Source: Thermoplasmata archaeon
GTDB taxonomy: Archaea; Thermoplasmatota; Thermoplasmata; Lutacidiplasmatales; UBA184
Direction: 5' to 3'
Length of the DNA stretch: 49,299 nucleotides
Assembly (NCBI GenBank): GCA_030037855.1
Contig: JASHPY010000122.1
Coordinates: 1 to 49,299 of the forward strand
This document shows positions 1 to 49,299 of this stretch, piece after piece. Below the pieces are notes generated by a model. That model had not been told where the DNA came from. It did not search any database and saw only the letters and a list, made by a program, of their open reading frames with translations. Each line of letters starts with the position of its first letter. Positions within the stretch are counted from its first letter, which is position 1. A program made the position numbers and the translations under genes.

Positions 1-330
1 GATCCCGACCGACATGCCGAGGAAGTACCCCTCCGGGGTCAGCGGGCCGGCGAGGTAGAGGTCGTTCGCCTTGTGGTCGATCCGAAGGTACGCGGCCTCG
101 TTGAGGACGCGCTGGCCCATCGTGAACGTCGAGAACAGGATCGCGCCGACCAGCGCGACGCCGATCAGCGCGGGGTTCAGGATCCAGACAAAGATCAGGA
201 TCACGCCCGGAACGACCATCGAGGTCAGCATCGCCATCCGCTCGTTCGACTGGACGAGCACCTCGGTCCAGAGGAACGCGGCCGTGCCCGCGAACGGCCC
301 CGATCGAGTGAGCCCCTCGCTAGTCCTCAT
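1..330 (-). CDS. ABC-2 type transporter permease, N-terminal part (gene continues past the left edge)
   Basis: The minus-strand ATG at 330..328 overlaps the upstream ATPase stop (320..322) by 11 nt. My translation is MRTSEGLTRSGPFAGTAAFLWTEVLVQSNERMAMLTSMVVPGVILIFVWILNPALIGVALVGAILFSTF..., which is hydrophobic and TM-like. The position downstream of an ABC ATPase fits an exporter pair. Confidence 0.6.
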   Translation of the reverse strand, partial: MRTSEGLTRSGPFAGTAAFLWTEVLVQSNERMAMLTSMVVPGVILIFVWILNPALIGVALVGAILFSTFTMGQRVLNEAAYLRIDHKANDLYLAGPLTPEGYFLGMSVGI

Positions 331-1246
331 TGATCGACCGCCCGACGGCCCGTAGGAACGCCTCCTCGAGGGTCACCGGCCCGACCGTCGCCGTCATCCC
401 CGAACGGGTCACGAGGTCCATCACCTCGCTCAAGGTGCTCGGCGAGACGACCACGGTCAGCGAGAGGCCGTCGGTCACGCACGTGCCGAACGAGCGGAAC
501 CGCTCGACCTGCGACGCGCCGTCCGCGATGAGTACCTTGAGGGTCCCGCCGACCGAGCGCTTCAGTTCGTCGGCGGTGCCGCTCGAGAGCACGTTGCCGT
601 GCTCGACGATGTAGAGGCGGTCGCTCAGCACCTCGGCCTCGTCGAGATAGTGGGTGGTGAGCAGGATCGTCGAGCCTCGCTGGGTCAGGGCGCGAAGGGA
701 CGCCCAGACCTCGCGCCGGGCGAAAGGGTCCATGCCGATCGTCGGCTCGTCGAGGAAGAGCAACGGCGCCTCCGTCGCGATCACGGTCGCGACCATCGTC
801 CGCTGGCGCTGACCCCCCGAGAGGGTAATCGACAGCCGGTCCGCGAACCCCGTGAGGCCCATCCGTTCGAGCGCCCCCTCGGTACGGGCCTTCGCGACCT
901 CCCGTCCGAATCCCCGCGCGCGCAGGTAGGTGTAGATCTGCTCGCGTGGCGTGAGGTGGAAGAACGGCTTTCCTTCCTGGGGGACGACCGCGATGTACGG
1001 ACGCGCTCGATCGGGAGTGTCCGCGATGTCGATGCCGAACACTTCGACCCGACCCGACGTCGGTCGCAGGAGCGTGGAGGCGATCTTGAGGAACGTCGTC
1101 TTCCCGGCGCCGTTCCGGCCGAGCAGCGCGACGCGCTCGCCGCGATGGACCTGCATCGATACGCCGCTCAGCGCCTCGACCGGGGGGGTGCCCCGGGAGA
1201 GGTACGTCTTGCGGAGATCGACGCTGCGCAACGCCTCGCCGTTCAT
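320..1246 (-). CDS. ABC transporter ATP-binding protein (ABC-2/DrrA-like exporter ATPase)
   Basis: Walker A GRNGAGKTT, signature LSGGQRQR and Walker B LLFLDEPTIGMD are present. Length is 308 aa. Confidence 0.9.
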   Translation of the reverse strand: MNGEALRSVDLRKTYLSRGTPPVEALSGVSMQVHRGERVALLGRNGAGKTTFLKIASTLLRPTSGRVEVFGIDIADTPDRARPYIAVVPQEGKPFFHLTPREQIYTYLRARGFGREVAKARTEGALERMGLTGFADRLSITLSGGQRQRTMVATVIATEAPLLFLDEPTIGMDPFARREVWASLRALTQRGSTILLTTHYLDEAEVLSDRLYIVEHGNVLSSGTADELKRSVGGTLKVLIADGASQVERFRSFGTCVTDGLSLTVVVSPSTLSEVMDLVTRSGMTATVGPVTLEEAFLRAVGRSINED

Positions 1247-1370
1247 GAGAGGCCGCGCACTCGTGGACGATACTTAACCCTCGACCTCGGGTGGAAGGCA
1301 GGAAGCGCGGCCGGCTTGCCCGGGAAGGCCCGGCGCGATGGGCGGTCGATCGACGTCGGATCCCGTCCGT

Positions 1371-1766
1371 CTAGTGGCTCCCGCAGCCGCAACCGCCGCC
1401 GTTCGCGGAGTTGCTCCCGCAGGAACCGCACCCACCGGACCGACCGGCGTCGTCGGGCTCGGGGAGCGTGGGGTTCGTGATCTTGAATCCGGACTGGTTC
1501 AGGTCCTCGACGTAATCGATGACCGCGCCGTCCACGAACTTAGTGCTCGACGGGTCGACCAGGAGCGAGAAGCCGTCGATCTTGAGCACCTCGTCGTCCG
1601 ACCGCGGCTTCGCGAACGCGAGACCGAACTGGACCGTGCTACCCCCGCCGCAGCAGCCTCCGCCGCCCGGCTGGGCGTAGACGCGCACTCCGACCTCGGG
1701 CTTCTGCCCGCGAATCAACGTCTTGACCTGCTCGGCCGCAGCGGGGCGAACCTCGAGATGGATCAT
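1371..1766 (-). CDS. HesB/IscA-family A-type Fe-S cluster carrier with an unusual Cys/Gly-rich insert and tail
   Basis: The N-terminus IHLEVRPAAAEQVKTLI, the segment FGLAF...GFSLLVDPSSTKFVDGAVIDYVEDLNQSGFKITNP and a C-terminal CGCG motif match the IscA/HesB layout. Extra Cys residues are discussed in the findings. Confidence 0.8.
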   Translation of the reverse strand: MIHLEVRPAAAEQVKTLIRGQKPEVGVRVYAQPGGGGCCGGGSTVQFGLAFAKPRSDDEVLKIDGFSLLVDPSSTKFVDGAVIDYVEDLNQSGFKITNPTLPEPDDAGRSGGCGSCGSNSANGGGCGCGSH

Positions 1767-1999
1767 CGGCGATACCTCGACCCGACGACCGTGCGCCGGG
1801 CTTTAAGCTCTGTGACGCGCCCGCAGCGACAAGGTCTGCCGAACATGGCCGCCGCTCGGGGGTCCATGGGAGTAGCGGCGCGAGTGACAAATGCCACGGT
1901 TGCCGCGCCTCCGCCTCCGGGATCACCGGGCGGCGGGTTCCGCGGCGACCGGCCCGAGCTGGGTCGGGTGGCCTCGCGGCGACGCGTCCGTCGGCTCCC

Positions 2000-3811
2000 T
2001 CACTCCTTCGGGCGCTCGGGCTCCTGCGTGCGGGGCGCACCGCCGTCGGTGGAGAAGGGGACGACCTCGGGCAGCTCCCGAGTGCCGGTGAACGTCTCCG
2101 GGAGCTCGGTCGTCTGGAATCCTTGAGCGCGTCGGAGATCGACCGGAGCCAGGTCCGGGCTCGACGCCCTCCAGCAGAGACGGCTCAGCGGCCCATAGAC
2201 CCACTCGGGCAGCGCCAGCGAGGACCCGATCAATCGGACGTCCGAGCGGGTCAGCTCTCCGACGAGGGCCAGTACGACGAAGTAGATCGTGAACCCGACC
2301 AGGACGGCAGCGAGCAGTTCGTAGCTCGTGCTGACCGGGAAGAAGTGCGTGTGGTTGAGGAGCCAGAGCCCGGCGAACGAGAACGCGGCACTGCCCGTGA
2401 TCGCGAGGATCGGGCCGGGGCGGATGTGGACCTGGATCAACCGCTCCATGAAGTAGGCATTGAGGGCGAGCGCGGCGATCGAGGAGAGGAGGACGGCAAC
2501 CGCCGCGGCGACCAGCCCCGGGTCCAGACGGGCCGGCACCACCTGCCAGAAGACCGGGAGGATGCCGTGCTGAGGGAACAGAATCGCCTGCGCGGCGAAC
2601 AGCACCGCGATCTGCGTCACGGAGATGTAGAGCTCGAGCCGCTGCCGGCCGATCGCGTTGATGCTCGATTGCACGATCTGGCTCAGCGCCAGGGGGAGCG
2701 CGCTCACGACCAGGATCGCGAGGGTCAAGGAGCCCTGCGCCGCGTAGATGCTGTTCGTGAACACGTTCAGGAAATTGGTCCGGTAGATCACGAGCGCCAC
2801 GACTCCCGGGACGAGGAGCATCGCGGAATAGCGCAGCGCCTGCCAGGTCCCGCGTCGCACCGCCTCGTACTCGTTCGAACGGTGGAGACCCGCCAGGTAC
2901 GGGAACAGGGGGGTGGTGACCGCCGCGGGTAACGACAGCACCAGGATCCTCCAGCCGTTCGCGACCAGGTAGACGGAGAGCTGCACCTTTCCGAGAGTGT
3001 CCACGAGGAACGGGTTCAGGTTCGTGACCACGTAGTTGACGAACAGCGCGCCGAGCAGCGGCCAGGAGTAGCTGAACAGGGCGGTCGTCTCCTTCCAGCT
3101 GAACCGGCCCAGCTGGGGCACGATCTCGGGAAGACTGAACAGGGTCGACGCGATCGCCCCGAGCACGTAGGCGATCGCGAGCCCTTCGACCGTGTGCACG
3201 TAGAAGGCGGCGTACACGAGGGCGCCGAGCCGGACCAGGCCCTCGACCAACGTCGGGTACTGGGCTTTGAGCGAGTTGCCAAGCCCGATGAACATGCTGT
3301 TGTACAGCCCGGAGAACGACCAGAAGATCGGGAGCGTCAGGAACAGCCCGAGGTCGATCCACTCGGTCGTTCCGTGGACGAGCGCCGAGCCGTCGATCGC
3401 GAGGGGTGCGACGAGGAACATCGCGATCACGACCGCGGCGTCCATCACGATCCCGATCAGCAGGTAGCTCGTGGTGTTCTCCCGCGGGGCTTTGCCCCGG
3501 GCGAGGTAGAAGGTGTACGCCGACCCCAGACGGAGGTCCGCGAGGCCGTTGATCGACGAGGCGATCAGGAGGAACAGCTGGGCGGTCCCAATCAGTGCGA
3601 TGCCACCGGGCAATAGCCCGATGTTCCGCGCGAGAAAGTAGGTGGCGATCACGCCGAGCAGCTGGGTGATCACGCTGACCGCGAACACCGCCCCGGAGCT
3701 GAGCGTGAGCGAGTGCGCGAGCTGAGGAACGGCCGGTTTCGCGGGCGGCGACGACGGGGGGGACGGCGTGGCAGCCACGGAAACCGGGGGGACCATGATG
3801 GGCCCCTCCAC
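2000..3811 (-). CDS. Polytopic membrane protein, oligosaccharide/polysaccharide flippase-like (MOP/Wzx superfamily)
   Basis: The 603-aa ORF has more than 10 hydrophobic segments, a Pro/Ser-rich N-terminus and a hydrophilic C-terminal tail. The pattern is typical of polysaccharide biosynthesis (PST) proteins. The start could be M1 (3811) or M6 (3796). Confidence 0.65.
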   Translation of the reverse strand: MEGPIMVPPVSVAATPSPPSSPPAKPAVPQLAHSLTLSSGAVFAVSVITQLLGVIATYFLARNIGLLPGGIALIGTAQLFLLIASSINGLADLRLGSAYTFYLARGKAPRENTTSYLLIGIVMDAAVVIAMFLVAPLAIDGSALVHGTTEWIDLGLFLTLPIFWSFSGLYNSMFIGLGNSLKAQYPTLVEGLVRLGALVYAAFYVHTVEGLAIAYVLGAIASTLFSLPEIVPQLGRFSWKETTALFSYSWPLLGALFVNYVVTNLNPFLVDTLGKVQLSVYLVANGWRILVLSLPAAVTTPLFPYLAGLHRSNEYEAVRRGTWQALRYSAMLLVPGVVALVIYRTNFLNVFTNSIYAAQGSLTLAILVVSALPLALSQIVQSSINAIGRQRLELYISVTQIAVLFAAQAILFPQHGILPVFWQVVPARLDPGLVAAAVAVLLSSIAALALNAYFMERLIQVHIRPGPILAITGSAAFSFAGLWLLNHTHFFPVSTSYELLAAVLVGFTIYFVVLALVGELTRSDVRLIGSSLALPEWVYGPLSRLCWRASSPDLAPVDLRRAQGFQTTELPETFTGTRELPEVVPFSTDGGAPRTQEPERPKE

Positions 3812-3843
3812 TTATGGCCGTCGATGGAGGGAATTTCGAGGGC

Positions 3844-4245
3844 TCAGCCTCCCCCGCGCGAAGCGGGGGGAACGTCGTCGGTCGTTCGCTCGTACAGCTC
3901 GATCCAGACCCCGTCGGGGTCGGAGAGGAAGGCGAGGCGCTCGGTGCCTTCCGAGAACGGCGGGATCCGGACCCGCGCCCCCAGCTCGGTCAGGCGGCGG
4001 ACGCTCGCCGCGAGATCGTCGACGCGGAAGCCGAGATGGTCCAGCTCGTCTCCTTCGCGGTAGGGCGGGTCCCCGGGGTAGTAGTTCAGCTCGAGCACGG
4101 CTCTCGACTCTGGATCCTCGAGCTCCTGCCAGAGTCCACCGGCGGCCATGCGCCCGCGCGCCTTCGGGCGAAGTCCGAGCCCCTCGGTGTAGAACCGGAT
4201 CGCGCGTTCCAGGTCGCGGACCCGGATCCCCGTGTACTCGAGCAC
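3844..4245 (-). CDS. VOC-family (glyoxalase I/bleomycin-resistance fold) protein
   Basis: The sequence LEYTGIRVRDLERAIRFYTEGLGL...LDHLGFRVDD...DPDGVWIELYE is a typical VOC beta-alpha-beta-beta-beta module. I place the start at the in-frame GTG (V31 of the track ORF), which is preceded by GGAAAGGTG. The ORF maximum is 4335. Confidence 0.8.
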   Translation of the reverse strand: MLEYTGIRVRDLERAIRFYTEGLGLRPKARGRMAAGGLWQELEDPESRAVLELNYYPGDPPYREGDELDHLGFRVDDLAASVRRLTELGARVRIPPFSEGTERLAFLSDPDGVWIELYERTTDDVPPASRGGG

Positions 4246-4380
4246 GCTCGCACCTTTCCGTCCGTGTATTTGAGCCGGCACCTGCCTCGGCGGTTGCGTC
4301 CGCGAGCGCGGGCCCCGATGGGACTTTGTGAACACTGAGGTTCATAACGCCGCCTCGGCTCGCTGCCGCGGTCCGAAGAG

Positions 4381-5616
4381 GTGAGCCGGACGACCAGATC
4401 GGGGGAGAGCCGGTTTCGTTCGGTCCTCGCCAATCGCCAGTACCTCGTCTTCCTCGCGTCGGCCAACGCCGCATCCGTCGGGTACGGAGTCTACGCGATC
4501 TCGATCGTCTGGCTGACGTATTCCCTGACCCACGACTTCCTCGACGTCGGCGTCGTCCTCGCGATCGAGTACGCCTGTTACACGCTCACGTTCCTCACCG
4601 GTCCGATCGTGGACCGAGTGCGCAATCAGCGTTCGATCTTCGTCTTGTCTTACCCCGTCCAGGCCGCGGCGGCGGCCGCGATCGGGCTCGGGGTGTTCTA
4701 CCGGTTCCTCTCGATCGGGGAACTGTTCGCGCTCGTCGCCGTGATCTCGATCCTCTGGGACATGACGTGGGCCGCCGCGAACGCGGCCCCGGGCGTGCTG
4801 CTCACGCCGGACGAACAGTTCGCTGCCGCCGGCATCTCGAGCGCGATCGGGGGCAGCGTGAACATCGCCGGCTACGCGGTCGGCGGGGTGCTGATCCTCC
4901 TGGTCGGCGCCGAGGGAGGGATGCTCCTGTACGCGGCGCTGCTCGTCGCCGGCGCGCTCCTCGCGCTCCCGCTGGTCATCTCGCCGCCGCGGGTCGCCCC
5001 GCAGACGTTTACCGAGAGCTTCCGGGAGGGATGGGAGCTCGTTGTCGGCGGGGAGGGTCGGCCGTACCTCCAGCTCGCCACGGTCGACTCGATCCAGGGG
5101 TTCCTCGCGGGGGCGGCCGCGCTGTTGATCACGTTACTGGCGGCGACCACGTATCACGCGTCGGCGACGAGCTACAGCGTCCTGTTCGTCGCCTACATCA
5201 TCGGCGGAGTGGTGATCGGCCTCGCGCTCGGTCGGTGGAACCCGAGAGGCTCGGTCGGGGTCGTCATGGGGACCGCGCTCCTCGCCGGCGGCGCGCTGCT
5301 CCTGACCTCGGTCGCGCTCCCCGCGTCGCTCGTACTCGGCGCGGCGGCGTGGCTATTGGTGGGCGTCTCCTGGTCGGCGTACATGGACGCCAAGTACGCG
5401 TTCTACCGCGGTTCGATCCCCGCGCAGCAGCTCGGGCGTTTCGTCTCGAACATGTACCTCTTTCCGGGGGCGGCGGCCGCGGTCGGTGCGGTCGTGCTGA
5501 GCTGGGTCGCAGGTCTCGACGATCCGTGGTTGCTGGGAGGCCTCGCCGGGTCGCTCTTGCTCGCGGCCGGCGTCCTCGGGGTAGCGCTGCCGCGGGTGCG
5601 TGCGTTCCGGTATTGA
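4381..5616 (+). CDS. MFS transporter
   Basis: The 411-aa protein has about 12 hydrophobic helices. The N-terminus FRSVLANRQYLVFLASANAASVGYG is typical of the MFS (EntS/MFS_3-like) family. Confidence 0.8.
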   Translation: MSRTTRSGESRFRSVLANRQYLVFLASANAASVGYGVYAISIVWLTYSLTHDFLDVGVVLAIEYACYTLTFLTGPIVDRVRNQRSIFVLSYPVQAAAAAAIGLGVFYRFLSIGELFALVAVISILWDMTWAAANAAPGVLLTPDEQFAAAGISSAIGGSVNIAGYAVGGVLILLVGAEGGMLLYAALLVAGALLALPLVISPPRVAPQTFTESFREGWELVVGGEGRPYLQLATVDSIQGFLAGAAALLITLLAATTYHASATSYSVLFVAYIIGGVVIGLALGRWNPRGSVGVVMGTALLAGGALLLTSVALPASLVLGAAAWLLVGVSWSAYMDAKYAFYRGSIPAQQLGRFVSNMYLFPGAAAAVGAVVLSWVAGLDDPWLLGGLAGSLLLAAGVLGVALPRVRAFRY

Positions 5617-5645
5617 CCGCGCGACCGGGGCGGAGGCGGAGGGGA

Positions 5646-5808
5646 TGGGAGCAGGGGGATTTGAACCCCCATATGCGGGTCTCTCCGCGCGCTCCAGTCA
5701 CTCGTCACGGGGACGCATTCCGCGTCCCTCCGCAGACCCTAATCCCAGGACCCGGTCGCCCGCGTCCTGACTGGAGCCCGCTGGTCTGCCAAGTTAGCCT
5801 ATGCTCCC
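5646..5808 (-). tRNA. tRNA-Trp (anticodon CCA) with a 90-nt intron at the canonical 37/38 position
   Basis: Folded by hand. The acceptor stem is GGGAGCA/UGCUCCC with discriminator A. The D-loop is AACUUGGCA. The anticodon stem is GCGGG/CCCGC and the loop is C-U-CCA-G...A. The variable loop is AUAU. The T-arm is GGGGG-UUCAAAU-CCCCC. Spliced length is 73 nt, and CCA is not encoded. Confidence 0.8.
5681..5770 (-). other. tRNA-Trp intron (predicted)
   Basis: The central BHB helix is CUCC (tRNA positions 32-35) paired with intron GGAG (5686..5683). It is flanked by the 3-nt bulges AGU and AGA. These place the cuts after position 37 and before position 38. Confidence 0.65.
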
Positions 5809-6068
5809 TCCGCCCCGCCCGGGAGGGCCGGAACGCATAGCGTTTTTCGTCCCCCACGGAGCGGCTCGGGGCGCCCAAATCCTGAAGGGGCGGGCCCCTC
5901 TACGAGACGGCCCGTGACCTCCACTCCTCAGCAATCGCCCCGGCGCCGGTTCTCGCTCCGCTCGCGACGACGTACCGACGCGCGCGGAGAGCCGGTGCGG
6001 TTCCCCGACCCAGCCGTCGGCCGAGTCGAGGGTGACGGCCCGCCGGTGCGCGGGCGGACGCGTCGGAC

Positions 6069-7079
6069 GTGAACGCAGTCGCGGTCGACGTCCGGCTGCT
6101 CATCTTCGGACTCGTCGCCGGCGCGTTGCTGGCGGCCTTCGGGCTCGACCGGCTGCTCGGCGACCCCACGGAACGGTCGTGGGCCGAGCAATGGTACCCC
6201 CCGGTCCTCGTCGGCCGGGCGGCCATCGGGCTCGAACGGGGTGTCCCTCGAGGGAATCCGGCGCGAGAGACGGGATGGGGTACGCTCGACTGGTTCGTCC
6301 TCGTCGCCGGAGTCACGGCGCTCGCGTTCGGACTGACGGTCGTCGAACGATGGACGCTACCGGCGACCGTGGCCGCGTCGCCACTCCCGTGGGCCCTTGT
6401 CGGACTTGCGGCGTTCGGCTTCGGAGTGGTATGGCTCAAGTCAACATTCGCGGTCCGCACGCTCGAGCGCTTCTGCCTCCGTCCGCTCGGGCGGCCGCTC
6501 GACGCCATGCGCATCGAGGTGGGCCAGGTCGTGAACCGCTTGACCTCGGATCTGCCCCGAGAACTCCTGTGCTCGGCCCTCGTGGAGAGTGCGGTCGAGA
6601 ACACCACGGACAGCGTGGTCGCGCCACTCCTCGCGTACTCGCTCCTCGGTCTGCCGGGAGCGGTCGCGTATCGCACGATCAACACCCTGGACGCCCTCTG
6701 GGGCCATCCCGAGCCCCGGTGGCGGTTCTTCGGTCGTACGGCTGCCCTGGTCGACTCCGCCGTGAACTATCTCCCGGACCACCTCGCGAGCGGAATGCTC
6801 CGCGCGGTGGCGGGTCGGCCGTTCGCTCCGCCGCGCATCGAGCGAGTGGCCCCCGACGCGAAAGTTCCGGCCACGATCCGGACCGCGGCCGGCTTGCTCG
6901 GGGTCCGACTGGAGCGCCGCGGTTCCTACGTGGTGGGGCCAGAGAACCGTCCCCCGACGGAGGAGGACGTTCGCCGAGTCGTGCGTTGGGTGCGACAGGC
7001 AAGCGGGTTGATGCTGCTGCTCAGCTTGGGTCTGATCGCGGGGCTCGTCGATGTGGGTTGGACGTACTTCCTCCGGTGA
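6069..7079 (+). CDS. cbiB: Adenosylcobinamide-phosphate synthase CbiB/CobD
   Basis: This is a membrane protein. The motifs LLGDP...YPPV and ENTTDSVVAPLLAYSLLGLPGAVAYRTINTLDALWGH are typical of the CobD/CbiB family. Confidence 0.9.
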   Translation: MNAVAVDVRLLIFGLVAGALLAAFGLDRLLGDPTERSWAEQWYPPVLVGRAAIGLERGVPRGNPARETGWGTLDWFVLVAGVTALAFGLTVVERWTLPATVAASPLPWALVGLAAFGFGVVWLKSTFAVRTLERFCLRPLGRPLDAMRIEVGQVVNRLTSDLPRELLCSALVESAVENTTDSVVAPLLAYSLLGLPGAVAYRTINTLDALWGHPEPRWRFFGRTAALVDSAVNYLPDHLASGMLRAVAGRPFAPPRIERVAPDAKVPATIRTAAGLLGVRLERRGSYVVGPENRPPTEEDVRRVVRWVRQASGLMLLLSLGLIAGLVDVGWTYFLR

Positions 7080-7143
7080 CCCTCGGAGCGAGCGTCGCTC
7101 ACGCCCTCCCTCGCCAGTGCTCCCGACCCGCCGGATTCCCGAG

Positions 7144-8172
7144 GTGCCGCACGGCGGACTTCCACCGGGCGCGGGCGCGGCGGGCGCCCATGCCATCGTG
7201 GACCTCTCGCTCTCGGTGAACCCGTACGGACCGCCCCCGTTCTTGGCGGCGGCCCTACGTCGCGCTCGACGAGAAGCGGGGTGCTACCCGGACCGGCACC
7301 AGGTGGAGCTGACGCGTCGGCTCGCGGAGCGGCTGCGAGTACGCCCGGCGGAGGTGCTGGTGGCCGGGAGCGCCTCGGAGCTCCTGCGGGCCGCGATCAT
7401 CGCGTTCGGCGCCGGCCGCCGGGTGGTGCTACCCGCCTACACCTACGAGGAGTATCGACGCGTCGCCCGCGCGGCCGGCGCGCGCGTCACGAGCGTCCCG
7501 ATGCCGGGACTTCGACTCGACCTCGATCGCTTCGCGGGCGCGGTCCCGTCCCGCGGACTCGCGGTGCTCGCCAACCCCGGAACTCCGGACGGGCGATATC
7601 TTACCGTGGCGGAGATCGCGCACATTACGGCGGCCGTAGAGCGCCGGAACACGCTCCTCGTGGTCGATGAGAGCTACCTGCCGTTCGTGCGGGGCGCCAC
7701 CTCCGTGGGACGGGCCAGTGACGCGGTCCTTTCGGTCTTCTCCTGGTCGAAGACGCTGGGCGCGCCGGGCCTACCGCTCGGTCACGCGGTCGGCGCCGGC
7801 CCGGTCCTTGCGGCCCTGCGGGCGCAGCTGCTCCCGTGGACGGTCGACGCGGCCGCGCGTCAGATCGGACTCGCGGCACTGACCGCCGATGCCTGGGTCG
7901 AAGGGACGCTCGCGCGCGTGCGATCGACCGCGGACGTGGCACGGGCTCGGTTGCGCTCGACGTCCGAGACCCACTACTTCGCCGTCGATGTCGGGAACGC
8001 GACGGACGCGGCCGCGGCGTTCGCCCGACGGGGCTACTGGGTCCGCGAACTGACGTCGATGGGGCTCCCCCGACACATTCGTTTCGCGGTACGGCGGCGG
8101 GCAGAGACCGGTCGATTCCTCGACGAGCTCGAGGCGTGGTCGCGCCGACGGGGCACCGACCGCTCCGGCTAA
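7144..8172 (+). CDS. cobD: L-threonine-O-3-phosphate decarboxylase (class I/II aminotransferase fold)
   Basis: The N-terminus PHGG...IVDLSLSVNPYGPP resembles the Salmonella CobD start (HGG...DFSANINPLG). It sits directly after cbiB. The start is GTG 7144; the upstream in-frame ATG 7051 would overlap cbiB. Confidence 0.75.
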   Translation: MPHGGLPPGAGAAGAHAIVDLSLSVNPYGPPPFLAAALRRARREAGCYPDRHQVELTRRLAERLRVRPAEVLVAGSASELLRAAIIAFGAGRRVVLPAYTYEEYRRVARAAGARVTSVPMPGLRLDLDRFAGAVPSRGLAVLANPGTPDGRYLTVAEIAHITAAVERRNTLLVVDESYLPFVRGATSVGRASDAVLSVFSWSKTLGAPGLPLGHAVGAGPVLAALRAQLLPWTVDAAARQIGLAALTADAWVEGTLARVRSTADVARARLRSTSETHYFAVDVGNATDAAAAFARRGYWVRELTSMGLPRHIRFAVRRRAETGRFLDELEAWSRRRGTDRSG

Positions 8173-8173
8173 C

Positions 8174-9238
8174 TCATCGGCCGCGGACGCGCCCCGCGAC
8201 CCGGGCCTCTTCGAACGTCGCCATCTCGTCGAGGAGCCGCGCCGCGGCCTCGCAGAGCAGCATCTGAAGGGCCGCCCCGGTGCCCTCGCCGAGCCGTAGT
8301 CCGAGGTCGAGGTAGGGTACGAGACCCAGTCGGTCGAGCGCGAGCCGGTGGCCGGGCTCGGCCGACCGATGGGAGGGTACGAGAAACGCCGGAAGTCCAG
8401 GCTGGATGCGACTCGCCCATACCGTCGCCACGGTCGCGATGAAACCGTCCACGATCACGGGCACCCGGTGCGCCGCGGCTCCGAGAGCCGCTCCGGCCAT
8501 GGCCGCGATCTCAAAGCCCCCCACCTCGCGCAGCACGGACCACGGGTCGTTCGCATCGATCGCGCGATCCCGCAGAGCCGCGTCGACCAGGCGTGCCTTT
8601 CGGGCCACTCCGGAGGCATCGAGCCCTGTCCCGGGGCCGACCACATCCACCCCCGGTCGGCCGGTTAGCGCCGCCAGCATCGCACTCGCCGACGTGGAGT
8701 TACCGATCCCCATGTCGCCGATCGCGAGAAGGTCCGTTCCGGCCTCGACCACGGAGTCGGCGACCGCGCTCCCGACCTCGACGGCCCGTTCTGCCTCATC
8801 GTGGGTCATCGCCGCCTCGCGGGCGAAGTTGCGTGTCCCCCGGGCGATCCGCGCGACTCGTAGGGACGCGTGCGTGGGCCGAGGCTCCGCGTCGATCCCT
8901 ACGTCGACGAACACCACGTCCGCGCCGACGAGCCGGGAGAGTACGTTGATGGCCGCGCCGCCCGCGAGAAAGTTCTCCAACATCGCGGCGGTCACGCTCG
9001 CCGGGTACGCCGAGACCCCTTCGCTGGCGATTCCGTGATCCGCTGCAAAGACCGCGATTGTCTTACGCCGGAACCGGGGACGGGGATCGCCCCGGATGGA
9101 CGCAAGGCGTTCGGCCAGCTCCTCGAGCCGGCCCAGGCTCCCTTCGGGCTTGGTGAGCGTGGCCCAGCGCCGATGGGCCTCCGCGGCGACCGACGGATCG
9201 AGGCGCGGGAGTTCATACGCCTCCGTCGGCGGGGCCAT
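8174..9238 (-). CDS. cobT: Nicotinate-nucleotide--dimethylbenzimidazole phosphoribosyltransferase
   Basis: The motifs LTKPEGSLGRLEELA, AADHGIASEGVSAYP, AAINVL and GIGNSTSASA are present. The internal ATG (M156 of the 509-aa track ORF) is taken as the start. The upstream extension is Arg-rich nonsense. Confidence 0.9.
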   Translation of the reverse strand: MAPPTEAYELPRLDPSVAAEAHRRWATLTKPEGSLGRLEELAERLASIRGDPRPRFRRKTIAVFAADHGIASEGVSAYPASVTAAMLENFLAGGAAINVLSRLVGADVVFVDVGIDAEPRPTHASLRVARIARGTRNFAREAAMTHDEAERAVEVGSAVADSVVEAGTDLLAIGDMGIGNSTSASAMLAALTGRPGVDVVGPGTGLDASGVARKARLVDAALRDRAIDANDPWSVLREVGGFEIAAMAGAALGAAAHRVPVIVDGFIATVATVWASRIQPGLPAFLVPSHRSAEPGHRLALDRLGLVPYLDLGLRLGEGTGAALQMLLCEAAARLLDEMATFEEARVAGRVRGR

Positions 9239-9348
9239 GGAACGGACCCACGGGACGTGGGGCCCCTTCACCGTTTCGGCCGCGAGGGGCCGTACCGGAC
9301 GGCGTCGCTCGGCCCGCTCCTTATCTCGATGATGCGCTCCCCCAACGT

Positions 9349-10125
9349 ATGGGCCTCGGGGCCTCGCTCTCGTTCCTCTCTCGAATACCGTCGCGGCGTT
9401 CGGACGGCGCTTCGATCGCCCTCGCCCTCCCCTGGTTCCCTCTCGCCGGGCTCCTCGTCGGAGCGGTGCTGGGCATCGCGGCCACGCTCGAGTTCTTCGT
9501 GCTCCCCACGGTCGCGGCGTTTCTGTTCGTCCCGACGTACTTCGCGGTGAAGGGGATCCTCCATACCGACGGTCTCGCCGACACGGCAGACGCGCTGGCG
9601 GCCCACGGGTCGCCGGACGACCGGGACCGGGTGCTCCGCGACCCGCACATCGGCGCGGCGGGGGCGGTCGTGATCGCCGTGTTCGTTGTCGGTCTGTTCG
9701 CAACGTTCGAGTCGATCCGTGCTCAGAGCGTCTTGCTGGGGCCGGTCGGTGCGTGGATCGGACTGTTCCGCTGGGCGCCGCTGATCCTGCCGATGCTCGC
9801 GGAACTCACCGCGACGACCACGTTGGTGGCGGCCTTCGGCCTCGCGCCCCTATCGCCCCACTCCCGACTCGCCAGTGCGTTCGCCGCGGGAGCCTCGCGC
9901 GGGGGACTGGTGACCGGCGTGGCGGTCGGAGTCGCTCTGCTCGTACTCTTCGGGGGCGTTGTGGGAGTCGTACTTGCCGGGGGCGCACTCGTCGTCGCCT
10001 ACCTCGTCGCGCGGGTCTCCCGTCGGTGGTTCTCGGGCCTCAGCGGGGACCTCCTCGGCGCGGGTCACGACGTCGCGTTCCTCCTCGCACTGGTCCTCGC
10101 GCTCGGATGGCTATGGCCCCGGTGA
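9349..10125 (+). CDS. cobS: Adenosylcobinamide-GDP ribazoletransferase (cobalamin synthase)
   Basis: This is a membrane protein with the sequence LSFLSRIP...HTDGLADTADAL, which is diagnostic of CobS. Confidence 0.9.
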   Translation: MGLGASLSFLSRIPSRRSDGASIALALPWFPLAGLLVGAVLGIAATLEFFVLPTVAAFLFVPTYFAVKGILHTDGLADTADALAAHGSPDDRDRVLRDPHIGAAGAVVIAVFVVGLFATFESIRAQSVLLGPVGAWIGLFRWAPLILPMLAELTATTTLVAAFGLAPLSPHSRLASAFAAGASRGGLVTGVAVGVALLVLFGGVVGVVLAGGALVVAYLVARVSRRWFSGLSGDLLGAGHDVAFLLALVLALGWLWPR

Positions 10126-10165
10126 GCGGTCCTCCGTTACCTCCGCGGTCCCTCGGAGCGAGACG

Positions 10166-10813
10166 ATGACCCTCGCGATCGTGCTCGCGGGAGGCCGGGG
10201 CCGTCGACTCCGGCGACCGGGCGTGGAGAAGCCGCTCGTGCGGGTCGGTGGCGCGACGCTCCTCGCCCGGGTCGTGTCGGCGGTCCGTCCGGCGCCGGGG
10301 GTCGACCTGCGCGTCGCCGTGAGCCCGCATACCGTCCGAACCGCCCGCGCCTGCCGCGACTTCGGACTCGAAGCGCTGGAGACGCCGGGCGCCGGCTACG
10401 CGACGGACGTCGGATACCTACTCGGACGATTCCCCCGGTTCGCGACGATCTCCGCGGACCTGCCGTTCCTCGCGCCCGCGGCGGTCGTGCGGTTCCTCGG
10501 CGCCGCGACCCGGTCGGCGACGGGCCTCGTGGGCGTGCTGCCGATTGAACGCTGCCGGTTTCCCGTCCCGGACGACCTCGCGTGGCGGCTCGAGCCCGGC
10601 GGCCGGGTCGCCGGGCGGATGGTCGGTATCAACTGGGTCGTCGCGGACGCCCCGGCTCCGGATCGCCTCTACCGGTTCGATGACCCGGAGCTCGAGTACA
10701 ACATCAATCGTCCGATCGATCTCGTCCGGGCCCGGCGCCACGCCGCGCGAGGCGCCCCGACCACACCGCGTCTTCCACTCCTAGGCGCGCCTCCCAGGCG
10801 TACCGATCGGTGA
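10166..10813 (+). CDS. cobY: Adenosylcobinamide-phosphate guanylyltransferase, archaeal type
   Basis: The N-terminal nucleotidyltransferase motif is MTLAIVLAGGRGRRL...EKPL. The gene lies between cobS and cbiZ. The start is the internal ATG (M70 of the track ORF). Confidence 0.75.
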   Translation: MTLAIVLAGGRGRRLRRPGVEKPLVRVGGATLLARVVSAVRPAPGVDLRVAVSPHTVRTARACRDFGLEALETPGAGYATDVGYLLGRFPRFATISADLPFLAPAAVVRFLGAATRSATGLVGVLPIERCRFPVPDDLAWRLEPGGRVAGRMVGINWVVADAPAPDRLYRFDDPELEYNINRPIDLVRARRHAARGAPTTPRLPLLGAPPRRTDR

Positions 10814-11474
10814 GCGGTAGGCTCCGCGCGGCCGCTGAGATCCTCGCCCGTGACCAGCCGCGCTCGACCAGCCGCGCGCGGATCGTGCGGTCGAGCCGAA
10901 TCCCGTCCCCGATCACGAGGCTCTCGGCCACGGCGGCCGCCACCATCGCGCCGAGAGCGCGGCCCCGCGGCGTCGCCGCACCGCAGTACTCCCAGCGCTC
11001 GCCGGAGTTTTCGCACGCCACCACAACCGCATCCGTCGACGTGCCCGTCGCCGGAGCGCGGCCGTCGTGCACGTCGAGTCGTCGCAGCGCGGCGCCCTTG
11101 GCCTCGGTCGCCACCTTGACGGCCTCCACCATCGCCCCCGACGTCGGCACCCCCGAGAGGACGAGTACGATGTTGATCGTCCCGACGAACGCCGCGTTCG
11201 ACACGCCCGCCGTCACGAGCACGGTTCCGTAGCGACTCCGGCGTGTCGCGACCGCCCGTAGATCGACGGCGGTGAGCAACCCCACCACGGAGCGAAGCCT
11301 CGTGCGCCGCTCGAAACGGCGGAAGAACGACGGAACCGGTTCATGGTACGACTTCGGAACGTGGACGTTGACGATCGTGCGGGCTCGACGGGCCCCCCCG
11401 TGCCAGGGCGCCGAGCTCACTACTCGAAAGTCCCCGCGAACCAGGAGGTACTCCTCCCGGATCGACCAGTGCAT
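10704..11474 (-). CDS. cbiZ: Adenosylcobinamide amidohydrolase
   Basis: The 256-aa protein contains VSSAPWHGG, LLTAVDL, GTINIVLVL and ATGTSTDAVVVA, a CbiZ-like pattern. It sits in a B12 context. It overlaps the cobY 3' end by 110 nt in convergent orientation. Confidence 0.75.
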   Translation of the reverse strand: MHWSIREEYLLVRGDFRVVSSAPWHGGARRARTIVNVHVPKSYHEPVPSFFRRFERRTRLRSVVGLLTAVDLRAVATRRSRYGTVLVTAGVSNAAFVGTINIVLVLSGVPTSGAMVEAVKVATEAKGAALRRLDVHDGRAPATGTSTDAVVVACENSGERWEYCGAATPRGRALGAMVAAAVAESLVIGDGIRLDRTIRARLVERGWSRARISAAARSLPLTDRYAWEARLGVEDAVWSGRLARRGAGPGRDRSDD

Positions 11475-11572
11475 GTCGGGCCGTCCGCCCGCGCCACTTC
11501 ACGATTGCGGGCCGGCGCGGGGTGTCGGGAGGCCAGCACCGCCTCGGAGGCCCTTACCGGGGCGCGACGCTA

Positions 11573-12334
11573 ATGGGACCCTACTCGGTGGGCCCGCTGA
11601 TGGACGGGGCGGAACCGAACGGAGCGGCTCAGCGAGCGAGGGACGAGGTCACCCCCCGGGACCGCGAGGGGTTCTACCGGGTCCTCTACGGCCGGCGCGA
11701 CATCCGGTCTCAGTTCCTACCGGACCCGATCCCGGACGAGGTCCTCGTCGCGGTCCTGAGGGCGGCGCACCACGCCCCATCGGTCGGGTTCATGCAGCCG
11801 TGGAACTTCGTGGTCGTCCGCGACCGCGCCATCCGTGAGAAGGTCCGCGCGAACTTCGAGGAGGTGCGACGCGAGGGCGCCGCCCAGTTCTCCGGTGAGC
11901 GAAGGTCGCTCTACGATTCGCTGAAGCTCGAAGGCATTCTCGACGCCCCGGTCAACATCTGCGTGACGTGCGACCCCGACCGGGCCGGGAAGGCCGTTCT
12001 GGGCCGCGTCCGAGTGCGGGAAGTGGACGTCTTCTCCACCTGCCTCGCGATCGAGAACCTGTGGCTGGCGGCGCGGGCGGAGGGTCTCGGCGTCGGCTGG
12101 GTGAGCATCCTCGACCCGGAGCGGGTCCGGGACCTCCTCGAAATCCCGGTCGGGATCTCTCCGCTCGCCTATCTGACGATGGGATATGTTCGCGAGTTCC
12201 CCCGGCGACCCGAGCTCGAGACGAAGGGATGGGCGACACGGGCCCCGCTCGACGGGCGGATCTTTCTGGACCGGTGGGGCGCGAGGTATCCGTCGCCCCT
12301 CGATACACCTCCGGTCGCTACGACCGATCGCTGA
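11573..12334 (+). CDS. bluB: 5,6-dimethylbenzimidazole synthase (nitroreductase-fold BluB)
   Basis: The motifs YGRRDIRSQFLPDPIPDEVL..AAHHAPSVGFMQPWNFVVV, LEGILDAPVNICVTCD and GLGVGWVSIL are present. The start is either ATG 11573 or the ORF maximum at 11522. Confidence 0.85.
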   Translation: MGPYSVGPLMDGAEPNGAAQRARDEVTPRDREGFYRVLYGRRDIRSQFLPDPIPDEVLVAVLRAAHHAPSVGFMQPWNFVVVRDRAIREKVRANFEEVRREGAAQFSGERRSLYDSLKLEGILDAPVNICVTCDPDRAGKAVLGRVRVREVDVFSTCLAIENLWLAARAEGLGVGWVSILDPERVRDLLEIPVGISPLAYLTMGYVREFPRRPELETKGWATRAPLDGRIFLDRWGARYPSPLDTPPVATTDR

Positions 12335-13943
12335 GTCGGCGTCCCGGCGGCCCGAGCCGACGCACCAAGGCGCTGAGGTCGACGTGCGCCTCCAGAAGAT
12401 CCGCCACGGCGTCGATCGTTCGGTCCAGCCCGGGGAAGACCGCGTCCGGGCCGGTCGGAACGCGGTGCCGGACGGACGGCTTCCGTGGAGGGGCACTCCC
12501 CCCTACCCACCGCACGAGACCCTCGAGGGCTTCCGACGACCCGAGCGCGCCGTGGAGCAGGGTGCCCCAGACACGACCGTCCGCGGTCCGGGCGCCGTCG
12601 GGTTCCGTCGGCTCGGCGAAGTCGCCCGAGGCGGAGACCGAGAAAATCGGGTTCGTGGAAGCGCCCCGGACGACCTGGCCCCGATGGATCTCGTACCCTC
12701 GGATCCCCGCGCCGAGACGTAGCCAGGGGTGGCCCCGGTAGGCGCGCGCCGTCACCAACCGGACCACCTTCGAACCCCGGAAGCGAGTCGCTACCGGCAA
12801 GAGGCCGAGCGCTCGATGGTGGCCGGGCGGGCCGTCCCATCCCTCAGTGTCGTGGAGCCACGTTCCGAGCAACTGGAACCCGCCGCAGATCCCACCGACG
12901 CCGGCTCCCCGCGCCCGAGCTTGGCGCAGCGCTCTCGGCCAGCCGCCCGCCCGTAGCCAAGCGAGATCGTCCCCGGTGCGCCTCGTCCCCGGAAGTAGGA
13001 TCGCCGAGCACTCCGCGATTTCGCCCGCGGAGCGGACCCAACGCGTGTCGAGCTCCGGACACCGTTCGAGCGGCTGGAAGTCGGAGAAGTTCGCGGTATG
13101 CGGGAGTCGGACGATACCGAGTCGCGGAAGGCCCGCCCGACCCGGCGATCGCGGCGCGCGCGCCAGCTCCAGCGAATCCTCCGGCGGGAGCGCCCCGGCC
13201 TTCGCTGGAAGCATCGGGAGCACGCCCAGCACGGGCACCCCGACGCGGTCCGCGGTCCACGCCATCGCGGGCCGGAAGAGCCGTTCGTCTCCTCGAAGCC
13301 GATTGAAGATGATGCCACAGACCCGGGCGCGTTCGGACGGCGTGAGGAGCTCGAGCGTCCCCACGACCTGCGCGAGCGAGCCGCCACGCTCGAGGTCCGC
13401 GACGAGGATCACGGGGATGTCGAGCACCTCCGCGACGAAGAAGTTCGAAAGATCGCTCTGACGCAGGTTCAGCTCGACCGGCGAGCCGGCGCCTTCCGCG
13501 ACGACGACGACGTCGGACTTGCGGAGCGTCGCGAGCGTTCGCCGGATCTCCGTGCGGAGCCGCGGCAGCTGGGCGGGCATTTCGCGACGCCAGGAGCGGA
13601 GCCGGGCTACCGGCCGACCGCGGAGGATGACCTCGACGCTCCCGTCGTAGGGCTTCAGCAGCACCGGGTTCGCGTCCGCCGAGGCCGTGACCCGCGCGGC
13701 GGCGCACTGCACCCACTGCGCGATCGCGATCTCCGCCCCCGTTTCCGTGGCGATCGAGTTGAGGGACATGTTCACCGCTTTGAACGGCGCTACGCGGTAG
13801 CCACGGCGGACGAGCGCGCGGCAGAGCCCGGTCGTTACGAAGCTCTTGCCCGCGTCGCTCGTGGTCCCCGCGACGAGCACGCCCGGCGCGCGAGAGGACC
13901 GCTCGCTACCACTCGATTCCCGGGCGGGCATCCATCCCTCCAT
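12318..13943 (-). CDS. cobQ: Cobyric acid synthase
   Basis: The N-terminal P-loop-like domain begins VLVAGTTSDAGKSFVTTGLCRAL. A C-terminal glutamine amidotransferase domain carries GGICGGFQLLG. Confidence 0.9.
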   Translation of the reverse strand: MEGWMPARESSGSERSSRAPGVLVAGTTSDAGKSFVTTGLCRALVRRGYRVAPFKAVNMSLNSIATETGAEIAIAQWVQCAAARVTASADANPVLLKPYDGSVEVILRGRPVARLRSWRREMPAQLPRLRTEIRRTLATLRKSDVVVVAEGAGSPVELNLRQSDLSNFFVAEVLDIPVILVADLERGGSLAQVVGTLELLTPSERARVCGIIFNRLRGDERLFRPAMAWTADRVGVPVLGVLPMLPAKAGALPPEDSLELARAPRSPGRAGLPRLGIVRLPHTANFSDFQPLERCPELDTRWVRSAGEIAECSAILLPGTRRTGDDLAWLRAGGWPRALRQARARGAGVGGICGGFQLLGTWLHDTEGWDGPPGHHRALGLLPVATRFRGSKVVRLVTARAYRGHPWLRLGAGIRGYEIHRGQVVRGASTNPIFSVSASGDFAEPTEPDGARTADGRVWGTLLHGALGSSEALEGLVRWVGGSAPPRKPSVRHRVPTGPDAVFPGLDRTIDAVADLLEAHVDLSALVRRLGPPGRRLSDRS

Positions 13944-14493
13944 GGTACGGATGCTTCATCCCGACCATCATCGTGACGAGGTGCGCGCGATCGAGCAGCA
14001 TCTTCGGCGCTCCGCGCCCCGTCAGGACGAGTTCGGTGGTAGCGGCCTTCTGGTCCAGGAGCTCCACGACCTCCGCGACTGGGATGAGCCCGCGGACGAT
14101 CGCCGTGTTGACCTCGTCGAGCACGACCAGGTCGAACGCGCCGCTCGACGAAGCGCGACGCCCGCTGCGGAGCGCTCGGCGGGCCAGCTCGAGATCCTCT
14201 TCGGCCGGCCGGTCCCGCTTCACCCAGTGACCGCTGCCGTACTGTTCGATGTGAACTCCGGGGAGCTTTCGCAGGGTAACGATCTCGCCGTAGTTCCCCT
14301 TCTTCATGAACTGGATGAGGCAGCAACGAAGTCCGTGCCCGACCGCGCGAGCGATGAGACCAAAGCTGGCCGTACTCTTCCCCTTCCCTCCGCCGGTGTA
14401 GACCTGGATGAGCCCGGTCGTGAGCGGCGTGCGGCGCGACCGGGGGGGTACCTCGAACCGGGGGTAGGTCGGCTCCTCCTCGTTGTACGGCAT
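13906..14493 (-). CDS. cobA: Cob(I)yrinic acid a,c-diamide (corrinoid) adenosyltransferase, CobA/CobO/BtuR type
   Basis: The motifs IQVYTGGGKGKSTASFGLIARAVGHG, LIQFMKG and VVLDEVN are present. Length is 195 aa. Confidence 0.9.
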   Translation of the reverse strand: MPYNEEEPTYPRFEVPPRSRRTPLTTGLIQVYTGGGKGKSTASFGLIARAVGHGLRCCLIQFMKKGNYGEIVTLRKLPGVHIEQYGSGHWVKRDRPAEEDLELARRALRSGRRASSSGAFDLVVLDEVNTAIVRGLIPVAEVVELLDQKAATTELVLTGRGAPKMLLDRAHLVTMMVGMKHPYHGGMDARPGIEW

Positions 14494-14603
14494 CGCTCCC
14501 TCGCCTAACCCGCGTCGAGCCGACCGGCGCTCGCTCCGGCCCGTCCGAGATCGGAGCGAGCCGCGGGCTCGCTGATAACTCTCCGGAGGCTCGGAGGCGG
14601 GTC

Positions 14604-15092
14604 GTGTCGCTCGTGCGCTTCCATGTGGTCTGTGGTGGCGGAACCGGGTCGCAGCTGCTGCGCCGGCTCCACGCGAAGGGCTACGAGCTCTCGGCCGGAG
14701 TCCTCGCGGAGAACGACGACGACGCGCTCACCGCGAGCGCCCTGGGCGCCACGGTCGTGCTCGCGCCGATACCCGGGTCGATCGAACCGAAGATCCTGGC
14801 ACGCGTTCGTCGGTGCATGCTCCGTTCCGCCGGAGTGATCCTCACCCCGTTCGCTGTCGGGCGAGGCAACCTGCCGAACCTCGAGGTCGTTCTCGGACTG
14901 CCCCCGGAGCTCCCGGTCCTGATCGTCGTCGGGGGCGAATTCGCGCGACGCGACTACACGGGAGGCGAGGCAACTCGGATCTACGAAGCCCTTCGAGCGC
15001 GGGCGCTCGCGTCCGTGGCCTCGAGCGAGGATCTTGTGCGCGAGGTCACCGCGCGATTCCCTCTCGGGCCGGATTTCCGTTCGGGCAACTGA
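14604..15092 (+). CDS. Hypothetical protein, free-standing copy of the 'HVVCGGG(S/T)G' domain
   Basis: GTG start, 162 aa. It aligns by eye along its whole length with the C-terminal ~150 aa of the ATPase at 17364..18644, with roughly one third of residues identical. It is the first gene of the importer operon and is divergent from cobA. Confidence 0.7.
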   Translation: MSLVRFHVVCGGGTGSQLLRRLHAKGYELSAGVLAENDDDALTASALGATVVLAPIPGSIEPKILARVRRCMLRSAGVILTPFAVGRGNLPNLEVVLGLPPELPVLIVVGGEFARRDYTGGEATRIYEALRARALASVASSEDLVREVTARFPLGPDFRSGN

Positions 15093-15139
15093 GCCGAGTC
15101 GGACCCTGGGATCGTAGCAACCGCGGTCCATCACGCCAG

Positions 15140-15160
15140 CCTTATCTACAACAGATATTA
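15140..15160 (+). promoter_or_regulatory. Putative promoter (TATA-like elements) of the substrate-binding protein gene
   Basis: This is an isolated AT-rich patch, CCTTATCTACAACAGATATTA, located 17-37 nt upstream of ATG 15177. The octamer CCTTATCT recurs upstream of cobS (9319..9326). Confidence 0.35.
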
Positions 15161-15176
15161 CAGAATTCCTACGCAT

Positions 15177-16229
15177 ATGAACGCGACCCCACCGACCTCC
15201 GAGGAAATCGACCGCCCCCGCCGCGGCGCTCGCACCTGGCTCCCCACCGTCGTCCTCGCCATCCTGCTCGTGGCCGTGGTCGCGATCGCGGCGCTCGACC
15301 TCACCGTTTTCCGTCCCGCGGCGGCCTCGAGTTCCAGCACGCAGGGTTCCGTCACCGTGGTGGACGACTCGGGACGGTCCGTCACCGTCAGCGGAGTTCC
15401 TACCCGAATCATCGTGCTCGGTCCGAGCGTGATGGACATCCTCTTCCGATTGGGGCTGCGCGCCGACGTGGTCGGCGTGGACGGGGGTCCGGCGTCGGCC
15501 GGCGGTGTACTGGACGACTACTCTCCGGGTCAGGTCGCCAACTGGAGCCTCAGCTCCCTGCCGGTCATCACCTGGGATCCCACGCTGGACGTGGAGGCGG
15601 TCATCGCCCTCAACCCGGACCTCGTCGTCGCCGGATCCGGCTTCTCGCTGTCCCAGCTCGAGTCGCTGCAGAGCACGTACGGTATCCCCTGCCTCTACCT
15701 CAATCCCCCCACGCTTGCCGGGATCGAGTACGACGTCTCGATCGTCGGAGCGGTCACCCGCACCAACGCGACCGCGGTAGCGCTGAACGAGCAGATGGAG
15801 GCGTCGATGCTGTCCGACGCGAATGAGCTCGTCAACATCACCGCCGTGCCGTCCGTGTTCCTGACCTACTACCCCGACGCCGGAGGCTATTGGACGTTCG
15901 GGCCGGGCAGCTTCGGCAACGACCTCATCTTGGACGCGGGTGCGACCAGCATCACGGAGAACGACACGCTTGCCAATTCCGAGGAGGTCAGCGGCAGCTA
16001 TATTCTGGCCGCGAACCCGGCGGCGATCATCGTCGGCACCGGCTTTGGGCTCGAGGAGCAAAACTACTCCCTCTCCCCCGACTGGTCGTCGTTCGGAGCC
16101 GTTCAGGCGGGTCACGTGATCGCGCTCAACGCGATCTACCTAACCGAGCCCGACCCGAGCATGATCTTCGGGCTCGCGAACCTCATTACCCTCCTCCATC
16201 CTGAGCTCAGCGGTGGGACGCCCCTCTGA
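15177..16229 (+). CDS. ABC importer substrate-binding protein, BtuF/FhuD-like (class III PBP), membrane anchored
   Basis: The protein has an N-terminal TM anchor. The motif PTRIIVLGPSVMDILFRLGL.ADVVGVD is typical of the PF01497-type family. It lies upstream of a FecCD permease. Confidence 0.85.
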   Translation: MNATPPTSEEIDRPRRGARTWLPTVVLAILLVAVVAIAALDLTVFRPAAASSSSTQGSVTVVDDSGRSVTVSGVPTRIIVLGPSVMDILFRLGLRADVVGVDGGPASAGGVLDDYSPGQVANWSLSSLPVITWDPTLDVEAVIALNPDLVVAGSGFSLSQLESLQSTYGIPCLYLNPPTLAGIEYDVSIVGAVTRTNATAVALNEQMEASMLSDANELVNITAVPSVFLTYYPDAGGYWTFGPGSFGNDLILDAGATSITENDTLANSEEVSGSYILAANPAAIIVGTGFGLEEQNYSLSPDWSSFGAVQAGHVIALNAIYLTEPDPSMIFGLANLITLLHPELSGGTPL

Positions 16230-17367
16230 ACGGTCGGTCCCCTCGGTCGCTCGGCTCGAGGATCCGGGCCTCGGGCCGCGTCGCGGGCGTGGACCGACGC
16301 GCACCCTCCTCGTTGTGGGCGTGGCGTTGCTCGTGGGCACGCTCGCCTCCCTCGCGGTCGGGCCCGTCGCGATCCCCCCCGAGAACCTCGCGTACCTGTT
16401 GTTGCACCGGATCGGCCTCCTCGCAGTCCAGGACTGCCCCACGCGTCTGGTGGTGGACGGGACCTCGGTGCCCTGTTCGATCCAGGCCGAGATCCTGTTC
16501 GACTCGCTGCTACCGATCGTCCTCCTGTCGCTATTGGTCGGCGCGGCCCTCGCTCTGTCGGGGGCGGCGATGCAAGGCCTCTTCCGCAACCCGCTAGCCG
16601 ACCCCTACCTCCTCGGCATCTCCTCGGGGTCTGCCCTGGGTGCCGCGCTGGTGTTCGTGAACGCCTCGTTCCTTGGGATCACGCTCGAGGCGGGCCAGCA
16701 GGACATACTCGTACCGCTGCTGGCCTTCCTCGGCGCGTTCGCGGCGGGTCTTGTCGTGCTGGTCGCGTCCCACTCCCGGTGGGCGAACGCGGAGACCCTG
16801 ATCCTCACCGGTGTTGCGCTCGCGGCCATCTTGGGGGACCTCATGGTCCTCGTGATCTCGCTGCGGCCGCTCGCCGTCGCGCTGCCGCTCACGTTCTGGC
16901 TACTCGGCGGCTTCGAGTCCGCCACCTGGGATCAGGTGGGCGTCCTGGCGGCGGTGGTGGTGGTCGCCGGCGGGATTCTGATCCTCCACGGGCGCGTGCT
17001 GAACGTCCTCCAGATGGGGGAAGAGACGGCCGCCGGACTGGGGATCTCGGTGCCGTCGATGCGTCGCCGACTGATCCTACTGTCGGTCATCCTGACGGCC
17101 ACCGCGGTCGCTTTCTCGGGTGTGATCGGCTTCGTGGGTCTGGTCTCGCCGCATATCGTCCGCCGGATCCAGGGCCCGAACTATCAGTCTCTGTTGCCGG
17201 CGTCCGCGCTCGTGGGCGCGCTGCTGCTCGTGGTCGCGAACGACGTCGCGACCTCGGTCCTGGGCGGCGGGGCCATATTGCCGGTCGGGGTGGTGACCGG
17301 TGTGATGGGCGGGCCGTTCATCCTCTACCTCCTCTACCGTCGCCGGAGCTCGGCGGGGTCGGCATGA
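16213..17367 (+). CDS. FecCD/BtuC-family ABC importer permease
   Basis: The motif LALSGAAMQGLFRNPLADPYLLGISSGSALGAAL is present and the protein is polytopic. It overlaps the next gene by ATGA. Confidence 0.9.
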   Translation: MGRPSERSVPSVARLEDPGLGPRRGRGPTRTLLVVGVALLVGTLASLAVGPVAIPPENLAYLLLHRIGLLAVQDCPTRLVVDGTSVPCSIQAEILFDSLLPIVLLSLLVGAALALSGAAMQGLFRNPLADPYLLGISSGSALGAALVFVNASFLGITLEAGQQDILVPLLAFLGAFAAGLVVLVASHSRWANAETLILTGVALAAILGDLMVLVISLRPLAVALPLTFWLLGGFESATWDQVGVLAAVVVVAGGILILHGRVLNVLQMGEETAAGLGISVPSMRRRLILLSVILTATAVAFSGVIGFVGLVSPHIVRRIQGPNYQSLLPASALVGALLLVVANDVATSVLGGGAILPVGVVTGVMGGPFILYLLYRRRSSAGSA

Positions 17368-18644
17368 CCGCGGCCCTGCCCCTCGAAGCCCAGGGAATCT
17401 CGGTGGACCTCGGCGGACGTACCGTCCTCACCGGTGTCGACCTCACGCTCTCCGATGGAGAGTTGCTCGCCGTGGTCGGACCGAACGGCTCTGGCAAGAC
17501 CACGCTCCTGCGGACCTTGCTGGGGCTGCAGAAGCCGCGGACGGGTCGGGTCCAGCTCCTGGGGCGTCCAGTCGACGAGCTCAGCCCGTCCGCCCGCGCC
17601 CGCCGTGCCGCCTGGATGCCGCAGGAGGAACGCCCGTCGGAGAACCTCTCGGTCGCCGATTACGTGGCGCTCGCCCGGTTCCCGCACATCGGTGCCTTCG
17701 GCCTGGAGGACGAGTCGGATCGTCAGGCGATCGAGGGTGCGCTCGTCGCGTGCGAACTCGTGACCTTCCGCAACCGCGGGGTGCTCGACCTCTCGGGCGG
17801 CGAACGACAACGGGTGCTCTTTGCGCGCGCCCTCGCCCAGGCCGCCCCGGTGCTCGTGCTCGACGAACCCACGAGTCATCTCGATATGGCTCGACAGTTC
17901 GAGGTCCTCGGTTATCTCGATCGCTTCCGCCGGGAAGCGCCGGGGCGCGCGGTCATCGTCGCGATGCACGACCTCAACCTCGCGTCTCGCTACGCGAACC
18001 GGCTGTTGTGGCTGGCCCGGGGGGAGATCGCGGCGCTCGACACGCCGCAGGCGAGCGTCACTCCCGAGCGGATCTTCCAGGTCTTCGGCGTGGAAACCGT
18101 CGTCCAGACCCGCGACGGCCAGGTCGTCGTGTTCCCCCCTCGCTCTCCGGAGGCACCGCCCCGCCCCCGCGTCGCGGGTCTTCGAGTGCACGTGGTCTGC
18201 GGCGGAGGGAGCGGCGAAGAACTGCTCCCGGCGCTCGTCGCGGCCGGCCACGCCGTCAGCGCGGGCGCGCTGAACCTACTGGACAGCGACCAGGCCCTAG
18301 CCCGGGAACTCCACGTCAGCGCCGCGGTCGAGGCGCCGTTCTCCGCGCTCTCCGACCCGGTCCGGGCGGAGAACCGGCGCCTCATGCAAAGCGCCGACGC
18401 GATCGTCGTAGCCCCCCTGTGCATCGGCGCCGCGAATCTCGCGAATCTCGAAGACCTCCTCGAGCTCGACGGGACTCGCTGGGTCTTCGTTCTCGACGGC
18501 CCGTCCTCGGTTCGGCGGGACTTCACGGGCGGCCGCGGGGATCGGGCGCTCGAGGAGCTTGAACGAAGGGGTGCGACGCGAGTCAAGAGCACCCCCGTGC
18601 TCATGAAGTTGCTGAATGACAGTTCCCGCCGCCGGAGTCCATGA
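17364..18644 (+). CDS. BtuD/FepC-like ABC importer ATPase fused to a C-terminal ~150-aa uncharacterised domain
   Basis: Walker A GPNGSGKTT, signature LSGGERQR and Walker B VLVLDEPTSHLD make up the NBD (about 260 aa). A Pro-rich linker follows. The sequence then reads RVHVVCGGGSG...RDFTGG..., which is homologous to ORF 14604..15092. The start is the internal ATG (M196 of the track ORF). Confidence 0.9.
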   Translation: MTAALPLEAQGISVDLGGRTVLTGVDLTLSDGELLAVVGPNGSGKTTLLRTLLGLQKPRTGRVQLLGRPVDELSPSARARRAAWMPQEERPSENLSVADYVALARFPHIGAFGLEDESDRQAIEGALVACELVTFRNRGVLDLSGGERQRVLFARALAQAAPVLVLDEPTSHLDMARQFEVLGYLDRFRREAPGRAVIVAMHDLNLASRYANRLLWLARGEIAALDTPQASVTPERIFQVFGVETVVQTRDGQVVVFPPRSPEAPPRPRVAGLRVHVVCGGGSGEELLPALVAAGHAVSAGALNLLDSDQALARELHVSAAVEAPFSALSDPVRAENRRLMQSADAIVVAPLCIGAANLANLEDLLELDGTRWVFVLDGPSSVRRDFTGGRGDRALEELERRGATRVKSTPVLMKLLNDSSRRRSP

Positions 18645-18933
18645 GTCGGAGAGTCTCCCGCTCGAGTGAGCCAACGCTCCGTCTCCGCCGGGCCGGTTCG
18701 CCTGGGGGTCGTGATGCGGACCTCCTTGCGCCGCCCACGCCCGGGGCGGCTCGATCGAGCGCGGCGTGCGACCCGCGATCGACACCGGTCTGCGCGCGCG
18801 GGTCGACCGGTCGGGTCGCCGTCGGCATCGCCCACGGCGTCCGGGGAGCTCGGGCGGGGGAGCGACGCACGTGACCGCGAAGCGTCATGGCCGAGCGCGG
18901 CCTCCGCGAGGGGCGCCCGGCGCGGCCCGGTCG

Positions 18934-19758
18934 ATGCCGGTGGAAGCCTCGGTCTCGGGGGAGACGACGGGCCTTCTGTCCCTCATGAAGCCCGGACGGC
19001 TCACCGAGATGCTGGTCCTGCTCGAGCTCGCGACCCGTCCGACCGGTCGACTCCGCCCGATCGCCGATCGTCTCGGGGTGTCGGTGCAGACGATATCGCT
19101 CCTGCAGCGCCGCTTCCGTCGCGAGGGAAAGGTCGCGCTGATCGGCGGCCGGTACCATACGACGCCGGCCGGCGTTGCCGCCCTCCACGCCGAGGTCACG
19201 TCGATTCGCTCCGATCTCGATACCCGGATCGCGGAGCTTCAGTTGGTTCGGGAGTGCCGCGCGATCGCCGCGGAGCCGGTCCGAGTGGGGACGCCGGTGG
19301 TCCTCTACATGAGGGACGGCGACCTGTACGCCCGCGAAGGTTCGGGCGGCGCTTCGCGGGGAGTCGCCCAGGGAAACGCTCGGCCCGGCGAGCTCGTGGA
19401 GGTCCGCCAGCTGGAGGGGGTGCTGCCCCTGCCGCCCGCCAAAGTGCTTTGTCTCGTCGTACCGACTCGGTCCTTGGCCTCGCTGTCGCCCGTCGTCCCC
19501 CAACTGCGACGTGCGCTCGCGCACACGGACGATCACCTGCTCGGGGCCGAGGGCCCGGAAGCGGTGCACGCGATGCGCCGATCGACGTCGCGGTCGTTCG
19601 TTCGATTCGGCGTCGCGGCGGCGGCGCGCGAGGCGGCGTTGCTCGGGGTCCCGGCCGCGGTGGTCGTCTCCGACTCCTACCTGACGTCGTTCCTGCAGCG
19701 GCTGGGCGAGCCGGGGCCGTCCGTCCCGATCGATGTCCGCACGATCGGGACGATCTGA
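18934..19758 (+). CDS. Putative winged-helix DNA-binding regulator with uncharacterised C-terminal domains
   Basis: The segment LTEMLVLLELATRPTGRLRPIADRLGVSVQTISLLQRRFRREGKV looks like a MarR/ArsR-type wHTH. About 200 aa with no motif I recognise follow. The start is either ATG 18934 or ATG 18985. Confidence 0.55.
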   Translation: MPVEASVSGETTGLLSLMKPGRLTEMLVLLELATRPTGRLRPIADRLGVSVQTISLLQRRFRREGKVALIGGRYHTTPAGVAALHAEVTSIRSDLDTRIAELQLVRECRAIAAEPVRVGTPVVLYMRDGDLYAREGSGGASRGVAQGNARPGELVEVRQLEGVLPLPPAKVLCLVVPTRSLASLSPVVPQLRRALAHTDDHLLGAEGPEAVHAMRRSTSRSFVRFGVAAAAREAALLGVPAAVVVSDSYLTSFLQRLGEPGPSVPIDVRTIGTI

Positions 19759-19796
19759 GGCGGGCCGGTGGGGTCGGGCGAGCACCGGGAGTATCG

Positions 19797-20570
19797 ATGG
19801 AGGCTCGAGAGGTTTTCTTCGACTTCGGTGGTACGCTGACCTCGCCGGTGAGCGATCTCCGGCCGCTCTTCGAGATCGCGGCCCGTGGCGCCGGTGTCCG
19901 GGTCTCGTGGGAGGAGTTCTCACGTGAGAACGACCGGTTGTGGGAGGATCTTTGGCCGACCGCGCCGGACTATCTTGGCCGTCGACCGTCGTTTGCCGAT
20001 ACCGTCCACGAGGAGGCGCTCCGCCGGGCGGGCGCGAAAGGCCCGGTCCGGTCGATGGTGCGTGCGATCCGTCGCGAGGCCGTTTCGGCCCGCTGGCACC
20101 CGCCGTTCCCCGAAACGGAGGTCGTGCTCGGGCGCCTCCGGAGCCGAGGCTACGGCATCCACGTGCTCAGCAACAACGTCGATTACCTCCCGCTCGTTCT
20201 GAAGAACCTCGGCTGGTCGCGGCTCTTCGACAGCGTCACCTACTCGCAGGAAGTCGGGGCCCAGAAACCCGACGCGCGAGTCTTCCGGTTCGCGCTCGCA
20301 CGGGCCGGGTGCGCGGCCGGCGACGCCGTGCACGTCGGCGACAGCTGGGAAGCCGACTACCTCGGGGCCATGAACGTGGGCCTCCGCGGGATCTGGCTCA
20401 ATCGAGAGGGCCAGGACGGTCACCCGGCCACCGAGGAGATCCGGGACCTTCGCGGACTTCTCGATCGGCTCCCCGGACGCGTCGTCGAGCGCCGGGCGCG
20501 AGCTCGTACGCTCTCCCACCCCGAGACTCGGCCGCGTCGGTCCATCGCCCCGGCGGGCCGACCGTCCTGA
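19797..20570 (+). CDS. HAD-superfamily hydrolase, subfamily IA
   Basis: Motif I is FFDFGGTL, motif II is VLSNN, and motifs III/IV are KPD...HVGDSWEADYLGA. The start is the internal ATG of track ORF 18666..20570. Confidence 0.85.
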   Translation: MEAREVFFDFGGTLTSPVSDLRPLFEIAARGAGVRVSWEEFSRENDRLWEDLWPTAPDYLGRRPSFADTVHEEALRRAGAKGPVRSMVRAIRREAVSARWHPPFPETEVVLGRLRSRGYGIHVLSNNVDYLPLVLKNLGWSRLFDSVTYSQEVGAQKPDARVFRFALARAGCAAGDAVHVGDSWEADYLGAMNVGLRGIWLNREGQDGHPATEEIRDLRGLLDRLPGRVVERRARARTLSHPETRPRRSIAPAGRPS

Positions 20571-21110
20571 GCCGGTCGCCGGGCCGTGCCGGTCGAGGCG
20601 CTACCTCGGTCGGACGCCGCGACTCCGACGCGGCGCGGGCGGGGGAGGGGTGCTGGGTCGACGCTGCGCAGACGCGCGCGAGGGCGCGCGGTGATCGAAG
20701 GACCGCGCGATCGGTGGGGCCGAGGAGACCATCGATAGCGGGGGGGCGCCGCCATCGCCCCGGCGGCCGCGGCAGCGAGCCGAGCGACCGATGCGCCGGA
20801 ACGGCGCTGCCGCGAGGAACGGCACACCCCTCGACCGCGCGAGGGGCGGTGGCCCGCGGCTCGCGTGAAACTCGGTCGCTCCCTCACCCGAGTCCCCGGA
20901 ACCTTGGAGGGGTGGCCTCCCAGGTGAGCCCGAGCGGCTCGGCCCCGGAGCGAAGTCGGCCGGGGGCAGCGCTCGCAGCGGAGGAGCACCTCACCGACAG
21001 TTCGCCACGCGCCGAGTCGGCTGCCAACCGCAGTACGGGCACGACGCGCGTGGCTCACGCCGTGACGTGACGACGACACGTATTCGACCGCGTCGGCGCG
21101 GTCGCGCCGG

Positions 21111-23144
21111 TCAGGGCGCCGCGATCCGTCGCATCGGAGGTTCCGTGCCCCGGCGGACCTCGCGGATACGGTCGCGGATGCGGGCCGCTTCCTCGAAGTC
21201 GAGCCGCTCGGCGGCGAGCCGCATCTCCTCCTCGAGGTTGGCGATCAGTAGCGGCATCCGCTCCTTCCACTTCTTCCCGAGTCCCGAGGTGGAGAGGTCA
21301 CCGGACGAGGCCCCCTCCTCGGGGCCGAGGAGCGCGCGGACCTCCTTCTGGATCGACTCGGGGACGATCCCGTGCTCGCGGTTGAACTCGACCTGGACGG
21401 AGCGGCGCCGGGCCATCTCGGCGATCGCTCGGGCCATCGAACCCGTGGTCCGGTCGGCGTACAGCACGACCTTCCCGTCGACGTTCCGACTCGCGCGGCC
21501 CGCGGTCTGGACGATCGACGTCTCGCTCCGGAGGTAGCCCTCCTTGTCGGCGTCGAGGATTGCGACGAAGCTGACCTCGGGGAGGTCGAGACCCTCCCGA
21601 ACGAGGTTGATCCCGACCAGCACGTCGAACCGGCCGACGCGCAGGTCCCGCAGGATCTCGACCCGCTTCAGCGTCTCGACCTCGGAGTGAAGGTACCGGA
21701 CCTTGAACCCCTGGTTCGCGAGGTACGTCGAGAGTTCCTCCGACGTCGCCTTCGTGAGCGTGGTGACCAGCGCCCGGTCCCCCCGGGCGATGCAGGCGCG
21801 TAGCTCGACGATCAAGTCGGCGATGTGGCCCTTCAGGGGTCGGACCTCGATCGGCGGGTCCACGAGACCGGTCGGCCGGATGATCTGCTCGACCAACCCC
21901 TTCGACGCCTTGCGCTCGAACGGACCGGGGGTCGCGGAGACGAAGATGAGCTCGGGGACGTGTTCGAGGAACTCGGGGAAGCGGAGCGGCCGGTTGTCCC
22001 GGCACGACGGAAGGCGCCACCCGAACTCGACCAGGTTGTCCTTCCGGCTTCGGTCGCCCTTGTACATCCCCTGGAGCTGCGGGACCGTGACGTGGGACTC
22101 GTCCAGGAAGACGAGGAGGTCGTCCGGGAAGAAGTCGAGGAGCGTGTACGGCGGCTCGCCCGGGCGCCGCCCGGAGAAGTAGCGGGCGTAGTTCTCGATC
22201 CCCGAGCAGTACCCGGTCTCGCGGATCATCTCGAGGTCGTACTCGACGCGCCCCTGAAGGCGCTGGGCCTCCACGATCTTCTCGGCCTGCCGCAGCTCCG
22301 CGACGCGCGCCACCTTCTCCTTCTCGACCTCGCCGAGGATCGAGCGGACGCGCTCGTCGACCGAGAGAAAGTGCGTCGCGGGGAAGATCGACAGCTGCCC
22401 GAGGTCGCGGACCTCGTCCTGGGTGATGGGGTCGAGCTCGACGATCGCGCCGATGGTGCTGCCGTCGAGCACGATCCGGTGCACGGTCTCCCCCGCGCCC
22501 ATCACGTCGACCGTCCCGCCGCGGACCCGGAAGCGGCCCCGCTTGAGCTCGATGTCGTTGCGCTGGTACTTCATCCGCACCAGCTGCTCGAGGAGGCCCT
22601 GCCGGCCGATCGTCTGGCCGACCGCGAGGTCGACCACGGACGCGCGGTAGTCCTCCGGGGAGCCGAGACCGTAGATGCAGCTCACCGAGGCGACGATCAG
22701 CACGTCCCGACGCGTGAGAAGGGCTTGGGTCGCCCGGTGCCGCAGACGGTCGATCTCCTCGTTGATCGAGGCGTCCTTCTCGATGTAGAGGTCGATCTGG
22801 GGAACGTACGCCTCGGGCTGGTAGTAGTCGTAGTAGCTCACGAAGTACTCGACCGCGTTCCGCGGGAACAGCGCCCGGAACTCGCTGACCAGCTGCGCGG
22901 CAAGCGTCTTGTTCGGGCTCACGACCAGCGTCGGGCGCTGGAGGCGCGCGATCGTGTGCGCCATCGTGAACGTCTTGCCGCTGCCGGTGACGCCGAGCAA
23001 CGTGACGTACTTCTCGCCCCGCTCGACCCGTTCGACGATCGCGTCGATCGCGTTCGGCTGGTCGCCCTGGGGCTGAAGGTCGGTCTCGAGCTCGAAACGA
23101 CCGGGGAGCGCGGTCGGAGCGCCGCGCGGGTCGGTGCCGGTCAC
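21111..23144 (-). CDS. uvrB: Excinuclease ABC subunit B
   Basis: The motifs PQGDQPNAIDAI, GVTGSGKTFTMA, YFVSYYDYYQPEAY and a C-terminal UVR motif (LDFEEAARIRDRI) are present. The start is GTG 23144, which overlaps the stop of the upstream gene (GTGA). The 392-aa upstream extension in the track is Arg/Pro-rich nonsense. Confidence 0.93.
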   Translation of the reverse strand: MTGTDPRGAPTALPGRFELETDLQPQGDQPNAIDAIVERVERGEKYVTLLGVTGSGKTFTMAHTIARLQRPTLVVSPNKTLAAQLVSEFRALFPRNAVEYFVSYYDYYQPEAYVPQIDLYIEKDASINEEIDRLRHRATQALLTRRDVLIVASVSCIYGLGSPEDYRASVVDLAVGQTIGRQGLLEQLVRMKYQRNDIELKRGRFRVRGGTVDVMGAGETVHRIVLDGSTIGAIVELDPITQDEVRDLGQLSIFPATHFLSVDERVRSILGEVEKEKVARVAELRQAEKIVEAQRLQGRVEYDLEMIRETGYCSGIENYARYFSGRRPGEPPYTLLDFFPDDLLVFLDESHVTVPQLQGMYKGDRSRKDNLVEFGWRLPSCRDNRPLRFPEFLEHVPELIFVSATPGPFERKASKGLVEQIIRPTGLVDPPIEVRPLKGHIADLIVELRACIARGDRALVTTLTKATSEELSTYLANQGFKVRYLHSEVETLKRVEILRDLRVGRFDVLVGINLVREGLDLPEVSFVAILDADKEGYLRSETSIVQTAGRASRNVDGKVVLYADRTTGSMARAIAEMARRRSVQVEFNREHGIVPESIQKEVRALLGPEEGASSGDLSTSGLGKKWKERMPLLIANLEEEMRLAAERLDFEEAARIRDRIREVRRGTEPPMRRIAAP

Positions 23145-23971
23145 GGCCCGACTCCCCCGCGCGGTCGGCGGGCTCCGTAGCCGCGCGGGTCGAGCTCCAC
23201 GGGATCGAACCCGAGCGACCGCAACACCGCGCGTACCGCACCGGCGGTCGGTTCCGAACGCAGACGCTCGACCTCGTCGGGGTCGACCTCGACTCGGGCT
23301 CCCGAGCCGTGGGTCCGAACCCGAACGCGGCGGAAGCCATGGGCGGCGATCGCCGCTTCGCCGGCCTCGATGCGCCGCAGGAGCTCGACCGTGATCGGGT
23401 CGCCGTGAGCGATCCGGGAAGAGAGGCAGGCGTCGGACGGCTGGTCCCAGTTCGGAAGTCCCCGGTCGCGCGCCGCCGCTCGCACGGTCGTCTTCGTCCA
23501 CCCCGCCCAGACGAGGGGATGGTCGAACCCGGCTTCGTCCATCGCTCGCAGGCCCGGCCGGTCGTCCGTGAGATCGTCGAGGTGAACGCCATCCAGGTAC
23601 TGCCGAACGCCGCGCGGTCCCCCGACCTGTCGGATCGCCGCGGTCTCCACCGAGCGACAGAAGTAGCAGCGGTTCGGCGTGTTCTGCCGGTACGCCGCCA
23701 CCTCGAGCGCGTTGACCTCCACGACCTCGTGGTGGATCCCGATCGTCCGGGCGACGCGTTCCGCGCGATCGATCTCCGAACGGGCCACGGCCGGTCCCGC
23801 CAACGTCACGGCACCGGCCCCCGGACCGAGCGCCTCGAACGCGAACGCGGCCACGAGCGACGAGTCGACGCCTCCCGAGAGGGCGATGAGGGCGGGCCCT
23901 CCGGCACGCAGGCGTTCGACGATCTCGGCCTCCGTGCGGGCTTCCGCCGGCCGAACGAGCGGGCTGACCAT
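23141..23971 (-). CDS. PP-loop ATP pyrophosphatase, LarE/TIGR00268-like sulfur-transferase family
   Basis: The PP-loop LSGGVDSS is present. The motifs NRCYFCR and PSDACLSSRI are typical of this family. Confidence 0.8.
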   Translation of the reverse strand: MVSPLVRPAEARTEAEIVERLRAGGPALIALSGGVDSSLVAAFAFEALGPGAGAVTLAGPAVARSEIDRAERVARTIGIHHEVVEVNALEVAAYRQNTPNRCYFCRSVETAAIRQVGGPRGVRQYLDGVHLDDLTDDRPGLRAMDEAGFDHPLVWAGWTKTTVRAAARDRGLPNWDQPSDACLSSRIAHGDPITVELLRRIEAGEAAIAAHGFRRVRVRTHGSGARVEVDPDEVERLRSEPTAGAVRAVLRSLGFDPVELDPRGYGARRPRGGVGP

Positions 23972-24113
23972 GGAAGGAGGGCGCGAGGAGGCAGCGGGCT
24001 AAACGGTTTGGCACCCGGGGGTGCCGCCGGCGCCCGGATTGGCCCGTCGCTCCGACATGAGACTCGGTGCGGCGGCCCGAGCGCATAGCTCCAAGAGCGA
24101 GCGCGTGCTCGCG

Positions 24114-24557
24114 ATGTCGATGCAGGCGATCCGGGACGGCACGGAGTGGATGCTTCGCCTCGACGACGGGCAGGACCTGTTCGAGTCCCTGACCGCCTTC
24201 GCCGAGCGGGAGAAGGTCGGCGCCGCGGCGATCGTCTCGGGGATCGGCATGTTCCGTCGGGCGACCTTCGGTTACTGGGACGGGCAGCAGTACCAGCCGC
24301 ACGAACTGACGGTTCCGCACGAGGTCGTTGCGTTACACGGGACGATCGCACGAGCGGATGGGAGCCCCTCCATTCACCTTCACGGGGCGGCCGCCGGGCC
24401 GGACCATCGCCTGGTCGGCGGGCACCTCCTACGCGCCACGGTAGGCGTGTTGCAGGAGATGGTCGTGCGCACGTTCCCCGGTCGCACGTTCGGTCGCCCA
24501 CTGGTGGAGAGCTGGGGTCTTCGCATGCTGGACCTCGAGCCTGGCGAGCACCCGTAA
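24114..24557 (+). CDS. PPC (DUF296) domain protein
   Basis: The sequence LRLDDGQDLFESLTAFAEREKVGAAAIVSGIGMF...LHGTIA...HLHG is a typical PPC/DUF296 pattern. The start is ATG M32 of the track ORF. Confidence 0.7.
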   Translation: MSMQAIRDGTEWMLRLDDGQDLFESLTAFAEREKVGAAAIVSGIGMFRRATFGYWDGQQYQPHELTVPHEVVALHGTIARADGSPSIHLHGAAAGPDHRLVGGHLLRATVGVLQEMVVRTFPGRTFGRPLVESWGLRMLDLEPGEHP

Positions 24558-24604
24558 CGAACCCGTCACGCCTTTCCGCCCGCTCTCGGTCGCGCGGGGC
24601 TCTG

Positions 24605-27451
24605 ATGGTCGCTGACCCCGCGCCCGCGCTCCCCGGCATCGATCCACGGCTCGCTGACGCGATGCACCGCCGCGGCATCCGGTCGTACACGGAGATCCAA
24701 GAGCTCGCGCTTCCGCTCCTCGGGACCGGGTCGGACGCGTTGCTCCTGTCACCGACGGGGACCGGCAAGACCGAGGCCGCGCTGCTCCCGTTGCTCTCGC
24801 GCCGCCTCGCCGAGCCCTCGCCCGCGATCTCCTTGCTCTACGTCACGCCGCTGCGCGCGTTGAACCGCGACCTCGAGCACCGACTCGTCGCGCTCGTGCG
24901 GGACGTGGGACTGACCGCGGCGGTCCGCCATGGGGACACGACGGCGTCCGCCCGTCTCGCCCAGTCGCGGTCGCCGCCGGACCTGCTGCTCACGACCCCC
25001 GAGACCCTGCAGATCTTGCTGGTCGGACGGCGCCTTCGGGAGGGCCTGCGGCACGTCCGCACCGTGGTCGTCGACGAGGTCCACGAGCTCGTGGGCTCCG
25101 ACCGGGGCGCTCAGCTGGGGCTCACGCTCGAACGGCTCGATGCGTGGACCGGGCGCAAGGTCCGCCGCATCGGACTCTCGGCGACGGTCGGCAACCCGGA
25201 GGAGGTCGCCCGGTTCCTCTCTCCCGCGCCGCGCCGGATCGAGGTCGCGGTCGCGCGCGAGCCGCGAGACCTCGTGCTCACCGCTCGCCGTCCCGGCGCG
25301 GGCCGGTCGCCGCTCCCAGCCGAGCTGGTGAGGGAGCTGAAGGCCGACGCGACGTTGCTCGAGGGGCTGCGCGCGGTCGAGGAGGAGATCCGCGCGCACC
25401 GGACGACTCTCGTCTTCGTGAACACTCGACCGACGGCCGAGGGGCTCGCCGCCCGGCTGAACCGACTCGCGCCCGACCTTCCGATCGCCGTCCACCACGG
25501 GTCGCTTTCGCGAGAGGTCCGAGAGGAGGCAGAACGGGCGTTCCGCGACGGGGAGCTGCGGGCGCTGGTCGCGACGTCGTCGCTCGAGCTGGGGATCGAC
25601 ATCGGGGTCGTGGACCACGTCGTGCAGTTCGGCTCGCCGCATCAGGTCGGCCGACTCCTCCAGCGGGTCGGACGCTCGGGTCACCGGCGAGATCGCACGA
25701 TCCACGGCGTCGTGATCTCGCTCGACGACGACGACCTCGAGGAGGCGGCGGTCCTCGCCCGCCGCGCGGATGCGGGCGCGGTGGAAGCCACGTCCTGGCG
25801 GACCCGCAACCGTCTCGCGGCCGCGCAGCAGGTCGTCGCCACGCTCCGGGCCGAGGGCACGGTCGACCGGGAGACGACCGTCCGCACGCTCGGCCACGCC
25901 GCCGCGGTCGCCGACCTCGACGCCCACGACTGGGACGAGCTGTTCGGCTACCTCGTCGACCTCGGGCTCGCGCGGGACTCCGCCGGCCAGCTGACCTCGG
26001 GTCGCGGGACCCTCCATCGGTTCTACTCGTCGCTCTCGTTGATCCCGGACGAGCGGACGTACCGCCTGCGCGACATCGCGACCCGGCGCACGATCGGCAC
26101 GCTGGACGAGCGGTTCGTCCTCACTCAGATCCTCGCGCAGCCGGACGAGATCTTCCTCCTGCACGGTCGGACGTGGAAGGTCGTCGAGTACCGGGACGGG
26201 GAGCTCCTGGTCGAGACGGTGAGCGAGATCGGGCGGGAGCCGCGATGGGCCGGGGAGGACCTGCCGGTGCCGTTCGACGTGGCCCAGGAGATCGGACGCC
26301 TGCGTCGAGAGGGCGGCTTCGGCGACTATCCGCTGTCGGCCGAGGACCGCGCCCGACTCGAGTCACGCCGGGCCGCCGCGCTCGCCGCGAACGGGCTCCC
26401 GACCGACCGTCGGGTCACCGTGACGGCGAGTGGCCGGGTCGTGGTGTACGGGGCGTGCTTCGGGACCCGGACCAACGAGACGCTCGCCCTCGCGACCGCC
26501 GGCCTCTTGACCGCGCGTCTCGGGGCCCGGGTCGAGGTCTCCGCCGTCGAGCCGACCTGGTTCGTCCTCGAGCTGCCCGTCGCGGTCGACGCGCCGACGC
26601 TGGTCGACGCGTTCTCGGTCGACCCGACGACGCTCCTTCCGCTGGTCGAGCGACTCGTCCCCGCCGGCCTCGAGTACCGGTGGGTCTTCCTCTCGGTCGC
26701 ACGGAAGCTCGGGGTGCTTCCGTCCTCCGCGGACCCTCGGGACCTACGGACCCTCGAGCCGTTGCTCGAGGCGGCGCGCACGACCCCGCTGGGCGAGGAG
26801 GTGCTGGACAAGACCCTCCACGACCGGTTCGATGTCGGGCACGCTCGGACGGTGCTCGAGGGCGTCCGTGACGGGTCGATCCAGGTCGTCGCCACCGGTC
26901 CGTCCGCCCTATCCGACGGCCCGCTCGAGCGGCTCACCTGGCGGACGCTGCCCGACACGCCGCCCCCGACCCTGTTGAAGGCGGTGCGTGAGCGGCTCGA
27001 GAAGGAGCCGCTGGTCCTCGTCTGCCTCCGCTGTGGCTTCACGCGTACCACCACGCCGACTCGGTACCGCGCGGAGGGCGGCAGCCGATGCCTGCTCTGC
27101 CATGGGGCGCTCTCGGCGGTCCTGTCGCCTCGGCGCACCGACGAGATCGACCGACTCTCCCGATACGCGCGTGACAAGTGGCGACCGACCCGACCGACCG
27201 CGTCGCGCGGGAAGCGGCGAGCCCGCCCGCCGTCGACCGACGTCGAGAACCTCGTCCGCGCCGGATACACGTCGGCCGAGCTGCTCGCCCACTACGGGGA
27301 ACGCGCCTTGCTCGCCCTCGCCGCTCGAGGGATCGGGCCCGAGACCGCCCGCCGTCTCCTGATGCGGCTGTATCGGGACGACGATGCGTTCTTCATCGAG
27401 ATCCTGCGCGCGGAGCGCAGCTACGCGAAGACCCGTGCGTTCTGGGACTAG
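24605..27451 (+). CDS. lhr: Lhr-type DEAD/DEAH-box superfamily 2 helicase with a C-terminal Zn-ribbon
   Basis: Motif I is SPTGTGKT, motif II is VVVDEVHE, and motif III is LSATVGN. The motif ATSSLELGID is also present. A large DEAD-associated region and CLRCG...CLLCHG follow. The start is the internal ATG (M154 of the track ORF). Confidence 0.88.
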   Translation: MVADPAPALPGIDPRLADAMHRRGIRSYTEIQELALPLLGTGSDALLLSPTGTGKTEAALLPLLSRRLAEPSPAISLLYVTPLRALNRDLEHRLVALVRDVGLTAAVRHGDTTASARLAQSRSPPDLLLTTPETLQILLVGRRLREGLRHVRTVVVDEVHELVGSDRGAQLGLTLERLDAWTGRKVRRIGLSATVGNPEEVARFLSPAPRRIEVAVAREPRDLVLTARRPGAGRSPLPAELVRELKADATLLEGLRAVEEEIRAHRTTLVFVNTRPTAEGLAARLNRLAPDLPIAVHHGSLSREVREEAERAFRDGELRALVATSSLELGIDIGVVDHVVQFGSPHQVGRLLQRVGRSGHRRDRTIHGVVISLDDDDLEEAAVLARRADAGAVEATSWRTRNRLAAAQQVVATLRAEGTVDRETTVRTLGHAAAVADLDAHDWDELFGYLVDLGLARDSAGQLTSGRGTLHRFYSSLSLIPDERTYRLRDIATRRTIGTLDERFVLTQILAQPDEIFLLHGRTWKVVEYRDGELLVETVSEIGREPRWAGEDLPVPFDVAQEIGRLRREGGFGDYPLSAEDRARLESRRAAALAANGLPTDRRVTVTASGRVVVYGACFGTRTNETLALATAGLLTARLGARVEVSAVEPTWFVLELPVAVDAPTLVDAFSVDPTTLLPLVERLVPAGLEYRWVFLSVARKLGVLPSSADPRDLRTLEPLLEAARTTPLGEEVLDKTLHDRFDVGHARTVLEGVRDGSIQVVATGPSALSDGPLERLTWRTLPDTPPPTLLKAVRERLEKEPLVLVCLRCGFTRTTTPTRYRAEGGSRCLLCHGALSAVLSPRRTDEIDRLSRYARDKWRPTRPTASRGKRRARPPSTDVENLVRAGYTSAELLAHYGERALLALAARGIGPETARRLLMRLYRDDDAFFIEILRAERSYAKTRAFWD

Positions 27452-28434
27452 CGCGGAGGCAGGAGGCCCCGGGCGAGCTCCGCCACCACCGAGCGCGACG
27501 CGTCGGTCCGGAACCCTTCGGGCCGCGCGTGGGTCCGGGCGGCCCGGTACCCTCGCACGCGCAGCCCCGAGATCATCGCGGGGAGGCTCGGGGGCATCGG
27601 CAGCGCCAGTTCGGCGGCGAGGCGATTGGCCTCGAAGTAGAACGGCACGTCGGCCGTTACTTCCTCCCGAAGCCGGTCGAGGAAGATCGCGGTCGCCCGT
27701 GGAACCGCGGCGTTGGCCGGAACCTGCATCGCCCGCACGAGGTCGCGGTCGAAGAGCGGACCCAGCCAGAGCGGTCCCCATGGGCCGGCGCCTCCGAGCG
27801 CCGGTCCGGTCCACCGGTCGCGCTCGACCGTTCGGACCGGATCGGAGTCGCCCGGTGAAGCCGGGGCGACCTCGAGGTACGCCCGGACGTGGTGATCGCG
27901 CACGTAGGCGAGCAGCGGACGGACCGTACGTCCCCTCGCTCGAGCCACCCGGGCGAGGTACGCGAGAACGATCCGGAGTCCCCCTTCGGGGCCGAGACGC
28001 CCGCGGACCGGCCGGGCGCCGTACCGGCGCTCGCATGCCCCTTTCTGTACTCCGGCGAGCACCATCATGTCGGTCGCCGTGACGGCGAGCACGCCGTTCG
28101 GCCGGATCGCCGCGAGCGCGGCCTCGACGAACGGGACCGGGCTCCCATACGGGTCGACGTCCACGTAGTCGAAGGTCCCCGCGGGCGGGGGAGACCGCCC
28201 GTCGTGACGGGCGGCCACCGCACCCGGGTACCGTGCGGCATTGGCGACGAGCACCTCGGCGGCGACATCGTTCGCCTCGGTCAACAGGAACGACTCGAAC
28301 ACGCGGCCCTCGTGAAGGAGGCGGAGGCCACGGACCCCGGTCGCGGCCGTGACCTCCCAGCCCGCGAGCCGTCGCGTCCCGCGCGCGGACCAGGCCACGG
28401 CGAACGAGACCGCGAGGTCGCGGTCGCCGGCCAT
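27448..28434 (-). CDS. trm1: tRNA (guanine26-N2)-dimethyltransferase Trm1-like, with a short N-terminus
   Basis: The motifs RDLAV, TGVRGLR and FDYVDVDPYGSPVPFVEAAL are present. Length is 328 aa. The usual ~50-aa N-terminal segment is absent, and the ORF cannot be extended upstream. Confidence 0.75.
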   Translation of the reverse strand: MAGDRDLAVSFAVAWSARGTRRLAGWEVTAATGVRGLRLLHEGRVFESFLLTEANDVAAEVLVANAARYPGAVAARHDGRSPPPAGTFDYVDVDPYGSPVPFVEAALAAIRPNGVLAVTATDMMVLAGVQKGACERRYGARPVRGRLGPEGGLRIVLAYLARVARARGRTVRPLLAYVRDHHVRAYLEVAPASPGDSDPVRTVERDRWTGPALGGAGPWGPLWLGPLFDRDLVRAMQVPANAAVPRATAIFLDRLREEVTADVPFYFEANRLAAELALPMPPSLPAMISGLRVRGYRAARTHARPEGFRTDASRSVVAELARGLLPPR

Positions 28435-28529
28435 CGCGGGATTGTAGAATATCGGCGACCGGGACCTCGGGCCGGGACCGGAACGGGACGGAGGAAGGTC
28501 GAGCTCCGTCCCGCCCTCGCGGGACGGGA

Positions 28530-29114
28530 TCAGTGCGACCGACCCGTGATGAGATGCACGATCTTGAACGCGAGGAGGTTCTTGTTGATCGGCGTCACTT
28601 CGAGCAGTCGTAGTTCGTCCCTTCGGCGGATGTCCTGGAGGAGGGGGTTCCGGGACTTCTTGTGCAGGGTCATCACGATCGATTTCTTGGCATCGAGGGT
28701 CTCGACGACGGCCTTGGTGAACAGCTCGCTCTCGACCTCCATCTTACCGACCTCGTCGATGACGATGACGTCCGCGGTCTCTCGCGCCTCGGCGAGGGCG
28801 CGCGTCCCCACGCCCTCGAGCGCGGCGAGGTTGACCCCGTAGCGGCCCGAGCGCACGCGGGACTTCAGCGACTCGTGCGCGAAGACCTCGTGCTCCTTCG
28901 TCAACCAGTTCGTGATCTGGAACCCGGCACGGCGCTGCTTCTCGACGATCGGCTCGGTCACCATCCCGCCGACCCGCACGCCCTCCTCCTCGAGCAGCTC
29001 GATGATCCGCAGCAGGGTCTGGGTCTTCCCTGACCCCGGAAGGCCGGTGATCCCGATCTTCACGGGGGGAGAGAGACGTCGAGGCATACGCGATAACACC
29101 GTTAGTGCCGTCAT
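28530..29114 (-). CDS. Nucleoside-triphosphatase, THEP1/NTPase_1 family
   Basis: The motifs IGITGLPGSGKTQ, GFQI and IVIDEVGKME are present. Length is 194 aa. Confidence 0.85.
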   Translation of the reverse strand: MTALTVLSRMPRRLSPPVKIGITGLPGSGKTQTLLRIIELLEEEGVRVGGMVTEPIVEKQRRAGFQITNWLTKEHEVFAHESLKSRVRSGRYGVNLAALEGVGTRALAEARETADVIVIDEVGKMEVESELFTKAVVETLDAKKSIVMTLHKKSRNPLLQDIRRRDELRLLEVTPINKNLLAFKIVHLITGRSH

Positions 29115-29124
29115 CTAGGGCCGC

Positions 29125-29775
29125 GTGCAATATGAGCGTATCCCCGTGACGCGCCGTAGGACTGACCGGCGATCGCCGGTCCCCCCTCTCGACACCCTCT
29201 CGGACAGCGTCTATCCGCCGAGGGAGGACTCGTTCCTGCTGCTTCCGTTCGCTCGGGTCGCGCCGGGCAGCACGCTCCTCGAGGTCGGCGCGGGGAACGG
29301 AGCGGCGGCGCTCGAGGCGGCCCGCGGCGGGGCGCGCGTGACCGCGACCGACCTCAACCCGACCGCCCTCGTCCAGTTGCGCGCGCGGGCGCTCGCGGAA
29401 CGCCTCGACCTCGCGGTCGTGCGCACCGATCTCGCCCGCGGTCTCGGGCGATTCGACCGCATCCTCTCGAATCCCCCGTACCTCCCGACCCGACCCGAGG
29501 AGCGGGACCCCGACCGCTGGCTCAACCTCGCGTTGGACGGCGGCGCGGACGGCTGTGCGGTGCTCGCCCGCCTCCTCGACGACCTGCCGTCCCATCTGGC
29601 TCCCGGGGGGGCGGCGTACGTGGTCGTCTCCTCGCTCCAGTCGGTCGAGCGACGTCGGGCGATCCGGCGTCGGTGGAGCGCGCGAGGCGGAAGCTGCCGC
29701 TCGGTGGCCCACCGTGAACTCGAGGGCGAACGACTCGAAGTGTGGCGCTGGTCTCGGGAAAGGCTCGGGACCTAA
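29125..29775 (+). CDS. HemK/Mtq2-like SAM-dependent N5-glutamine methyltransferase
   Basis: The motifs VYPPREDSFLL, the SAM site LEVGAGNGAAAL and NPPYLP are present. GTG start. Confidence 0.75.
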   Translation: MQYERIPVTRRRTDRRSPVPPLDTLSDSVYPPREDSFLLLPFARVAPGSTLLEVGAGNGAAALEAARGGARVTATDLNPTALVQLRARALAERLDLAVVRTDLARGLGRFDRILSNPPYLPTRPEERDPDRWLNLALDGGADGCAVLARLLDDLPSHLAPGGAAYVVVSSLQSVERRRAIRRRWSARGGSCRSVAHRELEGERLEVWRWSRERLGT

Positions 29776-30602
29776 CGGACGCGCCCGGCGTGGTCGAGGA
29801 CCGCGGCGAGGAAGCGACGTCCGTCCCCGATCCCCTCCGGGCCCCCGTTCCGAGACCAGTCGGGGTACTGGGCGCGGAAGAACGATCGCTCGGGGTGCGG
29901 CATGAGGCCGAACACGTTCCCCTCGGGGTTCGTGAGTCCGGCGACGTTCCCGATCGAGCCGTTCGGGTTCCACGGGTAGCGCGCGGGTCCCCCGTCGGGG
30001 GCGACCCATCGGAACAGGACCTGGCCCGAGGCATCGAGCTCCCGTAGCCGCGCCTCGCCGTCGCCGGCGAGCACGAGCTTTCCCTCCGCGTGCGCGACCG
30101 GGATCATGAAACGCGTGCCCCGGGGCGTGTCCCGCAGCGGCGGGAACCGTCCGCCCGACCACTCGAGGAACGTCGGCCGGCACTCGAAGTGTCCGGAGTC
30201 GTTCGTGAGAAGGGCGGCCTCGGGCCGGCCGAGGCGGCCCCCGGCATGGCCGGGGAGGAGTCCGAGCTCGACGAAGACCTGGAAACCATTGCAGATCCCT
30301 CCGGCGACCCGACCGGATCGGACGAACATCTCGAACTCGTCCCCGATGGCCGCGCGGAGCCGGGCGGCGAAGATCGCTCCCGCCCGCACGTAATCGCCCG
30401 CCGAGAACCCGCCGGGGACGAACAGCGCGTCGTAGTCATCGAGGTGACGTCGCTCGTCCGCGCCGACGTCCCGACCCTCGAGCTGTTTCAACGACACGAT
30501 CTCGGGCTGGGCGCCGAGGGTCGCGAGGGCGACGCGGAGCTCCTCGTCGCAGTTCGTTCCTTCGATCGACAGGATGGCGGCCCGTAGCTTCCGGCGCACC
30601 AC
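29772..30602 (-). CDS. purQ: Phosphoribosylformylglycinamidine synthase I (glutaminase subunit)
   Basis: The motifs ILSIEGTNCDEE, GGICNGFQ and MPHPER are present. The start is GTG at V122 of the track ORF; the upstream extension overlaps moeA. Confidence 0.9.
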   Translation of the reverse strand: MVRRKLRAAILSIEGTNCDEELRVALATLGAQPEIVSLKQLEGRDVGADERRHLDDYDALFVPGGFSAGDYVRAGAIFAARLRAAIGDEFEMFVRSGRVAGGICNGFQVFVELGLLPGHAGGRLGRPEAALLTNDSGHFECRPTFLEWSGGRFPPLRDTPRGTRFMIPVAHAEGKLVLAGDGEARLRELDASGQVLFRWVAPDGGPARYPWNPNGSIGNVAGLTNPEGNVFGLMPHPERSFFRAQYPDWSRNGGPEGIGDGRRFLAAVLDHAGRVR

Positions 30603-30625
30603 GGCCGGCCAGCGGGGGCCCGCGC

Positions 30626-31894
30626 TTAACCGTTGTCGGGCGGCGGCGACACGCCGGCGCCCGGCCCGAGCGGGGGGTCGAGCCGGTAGACGCGGATGGT
30701 GGAGCCCGCCTTGACCCGACGTCGGCCGGGGGGGAGCATCGCGTAGGCGGTAGCGCCCGCGAGGCTCGTGATCACGGACGAGCCGCGGAACGTGCTGAAT
30801 GCCCGACCGTCCCGGAACTCCAGCGGGACGATGGTCGAGAGGCCCGGCGTCATCGCCACCGCGTCGCTGCCGAGCACCGCGGAACCCTCCGTCCAGCCCG
30901 GACCGGCACGATGGCCGAGGCGGCGCAGCACCGGGAGAACGAGCCAGTACATGTTCACGAGGCACGAGGTCGGGTGCCCGGGCATGCCAATCACGAGCTT
31001 TCCGTGCGCGTCGGCGGCGAGCGTAGGTTTCCCCGCCCGGACCGCGATCCCGTGGAAGAGCACGCGGCCGAAGTGCGGCAGGATCCGTGGCAGGTGGTCG
31101 CGCTCCCCGACCGAGCTTCCGCCGGTCGCGAGCACGAGGTCGGAGGTCGCGAGCGCCCGGCGGATCGCGGCCTCGATGCGTCGGGGGTCGTCCGGTAGCG
31201 GGGGCTGCGGGCGCGCGACCGCTCCGGCGGCGGTGATCACGGCCGAGAGGGTCGCGTTGTTGCTTTCGTAGATCCGCCCCTCGACCTCGGGGTCTCCGGG
31301 GGCGAGCAGCTCGTTACCGTTCGGCACGATCGTCACGACCGGTCGGGCGAAGACACGGACGTAGGGGATCCCGCACGCCGCGAGGGTCCCGAGAGCCGTC
31401 GCGGTCAGCCCCTCGCCCCGTCGGACCAGCACCTTGCCTCGAGGGAAGTCGTGGCCGGGTGGGGAGAACCGGTCCCCGGGTGCGACCGGCCGGAAGAGGC
31501 GGACGCGATCTCCGGACCGTTCGACCACTTCGAAGATCACGATCGCGTCCGCGCCCCGGGGGAGCGCGCCGCCGGTCGCGATCGCGACCGTCTCCCCGCG
31601 GGCCAGACGGCCGGGATAGGCCTGCTCGGCGAACACTTCCCCGACGATCCGCAGCTCGACCGGACGACGACGGCTCGCGCTCCGGGTATCCTCGGTCCGG
31701 ACCGCGTAGCCGTCCCACGTCGCCCGGGGAAAGCTCGGAACCGGTCGCGTCGCCCGGTAGGTCGCGGCGGCGATCCGACCGAACCCGGCGTCGACCCGGA
31801 CCCGCTCGGTCCGCTCGACGGGGCGCGCATGAGCAAGCAGCCGGCGGCGAGCCGTCTCGACGCCGATCAGGTGCCCGAACGCATGCATCTCCAT
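30626..31894 (-). CDS. moeA: Molybdopterin molybdenumtransferase
   Basis: The protein has the MoeA N-terminal/linker architecture. The MoCF domain carries LATGGSSVGERDH. Length is 422 aa. Confidence 0.88.
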   Translation of the reverse strand: MEMHAFGHLIGVETARRRLLAHARPVERTERVRVDAGFGRIAAATYRATRPVPSFPRATWDGYAVRTEDTRSASRRRPVELRIVGEVFAEQAYPGRLARGETVAIATGGALPRGADAIVIFEVVERSGDRVRLFRPVAPGDRFSPPGHDFPRGKVLVRRGEGLTATALGTLAACGIPYVRVFARPVVTIVPNGNELLAPGDPEVEGRIYESNNATLSAVITAAGAVARPQPPLPDDPRRIEAAIRRALATSDLVLATGGSSVGERDHLPRILPHFGRVLFHGIAVRAGKPTLAADAHGKLVIGMPGHPTSCLVNMYWLVLPVLRRLGHRAGPGWTEGSAVLGSDAVAMTPGLSTIVPLEFRDGRAFSTFRGSSVITSLAGATAYAMLPPGRRRVKAGSTIRVYRLDPPLGPGAGVSPPPDNG

Positions 31895-31909
31895 GCTCGC
31901 GGCTCCCGC

Positions 31910-32791
31910 CTAACGGGCCCCCTCCAGCCAACGCGCGGCCGCGCGCGTTCCGGCGCGCAGGCAGTCGCGCATCTCCTGCCCTTCGAACCACGCCGCGTAA
32001 AAGCCTCCGCGGAACGAGTCGCCCGCGCCGACCTCCGTCCGCACCCGACGAGGTGCGACGGGCGGAACGTGGACGGTGCCGCCTCGATCCCACGACGTGG
32101 CCCCGTCGGGGCCTTCGGTACGAACGACCATCGGGACGCGGGCCAGGAGCCCCTCCGGCCGTCGGACGCCGAGGTAGCTCGCGACCTTCGCGATCTCCGC
32201 CCGGTTCCCGAACAGGATCTCGCTCCCCGCGAGCAGGGCACGCAGACGTCCTCGGTCCCAGCGATAGAAGACCTCCTGCGCCGGGTCCGCCGCCGCCCGG
32301 AGTCCGCGACGTCGTCCCTCGGCGAGGAGGCGGAGCTGGAAGTCCGGGTCGCCGGTCGTGAGGTGCAACCACGAGTACTCGGAGAGCCAGGGTCGATCGG
32401 GCCCGCGCGTCGGCGGGTGCCCCATCGGCCCCTGGTCCATCAGCGTGCGCTGACGGGATCGCCGATCCTCGAGGATGTACGCCGTCGGTGTCGGGAGCCC
32501 GGTGACGCGCTCGACGCCCCGTAGGTCGATATGCGCTCGCTTGAGTCGCTCCCAGAACGGCCCCGGGAAATCCGGACCCACGCGGGCGACGAGCCCGCTC
32601 AGGACGCCGTAGCGGGACGCCGTAAGCACGATGTTCGTGGCCGTCCCTCCGAGCTCCACCCGGTGGGACTCGACCGGCACCGTCCGGTCGTCGGGAGGGA
32701 ACTCGGGGAGTCGTAGGAAGCGGTCGACGTTGACGTGGCCCGAGACCAAGAGGTCGCGCGCCCGACCGTCGATCCCGGTTCGGGTAGCCAT
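31910..32791 (-). CDS. PfkB-family carbohydrate/nucleoside kinase
   Basis: The motif GGTATN and the C-terminal anion-hole motif VGAGDSFRGGF are present. Length is 293 aa. Confidence 0.85.
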   Translation of the reverse strand: MATRTGIDGRARDLLVSGHVNVDRFLRLPEFPPDDRTVPVESHRVELGGTATNIVLTASRYGVLSGLVARVGPDFPGPFWERLKRAHIDLRGVERVTGLPTPTAYILEDRRSRQRTLMDQGPMGHPPTRGPDRPWLSEYSWLHLTTGDPDFQLRLLAEGRRRGLRAAADPAQEVFYRWDRGRLRALLAGSEILFGNRAEIAKVASYLGVRRPEGLLARVPMVVRTEGPDGATSWDRGGTVHVPPVAPRRVRTEVGAGDSFRGGFYAAWFEGQEMRDCLRAGTRAAARWLEGAR

Positions 32792-32878
32792 CGGTGCGGG
32801 CGAGAGCGACCGGGCGCCTTAGCGCTTCGCGCACGCCGCGCGTGTCGCTTAAGCGGTCCGGCCCCTCCGGCCGCGACC

Positions 32879-33973
32879 GCCATGCTCGTCGAGGGCGCGA
32901 TCCTGGATGCCGACGGCGCGCGACCCGGCTACGTGCGGATCCGTCACGGGCGCGTGCGCGAGGTCGGGCAGCGGGGAACCGACTCCCTCCGGGGTCGCGA
33001 GCGCCGGATCCGCGGGATCGTCGTCCCCTCGCCGGTGAACAGCCACACGCACCTCGGCGACGCGGTCTCGGTCCGGGAGCCGCCGCCCGGTCCGGTCGCG
33101 CGGCTCGTCCGCCCCCCCCACGGCTACAAATTCCGCTTGCTCGCGACGGCGACGCCGGAGGAGAAGCGCCGGGCCCTACGGGGCGCGTTCGCGCGGATGG
33201 CGCACGACGGGGTCCGGGCGGTGGTCGACTTCCGCGAAGAGGGGGTCGACGGGGTGAATCTCCTGCGGAACGCGGCGCGTGGCACGGGCCTACGGACCGT
33301 GATCCTGGGCCGGCCCCTACGACGCCCGATCGACCGCGCGGAGCTCGCCTCCCTGCTCCGGGTCGCCGACGGGGTCGGTCTCTCGAGCGCCCTCGAGGAG
33401 AGCCTCGAAACCCGGAACGCCGTCGCGCGCGCCTGCCGCGCGCGCGGAAAGTACTACGGGTTGCATGCGAGCGAGGCCCGTCGCGAAGCGCCGGACACCT
33501 ACCTCGCCCCGCGGCCCGACCTCCTGATCCACCTCGCGAAGGCGACCTCGGACGACCTCGCGGTGGTCGCCGACGCCGGGGTCTCGGTCGCGGTCTGCCC
33601 GCGGTCGAACGCGCTCTTCGGCCGCCAGCCGGACCTCGCCGCGATGGAGCGAGCGGGCATCTCGATGCTGCTCGGCACCGACAACGCGATGTTCCACGCG
33701 CCGTCGATCTGGCGGGAACTCGAGTTCGCGTACGTCGCGACGCGCCTGCGGGGACGGCCGGTCTCGGCGGCGTTCCTCGCGCGCGCCGCGCTCGTCGAGC
33801 CGTGGCGCTGGCTCGGCGAGCTGGACGCGGCGCGGGTCGCGCCCGGAATGCCGGTGCCGCCGCTCGTGCTGCGGCTCCCGCCGGACGACCCGGCCTACCA
33901 GGTCGTGACGCGCACGACCGAACATCTTATCGTTCCGGTCGAGCCCCGGGGCCGGGCGACGATCGGTCCGTGA
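32879..33973 (+). CDS. Metal-dependent amidohydrolase (chlorohydrolase/deaminase-like)
   Basis: The segment VVPSPVNSHTHLGD supplies the HxH metal motif. The motifs HASE and LGTDN are also present. The start is ATG M49 of the track ORF. Confidence 0.8.
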   Translation, partial: AMLVEGAILDADGARPGYVRIRHGRVREVGQRGTDSLRGRERRIRGIVVPSPVNSHTHLGDAVSVREPPPGPVARLVRPPHGYKFRLLATATPEEKRRALRGAFARMAHDGVRAVVDFREEGVDGVNLLRNAARGTGLRTVILGRPLRRPIDRAELASLLRVADGVGLSSALEESLETRNAVARACRARGKYYGLHASEARREAPDTYLAPRPDLLIHLAKATSDDLAVVADAGVSVAVCPRSNALFGRQPDLAAMERAGISMLLGTDNAMFHAPSIWRELEFAYVATRLRGRPVSAAFLARAALVEPWRWLGELDAARVAPGMPVPPLVLRLPPDDPAYQVVTRTTEHLIVPVEPRGRATIGP

Positions 33974-35472
33974 AGTACGACGAGCTGTTCGCACTCCTGC
34001 GTCGCCGGGGGGTCCTCTGGCCGTCAGCGGAGATCTACGGCGGGGCGCAGGGACTCTACGACTACGGGCCGCTCGGAGCCGCGCTGAAGCGTCGGGTCGA
34101 GGAGGCGTGGGCGGCCTGGTTCCTCGGACTCTCGCCCGACTACCACCGGATCGAGCCCGCGGAGATCCTGCCGGAGGCCGTCGTCCGCGCCTCGGGTCAC
34201 CTCGAGAACTTCACCGATCCCGAGATCGTCTGCGAGCAGTGCCACGCGGCGTTCCGGGCCGACACGATCCTCGAGAAGGTCCGTCCCGAGGGCGTCGACG
34301 GGCTCACCCCGACCGAGATCGCCGAGGTCGTCTCCACACACCAGCTCCGCTGCCCGAACTGCGGGTCCCGGGCCCTCGGCGTGCCCCGTGCGTTCAACAT
34401 GATGTTCGGGGTCGATTTCGGGGTCACCGGGCGCGAGCGGGCGTACCTTCAGCCCGAGACCGCTCAGGCGAGCTACCTTTCGTTCGCCCGCATGTGGGAC
34501 GTCGGACGCAAGGCGCTGCCGCTCGGGATCGCGGTCGTGGGCAAGGCCTACCGCAACGAGATCGCGCCCCGCCAGGTACTGTTCCGCATGCGCGCGTTCA
34601 CTCAGGCGGAGCTTCAGATCTTCTTCGACCCGGCCCACTTCGACCTTCCGTTCGACCGGGTGCGGGACGAGTCGCTCCCGGTGCTGCGGGTGCCGCGCCG
34701 CGAGGCCGGAGAGGAGTCGCCCGAGTGGGTCCGCGCGTCGGAGCTCGTCGCTCCGGGCGGGCTCCCCGAGTTCTACGTGTACCATCTCGCGCACACCTAC
34801 CGGTTCTACCGGGACGTGCTGAAGTACCCGATCGACCGGATCCGACTGTTCGAAAAGTCGGACGCCGAGCGCGCGTTCTACAACCGCATCCAGTTCGACG
34901 TGGAAGTCCAGCTCGACAGCCTGCACGGGTTCAAGGAGCTCGGGGCGGTGCACTATCGCGGCGACTACGACCTCGGCCGCCACAGCCAGGGGTCGGGTCG
35001 AGACCTCTCGGTGACGCTCACGAGCGGGGAGAAGGTGCTTCCGCACGTTCTCGAGCTCACGTTCGGGGTCGACCGGAACGTCTGGGCCCTCGCCGACACG
35101 CACCTCTCGAAGGACGGGGAGCGGACCGTCTGGCGGCTCCCCCCGTACCTCGCGCCGGTCCCGGTGGGGGTCTTCCCGCTGATGCCGAAGCACCACTCGG
35201 AGTACGCGCTCCGCCTCGCGGACGACCTCGAGCGGGCCGGCGTGGCCGCGCGCTTCGACGACGCGGGCACGATCGGGAAACGTTACGCCCGGATGGACGA
35301 GGCCGGTACGCCGTACTGCGTGACGGTCGACGGACAGACGCTCGACGGCGACGCGCGGGACACGGTGACGCTCCGAGACCGGGACTCGAAGGCGCAGGAA
35401 CGCGTCCGGGCGGCGGACCTCGCCGGGCGCCTCGGTCCGACCCTCCGCCCTCCGAGGCCGCCGCGGGCGTAG
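33970..35472 (+). CDS. glyS: Glycine--tRNA ligase (archaeal/eukaryal alpha2 type)
   Basis: The sequence LLRRRGVLWPSAEIYGGAQGLYDYGPLGAALKRRVE is present. The motif FRNEISPR appears here as YRNEIAPRQ. The GTG start overlaps the upstream stop (GTGA). Confidence 0.9.
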   Translation: MKYDELFALLRRRGVLWPSAEIYGGAQGLYDYGPLGAALKRRVEEAWAAWFLGLSPDYHRIEPAEILPEAVVRASGHLENFTDPEIVCEQCHAAFRADTILEKVRPEGVDGLTPTEIAEVVSTHQLRCPNCGSRALGVPRAFNMMFGVDFGVTGRERAYLQPETAQASYLSFARMWDVGRKALPLGIAVVGKAYRNEIAPRQVLFRMRAFTQAELQIFFDPAHFDLPFDRVRDESLPVLRVPRREAGEESPEWVRASELVAPGGLPEFYVYHLAHTYRFYRDVLKYPIDRIRLFEKSDAERAFYNRIQFDVEVQLDSLHGFKELGAVHYRGDYDLGRHSQGSGRDLSVTLTSGEKVLPHVLELTFGVDRNVWALADTHLSKDGERTVWRLPPYLAPVPVGVFPLMPKHHSEYALRLADDLERAGVAARFDDAGTIGKRYARMDEAGTPYCVTVDGQTLDGDARDTVTLRDRDSKAQERVRAADLAGRLGPTLRPPRPPRA

Positions 35473-35534
35473 CGGTTCGGCCCGTCCCGAGCGAGGAACA
35501 ACGGATATACCCCGAAACCCCTAGTCGGCGGCAG

Positions 35535-36155
35535 ATGGCGACCGGCGGCGCCCCTCCTCCCCCCCCGAGCGGGGGTTCGAGCCCTCTGTTCCATCGCCAG
35601 TCGCGCTGGCTCGGTCAAGGCTACGCCGACATCACGAAGCTTCGCGAACTCGCAGCGAAGCACGACCGGGCGGCCGGACGGAACAACCAGCGGGCCTCGC
35701 GGATCAACACCAAGATCGAGAAGCTCCGCCACCAGTCGACCCTCCTGCGCGAGAAGGCCCAGCGGGTGCTCGCGGAGATCCCCGAGATCGAGCAGCAGAT
35801 GAAGCAGCACGAGCGGGACATCGAAGCCGGCACGAACCGGGCGGGCGGGGCTCCGGTGGGCTCGGACGTCACGAGCCTTCACTACAAGGTCCGCAAACTG
35901 CAGCAGAAGATCGTGGACAAGCAGCAGAAGGCGCGGACGCTCGAGCATCGGGCCGCGATGAAGACCCAGAAGACCGCCGAGCTCAAGGTGAAGGTCGACC
36001 GGTATCTCGAAGCGGCCCGACTCCAGGAGCAGGAGGCCCTCGCCTATCGACAGCGTGCCGACCGACTTCAGATGATCACCGAGACCGACGTCGCGTCGAA
36101 TCTGAAGGCGAGTGCCGCGCCCCGCGCGGCGGACGACGGTTCCCGGTCGCCATGA
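35535..36155 (+). CDS. Hypothetical coiled-coil protein (Lys/Gln/Glu/Arg-rich)
   Basis: The 206-aa protein has a Pro/Gly-rich N-terminus followed by long heptad-like helices (KIEKLRHQSTLLREKAQRVLAEIPEIEQQMKQHERDIE, KVRKLQQKIVDKQQKARTLEH...). Its composition differs from the shadow ORFs. Its stop overlaps the next ATG (ATGA). Confidence 0.6.
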   Translation: MATGGAPPPPPSGGSSPLFHRQSRWLGQGYADITKLRELAAKHDRAAGRNNQRASRINTKIEKLRHQSTLLREKAQRVLAEIPEIEQQMKQHERDIEAGTNRAGGAPVGSDVTSLHYKVRKLQQKIVDKQQKARTLEHRAAMKTQKTAELKVKVDRYLEAARLQEQEALAYRQRADRLQMITETDVASNLKASAAPRAADDGSRSP

Positions 36156-36694
36156 AACTGATCGTCACGGTCGGAATGCCCGGCTCGGGCAAGGACGAGC
36201 TGGTCGCCGTCGCGCACTCGATGGGCCTCGCGACCCTCAAGATGGGCGACCTCGTCCGCGACGAGACCCGGCGCCGGGGCCTTCCGCTCACGAACCAGAA
36301 CGTCGGGCGGGTCGCCTCCGAGGAGCGGGACAAGCACGGCCCCGGCATCTGGGCGCAGCGCGCGCTGCCGAAGCTCACCGAGACCCGCATGCTCGTCGAC
36401 GGCTGCCGGTCGGACAGCGAGGTCTCGGTCTTCCGTCACAACTTCGGCGACCTGTTCGTCCTCGGGATCTTCGCTTCGCCCGAGACCCGCCACGACCGGC
36501 TCGCGTCGCGCCACCGGAGCGACGACGTCGACCTGCAGGACTTCTACGACCGGGACCGACGGGAGCTCAAGTGGGGCATCGGGAACGCCTTCGCGCTCGC
36601 CGACGGGATGCTGGTCAACGAAGGGACCCTCGACGAGTTCCGCCGGAACGCCCGGTCGGTCCTCGAGCGGGTGCTCCGACGCGACGACGACTAG
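36152..36694 (+). CDS. P-loop nucleotide kinase-like protein (archaeal UPF0200/dephospho-CoA-kinase-like AAA family)
   Basis: The P-loop is VTVGMPGSGKDE. Length is 180 aa. The overall layout resembles small archaeal AMP/CMP-kinase-related proteins. Confidence 0.75.
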   Translation: MKLIVTVGMPGSGKDELVAVAHSMGLATLKMGDLVRDETRRRGLPLTNQNVGRVASEERDKHGPGIWAQRALPKLTETRMLVDGCRSDSEVSVFRHNFGDLFVLGIFASPETRHDRLASRHRSDDVDLQDFYDRDRRELKWGIGNAFALADGMLVNEGTLDEFRRNARSVLERVLRRDDD

Positions 36695-37344
36695 TCCTCG
36701 CCGATCGGCTCTCGGGCCGAGCCGGCGAGCAACTCTCGGACGCCGTCGAACCGCTCCCGGTCGACGATCAGCGCGACCCGCGAGCGGCTCTGGCCGATCC
36801 GCTGGGTGCCCCGGACGAGGTGGCGGTCCCGCGCGCGGGCGAAGTCGCGCGACCCCCGGCCCCCGGCGACCTCTTCGTCCCACTCGATCGCGAACTCATC
36901 GGCCGTCGACGGGGTCGGCGGCTTCCGCGAGACGGCCCGCTCCCGCACCGTGCGGCGGACGAGTTCGAGGTAGCCGATGTTCTCGGTGAACAGCCGCGCG
37001 GTCCGGTCGTCGCTCGGGTCGAGCGGCTCGACCGCCACGTCGCGGCCCGCGGACCACCGAAGGAACTCGACCCAGATCGGGTTCGGCACGCGCGCCTCGC
37101 CGAAACGGCAGAGGCCGCGGACCTCGCTCGTCTCGATCGTGGTCAGCGGTACGAGCGGGTCGGCCTCCGACTCGACGAAGTAGCGTCGCAGGGAGCCGAG
37201 CTCTTCGAGCGAGAGGCCGAGCCCCACGACCTCGGGGCCGAACGACTCGAGCGCGGCGAGCACCGGCCCGACCTCCGCCACGAGCCCCCGGACCGGCGCG
37301 AGCAGGAGGACGTCCGCCCCGGCGCGGAGGCGCTCGGACTTCAC
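36691..37344 (-). CDS. Hypothetical protein, possibly a degenerate TraB/GumN-like fold
   Basis: The 217-aa protein has an N-terminal strand-helix-strand pattern: VLLLAPVRGLVAEVGPVLAALESFGPEVVGLGL. This parallels TraB (GTAHVS...PD.V.VEL) but lacks the GTAH residues. It is coupled to the upstream HTH gene by a 4-nt overlap. Confidence 0.5.
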   Translation of the reverse strand: MKSERLRAGADVLLLAPVRGLVAEVGPVLAALESFGPEVVGLGLSLEELGSLRRYFVESEADPLVPLTTIETSEVRGLCRFGEARVPNPIWVEFLRWSAGRDVAVEPLDPSDDRTARLFTENIGYLELVRRTVRERAVSRKPPTPSTADEFAIEWDEEVAGGRGSRDFARARDRHLVRGTQRIGQSRSRVALIVDRERFDGVRELLAGSAREPIGED

Positions 37345-38336
37345 GGGCCTTCGCGCTCCGACAGCTCCTCGATCAGATCGTCCCGGTCCCGGTGGCGTTT
37401 CAACTCGGAGACGTTCAGGATCGGCAGCCCGAGGATCGACGGGCGGTGCACCGACTCGGGGACCACGAACATCGCGTGGCCCTCGGCGACGCGTGCGAGT
37501 CCGTGGAGGATCTCGGCCCGGTGGAGCGCGGCCCGCAGGCTCCCGACCGAGGCGAGCAGGATCTCGGGGGTGCGGGTGAACGCGTCGAACGGGGCGCGGA
37601 CGGTCACGACGACCTCGAGCCCCATGTCGTCGAGCTGGTCGAGCACGCCGTCGCGGAGCGGGTCCCCCGTGCGCGCGCGCGCGCGGGGAGCGCCCTTCGC
37701 TCCGGGCGCCGCCGGGCGGTCCGCGGCGCCCCCGGGTCCGGGGCGGCGGGCGGGACGTTCGAACAGCTCGATCGGGCGAACGATCGGTTCACCGAAGAAT
37801 GACTCGATCCGCTCGATCACGCCGAGCTCGGCCCCGGCGCCTTCCTCGTACAGCTGGATCGCGCGACGCGAGACCCCGGCGACTCCCGCGAGCGTTCCGA
37901 GCGAGAGCCCGCGCGCTTGACGGAGCAGTCGGAGTCGGACGCCGTCGACCCGGGCGAACGTGCCGCCCGGGCTCGCGTAAAGGAACGGCGGGAGCGCCTT
38001 GTCGAGGTACTCCTGCAGCGTCTCCTCGCTGACGATCGGTACCCCGTAGCGGGTGTAGACCACTCCCGGGTCGAGCTCCGAGGACCCGGACGTCTGCCCG
38101 ATCACGAGCGCGAGCGCGGGAAACAACCGCCCGAGCTCGAGGATCCGCGACGCCTCTTCGGCGTCGAGCGCGTCGATGTTCTTCAGCACCTTGATGAGCA
38201 AGAGCGTCGAGTCGCGGCGCGCGGCCAGGTCGAAGCTCGACGGACGGACGCCGTGCGTGTCCGCCACGTAGAACCCCGCGCGCTCGAGGACCTGCTGGAG
38301 ATGCTGGATCCAGCGCTCCCGCGAACGCGACGCCAT
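37341..38336 (-). CDS. Archaeal putative HTH (cro/C1-type) transcriptional regulator, COG1395-like
   Basis: The conserved N-terminal domain begins FYVADTHGVRPSSFDLAARRD..LLLIKVL. A central HTH reads LRQARGLSLGTLAGVAGVSRRAIQLYEEG. A C-terminal domain follows. An internal Pro/Ala/Gly/Arg low-complexity linker is present. Confidence 0.8.
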   Translation of the reverse strand: MASRSRERWIQHLQQVLERAGFYVADTHGVRPSSFDLAARRDSTLLLIKVLKNIDALDAEEASRILELGRLFPALALVIGQTSGSSELDPGVVYTRYGVPIVSEETLQEYLDKALPPFLYASPGGTFARVDGVRLRLLRQARGLSLGTLAGVAGVSRRAIQLYEEGAGAELGVIERIESFFGEPIVRPIELFERPARRPGPGGAADRPAAPGAKGAPRARARTGDPLRDGVLDQLDDMGLEVVVTVRAPFDAFTRTPEILLASVGSLRAALHRAEILHGLARVAEGHAMFVVPESVHRPSILGLPILNVSELKRHRDRDDLIEELSEREGP

Positions 38337-38460
38337 GACCCCCCCGATATCGAGAGTTCCCCCCTATTTGAAGTGGGTCCTTTTTTCTGACGGGCGGCCC
38401 GATAGGGAAACGGGCGCCCCCCGTGCGAAGCGTCTTGCCCCGGGGCCGGCTCGTGCGCGC

Positions 38461-39297
38461 ATGGACGTTCCGTTGCGTCCGATCCCGGACGCGCCGGCAC
38501 TCGTCCTGGGAGACGCGACCGGCGGTCGGGACCGGACCGTGATCGTCGCCGACCTGCACCTCGGCCTCGGCGGCACGCCCGAGCGACCGGGCGGGCCACC
38601 CGAGGCGTCGGACGAGGGGATGGCGGCCCGGCTGGTCGAACTCCTCGAGTCGACCCGCGCGCGCTCGCTCGTGATCGCCGGCGACGTGAAGCACCCGATC
38701 GTCGGTGCCCCACCCCCGCTACGGCCGGTGTTGTTCCGCTTCTTTTCGCATCTACTCCGGAAGGGGTACACGGTGGACGTCGTGCTCGGCAACCACGACG
38801 TGGGGCTCACCCGCCACCTTCCCCGAGAGGTCAACGTCCATCCACCGAGCGGCGTCGTGCGGGAGGGCGTCGGGATCTTCCACGGCCACCGATGGCCGTC
38901 GAACGCGGTGCTGCGCGCGCCCCGGCTCGTGGCCGGGCACCTCCACCCCGGATTCCGACTCGCCCCGACGACGGACGACCCCGCGGGGAAACGCCCCTGC
39001 TGGGTCCGCGTGGAGGTCGCGCCGCCACCGCCCACGCACGTTCGACGCCGACGGCGGCACGCCGAGCTCCGCGCCCGGGAGATCGTGATCGTTCCCCCCT
39101 TCAACCCTCTCTCGGGGATCGAAGCGCTGAACCGGCAGCGACCCGCCCGGGGCCGCTCGTTCCTCTTCGGACGGTTCCTCTCGCGGGGAGTCGCGCGCGC
39201 GTACCTGCTGGACGGCACCGACCTCGGCGTGATCCCTACGGATTCGCCGCCGCGCCGCGCGACCGGAGCGACGACGCGATCTCGCTCGGGTCAGTGA
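38461..39297 (+). CDS. Calcineurin-like metallophosphoesterase (COG1407-like)
   Basis: The motifs VIVADLHLG, IAGDVKH, LGNHD and FHGHRWP are present. The start is ATG M43 of the track ORF. Confidence 0.8.
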   Translation: MDVPLRPIPDAPALVLGDATGGRDRTVIVADLHLGLGGTPERPGGPPEASDEGMAARLVELLESTRARSLVIAGDVKHPIVGAPPPLRPVLFRFFSHLLRKGYTVDVVLGNHDVGLTRHLPREVNVHPPSGVVREGVGIFHGHRWPSNAVLRAPRLVAGHLHPGFRLAPTTDDPAGKRPCWVRVEVAPPPPTHVRRRRRHAELRAREIVIVPPFNPLSGIEALNRQRPARGRSFLFGRFLSRGVARAYLLDGTDLGVIPTDSPPRRATGATTRSRSGQ

Positions 39298-41353
39298 CCG
39301 GCGGCGCGCACGTCCGGCCGAAACAAACCAGCGCCCGTTCGGCGGTCGTACCGCTCGACATGGCGAGCTCTTCCGGAAGCGAGAACGGGGCCGGCGGCGT
39401 GCCGCGGAACAGCCAGACGTTCGGGTGCCAAGCACGCTGGGCGGCGCGAGCGAGCTCGTCGGCCCGCGGTCCCGTGCCCTCGATGACCACGGTCGCGGAC
39501 TCCGTCAAGGAGAGCCCGGCCGCCAGCGCGGAGCCGGACGCGAACAGCCCGGCGGCGCCGAGACGCGCCGCGACCGGAGCGAGGAGCCGGGAGGCCTTCT
39601 CTCGCCAGCGGTCGTCCTTCAGGAGGGATGCAAGCCGAAGGAACGCGAGCGCCGCCCCGGCGTTCGACGAGAGATGCGGGCTGTCCTCGAGCGGGTAGCT
39701 CGGCTCCGCGAGCGCGGGCAGCGGCGCCCCGTCGTAAAGCCGCGGAGCGACGTCTCGGAGTACCCCATCCTCGCCCCGGAACTCGCGGTCGACGAGCTCG
39801 AGGAGTCGGACCGCGGGCGCGACGTACGTTGGGTCGGCGGTCACCCCCGCCAGCTCGACGAGCCCCGCGGCGAAGGCGACCTGGTCCTCGAGGAGGCCGA
39901 ACCCCTTCGGCCCGGCCGAGTCGAGGTGATGAGCGATCCCCTGCTCCGGCCGATACGCCTCGCGAAGGAATCGGTCGGCCGCGCGTCGCGCCTCGGTCAA
40001 GATCGCCGAGTCGTTCAGGAACGACCCCGCTTTCGCGAGCGCTCCGATGAAGTGCCCGTTGATGTCCGAGTAGAGCGCCCGGTCGACGAGCGGGGTCGGT
40101 CGGCTCGCGCGGACCTCGCGGAGCCGCTCCACGACCCGCGCGAAGGTCGCGTCCGGCTCGGCCCCGAGCGACAGTCCGGCGGCCGCCTCTCCGGGCGGGA
40201 CCATCCGGTAGAGCACGTTCCGGTCCGGGTCATGATGCATGCGCCCGTCGGTGCCGACTCCGAAGCAGCGGGCCGCGAACCGGAACTCCTCCGGAGCGAG
40301 TGCGGCCTTCAGTTCCCCGCGGGTCCAGGTGAAGTAGTCCCCGTCGTCGCCCGGGGCGTTGTCGGCGTCCTGGCTCGCGCCGAATCCCCCCGCGGGGTCC
40401 CCGAGCACCCCCCGGACCCACCCGACGATGCCGCGCACGGTCTCCTCGAACCGCGGCTCGGAGAACCGCTGAGCCCCCTCGACGTAGGCCGCGAGCAGCG
40501 CCGCGTTGTCGACTCCCATCTTCTCGAAGTGGGGGATGTGCCAGCCCTCGTCGACGGAGTATCGGTGGAATCCTCCGCCCACCTGGTCGTACATCCCGCC
40601 GTCGGCCATCCGAAGGAGCGTGTCCCGGGCCCGGTCCGCGCTCGCGGGCGCTCCGTTCGCGAACGAGTCCCAGAGCAGGAACGATACCGCGGTCGGGTGG
40701 GGGAACTTAGGCGCCATCCCGAAGCCGGCGTGCACCGGGTCGTACGACGCCAGGATCGCGGCGCGAACCCCCGAGACGAACTCGGAGGTCGCCGGCACCG
40801 ACGACGCGCGTCGCTCGCGCATTCGCTCGAGCGCGTCGCGGACCCCGTCCGCGTTCTGCCGGATCCGCTCGGGCTCCTCCGTCCAGAGCCGCGCGACCTC
40901 CGCGAGCACCCGTCGGAACCCGGGCCGTCCGTGGCCGTCGGTCGGCGGGAAGTAGGTACCTCCGAGAAAGACCTCCCCGTCGGGCGTGAGGAAGCCGGTG
41001 AGCGGCCAGCCGCCCTCGCCGGTGAGCGCGTTCACCTGCCGCTGGTAGCGCCGGTCGACCTCGGGGTTTTCGTCCCGGTCGACCTTGACGGCGACGAAGT
41101 GCTGCCGGAGGAGGCGGGCGACCTCGCCGTCCGAGTACGTTCCCTCGTCCATCACGTGGCACCAGTGGCACCACGACGCGCCGATGTCGAGGAGGATCGG
41201 CCGGCCCGTGCGCTTCGCGAGCTCGAACGGCTCGGGGCCCCATGGGTGCCACTCGATCGGCTGCTCGGCCGCGCTGCGTAGGTAGGAGGAGGTCGACTTC
41301 GCGAGCCTCCAACCGCCCGTCGCCCCGGGTGCGTCGGACGACATGGTCGTCAC
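39236..41353 (-). CDS. Thioredoxin-domain protein of the DUF255/YyaL (SSP411-like) family
   Basis: The N-terminus reads IEWHPWGPEPFELAKRTGRPILLDIGASWCHWCHVM...VKVDRDE.PEVD. It is followed by a large alpha/alpha-barrel-like region. Length is 705 aa. Confidence 0.88.
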   Translation of the reverse strand: MTTMSSDAPGATGGWRLAKSTSSYLRSAAEQPIEWHPWGPEPFELAKRTGRPILLDIGASWCHWCHVMDEGTYSDGEVARLLRQHFVAVKVDRDENPEVDRRYQRQVNALTGEGGWPLTGFLTPDGEVFLGGTYFPPTDGHGRPGFRRVLAEVARLWTEEPERIRQNADGVRDALERMRERRASSVPATSEFVSGVRAAILASYDPVHAGFGMAPKFPHPTAVSFLLWDSFANGAPASADRARDTLLRMADGGMYDQVGGGFHRYSVDEGWHIPHFEKMGVDNAALLAAYVEGAQRFSEPRFEETVRGIVGWVRGVLGDPAGGFGASQDADNAPGDDGDYFTWTRGELKAALAPEEFRFAARCFGVGTDGRMHHDPDRNVLYRMVPPGEAAAGLSLGAEPDATFARVVERLREVRASRPTPLVDRALYSDINGHFIGALAKAGSFLNDSAILTEARRAADRFLREAYRPEQGIAHHLDSAGPKGFGLLEDQVAFAAGLVELAGVTADPTYVAPAVRLLELVDREFRGEDGVLRDVAPRLYDGAPLPALAEPSYPLEDSPHLSSNAGAALAFLRLASLLKDDRWREKASRLLAPVAARLGAAGLFASGSALAAGLSLTESATVVIEGTGPRADELARAAQRAWHPNVWLFRGTPPAPFSLPEELAMSSGTTAERALVCFGRTCAPPVTDPSEIASSLRSRGAAANP

Positions 41354-41458
41354 GGGCGATCGTCGCAGATAGTGTTGGCGTGCACGCCGCGCGGAGCTGA
41401 GTTGGGGGCAGGCACGCCACGTAATCCGCTGACGGACGCGTTACTGCCCTCGGTCTCG

Positions 41459-41466
41459 TTATAAAG
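41459..41466 (+). promoter_or_regulatory. Putative archaeal TATA box of the psmA-exosome superoperon
   Basis: TTATAAAG is an isolated AT-rich octamer in GC-rich DNA. It lies about 32-39 nt upstream of the psmA ATG (41498). Confidence 0.5.
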
Positions 41467-41497
41467 GGGACCCGAGTGCCCGCGCCGGGGCGCCCGG

Positions 41498-42253
41498 ATG
41501 GAGATGCAACCCGGCCAAATGGCCTACGACCGGGCGATCACCGTATTCTCTCCGGACGGCCGGCTGTTCCAGGTCGAGTACGCCCGGGAAGCGGTCCGCC
41601 GGGGGGCCACGACCGCGGGGGTCGTCTACTCCACCGGGGTCGTGCTCATCGCCGACCGCCGGATTCCGAACCCGAAGCTCGCCGAGGCGGCCAGCCTCGA
41701 GAAGATCCACCAGATCGACGAGAACATCGCGTGCGTCTCGGCCGGCCTCGTCGCCGATGCGCGCGTCCTCGTCGACTACGCGCGGCTCTCCGCGCAGATC
41801 AACCGCGTGACGTACGCCGAGCCGATGACGGTCGAGTTGCTCGTCCGCCGGATCTGCGACTACAAGCAGCAGTACACCCAGTTCGGCGGGGTCCGTCCGT
41901 TCGGGACCGCGCTCCTCGTCGGCGGATACGACGACGCGGGAGTGCACCTGTTCGAGACCGAACCGTCGGGCTCGCTCACGAGCTTCCGCGCCGCGAGCAC
42001 CGGCGGGAACAAGGGGCCGGTGATGGAGCTGTTCGAGCAGAAGTACCGCGCGGGCATGGACCGCGATACCGCGATCCTCTTGGCGCTCGAGGGCCTCCGC
42101 GCGGGGCTCGATGAGGGCGGAAGCCTCGCGCAGGTCGAAATCTGCACGGTCGAGGTCGGCGGCGGGATGACCCGGCTCTCCGCGGACGACATCCAGAAGT
42201 ACGTCGCCCGCCTCCCGGCGGCCGGTGGGTCGGGCCGGGCCGGTAAGTCCTAG
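41498..42253 (+). CDS. psmA: Proteasome subunit alpha
   Basis: The motif YDRAITVFSPDGRLFQVEYAREAV is present. Confidence 0.95.
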   Translation: MEMQPGQMAYDRAITVFSPDGRLFQVEYAREAVRRGATTAGVVYSTGVVLIADRRIPNPKLAEAASLEKIHQIDENIACVSAGLVADARVLVDYARLSAQINRVTYAEPMTVELLVRRICDYKQQYTQFGGVRPFGTALLVGGYDDAGVHLFETEPSGSLTSFRAASTGGNKGPVMELFEQKYRAGMDRDTAILLALEGLRAGLDEGGSLAQVEICTVEVGGGMTRLSADDIQKYVARLPAAGGSGRAGKS

Positions 42254-42282
42254 GCGCCCCCCGCGCGAGGGGACTCGCTCCG

Positions 42283-42978
42283 ATGGTGAAGGTCGAGGAC
42301 GCGGTGATCGCCCGCTGGGAGTCGGGCGGCTCGCGTTTCGAGGTTCTCGTCGATCCGGCGGCAGTTCAGGAGCTCAAGGACGGCAAGGACGTCGACCTCG
42401 CGGACAAGCTGGCGCTCGACCAGGTGTTCAAGGACGCCAAGCGGGGCGACAAGATCTCGGAGGAGCACCTCGAGAAGACGTTCCACACGCGCAACCTCGC
42501 GGCGATCGCGAAACAGATCGTGCTGAAGGGCGAGGTCCAGGTCACGACCGAGCAGCGTCACCAGCTCCAGGCCGCGAAGCTGCGTCAGATCGTGGCGACG
42601 ATCGCCCGGAACGCGATGAACCCGCAGACCGGCGCCCCCCATCCGCCGGCGCGGATCGAGGCGGCGATGGTCGAGGCGAAGGTGCACGTCGACCCGTTCC
42701 GACCGGTCGACGCGCAGGTGCAGGAAGTGATCCAGAAACTCCGCCCGCTCTTGCCGATCCGGCTCGACGTGGTGAAGGTCCGGGTCAAGCTCCCCGCGCA
42801 GCACTACCCCCGCGTCATCGGCGACCTCAAGGGACTGGGTCGCCTCCTGGACGAGCAGTGGCTCGGCGACGGGTCGTGGAGCGGAGTGCTCGAGATCCCC
42901 GCCGGCGTCCAGACGGAACTCTACGAGAAGCTGAACGCCCGCACGAAGGGCGCGGCCGAGACCGCTTTGGTTAAATAG
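42283..42978 (+). CDS. Ribosome maturation protein SBDS/Sdo1
   Basis: The sequence AVIARWESGGSRFEVLVDP...VFKDAKRGDKISEEHLEKTF matches the SBDS N-terminal domain. The gene sits in the conserved position after psmA. Confidence 0.9.
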   Translation: MVKVEDAVIARWESGGSRFEVLVDPAAVQELKDGKDVDLADKLALDQVFKDAKRGDKISEEHLEKTFHTRNLAAIAKQIVLKGEVQVTTEQRHQLQAAKLRQIVATIARNAMNPQTGAPHPPARIEAAMVEAKVHVDPFRPVDAQVQEVIQKLRPLLPIRLDVVKVRVKLPAQHYPRVIGDLKGLGRLLDEQWLGDGSWSGVLEIPAGVQTELYEKLNARTKGAAETALVK

Positions 42979-43014
42979 CCTACCTCCGTCGCGCGCCGCG
43001 GTGCAGCGAGAAAA

Positions 43015-43878
43015 ATGGGTGGTAGCCATCGTACGGGCCCCCGGCGACGGGGCCGCGGGGGCTCGTCCCCGCATCCCTCCGGGGATCGGGTACTAGTCCT
43101 TCCGGGCGAGGAGATCCCGAGCCAGGGCTTGAAGCCCGGGCCCGGTACTTACCGCGTCGGCGGCAAGGTCTACGCGAGCATTCTCGGGCTGCTGTCCCCC
43201 CGTCCTCCGTTCGTCCAGGTGATCCCGCTCTCGGGGCGGTACATTCCGAAGCCGAACGACGTCGTCATCGGCACGGTAACGGACGTCCAGGGAACGTTCT
43301 GGCTCCTCGACATCGGCGCCCCGCGCTGGGCGCCCCTCCACATGACCGGCACGCCGTGGAAGGTGGATGTCGGGGAGACCGAGCGCTACCTGCGGGTCGG
43401 CGAGTCGGTCGTTGTGCGCGTGGAGAACCTCGACCCGACGGGTCGGATCGGCGTGACGATGCTCGGCGAGGGGCTCGGAAAGCTCGAAGGCGGGTCGATC
43501 GTGCACGTCTCGCCCGCTCGCGTTCCGCGCGTCGTCGGGCGGAACGGCTCGATGATCGAGACGATCACGCGGCATACGGGAGCCCAGGTCGCGGTCGGCC
43601 AGAACGGCCGGATCTGGGTCGACGGCGCCCCCGAGGCGATCCACCGGGTCCGGGAGGCGCTCCGAATGATCTCGGAGGACGGACAGCGCCGGGGTCTTAC
43701 CGAGCGGGTCGACAGCTACCTCAAGTCGACCAGCCGGTCGCGCGACGAAGGGGTCGAGGAGCCCCCGCGGGAGCACGCGCACCGAGACGCGCCCGCGCAG
43801 GACTTCGCGTCGTCCCCTCCGCCGACGGACTCGGGCGAGGGCCCGGACGACGAGCGGTTCGACGGCGAGAACAACTAG
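43015..43878 (+). CDS. rrp4: Exosome complex RNA-binding subunit Rrp4 (S1 + KH)
   Basis: The S1 region reads YIPKPNDVVIGTVTDVQGTFWLLDIG. The KH region reads VPRVVGRNGSMIETITRHTGAQVAVGQNGRIWV. Confidence 0.9.
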   Translation: MGGSHRTGPRRRGRGGSSPHPSGDRVLVLPGEEIPSQGLKPGPGTYRVGGKVYASILGLLSPRPPFVQVIPLSGRYIPKPNDVVIGTVTDVQGTFWLLDIGAPRWAPLHMTGTPWKVDVGETERYLRVGESVVVRVENLDPTGRIGVTMLGEGLGKLEGGSIVHVSPARVPRVVGRNGSMIETITRHTGAQVAVGQNGRIWVDGAPEAIHRVREALRMISEDGQRRGLTERVDSYLKSTSRSRDEGVEEPPREHAHRDAPAQDFASSPPPTDSGEGPDDERFDGENN

Positions 43879-43898
43879 AGTTCCAGGAGTGAAGCAAC

Positions 43899-44651
43899 AT
43901 GGGAAGCGTAGGAGCGAAGGACGTCCCGGTCCTCCTGAGCCCGGAAGGGCTCCGGGTCGACGGGCGACGCGTGAACGAGTTGCGGCCGATCAAGATCACG
44001 GCCGGGGCGCTGAAGCACGCCGACGGTTCGGCGTTCGTCGAGTGGGGGCAGAACAAGGTGATGGCCGCGGTCTACGGACCGCGCGAGGTCCATCCCCGCC
44101 ACCTCCAGCAGAACACGAAGGCCGTCATTCAGTGCAAGTACAACATGGCCGCGTTCTCGGTGGACGAGCGGAAACGCCCGGGCCTCGACCGACGGTCCCA
44201 GGAGATCTCGAAGGTCATCGCCGAGGCGTTCGAGTCGGTCGTCTTCGCCGAGGAGTTCCCTCGTACGAGCATCGACATCTACATCGAGGTCCTTCAGGCG
44301 AACGCGGGCACGCGCTGCGCGGGCCTCGTCGCGGCGTCCGTGGCGCTCGCCGACGCGGGCATCCCGATGGCCGACCTCCTGCCGGCGGTCGCGGTCGGTA
44401 AGGCGGGCGGCGCGATCATCCTCGACCTCAAGAAAGAGGAGGACAACTTCGGCGAAGCCGACCTCCCGATGGCGCTCGTCCCGCAGTCGGGCCGCCTCGT
44501 GCTCCTCCAGATGGAGGGTCACATGACGCGTGACGAGCTCGCGACCGCCCTCGACCTGGGGGTCCAGGGCTGCCGGGGCATCTACGAGGTCATGAAGCAG
44601 GCGCTCCGGGACCGCTATTCGGTCGCGCCGGCGGCGGAGGCGGGCGCATGA
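43899..44651 (+). CDS. rrp41: Exosome complex exonuclease Rrp41 (RNase PH domain)
   Basis: The motif [46 protein letters not shown] is present. Confidence 0.95.
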
Positions 44652-45436
44652 GCGAGGAGGTCACCGCCGAGATCCTCACGACGCACGTCCTCGACCTCGC
44701 GGCGCACGGAAAGCGCCTGGACGATCGCGGACCGGACGAGTATCGCAAGATCACGGTCGAGCCCGGATTCGTCACGACCGCGGACGGCTCGGCGCTCGTG
44801 CGGATCGGGGACACCGCGGTGCTCTGCGGGATCAAGCTCGAGCCCGGGAAGCCGTTCGCGGACACCCCGAACGCCGGGGTCCTCACGACCAACGCCGAAC
44901 TGATCCCGCTCTCGAGCCCGGTCTTCGAGCCGGGACCTCCGCAGCCGGGCGCGATCGAGGTCTCCCGCGTGGTCGACCGCGCGATCCGCGCGGCCGAGAC
45001 GATCGACCTCACCCGCCTATGCGTGACGCCCGGCGAGAAGAGCTGGGTCTGCTACGTCGACATCCACGTCCTCGACCACGGCGGGAACCTGATCGACGCC
45101 GCGCAGCTCGCCGCGCTCGGCGCGCTCACCCACGCCACGATGCCCGCGAAGCGGTTCGGGATCGCGGAGGCCGACTACCCGCTCGAGGTCGTTCACTACC
45201 CCGTCGAGTGCACGTTCGTGCGACTCGGCGAGGCGATCGTCGTCGACCCGACGTTCGACGAGGAGCGCGCCGCCCAGGGGCGGGTCACGGTCGCGACCGA
45301 CGAGACCGGTCGGATCGTCGCGATGCAGAAGGGCCTCGTGGGCGCGTTCTCCCCCGACGACATCAAGACGACGGTCGAGCGCGCGTTCCACCACGGGGAG
45401 CGCATGCGCGCGATCGCGCGCGGGGTCGGCGCATGA
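44648..45436 (+). CDS. rrp42: Exosome complex subunit Rrp42 (RNase PH-like)
   Basis: The sequence [43 protein letters not shown] is present. It has an ATGA overlap with rrp41. Confidence 0.9.
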
Positions 45437-45702
45437 GCAAGCGCACGAAGAAGGTCGGTGCGACCGGCTGGATGGGGCCCCGCTACGGGATCCGCATCCG
45501 CCGCCGGGTGCTCGAGATCGACCGGAACCGGGGGAAGGCAGCGGCGTGCCCGCGGTGCTCGACGGTCACGCTCCACCGCGTCGCGAGCGGCATCTTCGAG
45601 TGCCGACGCTGCGGGACGCGCTACGCGTCCAACGCCTACGTCTTCCAGGCGCCGCCGGCGATCACCCGGGCGACCAAGGTCGCCGGGGCCGACAACGCTT
45701 AA
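45433..45702 (+). CDS. rpl37ae: 50S ribosomal protein L37Ae (eL43)
   Basis: The sequence is [18 protein letters not shown] with a CPRC...CRRC zinc ribbon. Length is 89 aa. It has an ATGA overlap with rrp42. Confidence 0.9.
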   Translation: MSKRTKKVGATGWMGPRYGIRIRRRVLEIDRNRGKAAACPRCSTVTLHRVASGIFECRRCGTRYASNAYVFQAPPAITRATKVAGADNA

Positions 45703-45729
45703 TCGAGACGCGCGGCTCGGGAAAGGCAC

Positions 45730-45864
45730 ATGTTCCGATGTATCCGCTGCGGGGAGGCGCTCCCCTCGGACGCGAACCTCTTCGGCGTCCGGTGCGACAA
45801 CTGCGGGGGAAAGATCTTCACCAAGGAGCACCCGAACGTCAAGAAGGTGCTGAAGGCCCGCTGA
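45730..45864 (+). CDS. rpoP: DNA-directed RNA polymerase subunit P (Rpo12/RpoP), 44 aa, absent from the ORF track
   Basis: My translation is MFRCIRCGEALPSDANLFGVRCDNCGGKIFTKEHPNVKKVLKAR. It has a CxxC...CxxC zinc ribbon and sits in the conserved position after L37Ae. Confidence 0.8.
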   Translation: MFRCIRCGEALPSDANLFGVRCDNCGGKIFTKEHPNVKKVLKAR

Positions 45865-46255
45865 CCGCGGGCGCGACCGGACTCTCGATCTCCACCCAGT
45901 TCCCGTCCGGGTCCTCCACGAACCCGATCCAGTATCGCCCGGCCTCGAGCCACGGCTCGATCGCGACCTTCGCCCCCATCGCGCGGAGCTTCTCGATGGT
46001 CGCGCGCGCGTCCGCGACGTCGAACCCGAGATGGTCGAGGCCCTCGCCGGGGGTGTACGGGACGGCGAACCGGGAGTCGCTCGGGTAGAGGTTCAGCTCG
46101 AGCTCGGCGTGCGACTCGGGGTCGCGGAGGCCGACGAACGTGCCCCCGTGGCTCATCGTCCCTCGCCCCTTCTCGACCAGGCCGAGGCCCTCGCAGTAGA
46201 ACCGGATCGAGCGGGAGAGGTCCGTGACGCGGAGGCCCGTGTACGTGAGACTCAT
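45839..46255 (-). CDS. VOC-family (glyoxalase fold) protein, paralog of 3844..4245
   Basis: The sequence is MSLTYTGLRVTDLSRSIRFYCEGLGL...LDHLGFDVAD...DPDGNWVEIE. The start is the internal ATG (M71 of the track ORF). Confidence 0.8.
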   Translation of the reverse strand: MSLTYTGLRVTDLSRSIRFYCEGLGLVEKGRGTMSHGGTFVGLRDPESHAELELNLYPSDSRFAVPYTPGEGLDHLGFDVADARATIEKLRAMGAKVAIEPWLEAGRYWIGFVEDPDGNWVEIESPVAPAVSGPSAPS

Positions 46256-46409
46256 CGACCGACCGCCGCGAGCGCCACGCGGTCGTAAGCGTTGCCGGGG
46301 GCCGGCCCCGGGACGGTCGGCGTCCCGAGGCGGGCGGCGCCTCCTCGACTCGGCCGCGGCCCCGGAATCCGGCCCACCAGCCTTTATCCGACGGCCCCGT
46401 CGGCCGCCC

Positions 46410-47759
46410 GTGACGACGCCGACCGTCACCTTCCTCGGCGGAGTGCGCGAGATCGGCGGCAACAAGATCCTCGTGGAGGACGGACCGGACCGGATCCTGT
46501 TCGACTTCGGTCCGTCGTTCTCTCCGCGCCTGGAGCAGTTCTACGTCGACTTTCTCCAGCCCCGGACGGCGAGCCCCGTGCAGGACCTCCTCGAGTTCGA
46601 CCTTCTCCCGCGGATCGAGGGGCTCTACGCTCGCGAAGCGCTCACCGACTCGGACATCGCTTATCGGGCTCCCGAGGTGCACGGCGTGTTCATCTCGCAC
46701 GCCCACGCCGACCACGCGGGGTACCTGAAGCTCATCGACCCGGAGATCCCGGTGCACGTCGGTCCGGGCACGCGACGGCTTCTCGCCGCGATCGACGCGA
46801 CGTCTCCTTCGATGAAGTACGGCGACCACCGATGGACGACCTTCGAGGACCGGGTCCCGATCCGCATCGGTCGGCTCGAGGTCGTGCCGTACCCCGTCGA
46901 CCACTCGATCCCGTTCGCCTACGGTTTCCTGATCCGGACCTCCGAGGGGACGATCGCCTATACCGGCGATTTCCGGCAGCACGGCCCCCGGGCCGCGGAC
47001 ACGCACGCGTTCCTCGAGGCCGCGGCGGCCGAGAAGCCCGTCGGGCTGATCATCGAGGGGACCCGAGCCGGACCGGACCCGCGACGCGACCTCAGCGAAG
47101 GCGACGTGCGCGGGGGCGTCGACCGGATCCTCGAGAAGTCGGACTCCCTGGCGGTCGCGTGTACCTACCCGCGGGACGTCGACCGGTTGCGGACGCTCTA
47201 CGAGGCGGCGCGGGCCGCGGGGCGCGACCTGCTCGTCTCGCCTCGGACCGCCTACCTTTTCGACCAGATCGCCCCGCTCTTTCCCGCCGGCACGGTGCCG
47301 ACCGTCGGTCGTACGCCCGGTCTCTCGGTGTACGCGCGCAAGCGACGACGGACCTTCCGCTGGGAGGAGCCGTACCTGGCGGAGGCGCTCGGTGCGGAGG
47401 CGGTCCGGGCGCGCGGGCGCGGGTGCCTCCTCGCGCTCGACCAAATGCACTTCCCGGAGCTGATCGACCTGCGGCCGCCGGCGGGCAGTCCGTTCATCCA
47501 CTCGATGAGCGAACCGTTCTCGGAGGACGACGTGGAGGACCAGGTCCTCCACAACTGGCTCGAGCACTTCGGGCTCGCCTTCCACCAGATGCACGCGAGC
47601 GGCCACGCTTCCGGCCCCGAGCTTCTCGATATCGTTCGCGCGACCGGCGCCGCGCGGGTCTACCCGATCCACACCGAGCATCCCGAAGCGTTCCGGAAAG
47701 CGGGCTCGGCCGTCCGCCTCCCCGAGCTCGGGACCGCGTACCCGATCGAACGCCCGTGA
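46410..47759 (+). CDS. MBL-fold/beta-CASP ribonuclease, archaeal RNase J-like
   Basis: The N-terminus VTFLGGVREIGGNKILVEDGPDRILFDFG and the metal motif ISHAHADHAG are present, along with C-terminal HASGHAS. The start is GTG at V63 of the track ORF. Confidence 0.7.
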   Translation: MTTPTVTFLGGVREIGGNKILVEDGPDRILFDFGPSFSPRLEQFYVDFLQPRTASPVQDLLEFDLLPRIEGLYAREALTDSDIAYRAPEVHGVFISHAHADHAGYLKLIDPEIPVHVGPGTRRLLAAIDATSPSMKYGDHRWTTFEDRVPIRIGRLEVVPYPVDHSIPFAYGFLIRTSEGTIAYTGDFRQHGPRAADTHAFLEAAAAEKPVGLIIEGTRAGPDPRRDLSEGDVRGGVDRILEKSDSLAVACTYPRDVDRLRTLYEAARAAGRDLLVSPRTAYLFDQIAPLFPAGTVPTVGRTPGLSVYARKRRRTFRWEEPYLAEALGAEAVRARGRGCLLALDQMHFPELIDLRPPAGSPFIHSMSEPFSEDDVEDQVLHNWLEHFGLAFHQMHASGHASGPELLDIVRATGAARVYPIHTEHPEAFRKAGSAVRLPELGTAYPIERP

Positions 47760-47805
47760 CCCCGTCGCAGAGGGATTAAGCGGCGGCGCCCCTCTCGGCG
47801 CGAGC

Positions 47806-48522
47806 GTGACGGACGAGCGGCTCGCGACGGGCGTCGCGTCGGTCGACCGACTGCTCGGGGGCGGGCTCGAGGCCGACTGCGTCACCGAGATCTACGGGGA
47901 GGGCGGCAGCGGCAAGACGCTGTTCTGCCTCGAGGTCGCGACGCGGGTCGCGCGCGAGGGCCGCTGGGTGTTCTACATCGACACCGAGGGCGTGAGCGTG
48001 GACCGACTGCGGGCGATGGCCGGCGACGACCTCGAGCGGATCCTCAAGCGCTTCCTTCTCTCGACCCCGAAGAGCCTCGAGGAGCAGGGCCGGGCGGTCG
48101 CGACCGCCTGCGCGCTCGCGCGGGAGGGGAAGCGACCGGTCGGCCTGGTCGTCGTCGACTCGGCCACGTTCTACTACCGGCTCTCGCTCTCCGGCTCCGA
48201 CGAGGACGACGCGCGCCAGGCGCTGAGCCTCGAGCTCGCGGACCTGGTCGTGACCGCGCTCGCCGCGCACGTGCCGGTGCTGATCACGAACCAGGTGTGG
48301 CGCAACGTCCGGGACGGTACGCTCGAGCCGCTCGGCGGGTCGTTCGTTAACCATGCGGCGAAGACGATCCTCCGGCTCGACCGGCTCCCGGGCCCTCGGC
48401 GTCGCGCCGTGCTCATCAAGCACCGAGCGCTTCCCGAAGGCACCGCCGAGTTCCGCATCACCGTCCGGGGGCTCGAGGGACCCGTTCCCTCGGAGCGTTC
48501 CACGGTCCCTCCCTCCCCGTGA
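47806..48522 (+). CDS. radB: DNA repair and recombination protein RadB
   Basis: The motifs VDRLLGGGLE..VTEIYGEGGSGKT (Walker A) and VVVDSAT (Walker B) are present. Length is 238 aa, with no RadA N-terminal domain. Confidence 0.88.
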   Translation: MTDERLATGVASVDRLLGGGLEADCVTEIYGEGGSGKTLFCLEVATRVAREGRWVFYIDTEGVSVDRLRAMAGDDLERILKRFLLSTPKSLEEQGRAVATACALAREGKRPVGLVVVDSATFYYRLSLSGSDEDDARQALSLELADLVVTALAAHVPVLITNQVWRNVRDGTLEPLGGSFVNHAAKTILRLDRLPGPRRRAVLIKHRALPEGTAEFRITVRGLEGPVPSERSTVPPSP

Positions 48523-49151
48523 CTGGAACCCAGATAAACCGGGACGACCTGCGAAACGGGATGACGGAGCCGGTCGAGTTCGCGGACGTTCCGACGCAGA
48601 TCGGCACCTTCCGCATCGCCTACCAGGGGTCGACCGTGCGGGTGGTCGACCTCTTGGAGCAGGGACGCAAGCAGACGGGCACCCCCATCGGGGCCGTCCG
48701 GCGGAAGCCGCCGTTCCCGGCGGCGAGCCCCCCCCGGCAGCTCCAGGAGTACTTCCGTGGGCACCGCGCGGCGTTCGACCTCGACGTCGATCCGGACACC
48801 ACTTCGGACTTCGACCGGAAGGTCTGGAAGATCCTCCGGGCCGTTCCGGCCGGGAGAACGATCAGCTATTCGGAGCTCGCCCGGCGGTCGGGCCACGCCG
48901 GCTCGGCCCGCGCCGTCGGAGGCGCGATGGCGCGAAACCCCATCCCGATCGTGATCCCCTGCCACCGCGTCGTGGGTACCGAGGGCTCGATCACGGGCTT
49001 CGGCCTCGGGCTGTGGCGAAAGCGCTGGCTCCTCGACCTCGAGGGAGCGTGGCCGATTCGGTCCCGGTCCGCCGAAGGACCGAGCCATCGGGGCCAGCGG
49101 ACCCTGGACGAACTCGACGACGCGTCCGAGCGACGACCCCGGGCGCATTAG
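48519..49151 (+). CDS. ogt: Methylated-DNA--protein-cysteine methyltransferase
   Basis: The active site IPCHRVV is present, along with SYSELA...ARAVGGAMARNP. The GTG start overlaps the radB stop (GTGA). Confidence 0.9.
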   Translation: MTGTQINRDDLRNGMTEPVEFADVPTQIGTFRIAYQGSTVRVVDLLEQGRKQTGTPIGAVRRKPPFPAASPPRQLQEYFRGHRAAFDLDVDPDTTSDFDRKVWKILRAVPAGRTISYSELARRSGHAGSARAVGGAMARNPIPIVIPCHRVVGTEGSITGFGLGLWRKRWLLDLEGAWPIRSRSAEGPSHRGQRTLDELDDASERRPRAH

Positions 49152-49270
49152 CTACTACTCATTGTAGTAGCTAGTTCGGGTTCAAGCTACGTGCCCCGTA
49201 GTAGCTTACCGACGAACATACTACACACCGTAGTAGGTTGTCGAAACTACCTACTACCGATTGTAGTAGG
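49149..49270. promoter_or_regulatory. Array of phased CTACTAC-N5-GTAGTAG palindromes in an AT-rich island (putative operator or iteron array)
   Basis: Three good palindromes are read directly from the sequence. They are 49149..49173 (TAGCTACTAC-TCATT-GTAGTAGCTA), 49218..49236 (ATACTAC-ACACC-GTAGTAG) and 49250..49270 (CCTACTAC-CGATT-GTAGTAGG). A degenerate copy lies at 49184..49207. An ATG follows at 49271. Confidence 0.55.
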
Positions 49271-49299
49271 ATGGCGTCCTCGGAACGGCTCCGAGCTCA

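Follow-up and report, generated by a model that had tools for sequence, protein, structure and literature searches.

Why does the ATPase of a putative corrinoid importer in a Thermoplasmata archaeon continue, behind its nucleotide-binding domain (NBD), into a further domain that is also encoded in the same locus as a free-standing protein? The importer lies in a window of 49,299 nucleotides, by which we mean the whole stretch of DNA analysed here (Table 1). Its FecCD permease (PF01032), its class III binding protein (Peripla_BP_2, PF01497) and its BtuD/HmuV-type NBD place it among the type II importers, and it has the two partner proteins in common with E. coli BtuCD-F, HmuUV, BhuUV and FhuCDB. 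The NBD was matched by Foldseek to solved type II NBDs with TM scores of 0.86-0.90 (0.89-0.90 for HmuV and BtuD), but the solved proteins stop after about 250-260 residues and none of them covers the extra 154-residue domain. According to the original prediction, regulatory domains behind the NBD are known from type I and not from type II importers; a review agrees, describing them for type I importers only, and wherever such a domain C-terminal to an importer NBD has been studied, it is regulatory (PMC4245157).

Table 1. Coordinates of the importer genes, the two copies of the domain and the neighbouring cobamide genes in the window
Feature	Coordinates	Strand	Size and evidence
Cobamide salvage and late-synthesis island	6069..13943	mixed	Pfam matches
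cobD	6069-7079	+	Pfam
Aminotransferase gene	7051-8172	+	Pfam
cobT	8174 to about 9210	-	Pfam
cobS	9349-10125	+	Pfam
cbiZ	10704-11474	-	Pfam
bluB-like nitroreductase gene	11522-12334	+	Pfam
cobQ	12318-13943	-	Pfam
cobA (ATP:corrinoid adenosyltransferase)	13906..14493	-	PF02572, E 2.4e-55; divergent from free domain gene
Free-standing MJ0874-family protein	14604..15092	+	162 aa, GTG start; precomputed PF27219
BtuF-like substrate-binding protein	15177..16229	+	350 aa; PF01497 Peripla_BP_2, E 9e-23
BtuC-like type II permease	16213..17367	+	384 aa; PF01032 FecCD, E 1.3e-75
ABC ATPase, whole gene	17364-18644	+	426 aa, NBD::MJ0874
BtuD-like NBD, ATPase residues 1-258	17364..18137	+	PF00005, residues 22-171, E 1.9e-30
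Pro-rich linker, about residues 259-272: PPRSPEAPPRPRVA	18138..18179	+	Low pLDDT block (67) in full-length model
Fused MJ0874 domain	18180..18644	+	ATPase residues 273-426 and stop codon; precomputed PF27219

The ATG of the ATPase gene overlaps the TGA stop of btuC and marks the real start, so that a 621-aa ORF beginning at 16779 was rejected as the gene. The complete NBD and the Pro-rich linker that had been read ahead of the domain are both present. Because the 426-aa two-domain product has also been called in GCA_030046715.1 (NCBI) and in Logan SRR21679868, and because 115 of 118 verified genomic loci elsewhere have the fused architecture, the fusion is considered genuine and not an artefact of assembly. 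The gene order (domain, Peripla_BP_2, FecCD, NBD::domain), the divergence from cobA and the surrounding B12 island likewise stand as first described. However, btuC shares 17 nt with btuF and 4 nt with btuD, whereas the free domain gene is separated from btuF by an 84-nt gap containing an AT-rich stretch, and it is therefore uncertain whether the free domain gene and btuF-btuC-btuD form the single operon that had been proposed.

The resemblance between the free ORF and the C-terminus of the ATPase, previously seen by eye, was confirmed by BLASTP: residues 4-146 of the free protein align with residues 273-415 of the ATPase with 54 of 144 positions identical (38%), two gaps and E = 2e-22. Of the motif blocks listed earlier, HVVCGGG(T/S)G, SAG.L, G.(G/A)NL.NLE and RD(Y/F)TGG were all found, and they coincide with the alignment columns that are invariant, or nearly so, throughout the family (H7, G11-13, G32, D38, D40, G86, N89, D117 and G121). 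Judged from sequence, both copies are homologous members of the MJ0874 family. Pfam PF27219 ('MJ0874') is assigned by precomputed annotation to the free protein and to the 426-aa ATPase, and in NCBIfam NF007082 'corrinoid ABC transporter ATPase' the last third of the model consists of the domain; what was first described as uncharacterised is thus already catalogued. It does, as was expected, match no characterised family or solved structure, and a full-text literature search returned no paper with 'PF27219' or 'MJ0874'. In M. jannaschii, MJ0874 presumably adjoins the ABC ATPase MJ0873.

An exhaustive profile search retrieved 918 protein clusters, mostly NBD::MJ0874 proteins of about 420 aa in which the domain spans residues 270-420 or so, and PF00005 was combined with PF27219 in all of the top 120 ATPase homologues. 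The verified loci span Thermoplasmata, haloarchaea, Archaeoglobi, methanogens, Clostridia, Chlorobi, Actinomycetota, PVC bacteria and others. In archaea and anaerobic bacteria alike, a large branch of the type II importer ATPases (BtuD) that is dedicated to corrinoids carries MJ0874 as its standard C-terminal extension. The original prediction had treated the fusion as an exception and had kept to archaea in its scope; instead, the fusion predominates throughout a very large branch of BtuD, and many anaerobic bacteria also possess the family. What is unusual in this window is not the fusion, which is normal, but the extra free paralog.

The AlphaFold2 model of the free protein (pLDDT 91.7) is a Rossmann-like alpha/beta fold with six strands and seven helices, and the Rossmann-like fold that had been anticipated is supported by both this model and its structural neighbours. 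The best Foldseek neighbour was DprA (5mll, E 7.8e-4, TM 0.56), followed by several NADP reductases, and these weak matches comprise nucleotide-binding Rossmann folds only. The DprA/SLOG and NAD(P)-binding Rossmann folds share with the domain the glycine-rich loops after strands 1 and 4, but have no significant sequence or profile relationship to it. Probabilities by hhalign were 1.7% for Smf, 0.2% for PpnN and 2% for AroE; LSDAT_prok was weakly matched (E 0.023) by one of 57 diverse members scanned against Pfam, and a PDB profile search with the domain returned no match better than E 0.1. Where the CL0063 NAD(P)-binding Rossmann domains have a GxGxxG loop and an acidic residue after strand 2, the domain has G-G-G-x-G and D-x-D. 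A strand-GxGxG-helix start with acidic residues after strand 2 resembles dinucleotide-binding Rossmann/KTN modules, and such a resemblance, like the restriction of the structural neighbours to nucleotide-binding folds, would fit a general metabolic sensor that adjusts the importer to the state of the cell by binding a common nucleotide (NAD(H), ATP/ADP or a cyclic dinucleotide). Such a sensor would be comparable to the KTN/RCK domains on K+ transporters and the CBS domains of OpuA; however, the hhalign probability against the TrkA N-terminal domain was 0.3%.

Three other assignments were rejected. For DUF364, a relation to which had been guessed, no support was obtained in either Pfam scan: the window proteins had no PF04016 match at E <= 1, and although the 57 members matched 40 families at E <= 5, PF04016 was not one of the 25 matched most often. 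The cobalamin-binding domain PF02310 had no HMM match in the window proteins or the 57 members, hhalign against the MetH B12 domain (residues 740-900) gave a probability of 0.1%, and the invariant His sits within strand 1, not in a DxHxxG loop. Against a regulatory domain of the TOBE type (a beta-barrel) or the ACT/NIL type (ferredoxin-like) stand the six-stranded Rossmann-like model and the absence of TOBE or NIL Pfam matches; in a full-length Foldseek search, the matches to MalK, CysA and FbpC cover the NBD only.

The link with corrinoids is strong and reaches well beyond the window. Of the 8-kb blocks around the 118 loci, 90 contain btuC and 46 contain one or more cob genes; the domain usually has btuF and btuC beside it, and frequently also cobA, cbiZ, cobS, cobQ, cobT and cbiR. 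Cobalamin riboswitches were detected upstream of 8 of the 12 bacterial operons examined, and one protein has the architecture NBD::MJ0874::CbiR (CbiR at 263 bits versus a cutoff of 105). The name that NCBIfam gives to NF007082, the model covering the domain, points the same way. The cob/cbi neighbours, the B12 riboswitches of the bacterial homologues and the CbiR fusion indirectly support the putative corrinoid specificity of the window importer. MJ0874 is essentially confined to corrinoid loci and does not occur on the paralogous type II importers of haem, siderophores or metals. Sensing of energy or redox state would predict neither this substrate specificity nor a free paralog beside cobA, and we regard a general metabolic sensor as unlikely.

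The free protein of the window is 50-85% identical to other free proteins versus 36-44% to any fused domain, and it belongs to a separate clade, found only in relatives of this Thermoplasmata archaeon. The free paralog shares its locus with a fused copy; no more than one gene separates it from cobA in any of the five lineages examined, and in two of them cbiZ follows it directly. These positions, together with the triple fusion to the cobamide-remodelling enzyme CbiR and the adjoining of cbiR in the Chlorobi loci, speak for a tethered processing or hand-off module, an enzyme or chaperone that also occurs as a soluble paralog and readies the corrinoid for CobA, CbiZ or CbiR. Candidates would be a corrinoid reductase that uses NAD(P)H or flavin and feeds reduced corrinoid to the adenosyltransferase, or an escort like human CblC/CblD. 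The set of invariant residues (His, Asp-x-Asp, Asn, Asp) is one typically seen in catalytic or metal sites, and weak matches to NAD(P)-binding Rossmann families recur: PF03807 in 7 of the 57 members (best E 0.018), the N-terminal domain of ketol-acid reductoisomerase (KARI; E 0.13), ThiF and NAD_binding_7. None of the Rossmann-family sequence matches, however, reaches statistical significance (best E 0.018-0.13), the domain showed no recognisable redox-cofactor motif, and a lone domain of 150 residues has no obvious second substrate-binding lobe. Moreover, the near-constant length of the linker and the near-absence of the domain away from the BtuD NBD tie it to the transporter and not to metabolism, and a dedicated processing or hand-off module is, in our estimate, conceivable but doubtful.

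Among 214 relatives, the linker is not conserved in sequence, whereas the H-loop and the invariant His are separated by an almost uniform distance (71-80 residues), which suggests that the position of the domain relative to the NBD is constrained. With a pTM of only 0.68 and low confidence in the linker, the full-length monomer model does not predict a rigid allosteric coupling, a point in favour of hand-off and against feedback on the NBDs. The constant linker length and the position C-terminal to the NBD, where other importers carry dimerising domains, would also agree with a purely structural role, in which a ligand-free domain would help the BtuD subunits to dimerise or would stabilise their dimer. 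We consider this improbable, since the polar and glycine-loop residues are equally conserved in free proteins without an NBD, an independent clade of free paralogs has persisted, and E. coli-type BtuD, HmuV and FhuC function without such a domain.

Free and fused forms alike retain the conserved glycine loops and invariant polar residues, which speaks for a small-molecule site and against a surface that serves only to dock the NBD. Our preferred reading, put forward tentatively, is that MJ0874 is a cytoplasmic module that binds a corrinoid or nucleotide, and through which import is adjusted by feedback and corrinoid is handed on to CobA and CbiZ. The roles named in the original prediction (trans-inhibition, sensing, hand-off) are accordingly plausible. 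The predicted pocket would be built from two glycine-rich loops, each at the start of a helix (GGG.G following strand 1, G.GN following strand 4), and lined by the invariant polar residues His7, Asp38-x-Asp40, Asn89 and Asp117. Its ligand would bear a nucleotide or phosphate and would most likely be the imported corrinoid, or its adenosyl or nucleotide-loop part. Through the linker of constant length, two copies of the domain under the NBD dimer would report the internal corrinoid level and, in a replete cell, restrain closure of the NBDs, a form of trans-inhibition like that of ModC and MetN. The paralog, in keeping with its place beside cobA and often ahead of cbiZ, may be a soluble binder that holds corrinoid for CobA and CbiZ or passes it to them. 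On the other side, many bacterial operons carry a B12 riboswitch and therefore would not obviously need feedback at the protein level, the invariant His, Asp and Asn would suit catalysis equally well, the domain has no detectable resemblance to corrinoid-binding folds already known, and Asp117 is exchanged in some members.

The closest functional analogy is molbindin, a domain of the molybdate system (ModC, Mop/ModG, ModE), which likewise occurs both as the C-terminal domain of an importer ATPase (ModC) and as free cytoplasmic proteins (Mop/ModG), with fused and free forms in a shared gene neighbourhood, as for MJ0874. The C-terminal domain of ModC causes trans-inhibition (PMC4245157). The two differ in fold and importer class, molbindin being a beta-barrel and ModBC type I, whereas MJ0874 is Rossmann-like and its importer type II; ligand binding is proven for molbindins, whereas the ligand site of MJ0874 is predicted from sequence and model.

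In overall design, the window ATPase resembles BtuD of the Halobacterium type (NF007082 / PRK09536), in which a type II NBD is followed by MJ0874 and which is encoded together with btuC and btuF. By genetics, the haloarchaeal system reportedly imports corrinoids, a finding attributed to Woodson et al. 2005; we found no work on the function of the extra domain of haloarchaeal BtuD. In the NF007082 model, the domain occupies positions of about 268-402, of which the fused domain of the window matches 268-349. The window ATPase scores 289.4 bits (positions 4-349 of 402) against a cutoff of 537, which places it outside the equivalog as a distant relative; the score of a Halobellus homologue is 498.8. 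The verified haloarchaeal loci showed no free paralog, whereas the window has one. The haloarchaeal copies have RN(Y/F)AG where the window proteins have RD(F/Y)TGG, and D117 is replaced by Asn in haloarchaeal and Archaeoglobus proteins. One Halolamina copy of MJ0874 is degenerate in appearance.

The ABC ATPase gene of the window (btuD) encodes a complete nucleotide-binding domain (NBD; PF00005) fused to a copy of MJ0874 (PF27219), a domain of about 150 residues, of which a second copy is encoded as a free protein in front of the importer genes (Table). In a BLASTP alignment, residues 4-146 of the free protein pair with ATPase residues 273-415 (38% identity, two gaps, E = 2e-22). This alignment contains all of the sequence blocks on which the original prediction had based the likeness of the two copies, and thereby confirms it. 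The genes next to btuD encode a Peripla_BP_2 binding protein (btuF) and a FecCD permease (btuC), and genes upstream of, divergent from or near the importer genes include cobA, cobQ, cobS, cobD, cobT, cbiZ, a bluB-like nitroreductase gene and an aminotransferase gene. Because the start codon (ATG) of the ATPase gene shares nucleotides with the TGA stop of the permease gene before it, a 621-aa ORF starting at 16779 is regarded as an overprint and not as the ATPase gene.

Coordinates of features in the window, in related loci (L-numbers) and in the model of the free MJ0874 protein (domain numbering)
Feature	Sequence	Position	Strand	Details
tRNA call (Rfam)	window	5646-5808	-	163 nt span
CobT	window	8174-9210
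BluB-like	window	11522-12334
Free MJ0874 protein	window	14604-15092	+	162 aa
AT-rich stretch	window	15137-15176		40 nt, ccttatctacaacagatattacagaattcctacgcat
ABC ATPase gene	window	17364-18644	+	426 aa
DUF7839 protein (PF25211) gene	window	18766-19758	+
HAD-family hydrolase gene	window	19797-20570	+
ORF with UvrB	window	21111-24320	-	1069 aa
BluB-CobT fusion	L126	3456-5291
BluB-CobT fusion	L128	2979-4817
Cluster adjoining CRISPR-Cas cassette	L134	1053-6885
Strand 1	domain	5-9		then GGG.G loop
Helix	domain	16-24
Strand 2	domain	28-34		then D-x-D
Helix	domain	39-46
Strand 3	domain	50-53
Helix	domain	62-73
Strand 4	domain	77-80		then P...G.GN loop
Helix	domain	90-97
Strand 5	domain	105-108		then RD(Y/F)TGG
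Helix	domain	122-133
Strand 6	domain	136-138
Helix	domain	141-151

The distribution of the domain was studied by two approaches. A profile search of 1.84 billion cluster representatives, conducted without a word index, yielded 918 proteins at E <= 1e-3, of which 523 had E <= 1e-10; among the retrieved proteins, 86 were full-length NBD::MJ0874 fusions of 399-460 aa, about 31 were fragments of such fusions, and about 45 began with the domain, some of them being truncated. Genomic DNA, represented by one genome per GTDB species, was scanned with a hand-built degenerate pattern, H-(V/I/L)-(V/I/L)-x-G-G-G-x-(G/A)...G...G...D-x-D, and at least 120 loci were obtained. Among the matches listed, 118 of 120 contain the true domain and 115 of these 118 encode the NBD::MJ0874 fusion; the other three (L056, L065 and L072), in which the domain appears free, are located at 8-kb block boundaries and are probably cut-off fused genes. 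Gene calls in two other assemblies of this organism (three in all) give the identical 426-aa two-domain product. These observations rule out an assembly artefact or a frameshift at ~18150-18190. Both PF00005 and PF27219 are present in all of the top 120 homologues of the window ATPase, which is 44-46% identical to the BtuD proteins of Thermoplasmata metagenome-assembled genomes; its closest relatives are annotated merely as 'ABC transporter ATP-binding protein [Thermoplasmata archaeon]' or 'iron complex transport system ATP-binding protein'. These relatives place the window in a Thermoplasmata archaeon.

Among the matches listed, the archaeal hosts include members of Thermoplasmata, Halobacteria, Archaeoglobi, Methanomicrobia, Methanophagales and Bathyarchaeia, and the bacterial hosts members of Clostridia and other Bacillota, Chlorobi, Actinomycetota, Verrucomicrobiota, Lentisphaerae, Kiritimatiellae, Armatimonadota, Chloroflexota, Atribacterota and Desulfuromonadales. 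Given the locus counts and this breadth of hosts, the fusion is the norm for a large branch of BtuD proteins that is not restricted to archaea, and the original view of it as exceptional is not borne out.

The domain, described in the original prediction as uncharacterised, is already catalogued: precomputed annotation assigns both window proteins to PF27219 under the name 'MJ0874', while the copy of the Pfam HMMs that we scanned gave no match for it. Against the NCBI model NF007082 (PRK09536, 'corrinoid ABC transporter ATPase'), which has 402 positions, the free protein matches positions 268-348 and the ATPase positions 4-349; a homologue from Halobellus scores 498.8 bits against the model cutoff of 537 bits. 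MJ0874 is thus an integral part of the model by which NCBI represents the ATPase of the haloarchaeal corrinoid transporter. The domain is present in a very large share of the BtuD proteins of archaea and anaerobes, this haloarchaeal type among them. Our literature searches found no paper that names PF27219 or MJ0874 or discusses a C-terminal domain or extension of BtuD.

Strong and independent evidence marks the domain as a component of corrinoid importers, and the association is much stronger than could have been known when it was proposed. Among the matches listed, btuC lies beside the fused gene within the 8-kb blocks in 90 of 118 loci, and 46 of 118 have at least one of cobA, cobQ, cobS, cbiZ, cobT, cbiR, bluB, cobD and the aminotransferase gene. 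A cobalamin riboswitch precedes the operon in 8 of the 12 bacterial loci tested (66-122 bits; gathering score 31.5). One protein of 694 aa, P0162, has the architecture NBD::MJ0874::CbiR, its CbiR part (NF041277, a cobamide-remodelling phosphodiesterase) scoring 263 bits where the cutoff is 105, and in Chlorobi loci cbiR lies immediately 3' of btuD::MJ0874; the loci recorded for these two arrangements are L013, L038, L089, L110 and L124. The domain is a good genomic marker that sets corrinoid importers apart from the many FecCD-type transporters labelled no more closely than 'iron complex transport'.

A clade of their own is formed by the free proteins (P0001-P0017 and P0021): identity is 50-85% among them but only 36-44% with any fused domain, even the one encoded ~2 kb away. 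No second copy was detected in any of the 118 scanned loci among the matches listed. The contexts of the free gene were compared across five lineages. In the window and in L126, L128 and L129, cobA is divergent from the order free gene-btuF-btuC-btuD::MJ0874; in L132, the free gene diverges from cobA and converges with btuD::MJ0874-btuC-btuF-cbiZ; in L130 and L134, the pair free gene-cbiZ is convergent with cobA, followed by btuD::MJ0874; and in L001, the free gene diverges from cobT and converges with cobA-btuF. By its separate clade and these contexts, the free copy is an old paralog kept beside cobA in addition to the fused copy. That it is a split-off half of BtuD was ruled out for the lineage of the window by its own clade and by the intact fused copy in the same locus. 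In L134, the cluster free MJ0874-cbiZ-cobA-btuD::MJ0874 adjoins a type I-U-like CRISPR-Cas cassette (Cas3, GSU0053/GSU0054 families).

The AlphaFold2 model of the free protein (20-sequence alignment; pLDDT 91.7, pTM 0.88) and its Foldseek matches in the PDB agree with the Rossmann-like fold anticipated from the sequence; the matches are to generic folds of this kind only, namely DprA (E 7.8e-4, TM 0.56), FtsZ and NADP-dependent reductases. A Pfam scan of 57 diverse members gave only weak NAD(P)-Rossmann matches (PF03807 in 7 of 57, best E 0.018). DUF364 was not among the 25 most frequent of the 40 families matched at E <= 5, nor did a B12-binding domain appear, and the suggested relation to DUF364, which also had no match in scans of the window proteins, is unsupported. 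A canonical B12-binding domain found no support in the Pfam scan or in hhalign of the family profile with the B12 domain of E. coli MetH (probability 0.1%), and the TOBE and NIL regulatory folds were ruled out because the modelled fold differs. Kinship with SLOG/DprA, LOG, KTN or shikimate dehydrogenase likewise gained no support from hhalign, with probabilities of 1.7% for Smf/DprA, 0.2% for PpnN, 0.3% for the TrkA N-terminal domain and 2% for AroE, all from E. coli, single-sequence templates being a weak test. No solved structure matched in sequence: PDB searches gave no hit for the single protein and a best E of 0.13 for the 57-sequence profile. With the full-length ATPase model (pLDDT 90.2, pTM 0.68, linker weak), Foldseek matched the NBD to HmuV, BhuV, BtuD and FhuC over ~260 columns and returned no solved chain covering the MJ0874 domain.

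Across the 57 sequences (mutual identity <= 42%), H7, G11, G13, D40, G86 and N89 are invariant and G12, L22, G26, G32, D38, D117 and G121 near-invariant, and the conserved core is common to the free and fused forms. Conservation does not extend to the linker sequence, but in nearly all of the 214 proteins compared, the invariant His of the domain lies 71-80 residues from the H-loop. The near-invariant RD(Y/F)TGG is replaced by RN(Y/F)AG in haloarchaea (L012, L043, L061 and L018) and Archaeoglobus (L122), and the Halolamina copy (L018) retains neither the G.GN nor the RD motif; thus, the conserved site is not universally kept. It is firmly established that MJ0874 is a distinct, widespread Rossmann-like family, almost always fused to a corrinoid-type BtuD, and that its glycine loops and polar residues make up a conserved, pocket-like set.

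We tentatively propose that this cytoplasmic module binds a nucleotide-like ligand, most likely a corrinoid. Ligand binding by the fused form would feed back on the NBD dimer, and the free paralog may buffer corrinoid or hand it over to CobA and CbiZ. These roles would parallel those of the molbindin domain, which is present in ModC and in Mop/ModG (PMC4245157). The main rival, a tethered processing or escort module such as a corrinoid reductase for CobA, draws support from the association with cobA, cbiZ and cbiR and from residues that look catalytic, and we hold it to be unlikely on the whole. A general nucleotide sensor appears quite improbable, and a purely structural role still more so.

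Uptake of corrinoids by BtuCD-F is the textbook case of a type II ABC importer, and the studied E. coli system is without the MJ0874 domain. Importer ATPases with C-terminal accessory domains are a known kind; new here are the fold and the type II importer. We know of no post-translational control or substrate channelling in type II importers, and a domain that senses or processes the cargo would add one or the other. It is a doubtful possibility that MJ0874 responds to the substrate or processes it, as the first accessory domain of a type II importer to do so, either as a trans-inhibiting BtuCD sensor or as a reductase or escort that feeds CobA, and in either case with a new corrinoid-binding fold. 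A corrinoid sensor would imply B12 homeostasis at the protein level in archaea; a reductase or escort would be the missing corrinoid feeder of CobA in archaea and anaerobes. Archaea have, to our knowledge, no B12 riboswitches, and such a function would help to explain how they balance cobamide uptake, remodelling (CbiZ, CbiR) and adenosylation (CobA).

Several minor features of the window were also noted. The btuF, btuC and btuD genes overlap, and the free gene is separated from btuF by 84 nt (106-190 nt in the relatives L126 and L128). This gap holds the AT-rich stretch, immediately 5' of the btuF ATG in a window and genome of ~70% G+C. A possible reading of this stretch is an archaeal TATA/BRE promoter, in which case btuFCD would be transcribed apart from the free MJ0874 gene; the latter may form its own transcription unit. 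Directly 3' of btuD lies the DUF7839 gene, followed by the HAD-family hydrolase gene, and this pair also trails the operon in the related Thermoplasmata loci L126, L128 and L129; a DUF7839 gene occurs in the cob island of L132. The DUF7839 protein is a candidate regulator of the B12 island and the hydrolase a candidate phosphatase, e.g. for alpha-ribazole phosphate. BluB-like nitroreductase and CobT (DBI_PRT) are encoded on opposite strands in the window and joined in one protein of 611-612 aa in L126 and L128. The tRNA call by Rfam (41.3 bits), where ARAGORN reported none in 5500-6000, may be an intron-containing archaeal tRNA. In the 1069-aa ORF, UvrB is confined to the C-terminal two thirds or so. 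The long N-terminal part of the ORF, rich in Arg, Gly and Pro, probably reflects the scarcity of stop codons in high-GC sequence and no true extension of the protein.

Follow-up and report, generated by a model that had tools for sequence, protein, structure and literature searches.

The window, as we call the whole 49,299-nt stretch analyzed here, carries toward its right end a short array of palindromes between two gene tails. Upstream of the array lie a proteasome-exosome superoperon, a beta-CASP nuclease gene, radB and ogt; the GTG start of ogt and the stop of radB share four nucleotides (GTGA, 48519-48522), so that the two genes form one translationally coupled unit. What lies beyond was read from contig L001 (GCA_030046715.1; 2840 bases), which was found through a look-up of the Ogt protein, belongs to a near-identical strain and extends past the window end. 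According to this contig, a spacer of 145 bp holds the array; ogt, on the forward strand, and the gene for elongation factor 2 (EF-2), on the reverse strand, both have their 3' ends there, and relatives carry the EF-2 gene at the end of an S12-S7-EF-2 operon (Pfam hits to EF-2, S7 and S12 in L021). The sites are thus located between the stop codons of two convergent genes, and no promoter is evident at the array.

This arrangement bears directly on the original prediction, which had placed the palindromes in the promoter or start region of a probably leaderless, perhaps autoregulated gene. That setting has to be given up, as the gene that actually follows is EF-2, which runs toward the array. 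As had been observed, the last palindrome is separated by one base from an ATG at 49271; however, this ATG opens only 12 codons, with a stop just beyond the window, relatives differ in this segment, and the reading frame is not a gene. The drop in GC described after ogt was reproduced: GC content is 0.555 at 49100-49299 versus 0.70-0.73 upstream, in a genome of 72% GC. The features of the locus are collected in Table 1.

Table 1. Features at the ogt/EF-2 spacer, in window coordinates
Feature	Position	Strand	Remarks
ogt, O6-alkylguanine-DNA alkyltransferase, 210 aa	48519..49151	+	Pfam DNA_binding_1; PCHR motif in translation
Site P1, full 25-bp dyad TAG-CTACTAC-TCATT-GTAGTAG-CTA	49149..49173		exact pattern match; 35.7 bits
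Site P2, decayed	49184..49207		right half-site CCGTAGTAGCTT at 49196-49207, 19.3 bits; no full-site score
Site P3, full, one core mismatch, AAC-ATACTAC-ACACC-GTAGTAG-GTT	49215..49239		37.6 bits
Site P4, full, TAC-CTACTAC-CGATT-GTAGTAG-GAT	49248..49272		36.0 bits
ATG reading frame, not a gene	49271..49299	+	12 codons, MASSERLRAQPA; stop just beyond the window
GC-rich dyad CTCGGA-ACGGC-TCCGAG	49279..49295		directly after the EF-2 stop; predicted hairpin
EF-2 (elongation factor 2) stop codon TGA	49297..49299	-	L001 2261-2839, minus strand; Pfam hits in L021

Pattern and matrix scans of the window identified three strong CTACTAC-N5-GTAGTAG palindromes and one decayed copy near its end. The window contains 11 copies of the heptamer GTAGTAG or of its complement, versus 0.6 expected, and the cluster of seven heptamers that had been claimed is real, although it consists of six exact copies within 49152-49269 and a seventh, ATACTAC at 49219-49225, with one mismatch. 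Matches to the palindrome pattern are exact at 49152-49170 (P1) and 49251-49269 (P4) and carry one mismatch at 49218-49236 (P3); the remaining matches in the 49-kb window, three with 3 mismatches each, are at chance level. We also scored the window with a 25-bp matrix derived from the sites of relatives (maximum possible score 44 bits), and no position outside the array exceeded ~2 bits, the next-best scores being offsets of P1 and P4. The degenerate P2 was recovered by its right half-site; its left arm is reduced to AAGCTAC, with AAGCTAC/GTAGCTT pairing still possible. The four centers fall at 49161, ~49195.5, 49227 and 49260 and are thus 34.5, 31.5 and 33 bp apart. The complementarity between P3 and P4 that had been pointed out is present as well, trivially so because the palindromes are repeated. 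Elsewhere in the window, two tandem GTAGTAG heptamers (GTAGTAGTCGTAGTAG) lie at 22818-22836 in the uvrB coding region, on the opposite strand; they score 2.2 bits with the matrix and are a coding coincidence rather than a site.

The ogt stop codon (TAG, 49149-49151) doubles as the left flank of P1, a coincidence that is probably trivial, since in a genome with few stop codons the site brings its own TAG or TAA. Strain differences affect the center of P1 (49161-49162) and a linker and leave the arms unchanged. Logan contigs from four peat metagenomes (runs X1-X4) stop within the array, between 49158 and 49242 of the window; short-read assemblies tend to break at its repeats, which is probably why contigs end at this locus. 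At the other side of the spacer, the GC-rich dyad may form a 3'-end structure of the EF-2 transcript, as its predicted fold suggests; in relatives, the segment beside the EF-2 stop comprises 42 nt with a median of 75.5% GC and is weakly structured (median z -0.69). An Rfam search of the stretch up to E 10 returned no relevant family, ARAGORN found no tRNA in it, and none of the RNA sequencing runs searched for the stretch holds it.

To follow the array across relatives, we used an Ogt search that yielded 80 loci from Thermoplasmata metagenome-assembled genomes (Ogt identity 64-84%), among them the named Ca. Lutacidiplasmatales members AcS1-36, AcS1-3, AcS13-54 and UBA184. This uncultured order inhabits acid soil and peat and has ~69% GC (PMC9287336). 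The tail-to-tail order of ogt and EF-2 is retained in nearly all of the 80 loci, and sites, defined strictly by a five-base spacer and up to 3 mismatches, are present in 64 of them, with one to five copies each and 139 in total, every one in the ogt/EF-2 spacer. The comparison of orthologous intergenic regions that had been proposed comes out in favor of a conserved motif. In an alignment of eight close relatives, the palindrome arms are the only invariant columns of the spacer, the centers and linkers being scrambled. On a tree built from Ogt and EF-2, 60 of the 73 placed genomes have sites under the strict definition, while those scored as array-less fall into about five groups, requiring at least about five presence/absence changes; a few of the genomes scored as site-less still keep degenerate copies or copies with a four-base spacer. 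This distribution is consistent with an ancestral array that was then lost several times. The array is dispensable, because relatives whose spacer measures only 16-33 nt do without sites. Together, these comparisons show an array inherited at one locus across the order Ca. Lutacidiplasmatales.

We then asked how far the motif extends beyond this spacer. In the loci of relatives, the 25-bp matrix gave 151 matches within spacers and none above 14 bits in the other ~1.38 Mb of flanks, and the search for other sites that had been proposed with the original prediction yielded none, either in these flanks or, beyond chance level, in the window. An exact-pattern scan of metagenome contigs returned 115 matches: 29 with high GC represent the same ogt/EF-2 locus; five further high-GC matches lie on contigs with Actinobacteria-type or other bacterial genes (including LmeA, ResB, a cydAB-purM neighborhood and a BlaR1-like peptidase); and the rest belong to unrelated organisms of lower GC. 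No second Thermoplasmata locus with the motif appeared among the metagenome contigs, and a scan of viral contigs gave 20 unrelated or chance matches, none beside ogt or EF-2. As far as tested, in the window, the 80 loci, their ~1.38 Mb of flanks and the metagenome contigs, these archaea have the motif at this one locus only. Literature searches with the heptamers returned no description of this element.

Two classes of repeat were considered and rejected. REP/BIME extragenic palindromes resemble the present sites in being short, clustered, variable in copy number and placed between convergent genes; however, REPs occur as tens to hundreds of dispersed copies, and a REP/BIME or MITE-like dispersed repeat is incompatible with zero matches outside the spacer in ~1.38 Mb of related DNA. 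A CRISPR-like array was dismissed because the unit is too short and spacer-like stretches are absent.

The sites of relatives define a 25-bp consensus, wA-S-CTACTAC-RRNYY-GTAGTAG-S-T-w, in which the central five bases are symmetric by class only. Across relatives, the two half-sites vary independently of each other, yet each is conserved as sequence, and deviations from the core are almost never compensated in the opposite arm. The flanking S positions (pair 0/20) pair at chance level, with CG in 45 sites, GG in 27, CC in 26 and GC in 23, and at the central pair 8/12 (AC 33, AT 27, GC 26, GT 19) the commonest combination is A-C, in 33 of the 139 sites. At those clearly variable pairs that were tested (-2/22, 0/20, 1/19 and 8/12), base pairing is as frequent as expected from shuffling, a slight excess being confined to -3/23 and 9/11. 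By contrast, the geometry is rigid: among exact sites, 55 have an arm spacing of N5 and 7 of N4, with no case of N3 or of N6 and more, which puts the half-site cores 12 bp apart. The linkers between sites peak at 13-16 bp, giving centers 32-35 bp or about three helical turns apart. This value is a mode with a broad tail, so that of the helical phasing originally claimed the ~33-bp interval between centers stands and strict phasing does not. As judged from these substitution patterns, the sites show selection on duplex sequence and not on base pairing.

These data bear on the alternative that the palindromes work as RNA, namely as 7-10-bp stem-loops in the 3' untranslated regions of ogt and EF-2 that terminate transcription in both directions or keep the exosome from degrading the transcripts 3' to 5'. 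Such hairpins would account for the placement of the palindromes strictly between gene 3' ends, loci with inserted genes included, and for their being the same on either strand; moreover, the flanks of P1, P3 and P4 lengthen the possible pairing in the window, and the palindromes are predicted to fold strongly as RNA or single-stranded DNA (z -4.9 and -3.9). Such folds, however, follow automatically from any palindrome, and the independence of the half-sites together with the uncompensated core changes reveals no selection for pairing, just as the class-symmetric center most commonly holds A and C. The stem sequence is identical across an entire order, unlike that of ordinary terminators, and is missing from every other gene end examined. 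Nor is there a U-tract after the stem: a terminator scan found no hairpin followed by a T-run at the spacer, where the flank consensus is just S-T-w. The suggestion that P1 might double as the ogt terminator fails on the same two counts, the lack of a T-run after P1 and of selection for base pairing. We regard an RNA hairpin function as rather unlikely, although a sequence-specific factor might recognize such a hairpin.

With moderate confidence, we instead read the spacer as an array of high-affinity sites for one putative sequence-specific DNA-binding protein with two-fold symmetry. Independent half-sites, uncompensated deviations and rigid spacing point to such a protein reading each half-site on the duplex, and the idea of an array for a dimeric protein, already part of the original prediction, gains support from these conserved half-sites, the class-symmetric center, the fixed spacing and the preference for 32-35 bp between centers. 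With the latter spacing, several dimers could line up along the spacer.

One close counterpart of the motif is bacterial. Operators of the BlaI/MecI/CopY family (PF03965, Penicillinase_R) have the same dyad, TACTAC-N5-GTAGTA, with the full form CTACTAC-N5-GTAGTAG, and the motif of Mycobacterium tuberculosis BlaI, attributed to Sala et al. in 2009, is reportedly TAC[GT]AC-N5-GT[AC]GTA. In our scans, two bacterial contigs (L162, 2098-2529; L096, 2591-3021) have TACTAC-N5-GTAGTA directly at the start of a Penicillinase_R repressor gene, and the same palindrome lies beside a BlaR1-like M56/M48 peptidase gene in a third (L168, 5420-6824). The CopY box TACANNTGTA represents the classical core of this family (PMC7253601). 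In Actinobacteria-type contigs L124, L184 and L195, the palindrome was seen before or beside redoxin/L,D-transpeptidase, glyoxalase-family and cydAB genes. The archaeal sites share with BlaI-type operators a dyad with TAC-type arms at fixed spacing and differ in that they overlap no promoter: BlaI-type operators are single or paired and lie inside promoters, often that of the regulator's own gene, whereas the archaeal array comprises up to five sites between gene 3' ends, with no promoter and no PF03965 gene nearby. A tblastn search with a bacterial BlaI-like protein against the window and the 80 loci returned nothing below E = 1 and no homolog within ~10 kb.

A second counterpart is archaeal. 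TrmB/TrmBL1 (Tgr), a winged-helix dimer, binds the Thermococcales glycolytic motif TATCAC-N5-GTGATA, which has the 6-N5-6 dyad and the TA..AC/GT..TA outline of the present sites; it differs in arm sequence and in serving promoters of a dispersed sugar-metabolism regulon, as opposed to one non-promoter locus here. Since bacteria use the same palindrome as a BlaI/CopY-type operator, the presumed binder is, by analogy, probably a dimer of the winged-helix type whose geometry resembles that of BlaI/CopY or of TrmB.

A bound array need not act on transcription at all. It could be a chromosomal landmark, centromere-like or chromosome-organizing, at which a dedicated protein nucleates in the manner of ParB-parS, SegB or AspA, the position between convergent genes being merely a harmless place for it. 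Such a role would suit a locus that, as far as tested, occurs once per genome and consists of clustered, roughly phased palindromes in variable copy number; SegB sites, the AspA palindrome and parS/parC arrays are likewise clusters of short palindromes, few per replicon. Sites of this kind are bound by a dedicated dimer. Known archaeal segregation proteins do bind short palindromes (bioRxiv 10.1101/2025.02.07.637068; PMC13722703), but the present motif is unlike the SegB consensus TCTAGA-S-TCTAGA (bioRxiv 10.1101/2025.02.07.637068). Also unlike centromere-like sites, the array has no adjacent partition operon, and no ParA/SegA-type gene was found among the ORFs scanned, namely those of the window outside the corrinoid block (~6-16 kb) and of ~10 kb downstream. 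Furthermore, the array has been lost in several lineages, being missing from about five groups on the tree with no relocated copy seen. We consider a landmark function quite unlikely.

The spacer has also received genes. The inserts comprise a PNPOx-like gene (six loci), a zinc-ribbon protein (two), an AAA_33 kinase (two), a GNAT protein (one) and a 5.6-kb low-GC island (one). The PNPOx-like genes (~155 aa) lie on the minus strand between ogt and EF-2 (L020, 10731-11324; L106, L109, L125, L136 and L178), belong to one sub-clade, share 67-82% mutual identity and have palindromes on either side; they gave no Pfam hit and are of the PNPOx-type split barrel by appearance. The zinc-ribbon inserts (~260 aa, with an N-terminal CxxC...CxxC) are 59% identical to each other and have palindromes on both sides in L108 (2020-2805) and L156 (1998-2810). 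The island in L070 (~10800-16400) has 57-62% GC versus ~70% in its host and lies between the array and EF-2; hardly any Pfam match was obtained for its ORFs, none of which was seen to encode an integrase. For comparison, the gap that separates the uracil-DNA glycosylase (UDG) gene from PolB has insertions of 0.5-1.8 kb in L015, L027, L051, L055, L057, L066, L069 and L071, a higher frequency than at the ogt/EF-2 spacer.

These inserts raise the alternative that a gene-cassette or recombination system uses the palindromes for crossover or as junctions, an empty array being a docking row for genes. At least five different gene sets have been inserted at the spacer in different lineages, often flanked by sites on both sides; however, genes that entered a spacer already rich in sites could end up flanked by them anyway. 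Strand exchange requires identical cores, whereas the central five bases differ here within one genome and even between the two sites around one insert; a five-base spacer is, moreover, unfit for tyrosine recombinases, and the center of five (rarely four) bases contrasts with the conserved 6-8-bp central region of Xer/dif-like sites. No recombinase gene lies nearby, the motif is not dispersed, and the frequency of insertion at the spacer (4/74) is no higher than in the site-free UDG-PolB gap (8/53). Because insertion frequency is not raised and the five-base centers vary, a recombination function is disfavored and, in our judgment, very improbable. A dif site in particular was rejected in view of the several copies and their variable five-base center.

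A replication origin or iteron set of ORB-like elements is extremely improbable: the spacer is an AT-richer island with repeated dyads, near replication and repair genes (radB, ogt, UDG and PolB), but it has 55% GC without a long AT-rich unwinding stretch, ORB elements lack perfect two-fold symmetry, no orc1/cdc6 gene was found among the same scanned ORFs, and several relatives have a site-free spacer of 16-33 nt. The related notion of an integration boundary, which the original prediction had offered together with ORB-like elements or iterons, fares no better, since neither Orc1/Cdc6 nor an integrase or ParA is encoded by those ORFs and relatives exist without the array.

Returning to the array of protein-binding sites, what it might do at this position is less certain than the protein-site reading itself. 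Transcription-factor sites are normally located in promoters, whereas these occur only at the edges of transcription units. We tentatively suggest that the bound array would separate the radB-ogt and S12-S7-EF-2 operons, which are transcribed toward each other, in the manner of a protein barrier or insulator that keeps the polymerases of either operon from entering the other in antisense. Such a barrier would be useful because the spacer is without an oligo-T terminator; on the other hand, a general mechanism would be expected at other operon ends as well, yet the motif is absent elsewhere. A stronger version, in which a winged-helix dimer coats the spacer and forms a roadblock to RNA polymerases from both sides and perhaps to replication forks, is unlikely. 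Protein-site arrays at the 3' end of heavily transcribed units have precedents in the TTF-I Sal boxes and Reb1/Nsi1 sites of eukaryotic rDNA and in bacterial RTP-Ter, RTP itself being a winged-helix dimer; this comparison concerns the possible working of the array and not family membership, and the sites for TTF-I, Reb1 and RTP are polar and not perfect palindromes, unlike those described here. We know of no roadblock or fork-barrier array system described in archaea.

The novelty of this locus lies in its setting: palindromes of operator type, with no promoter beside them, have persisted very long at one conserved position, where two core operons of an uncultured archaeal order meet tail to tail. 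Binding-site arrays are usually read as promoter switches, and AT-rich palindromes at the edge of a window should not be taken for promoters. If the roadblock reading were correct, the radB-ogt operon would be insulated from the heavily transcribed S12-S7-EF-2 operon, the array would be a functional analogue of the eukaryotic TTF-I/Reb1 terminator arrays, and it would be, to our knowledge, the first case described in archaea of a terminator or insulator that is site-specific and depends on a protein. More generally, if a protein binds these sites, the array would offer a testable entry to how GC-rich, oligo-T-poor archaea delimit their transcription units and to whether they mark a unique chromosomal site.
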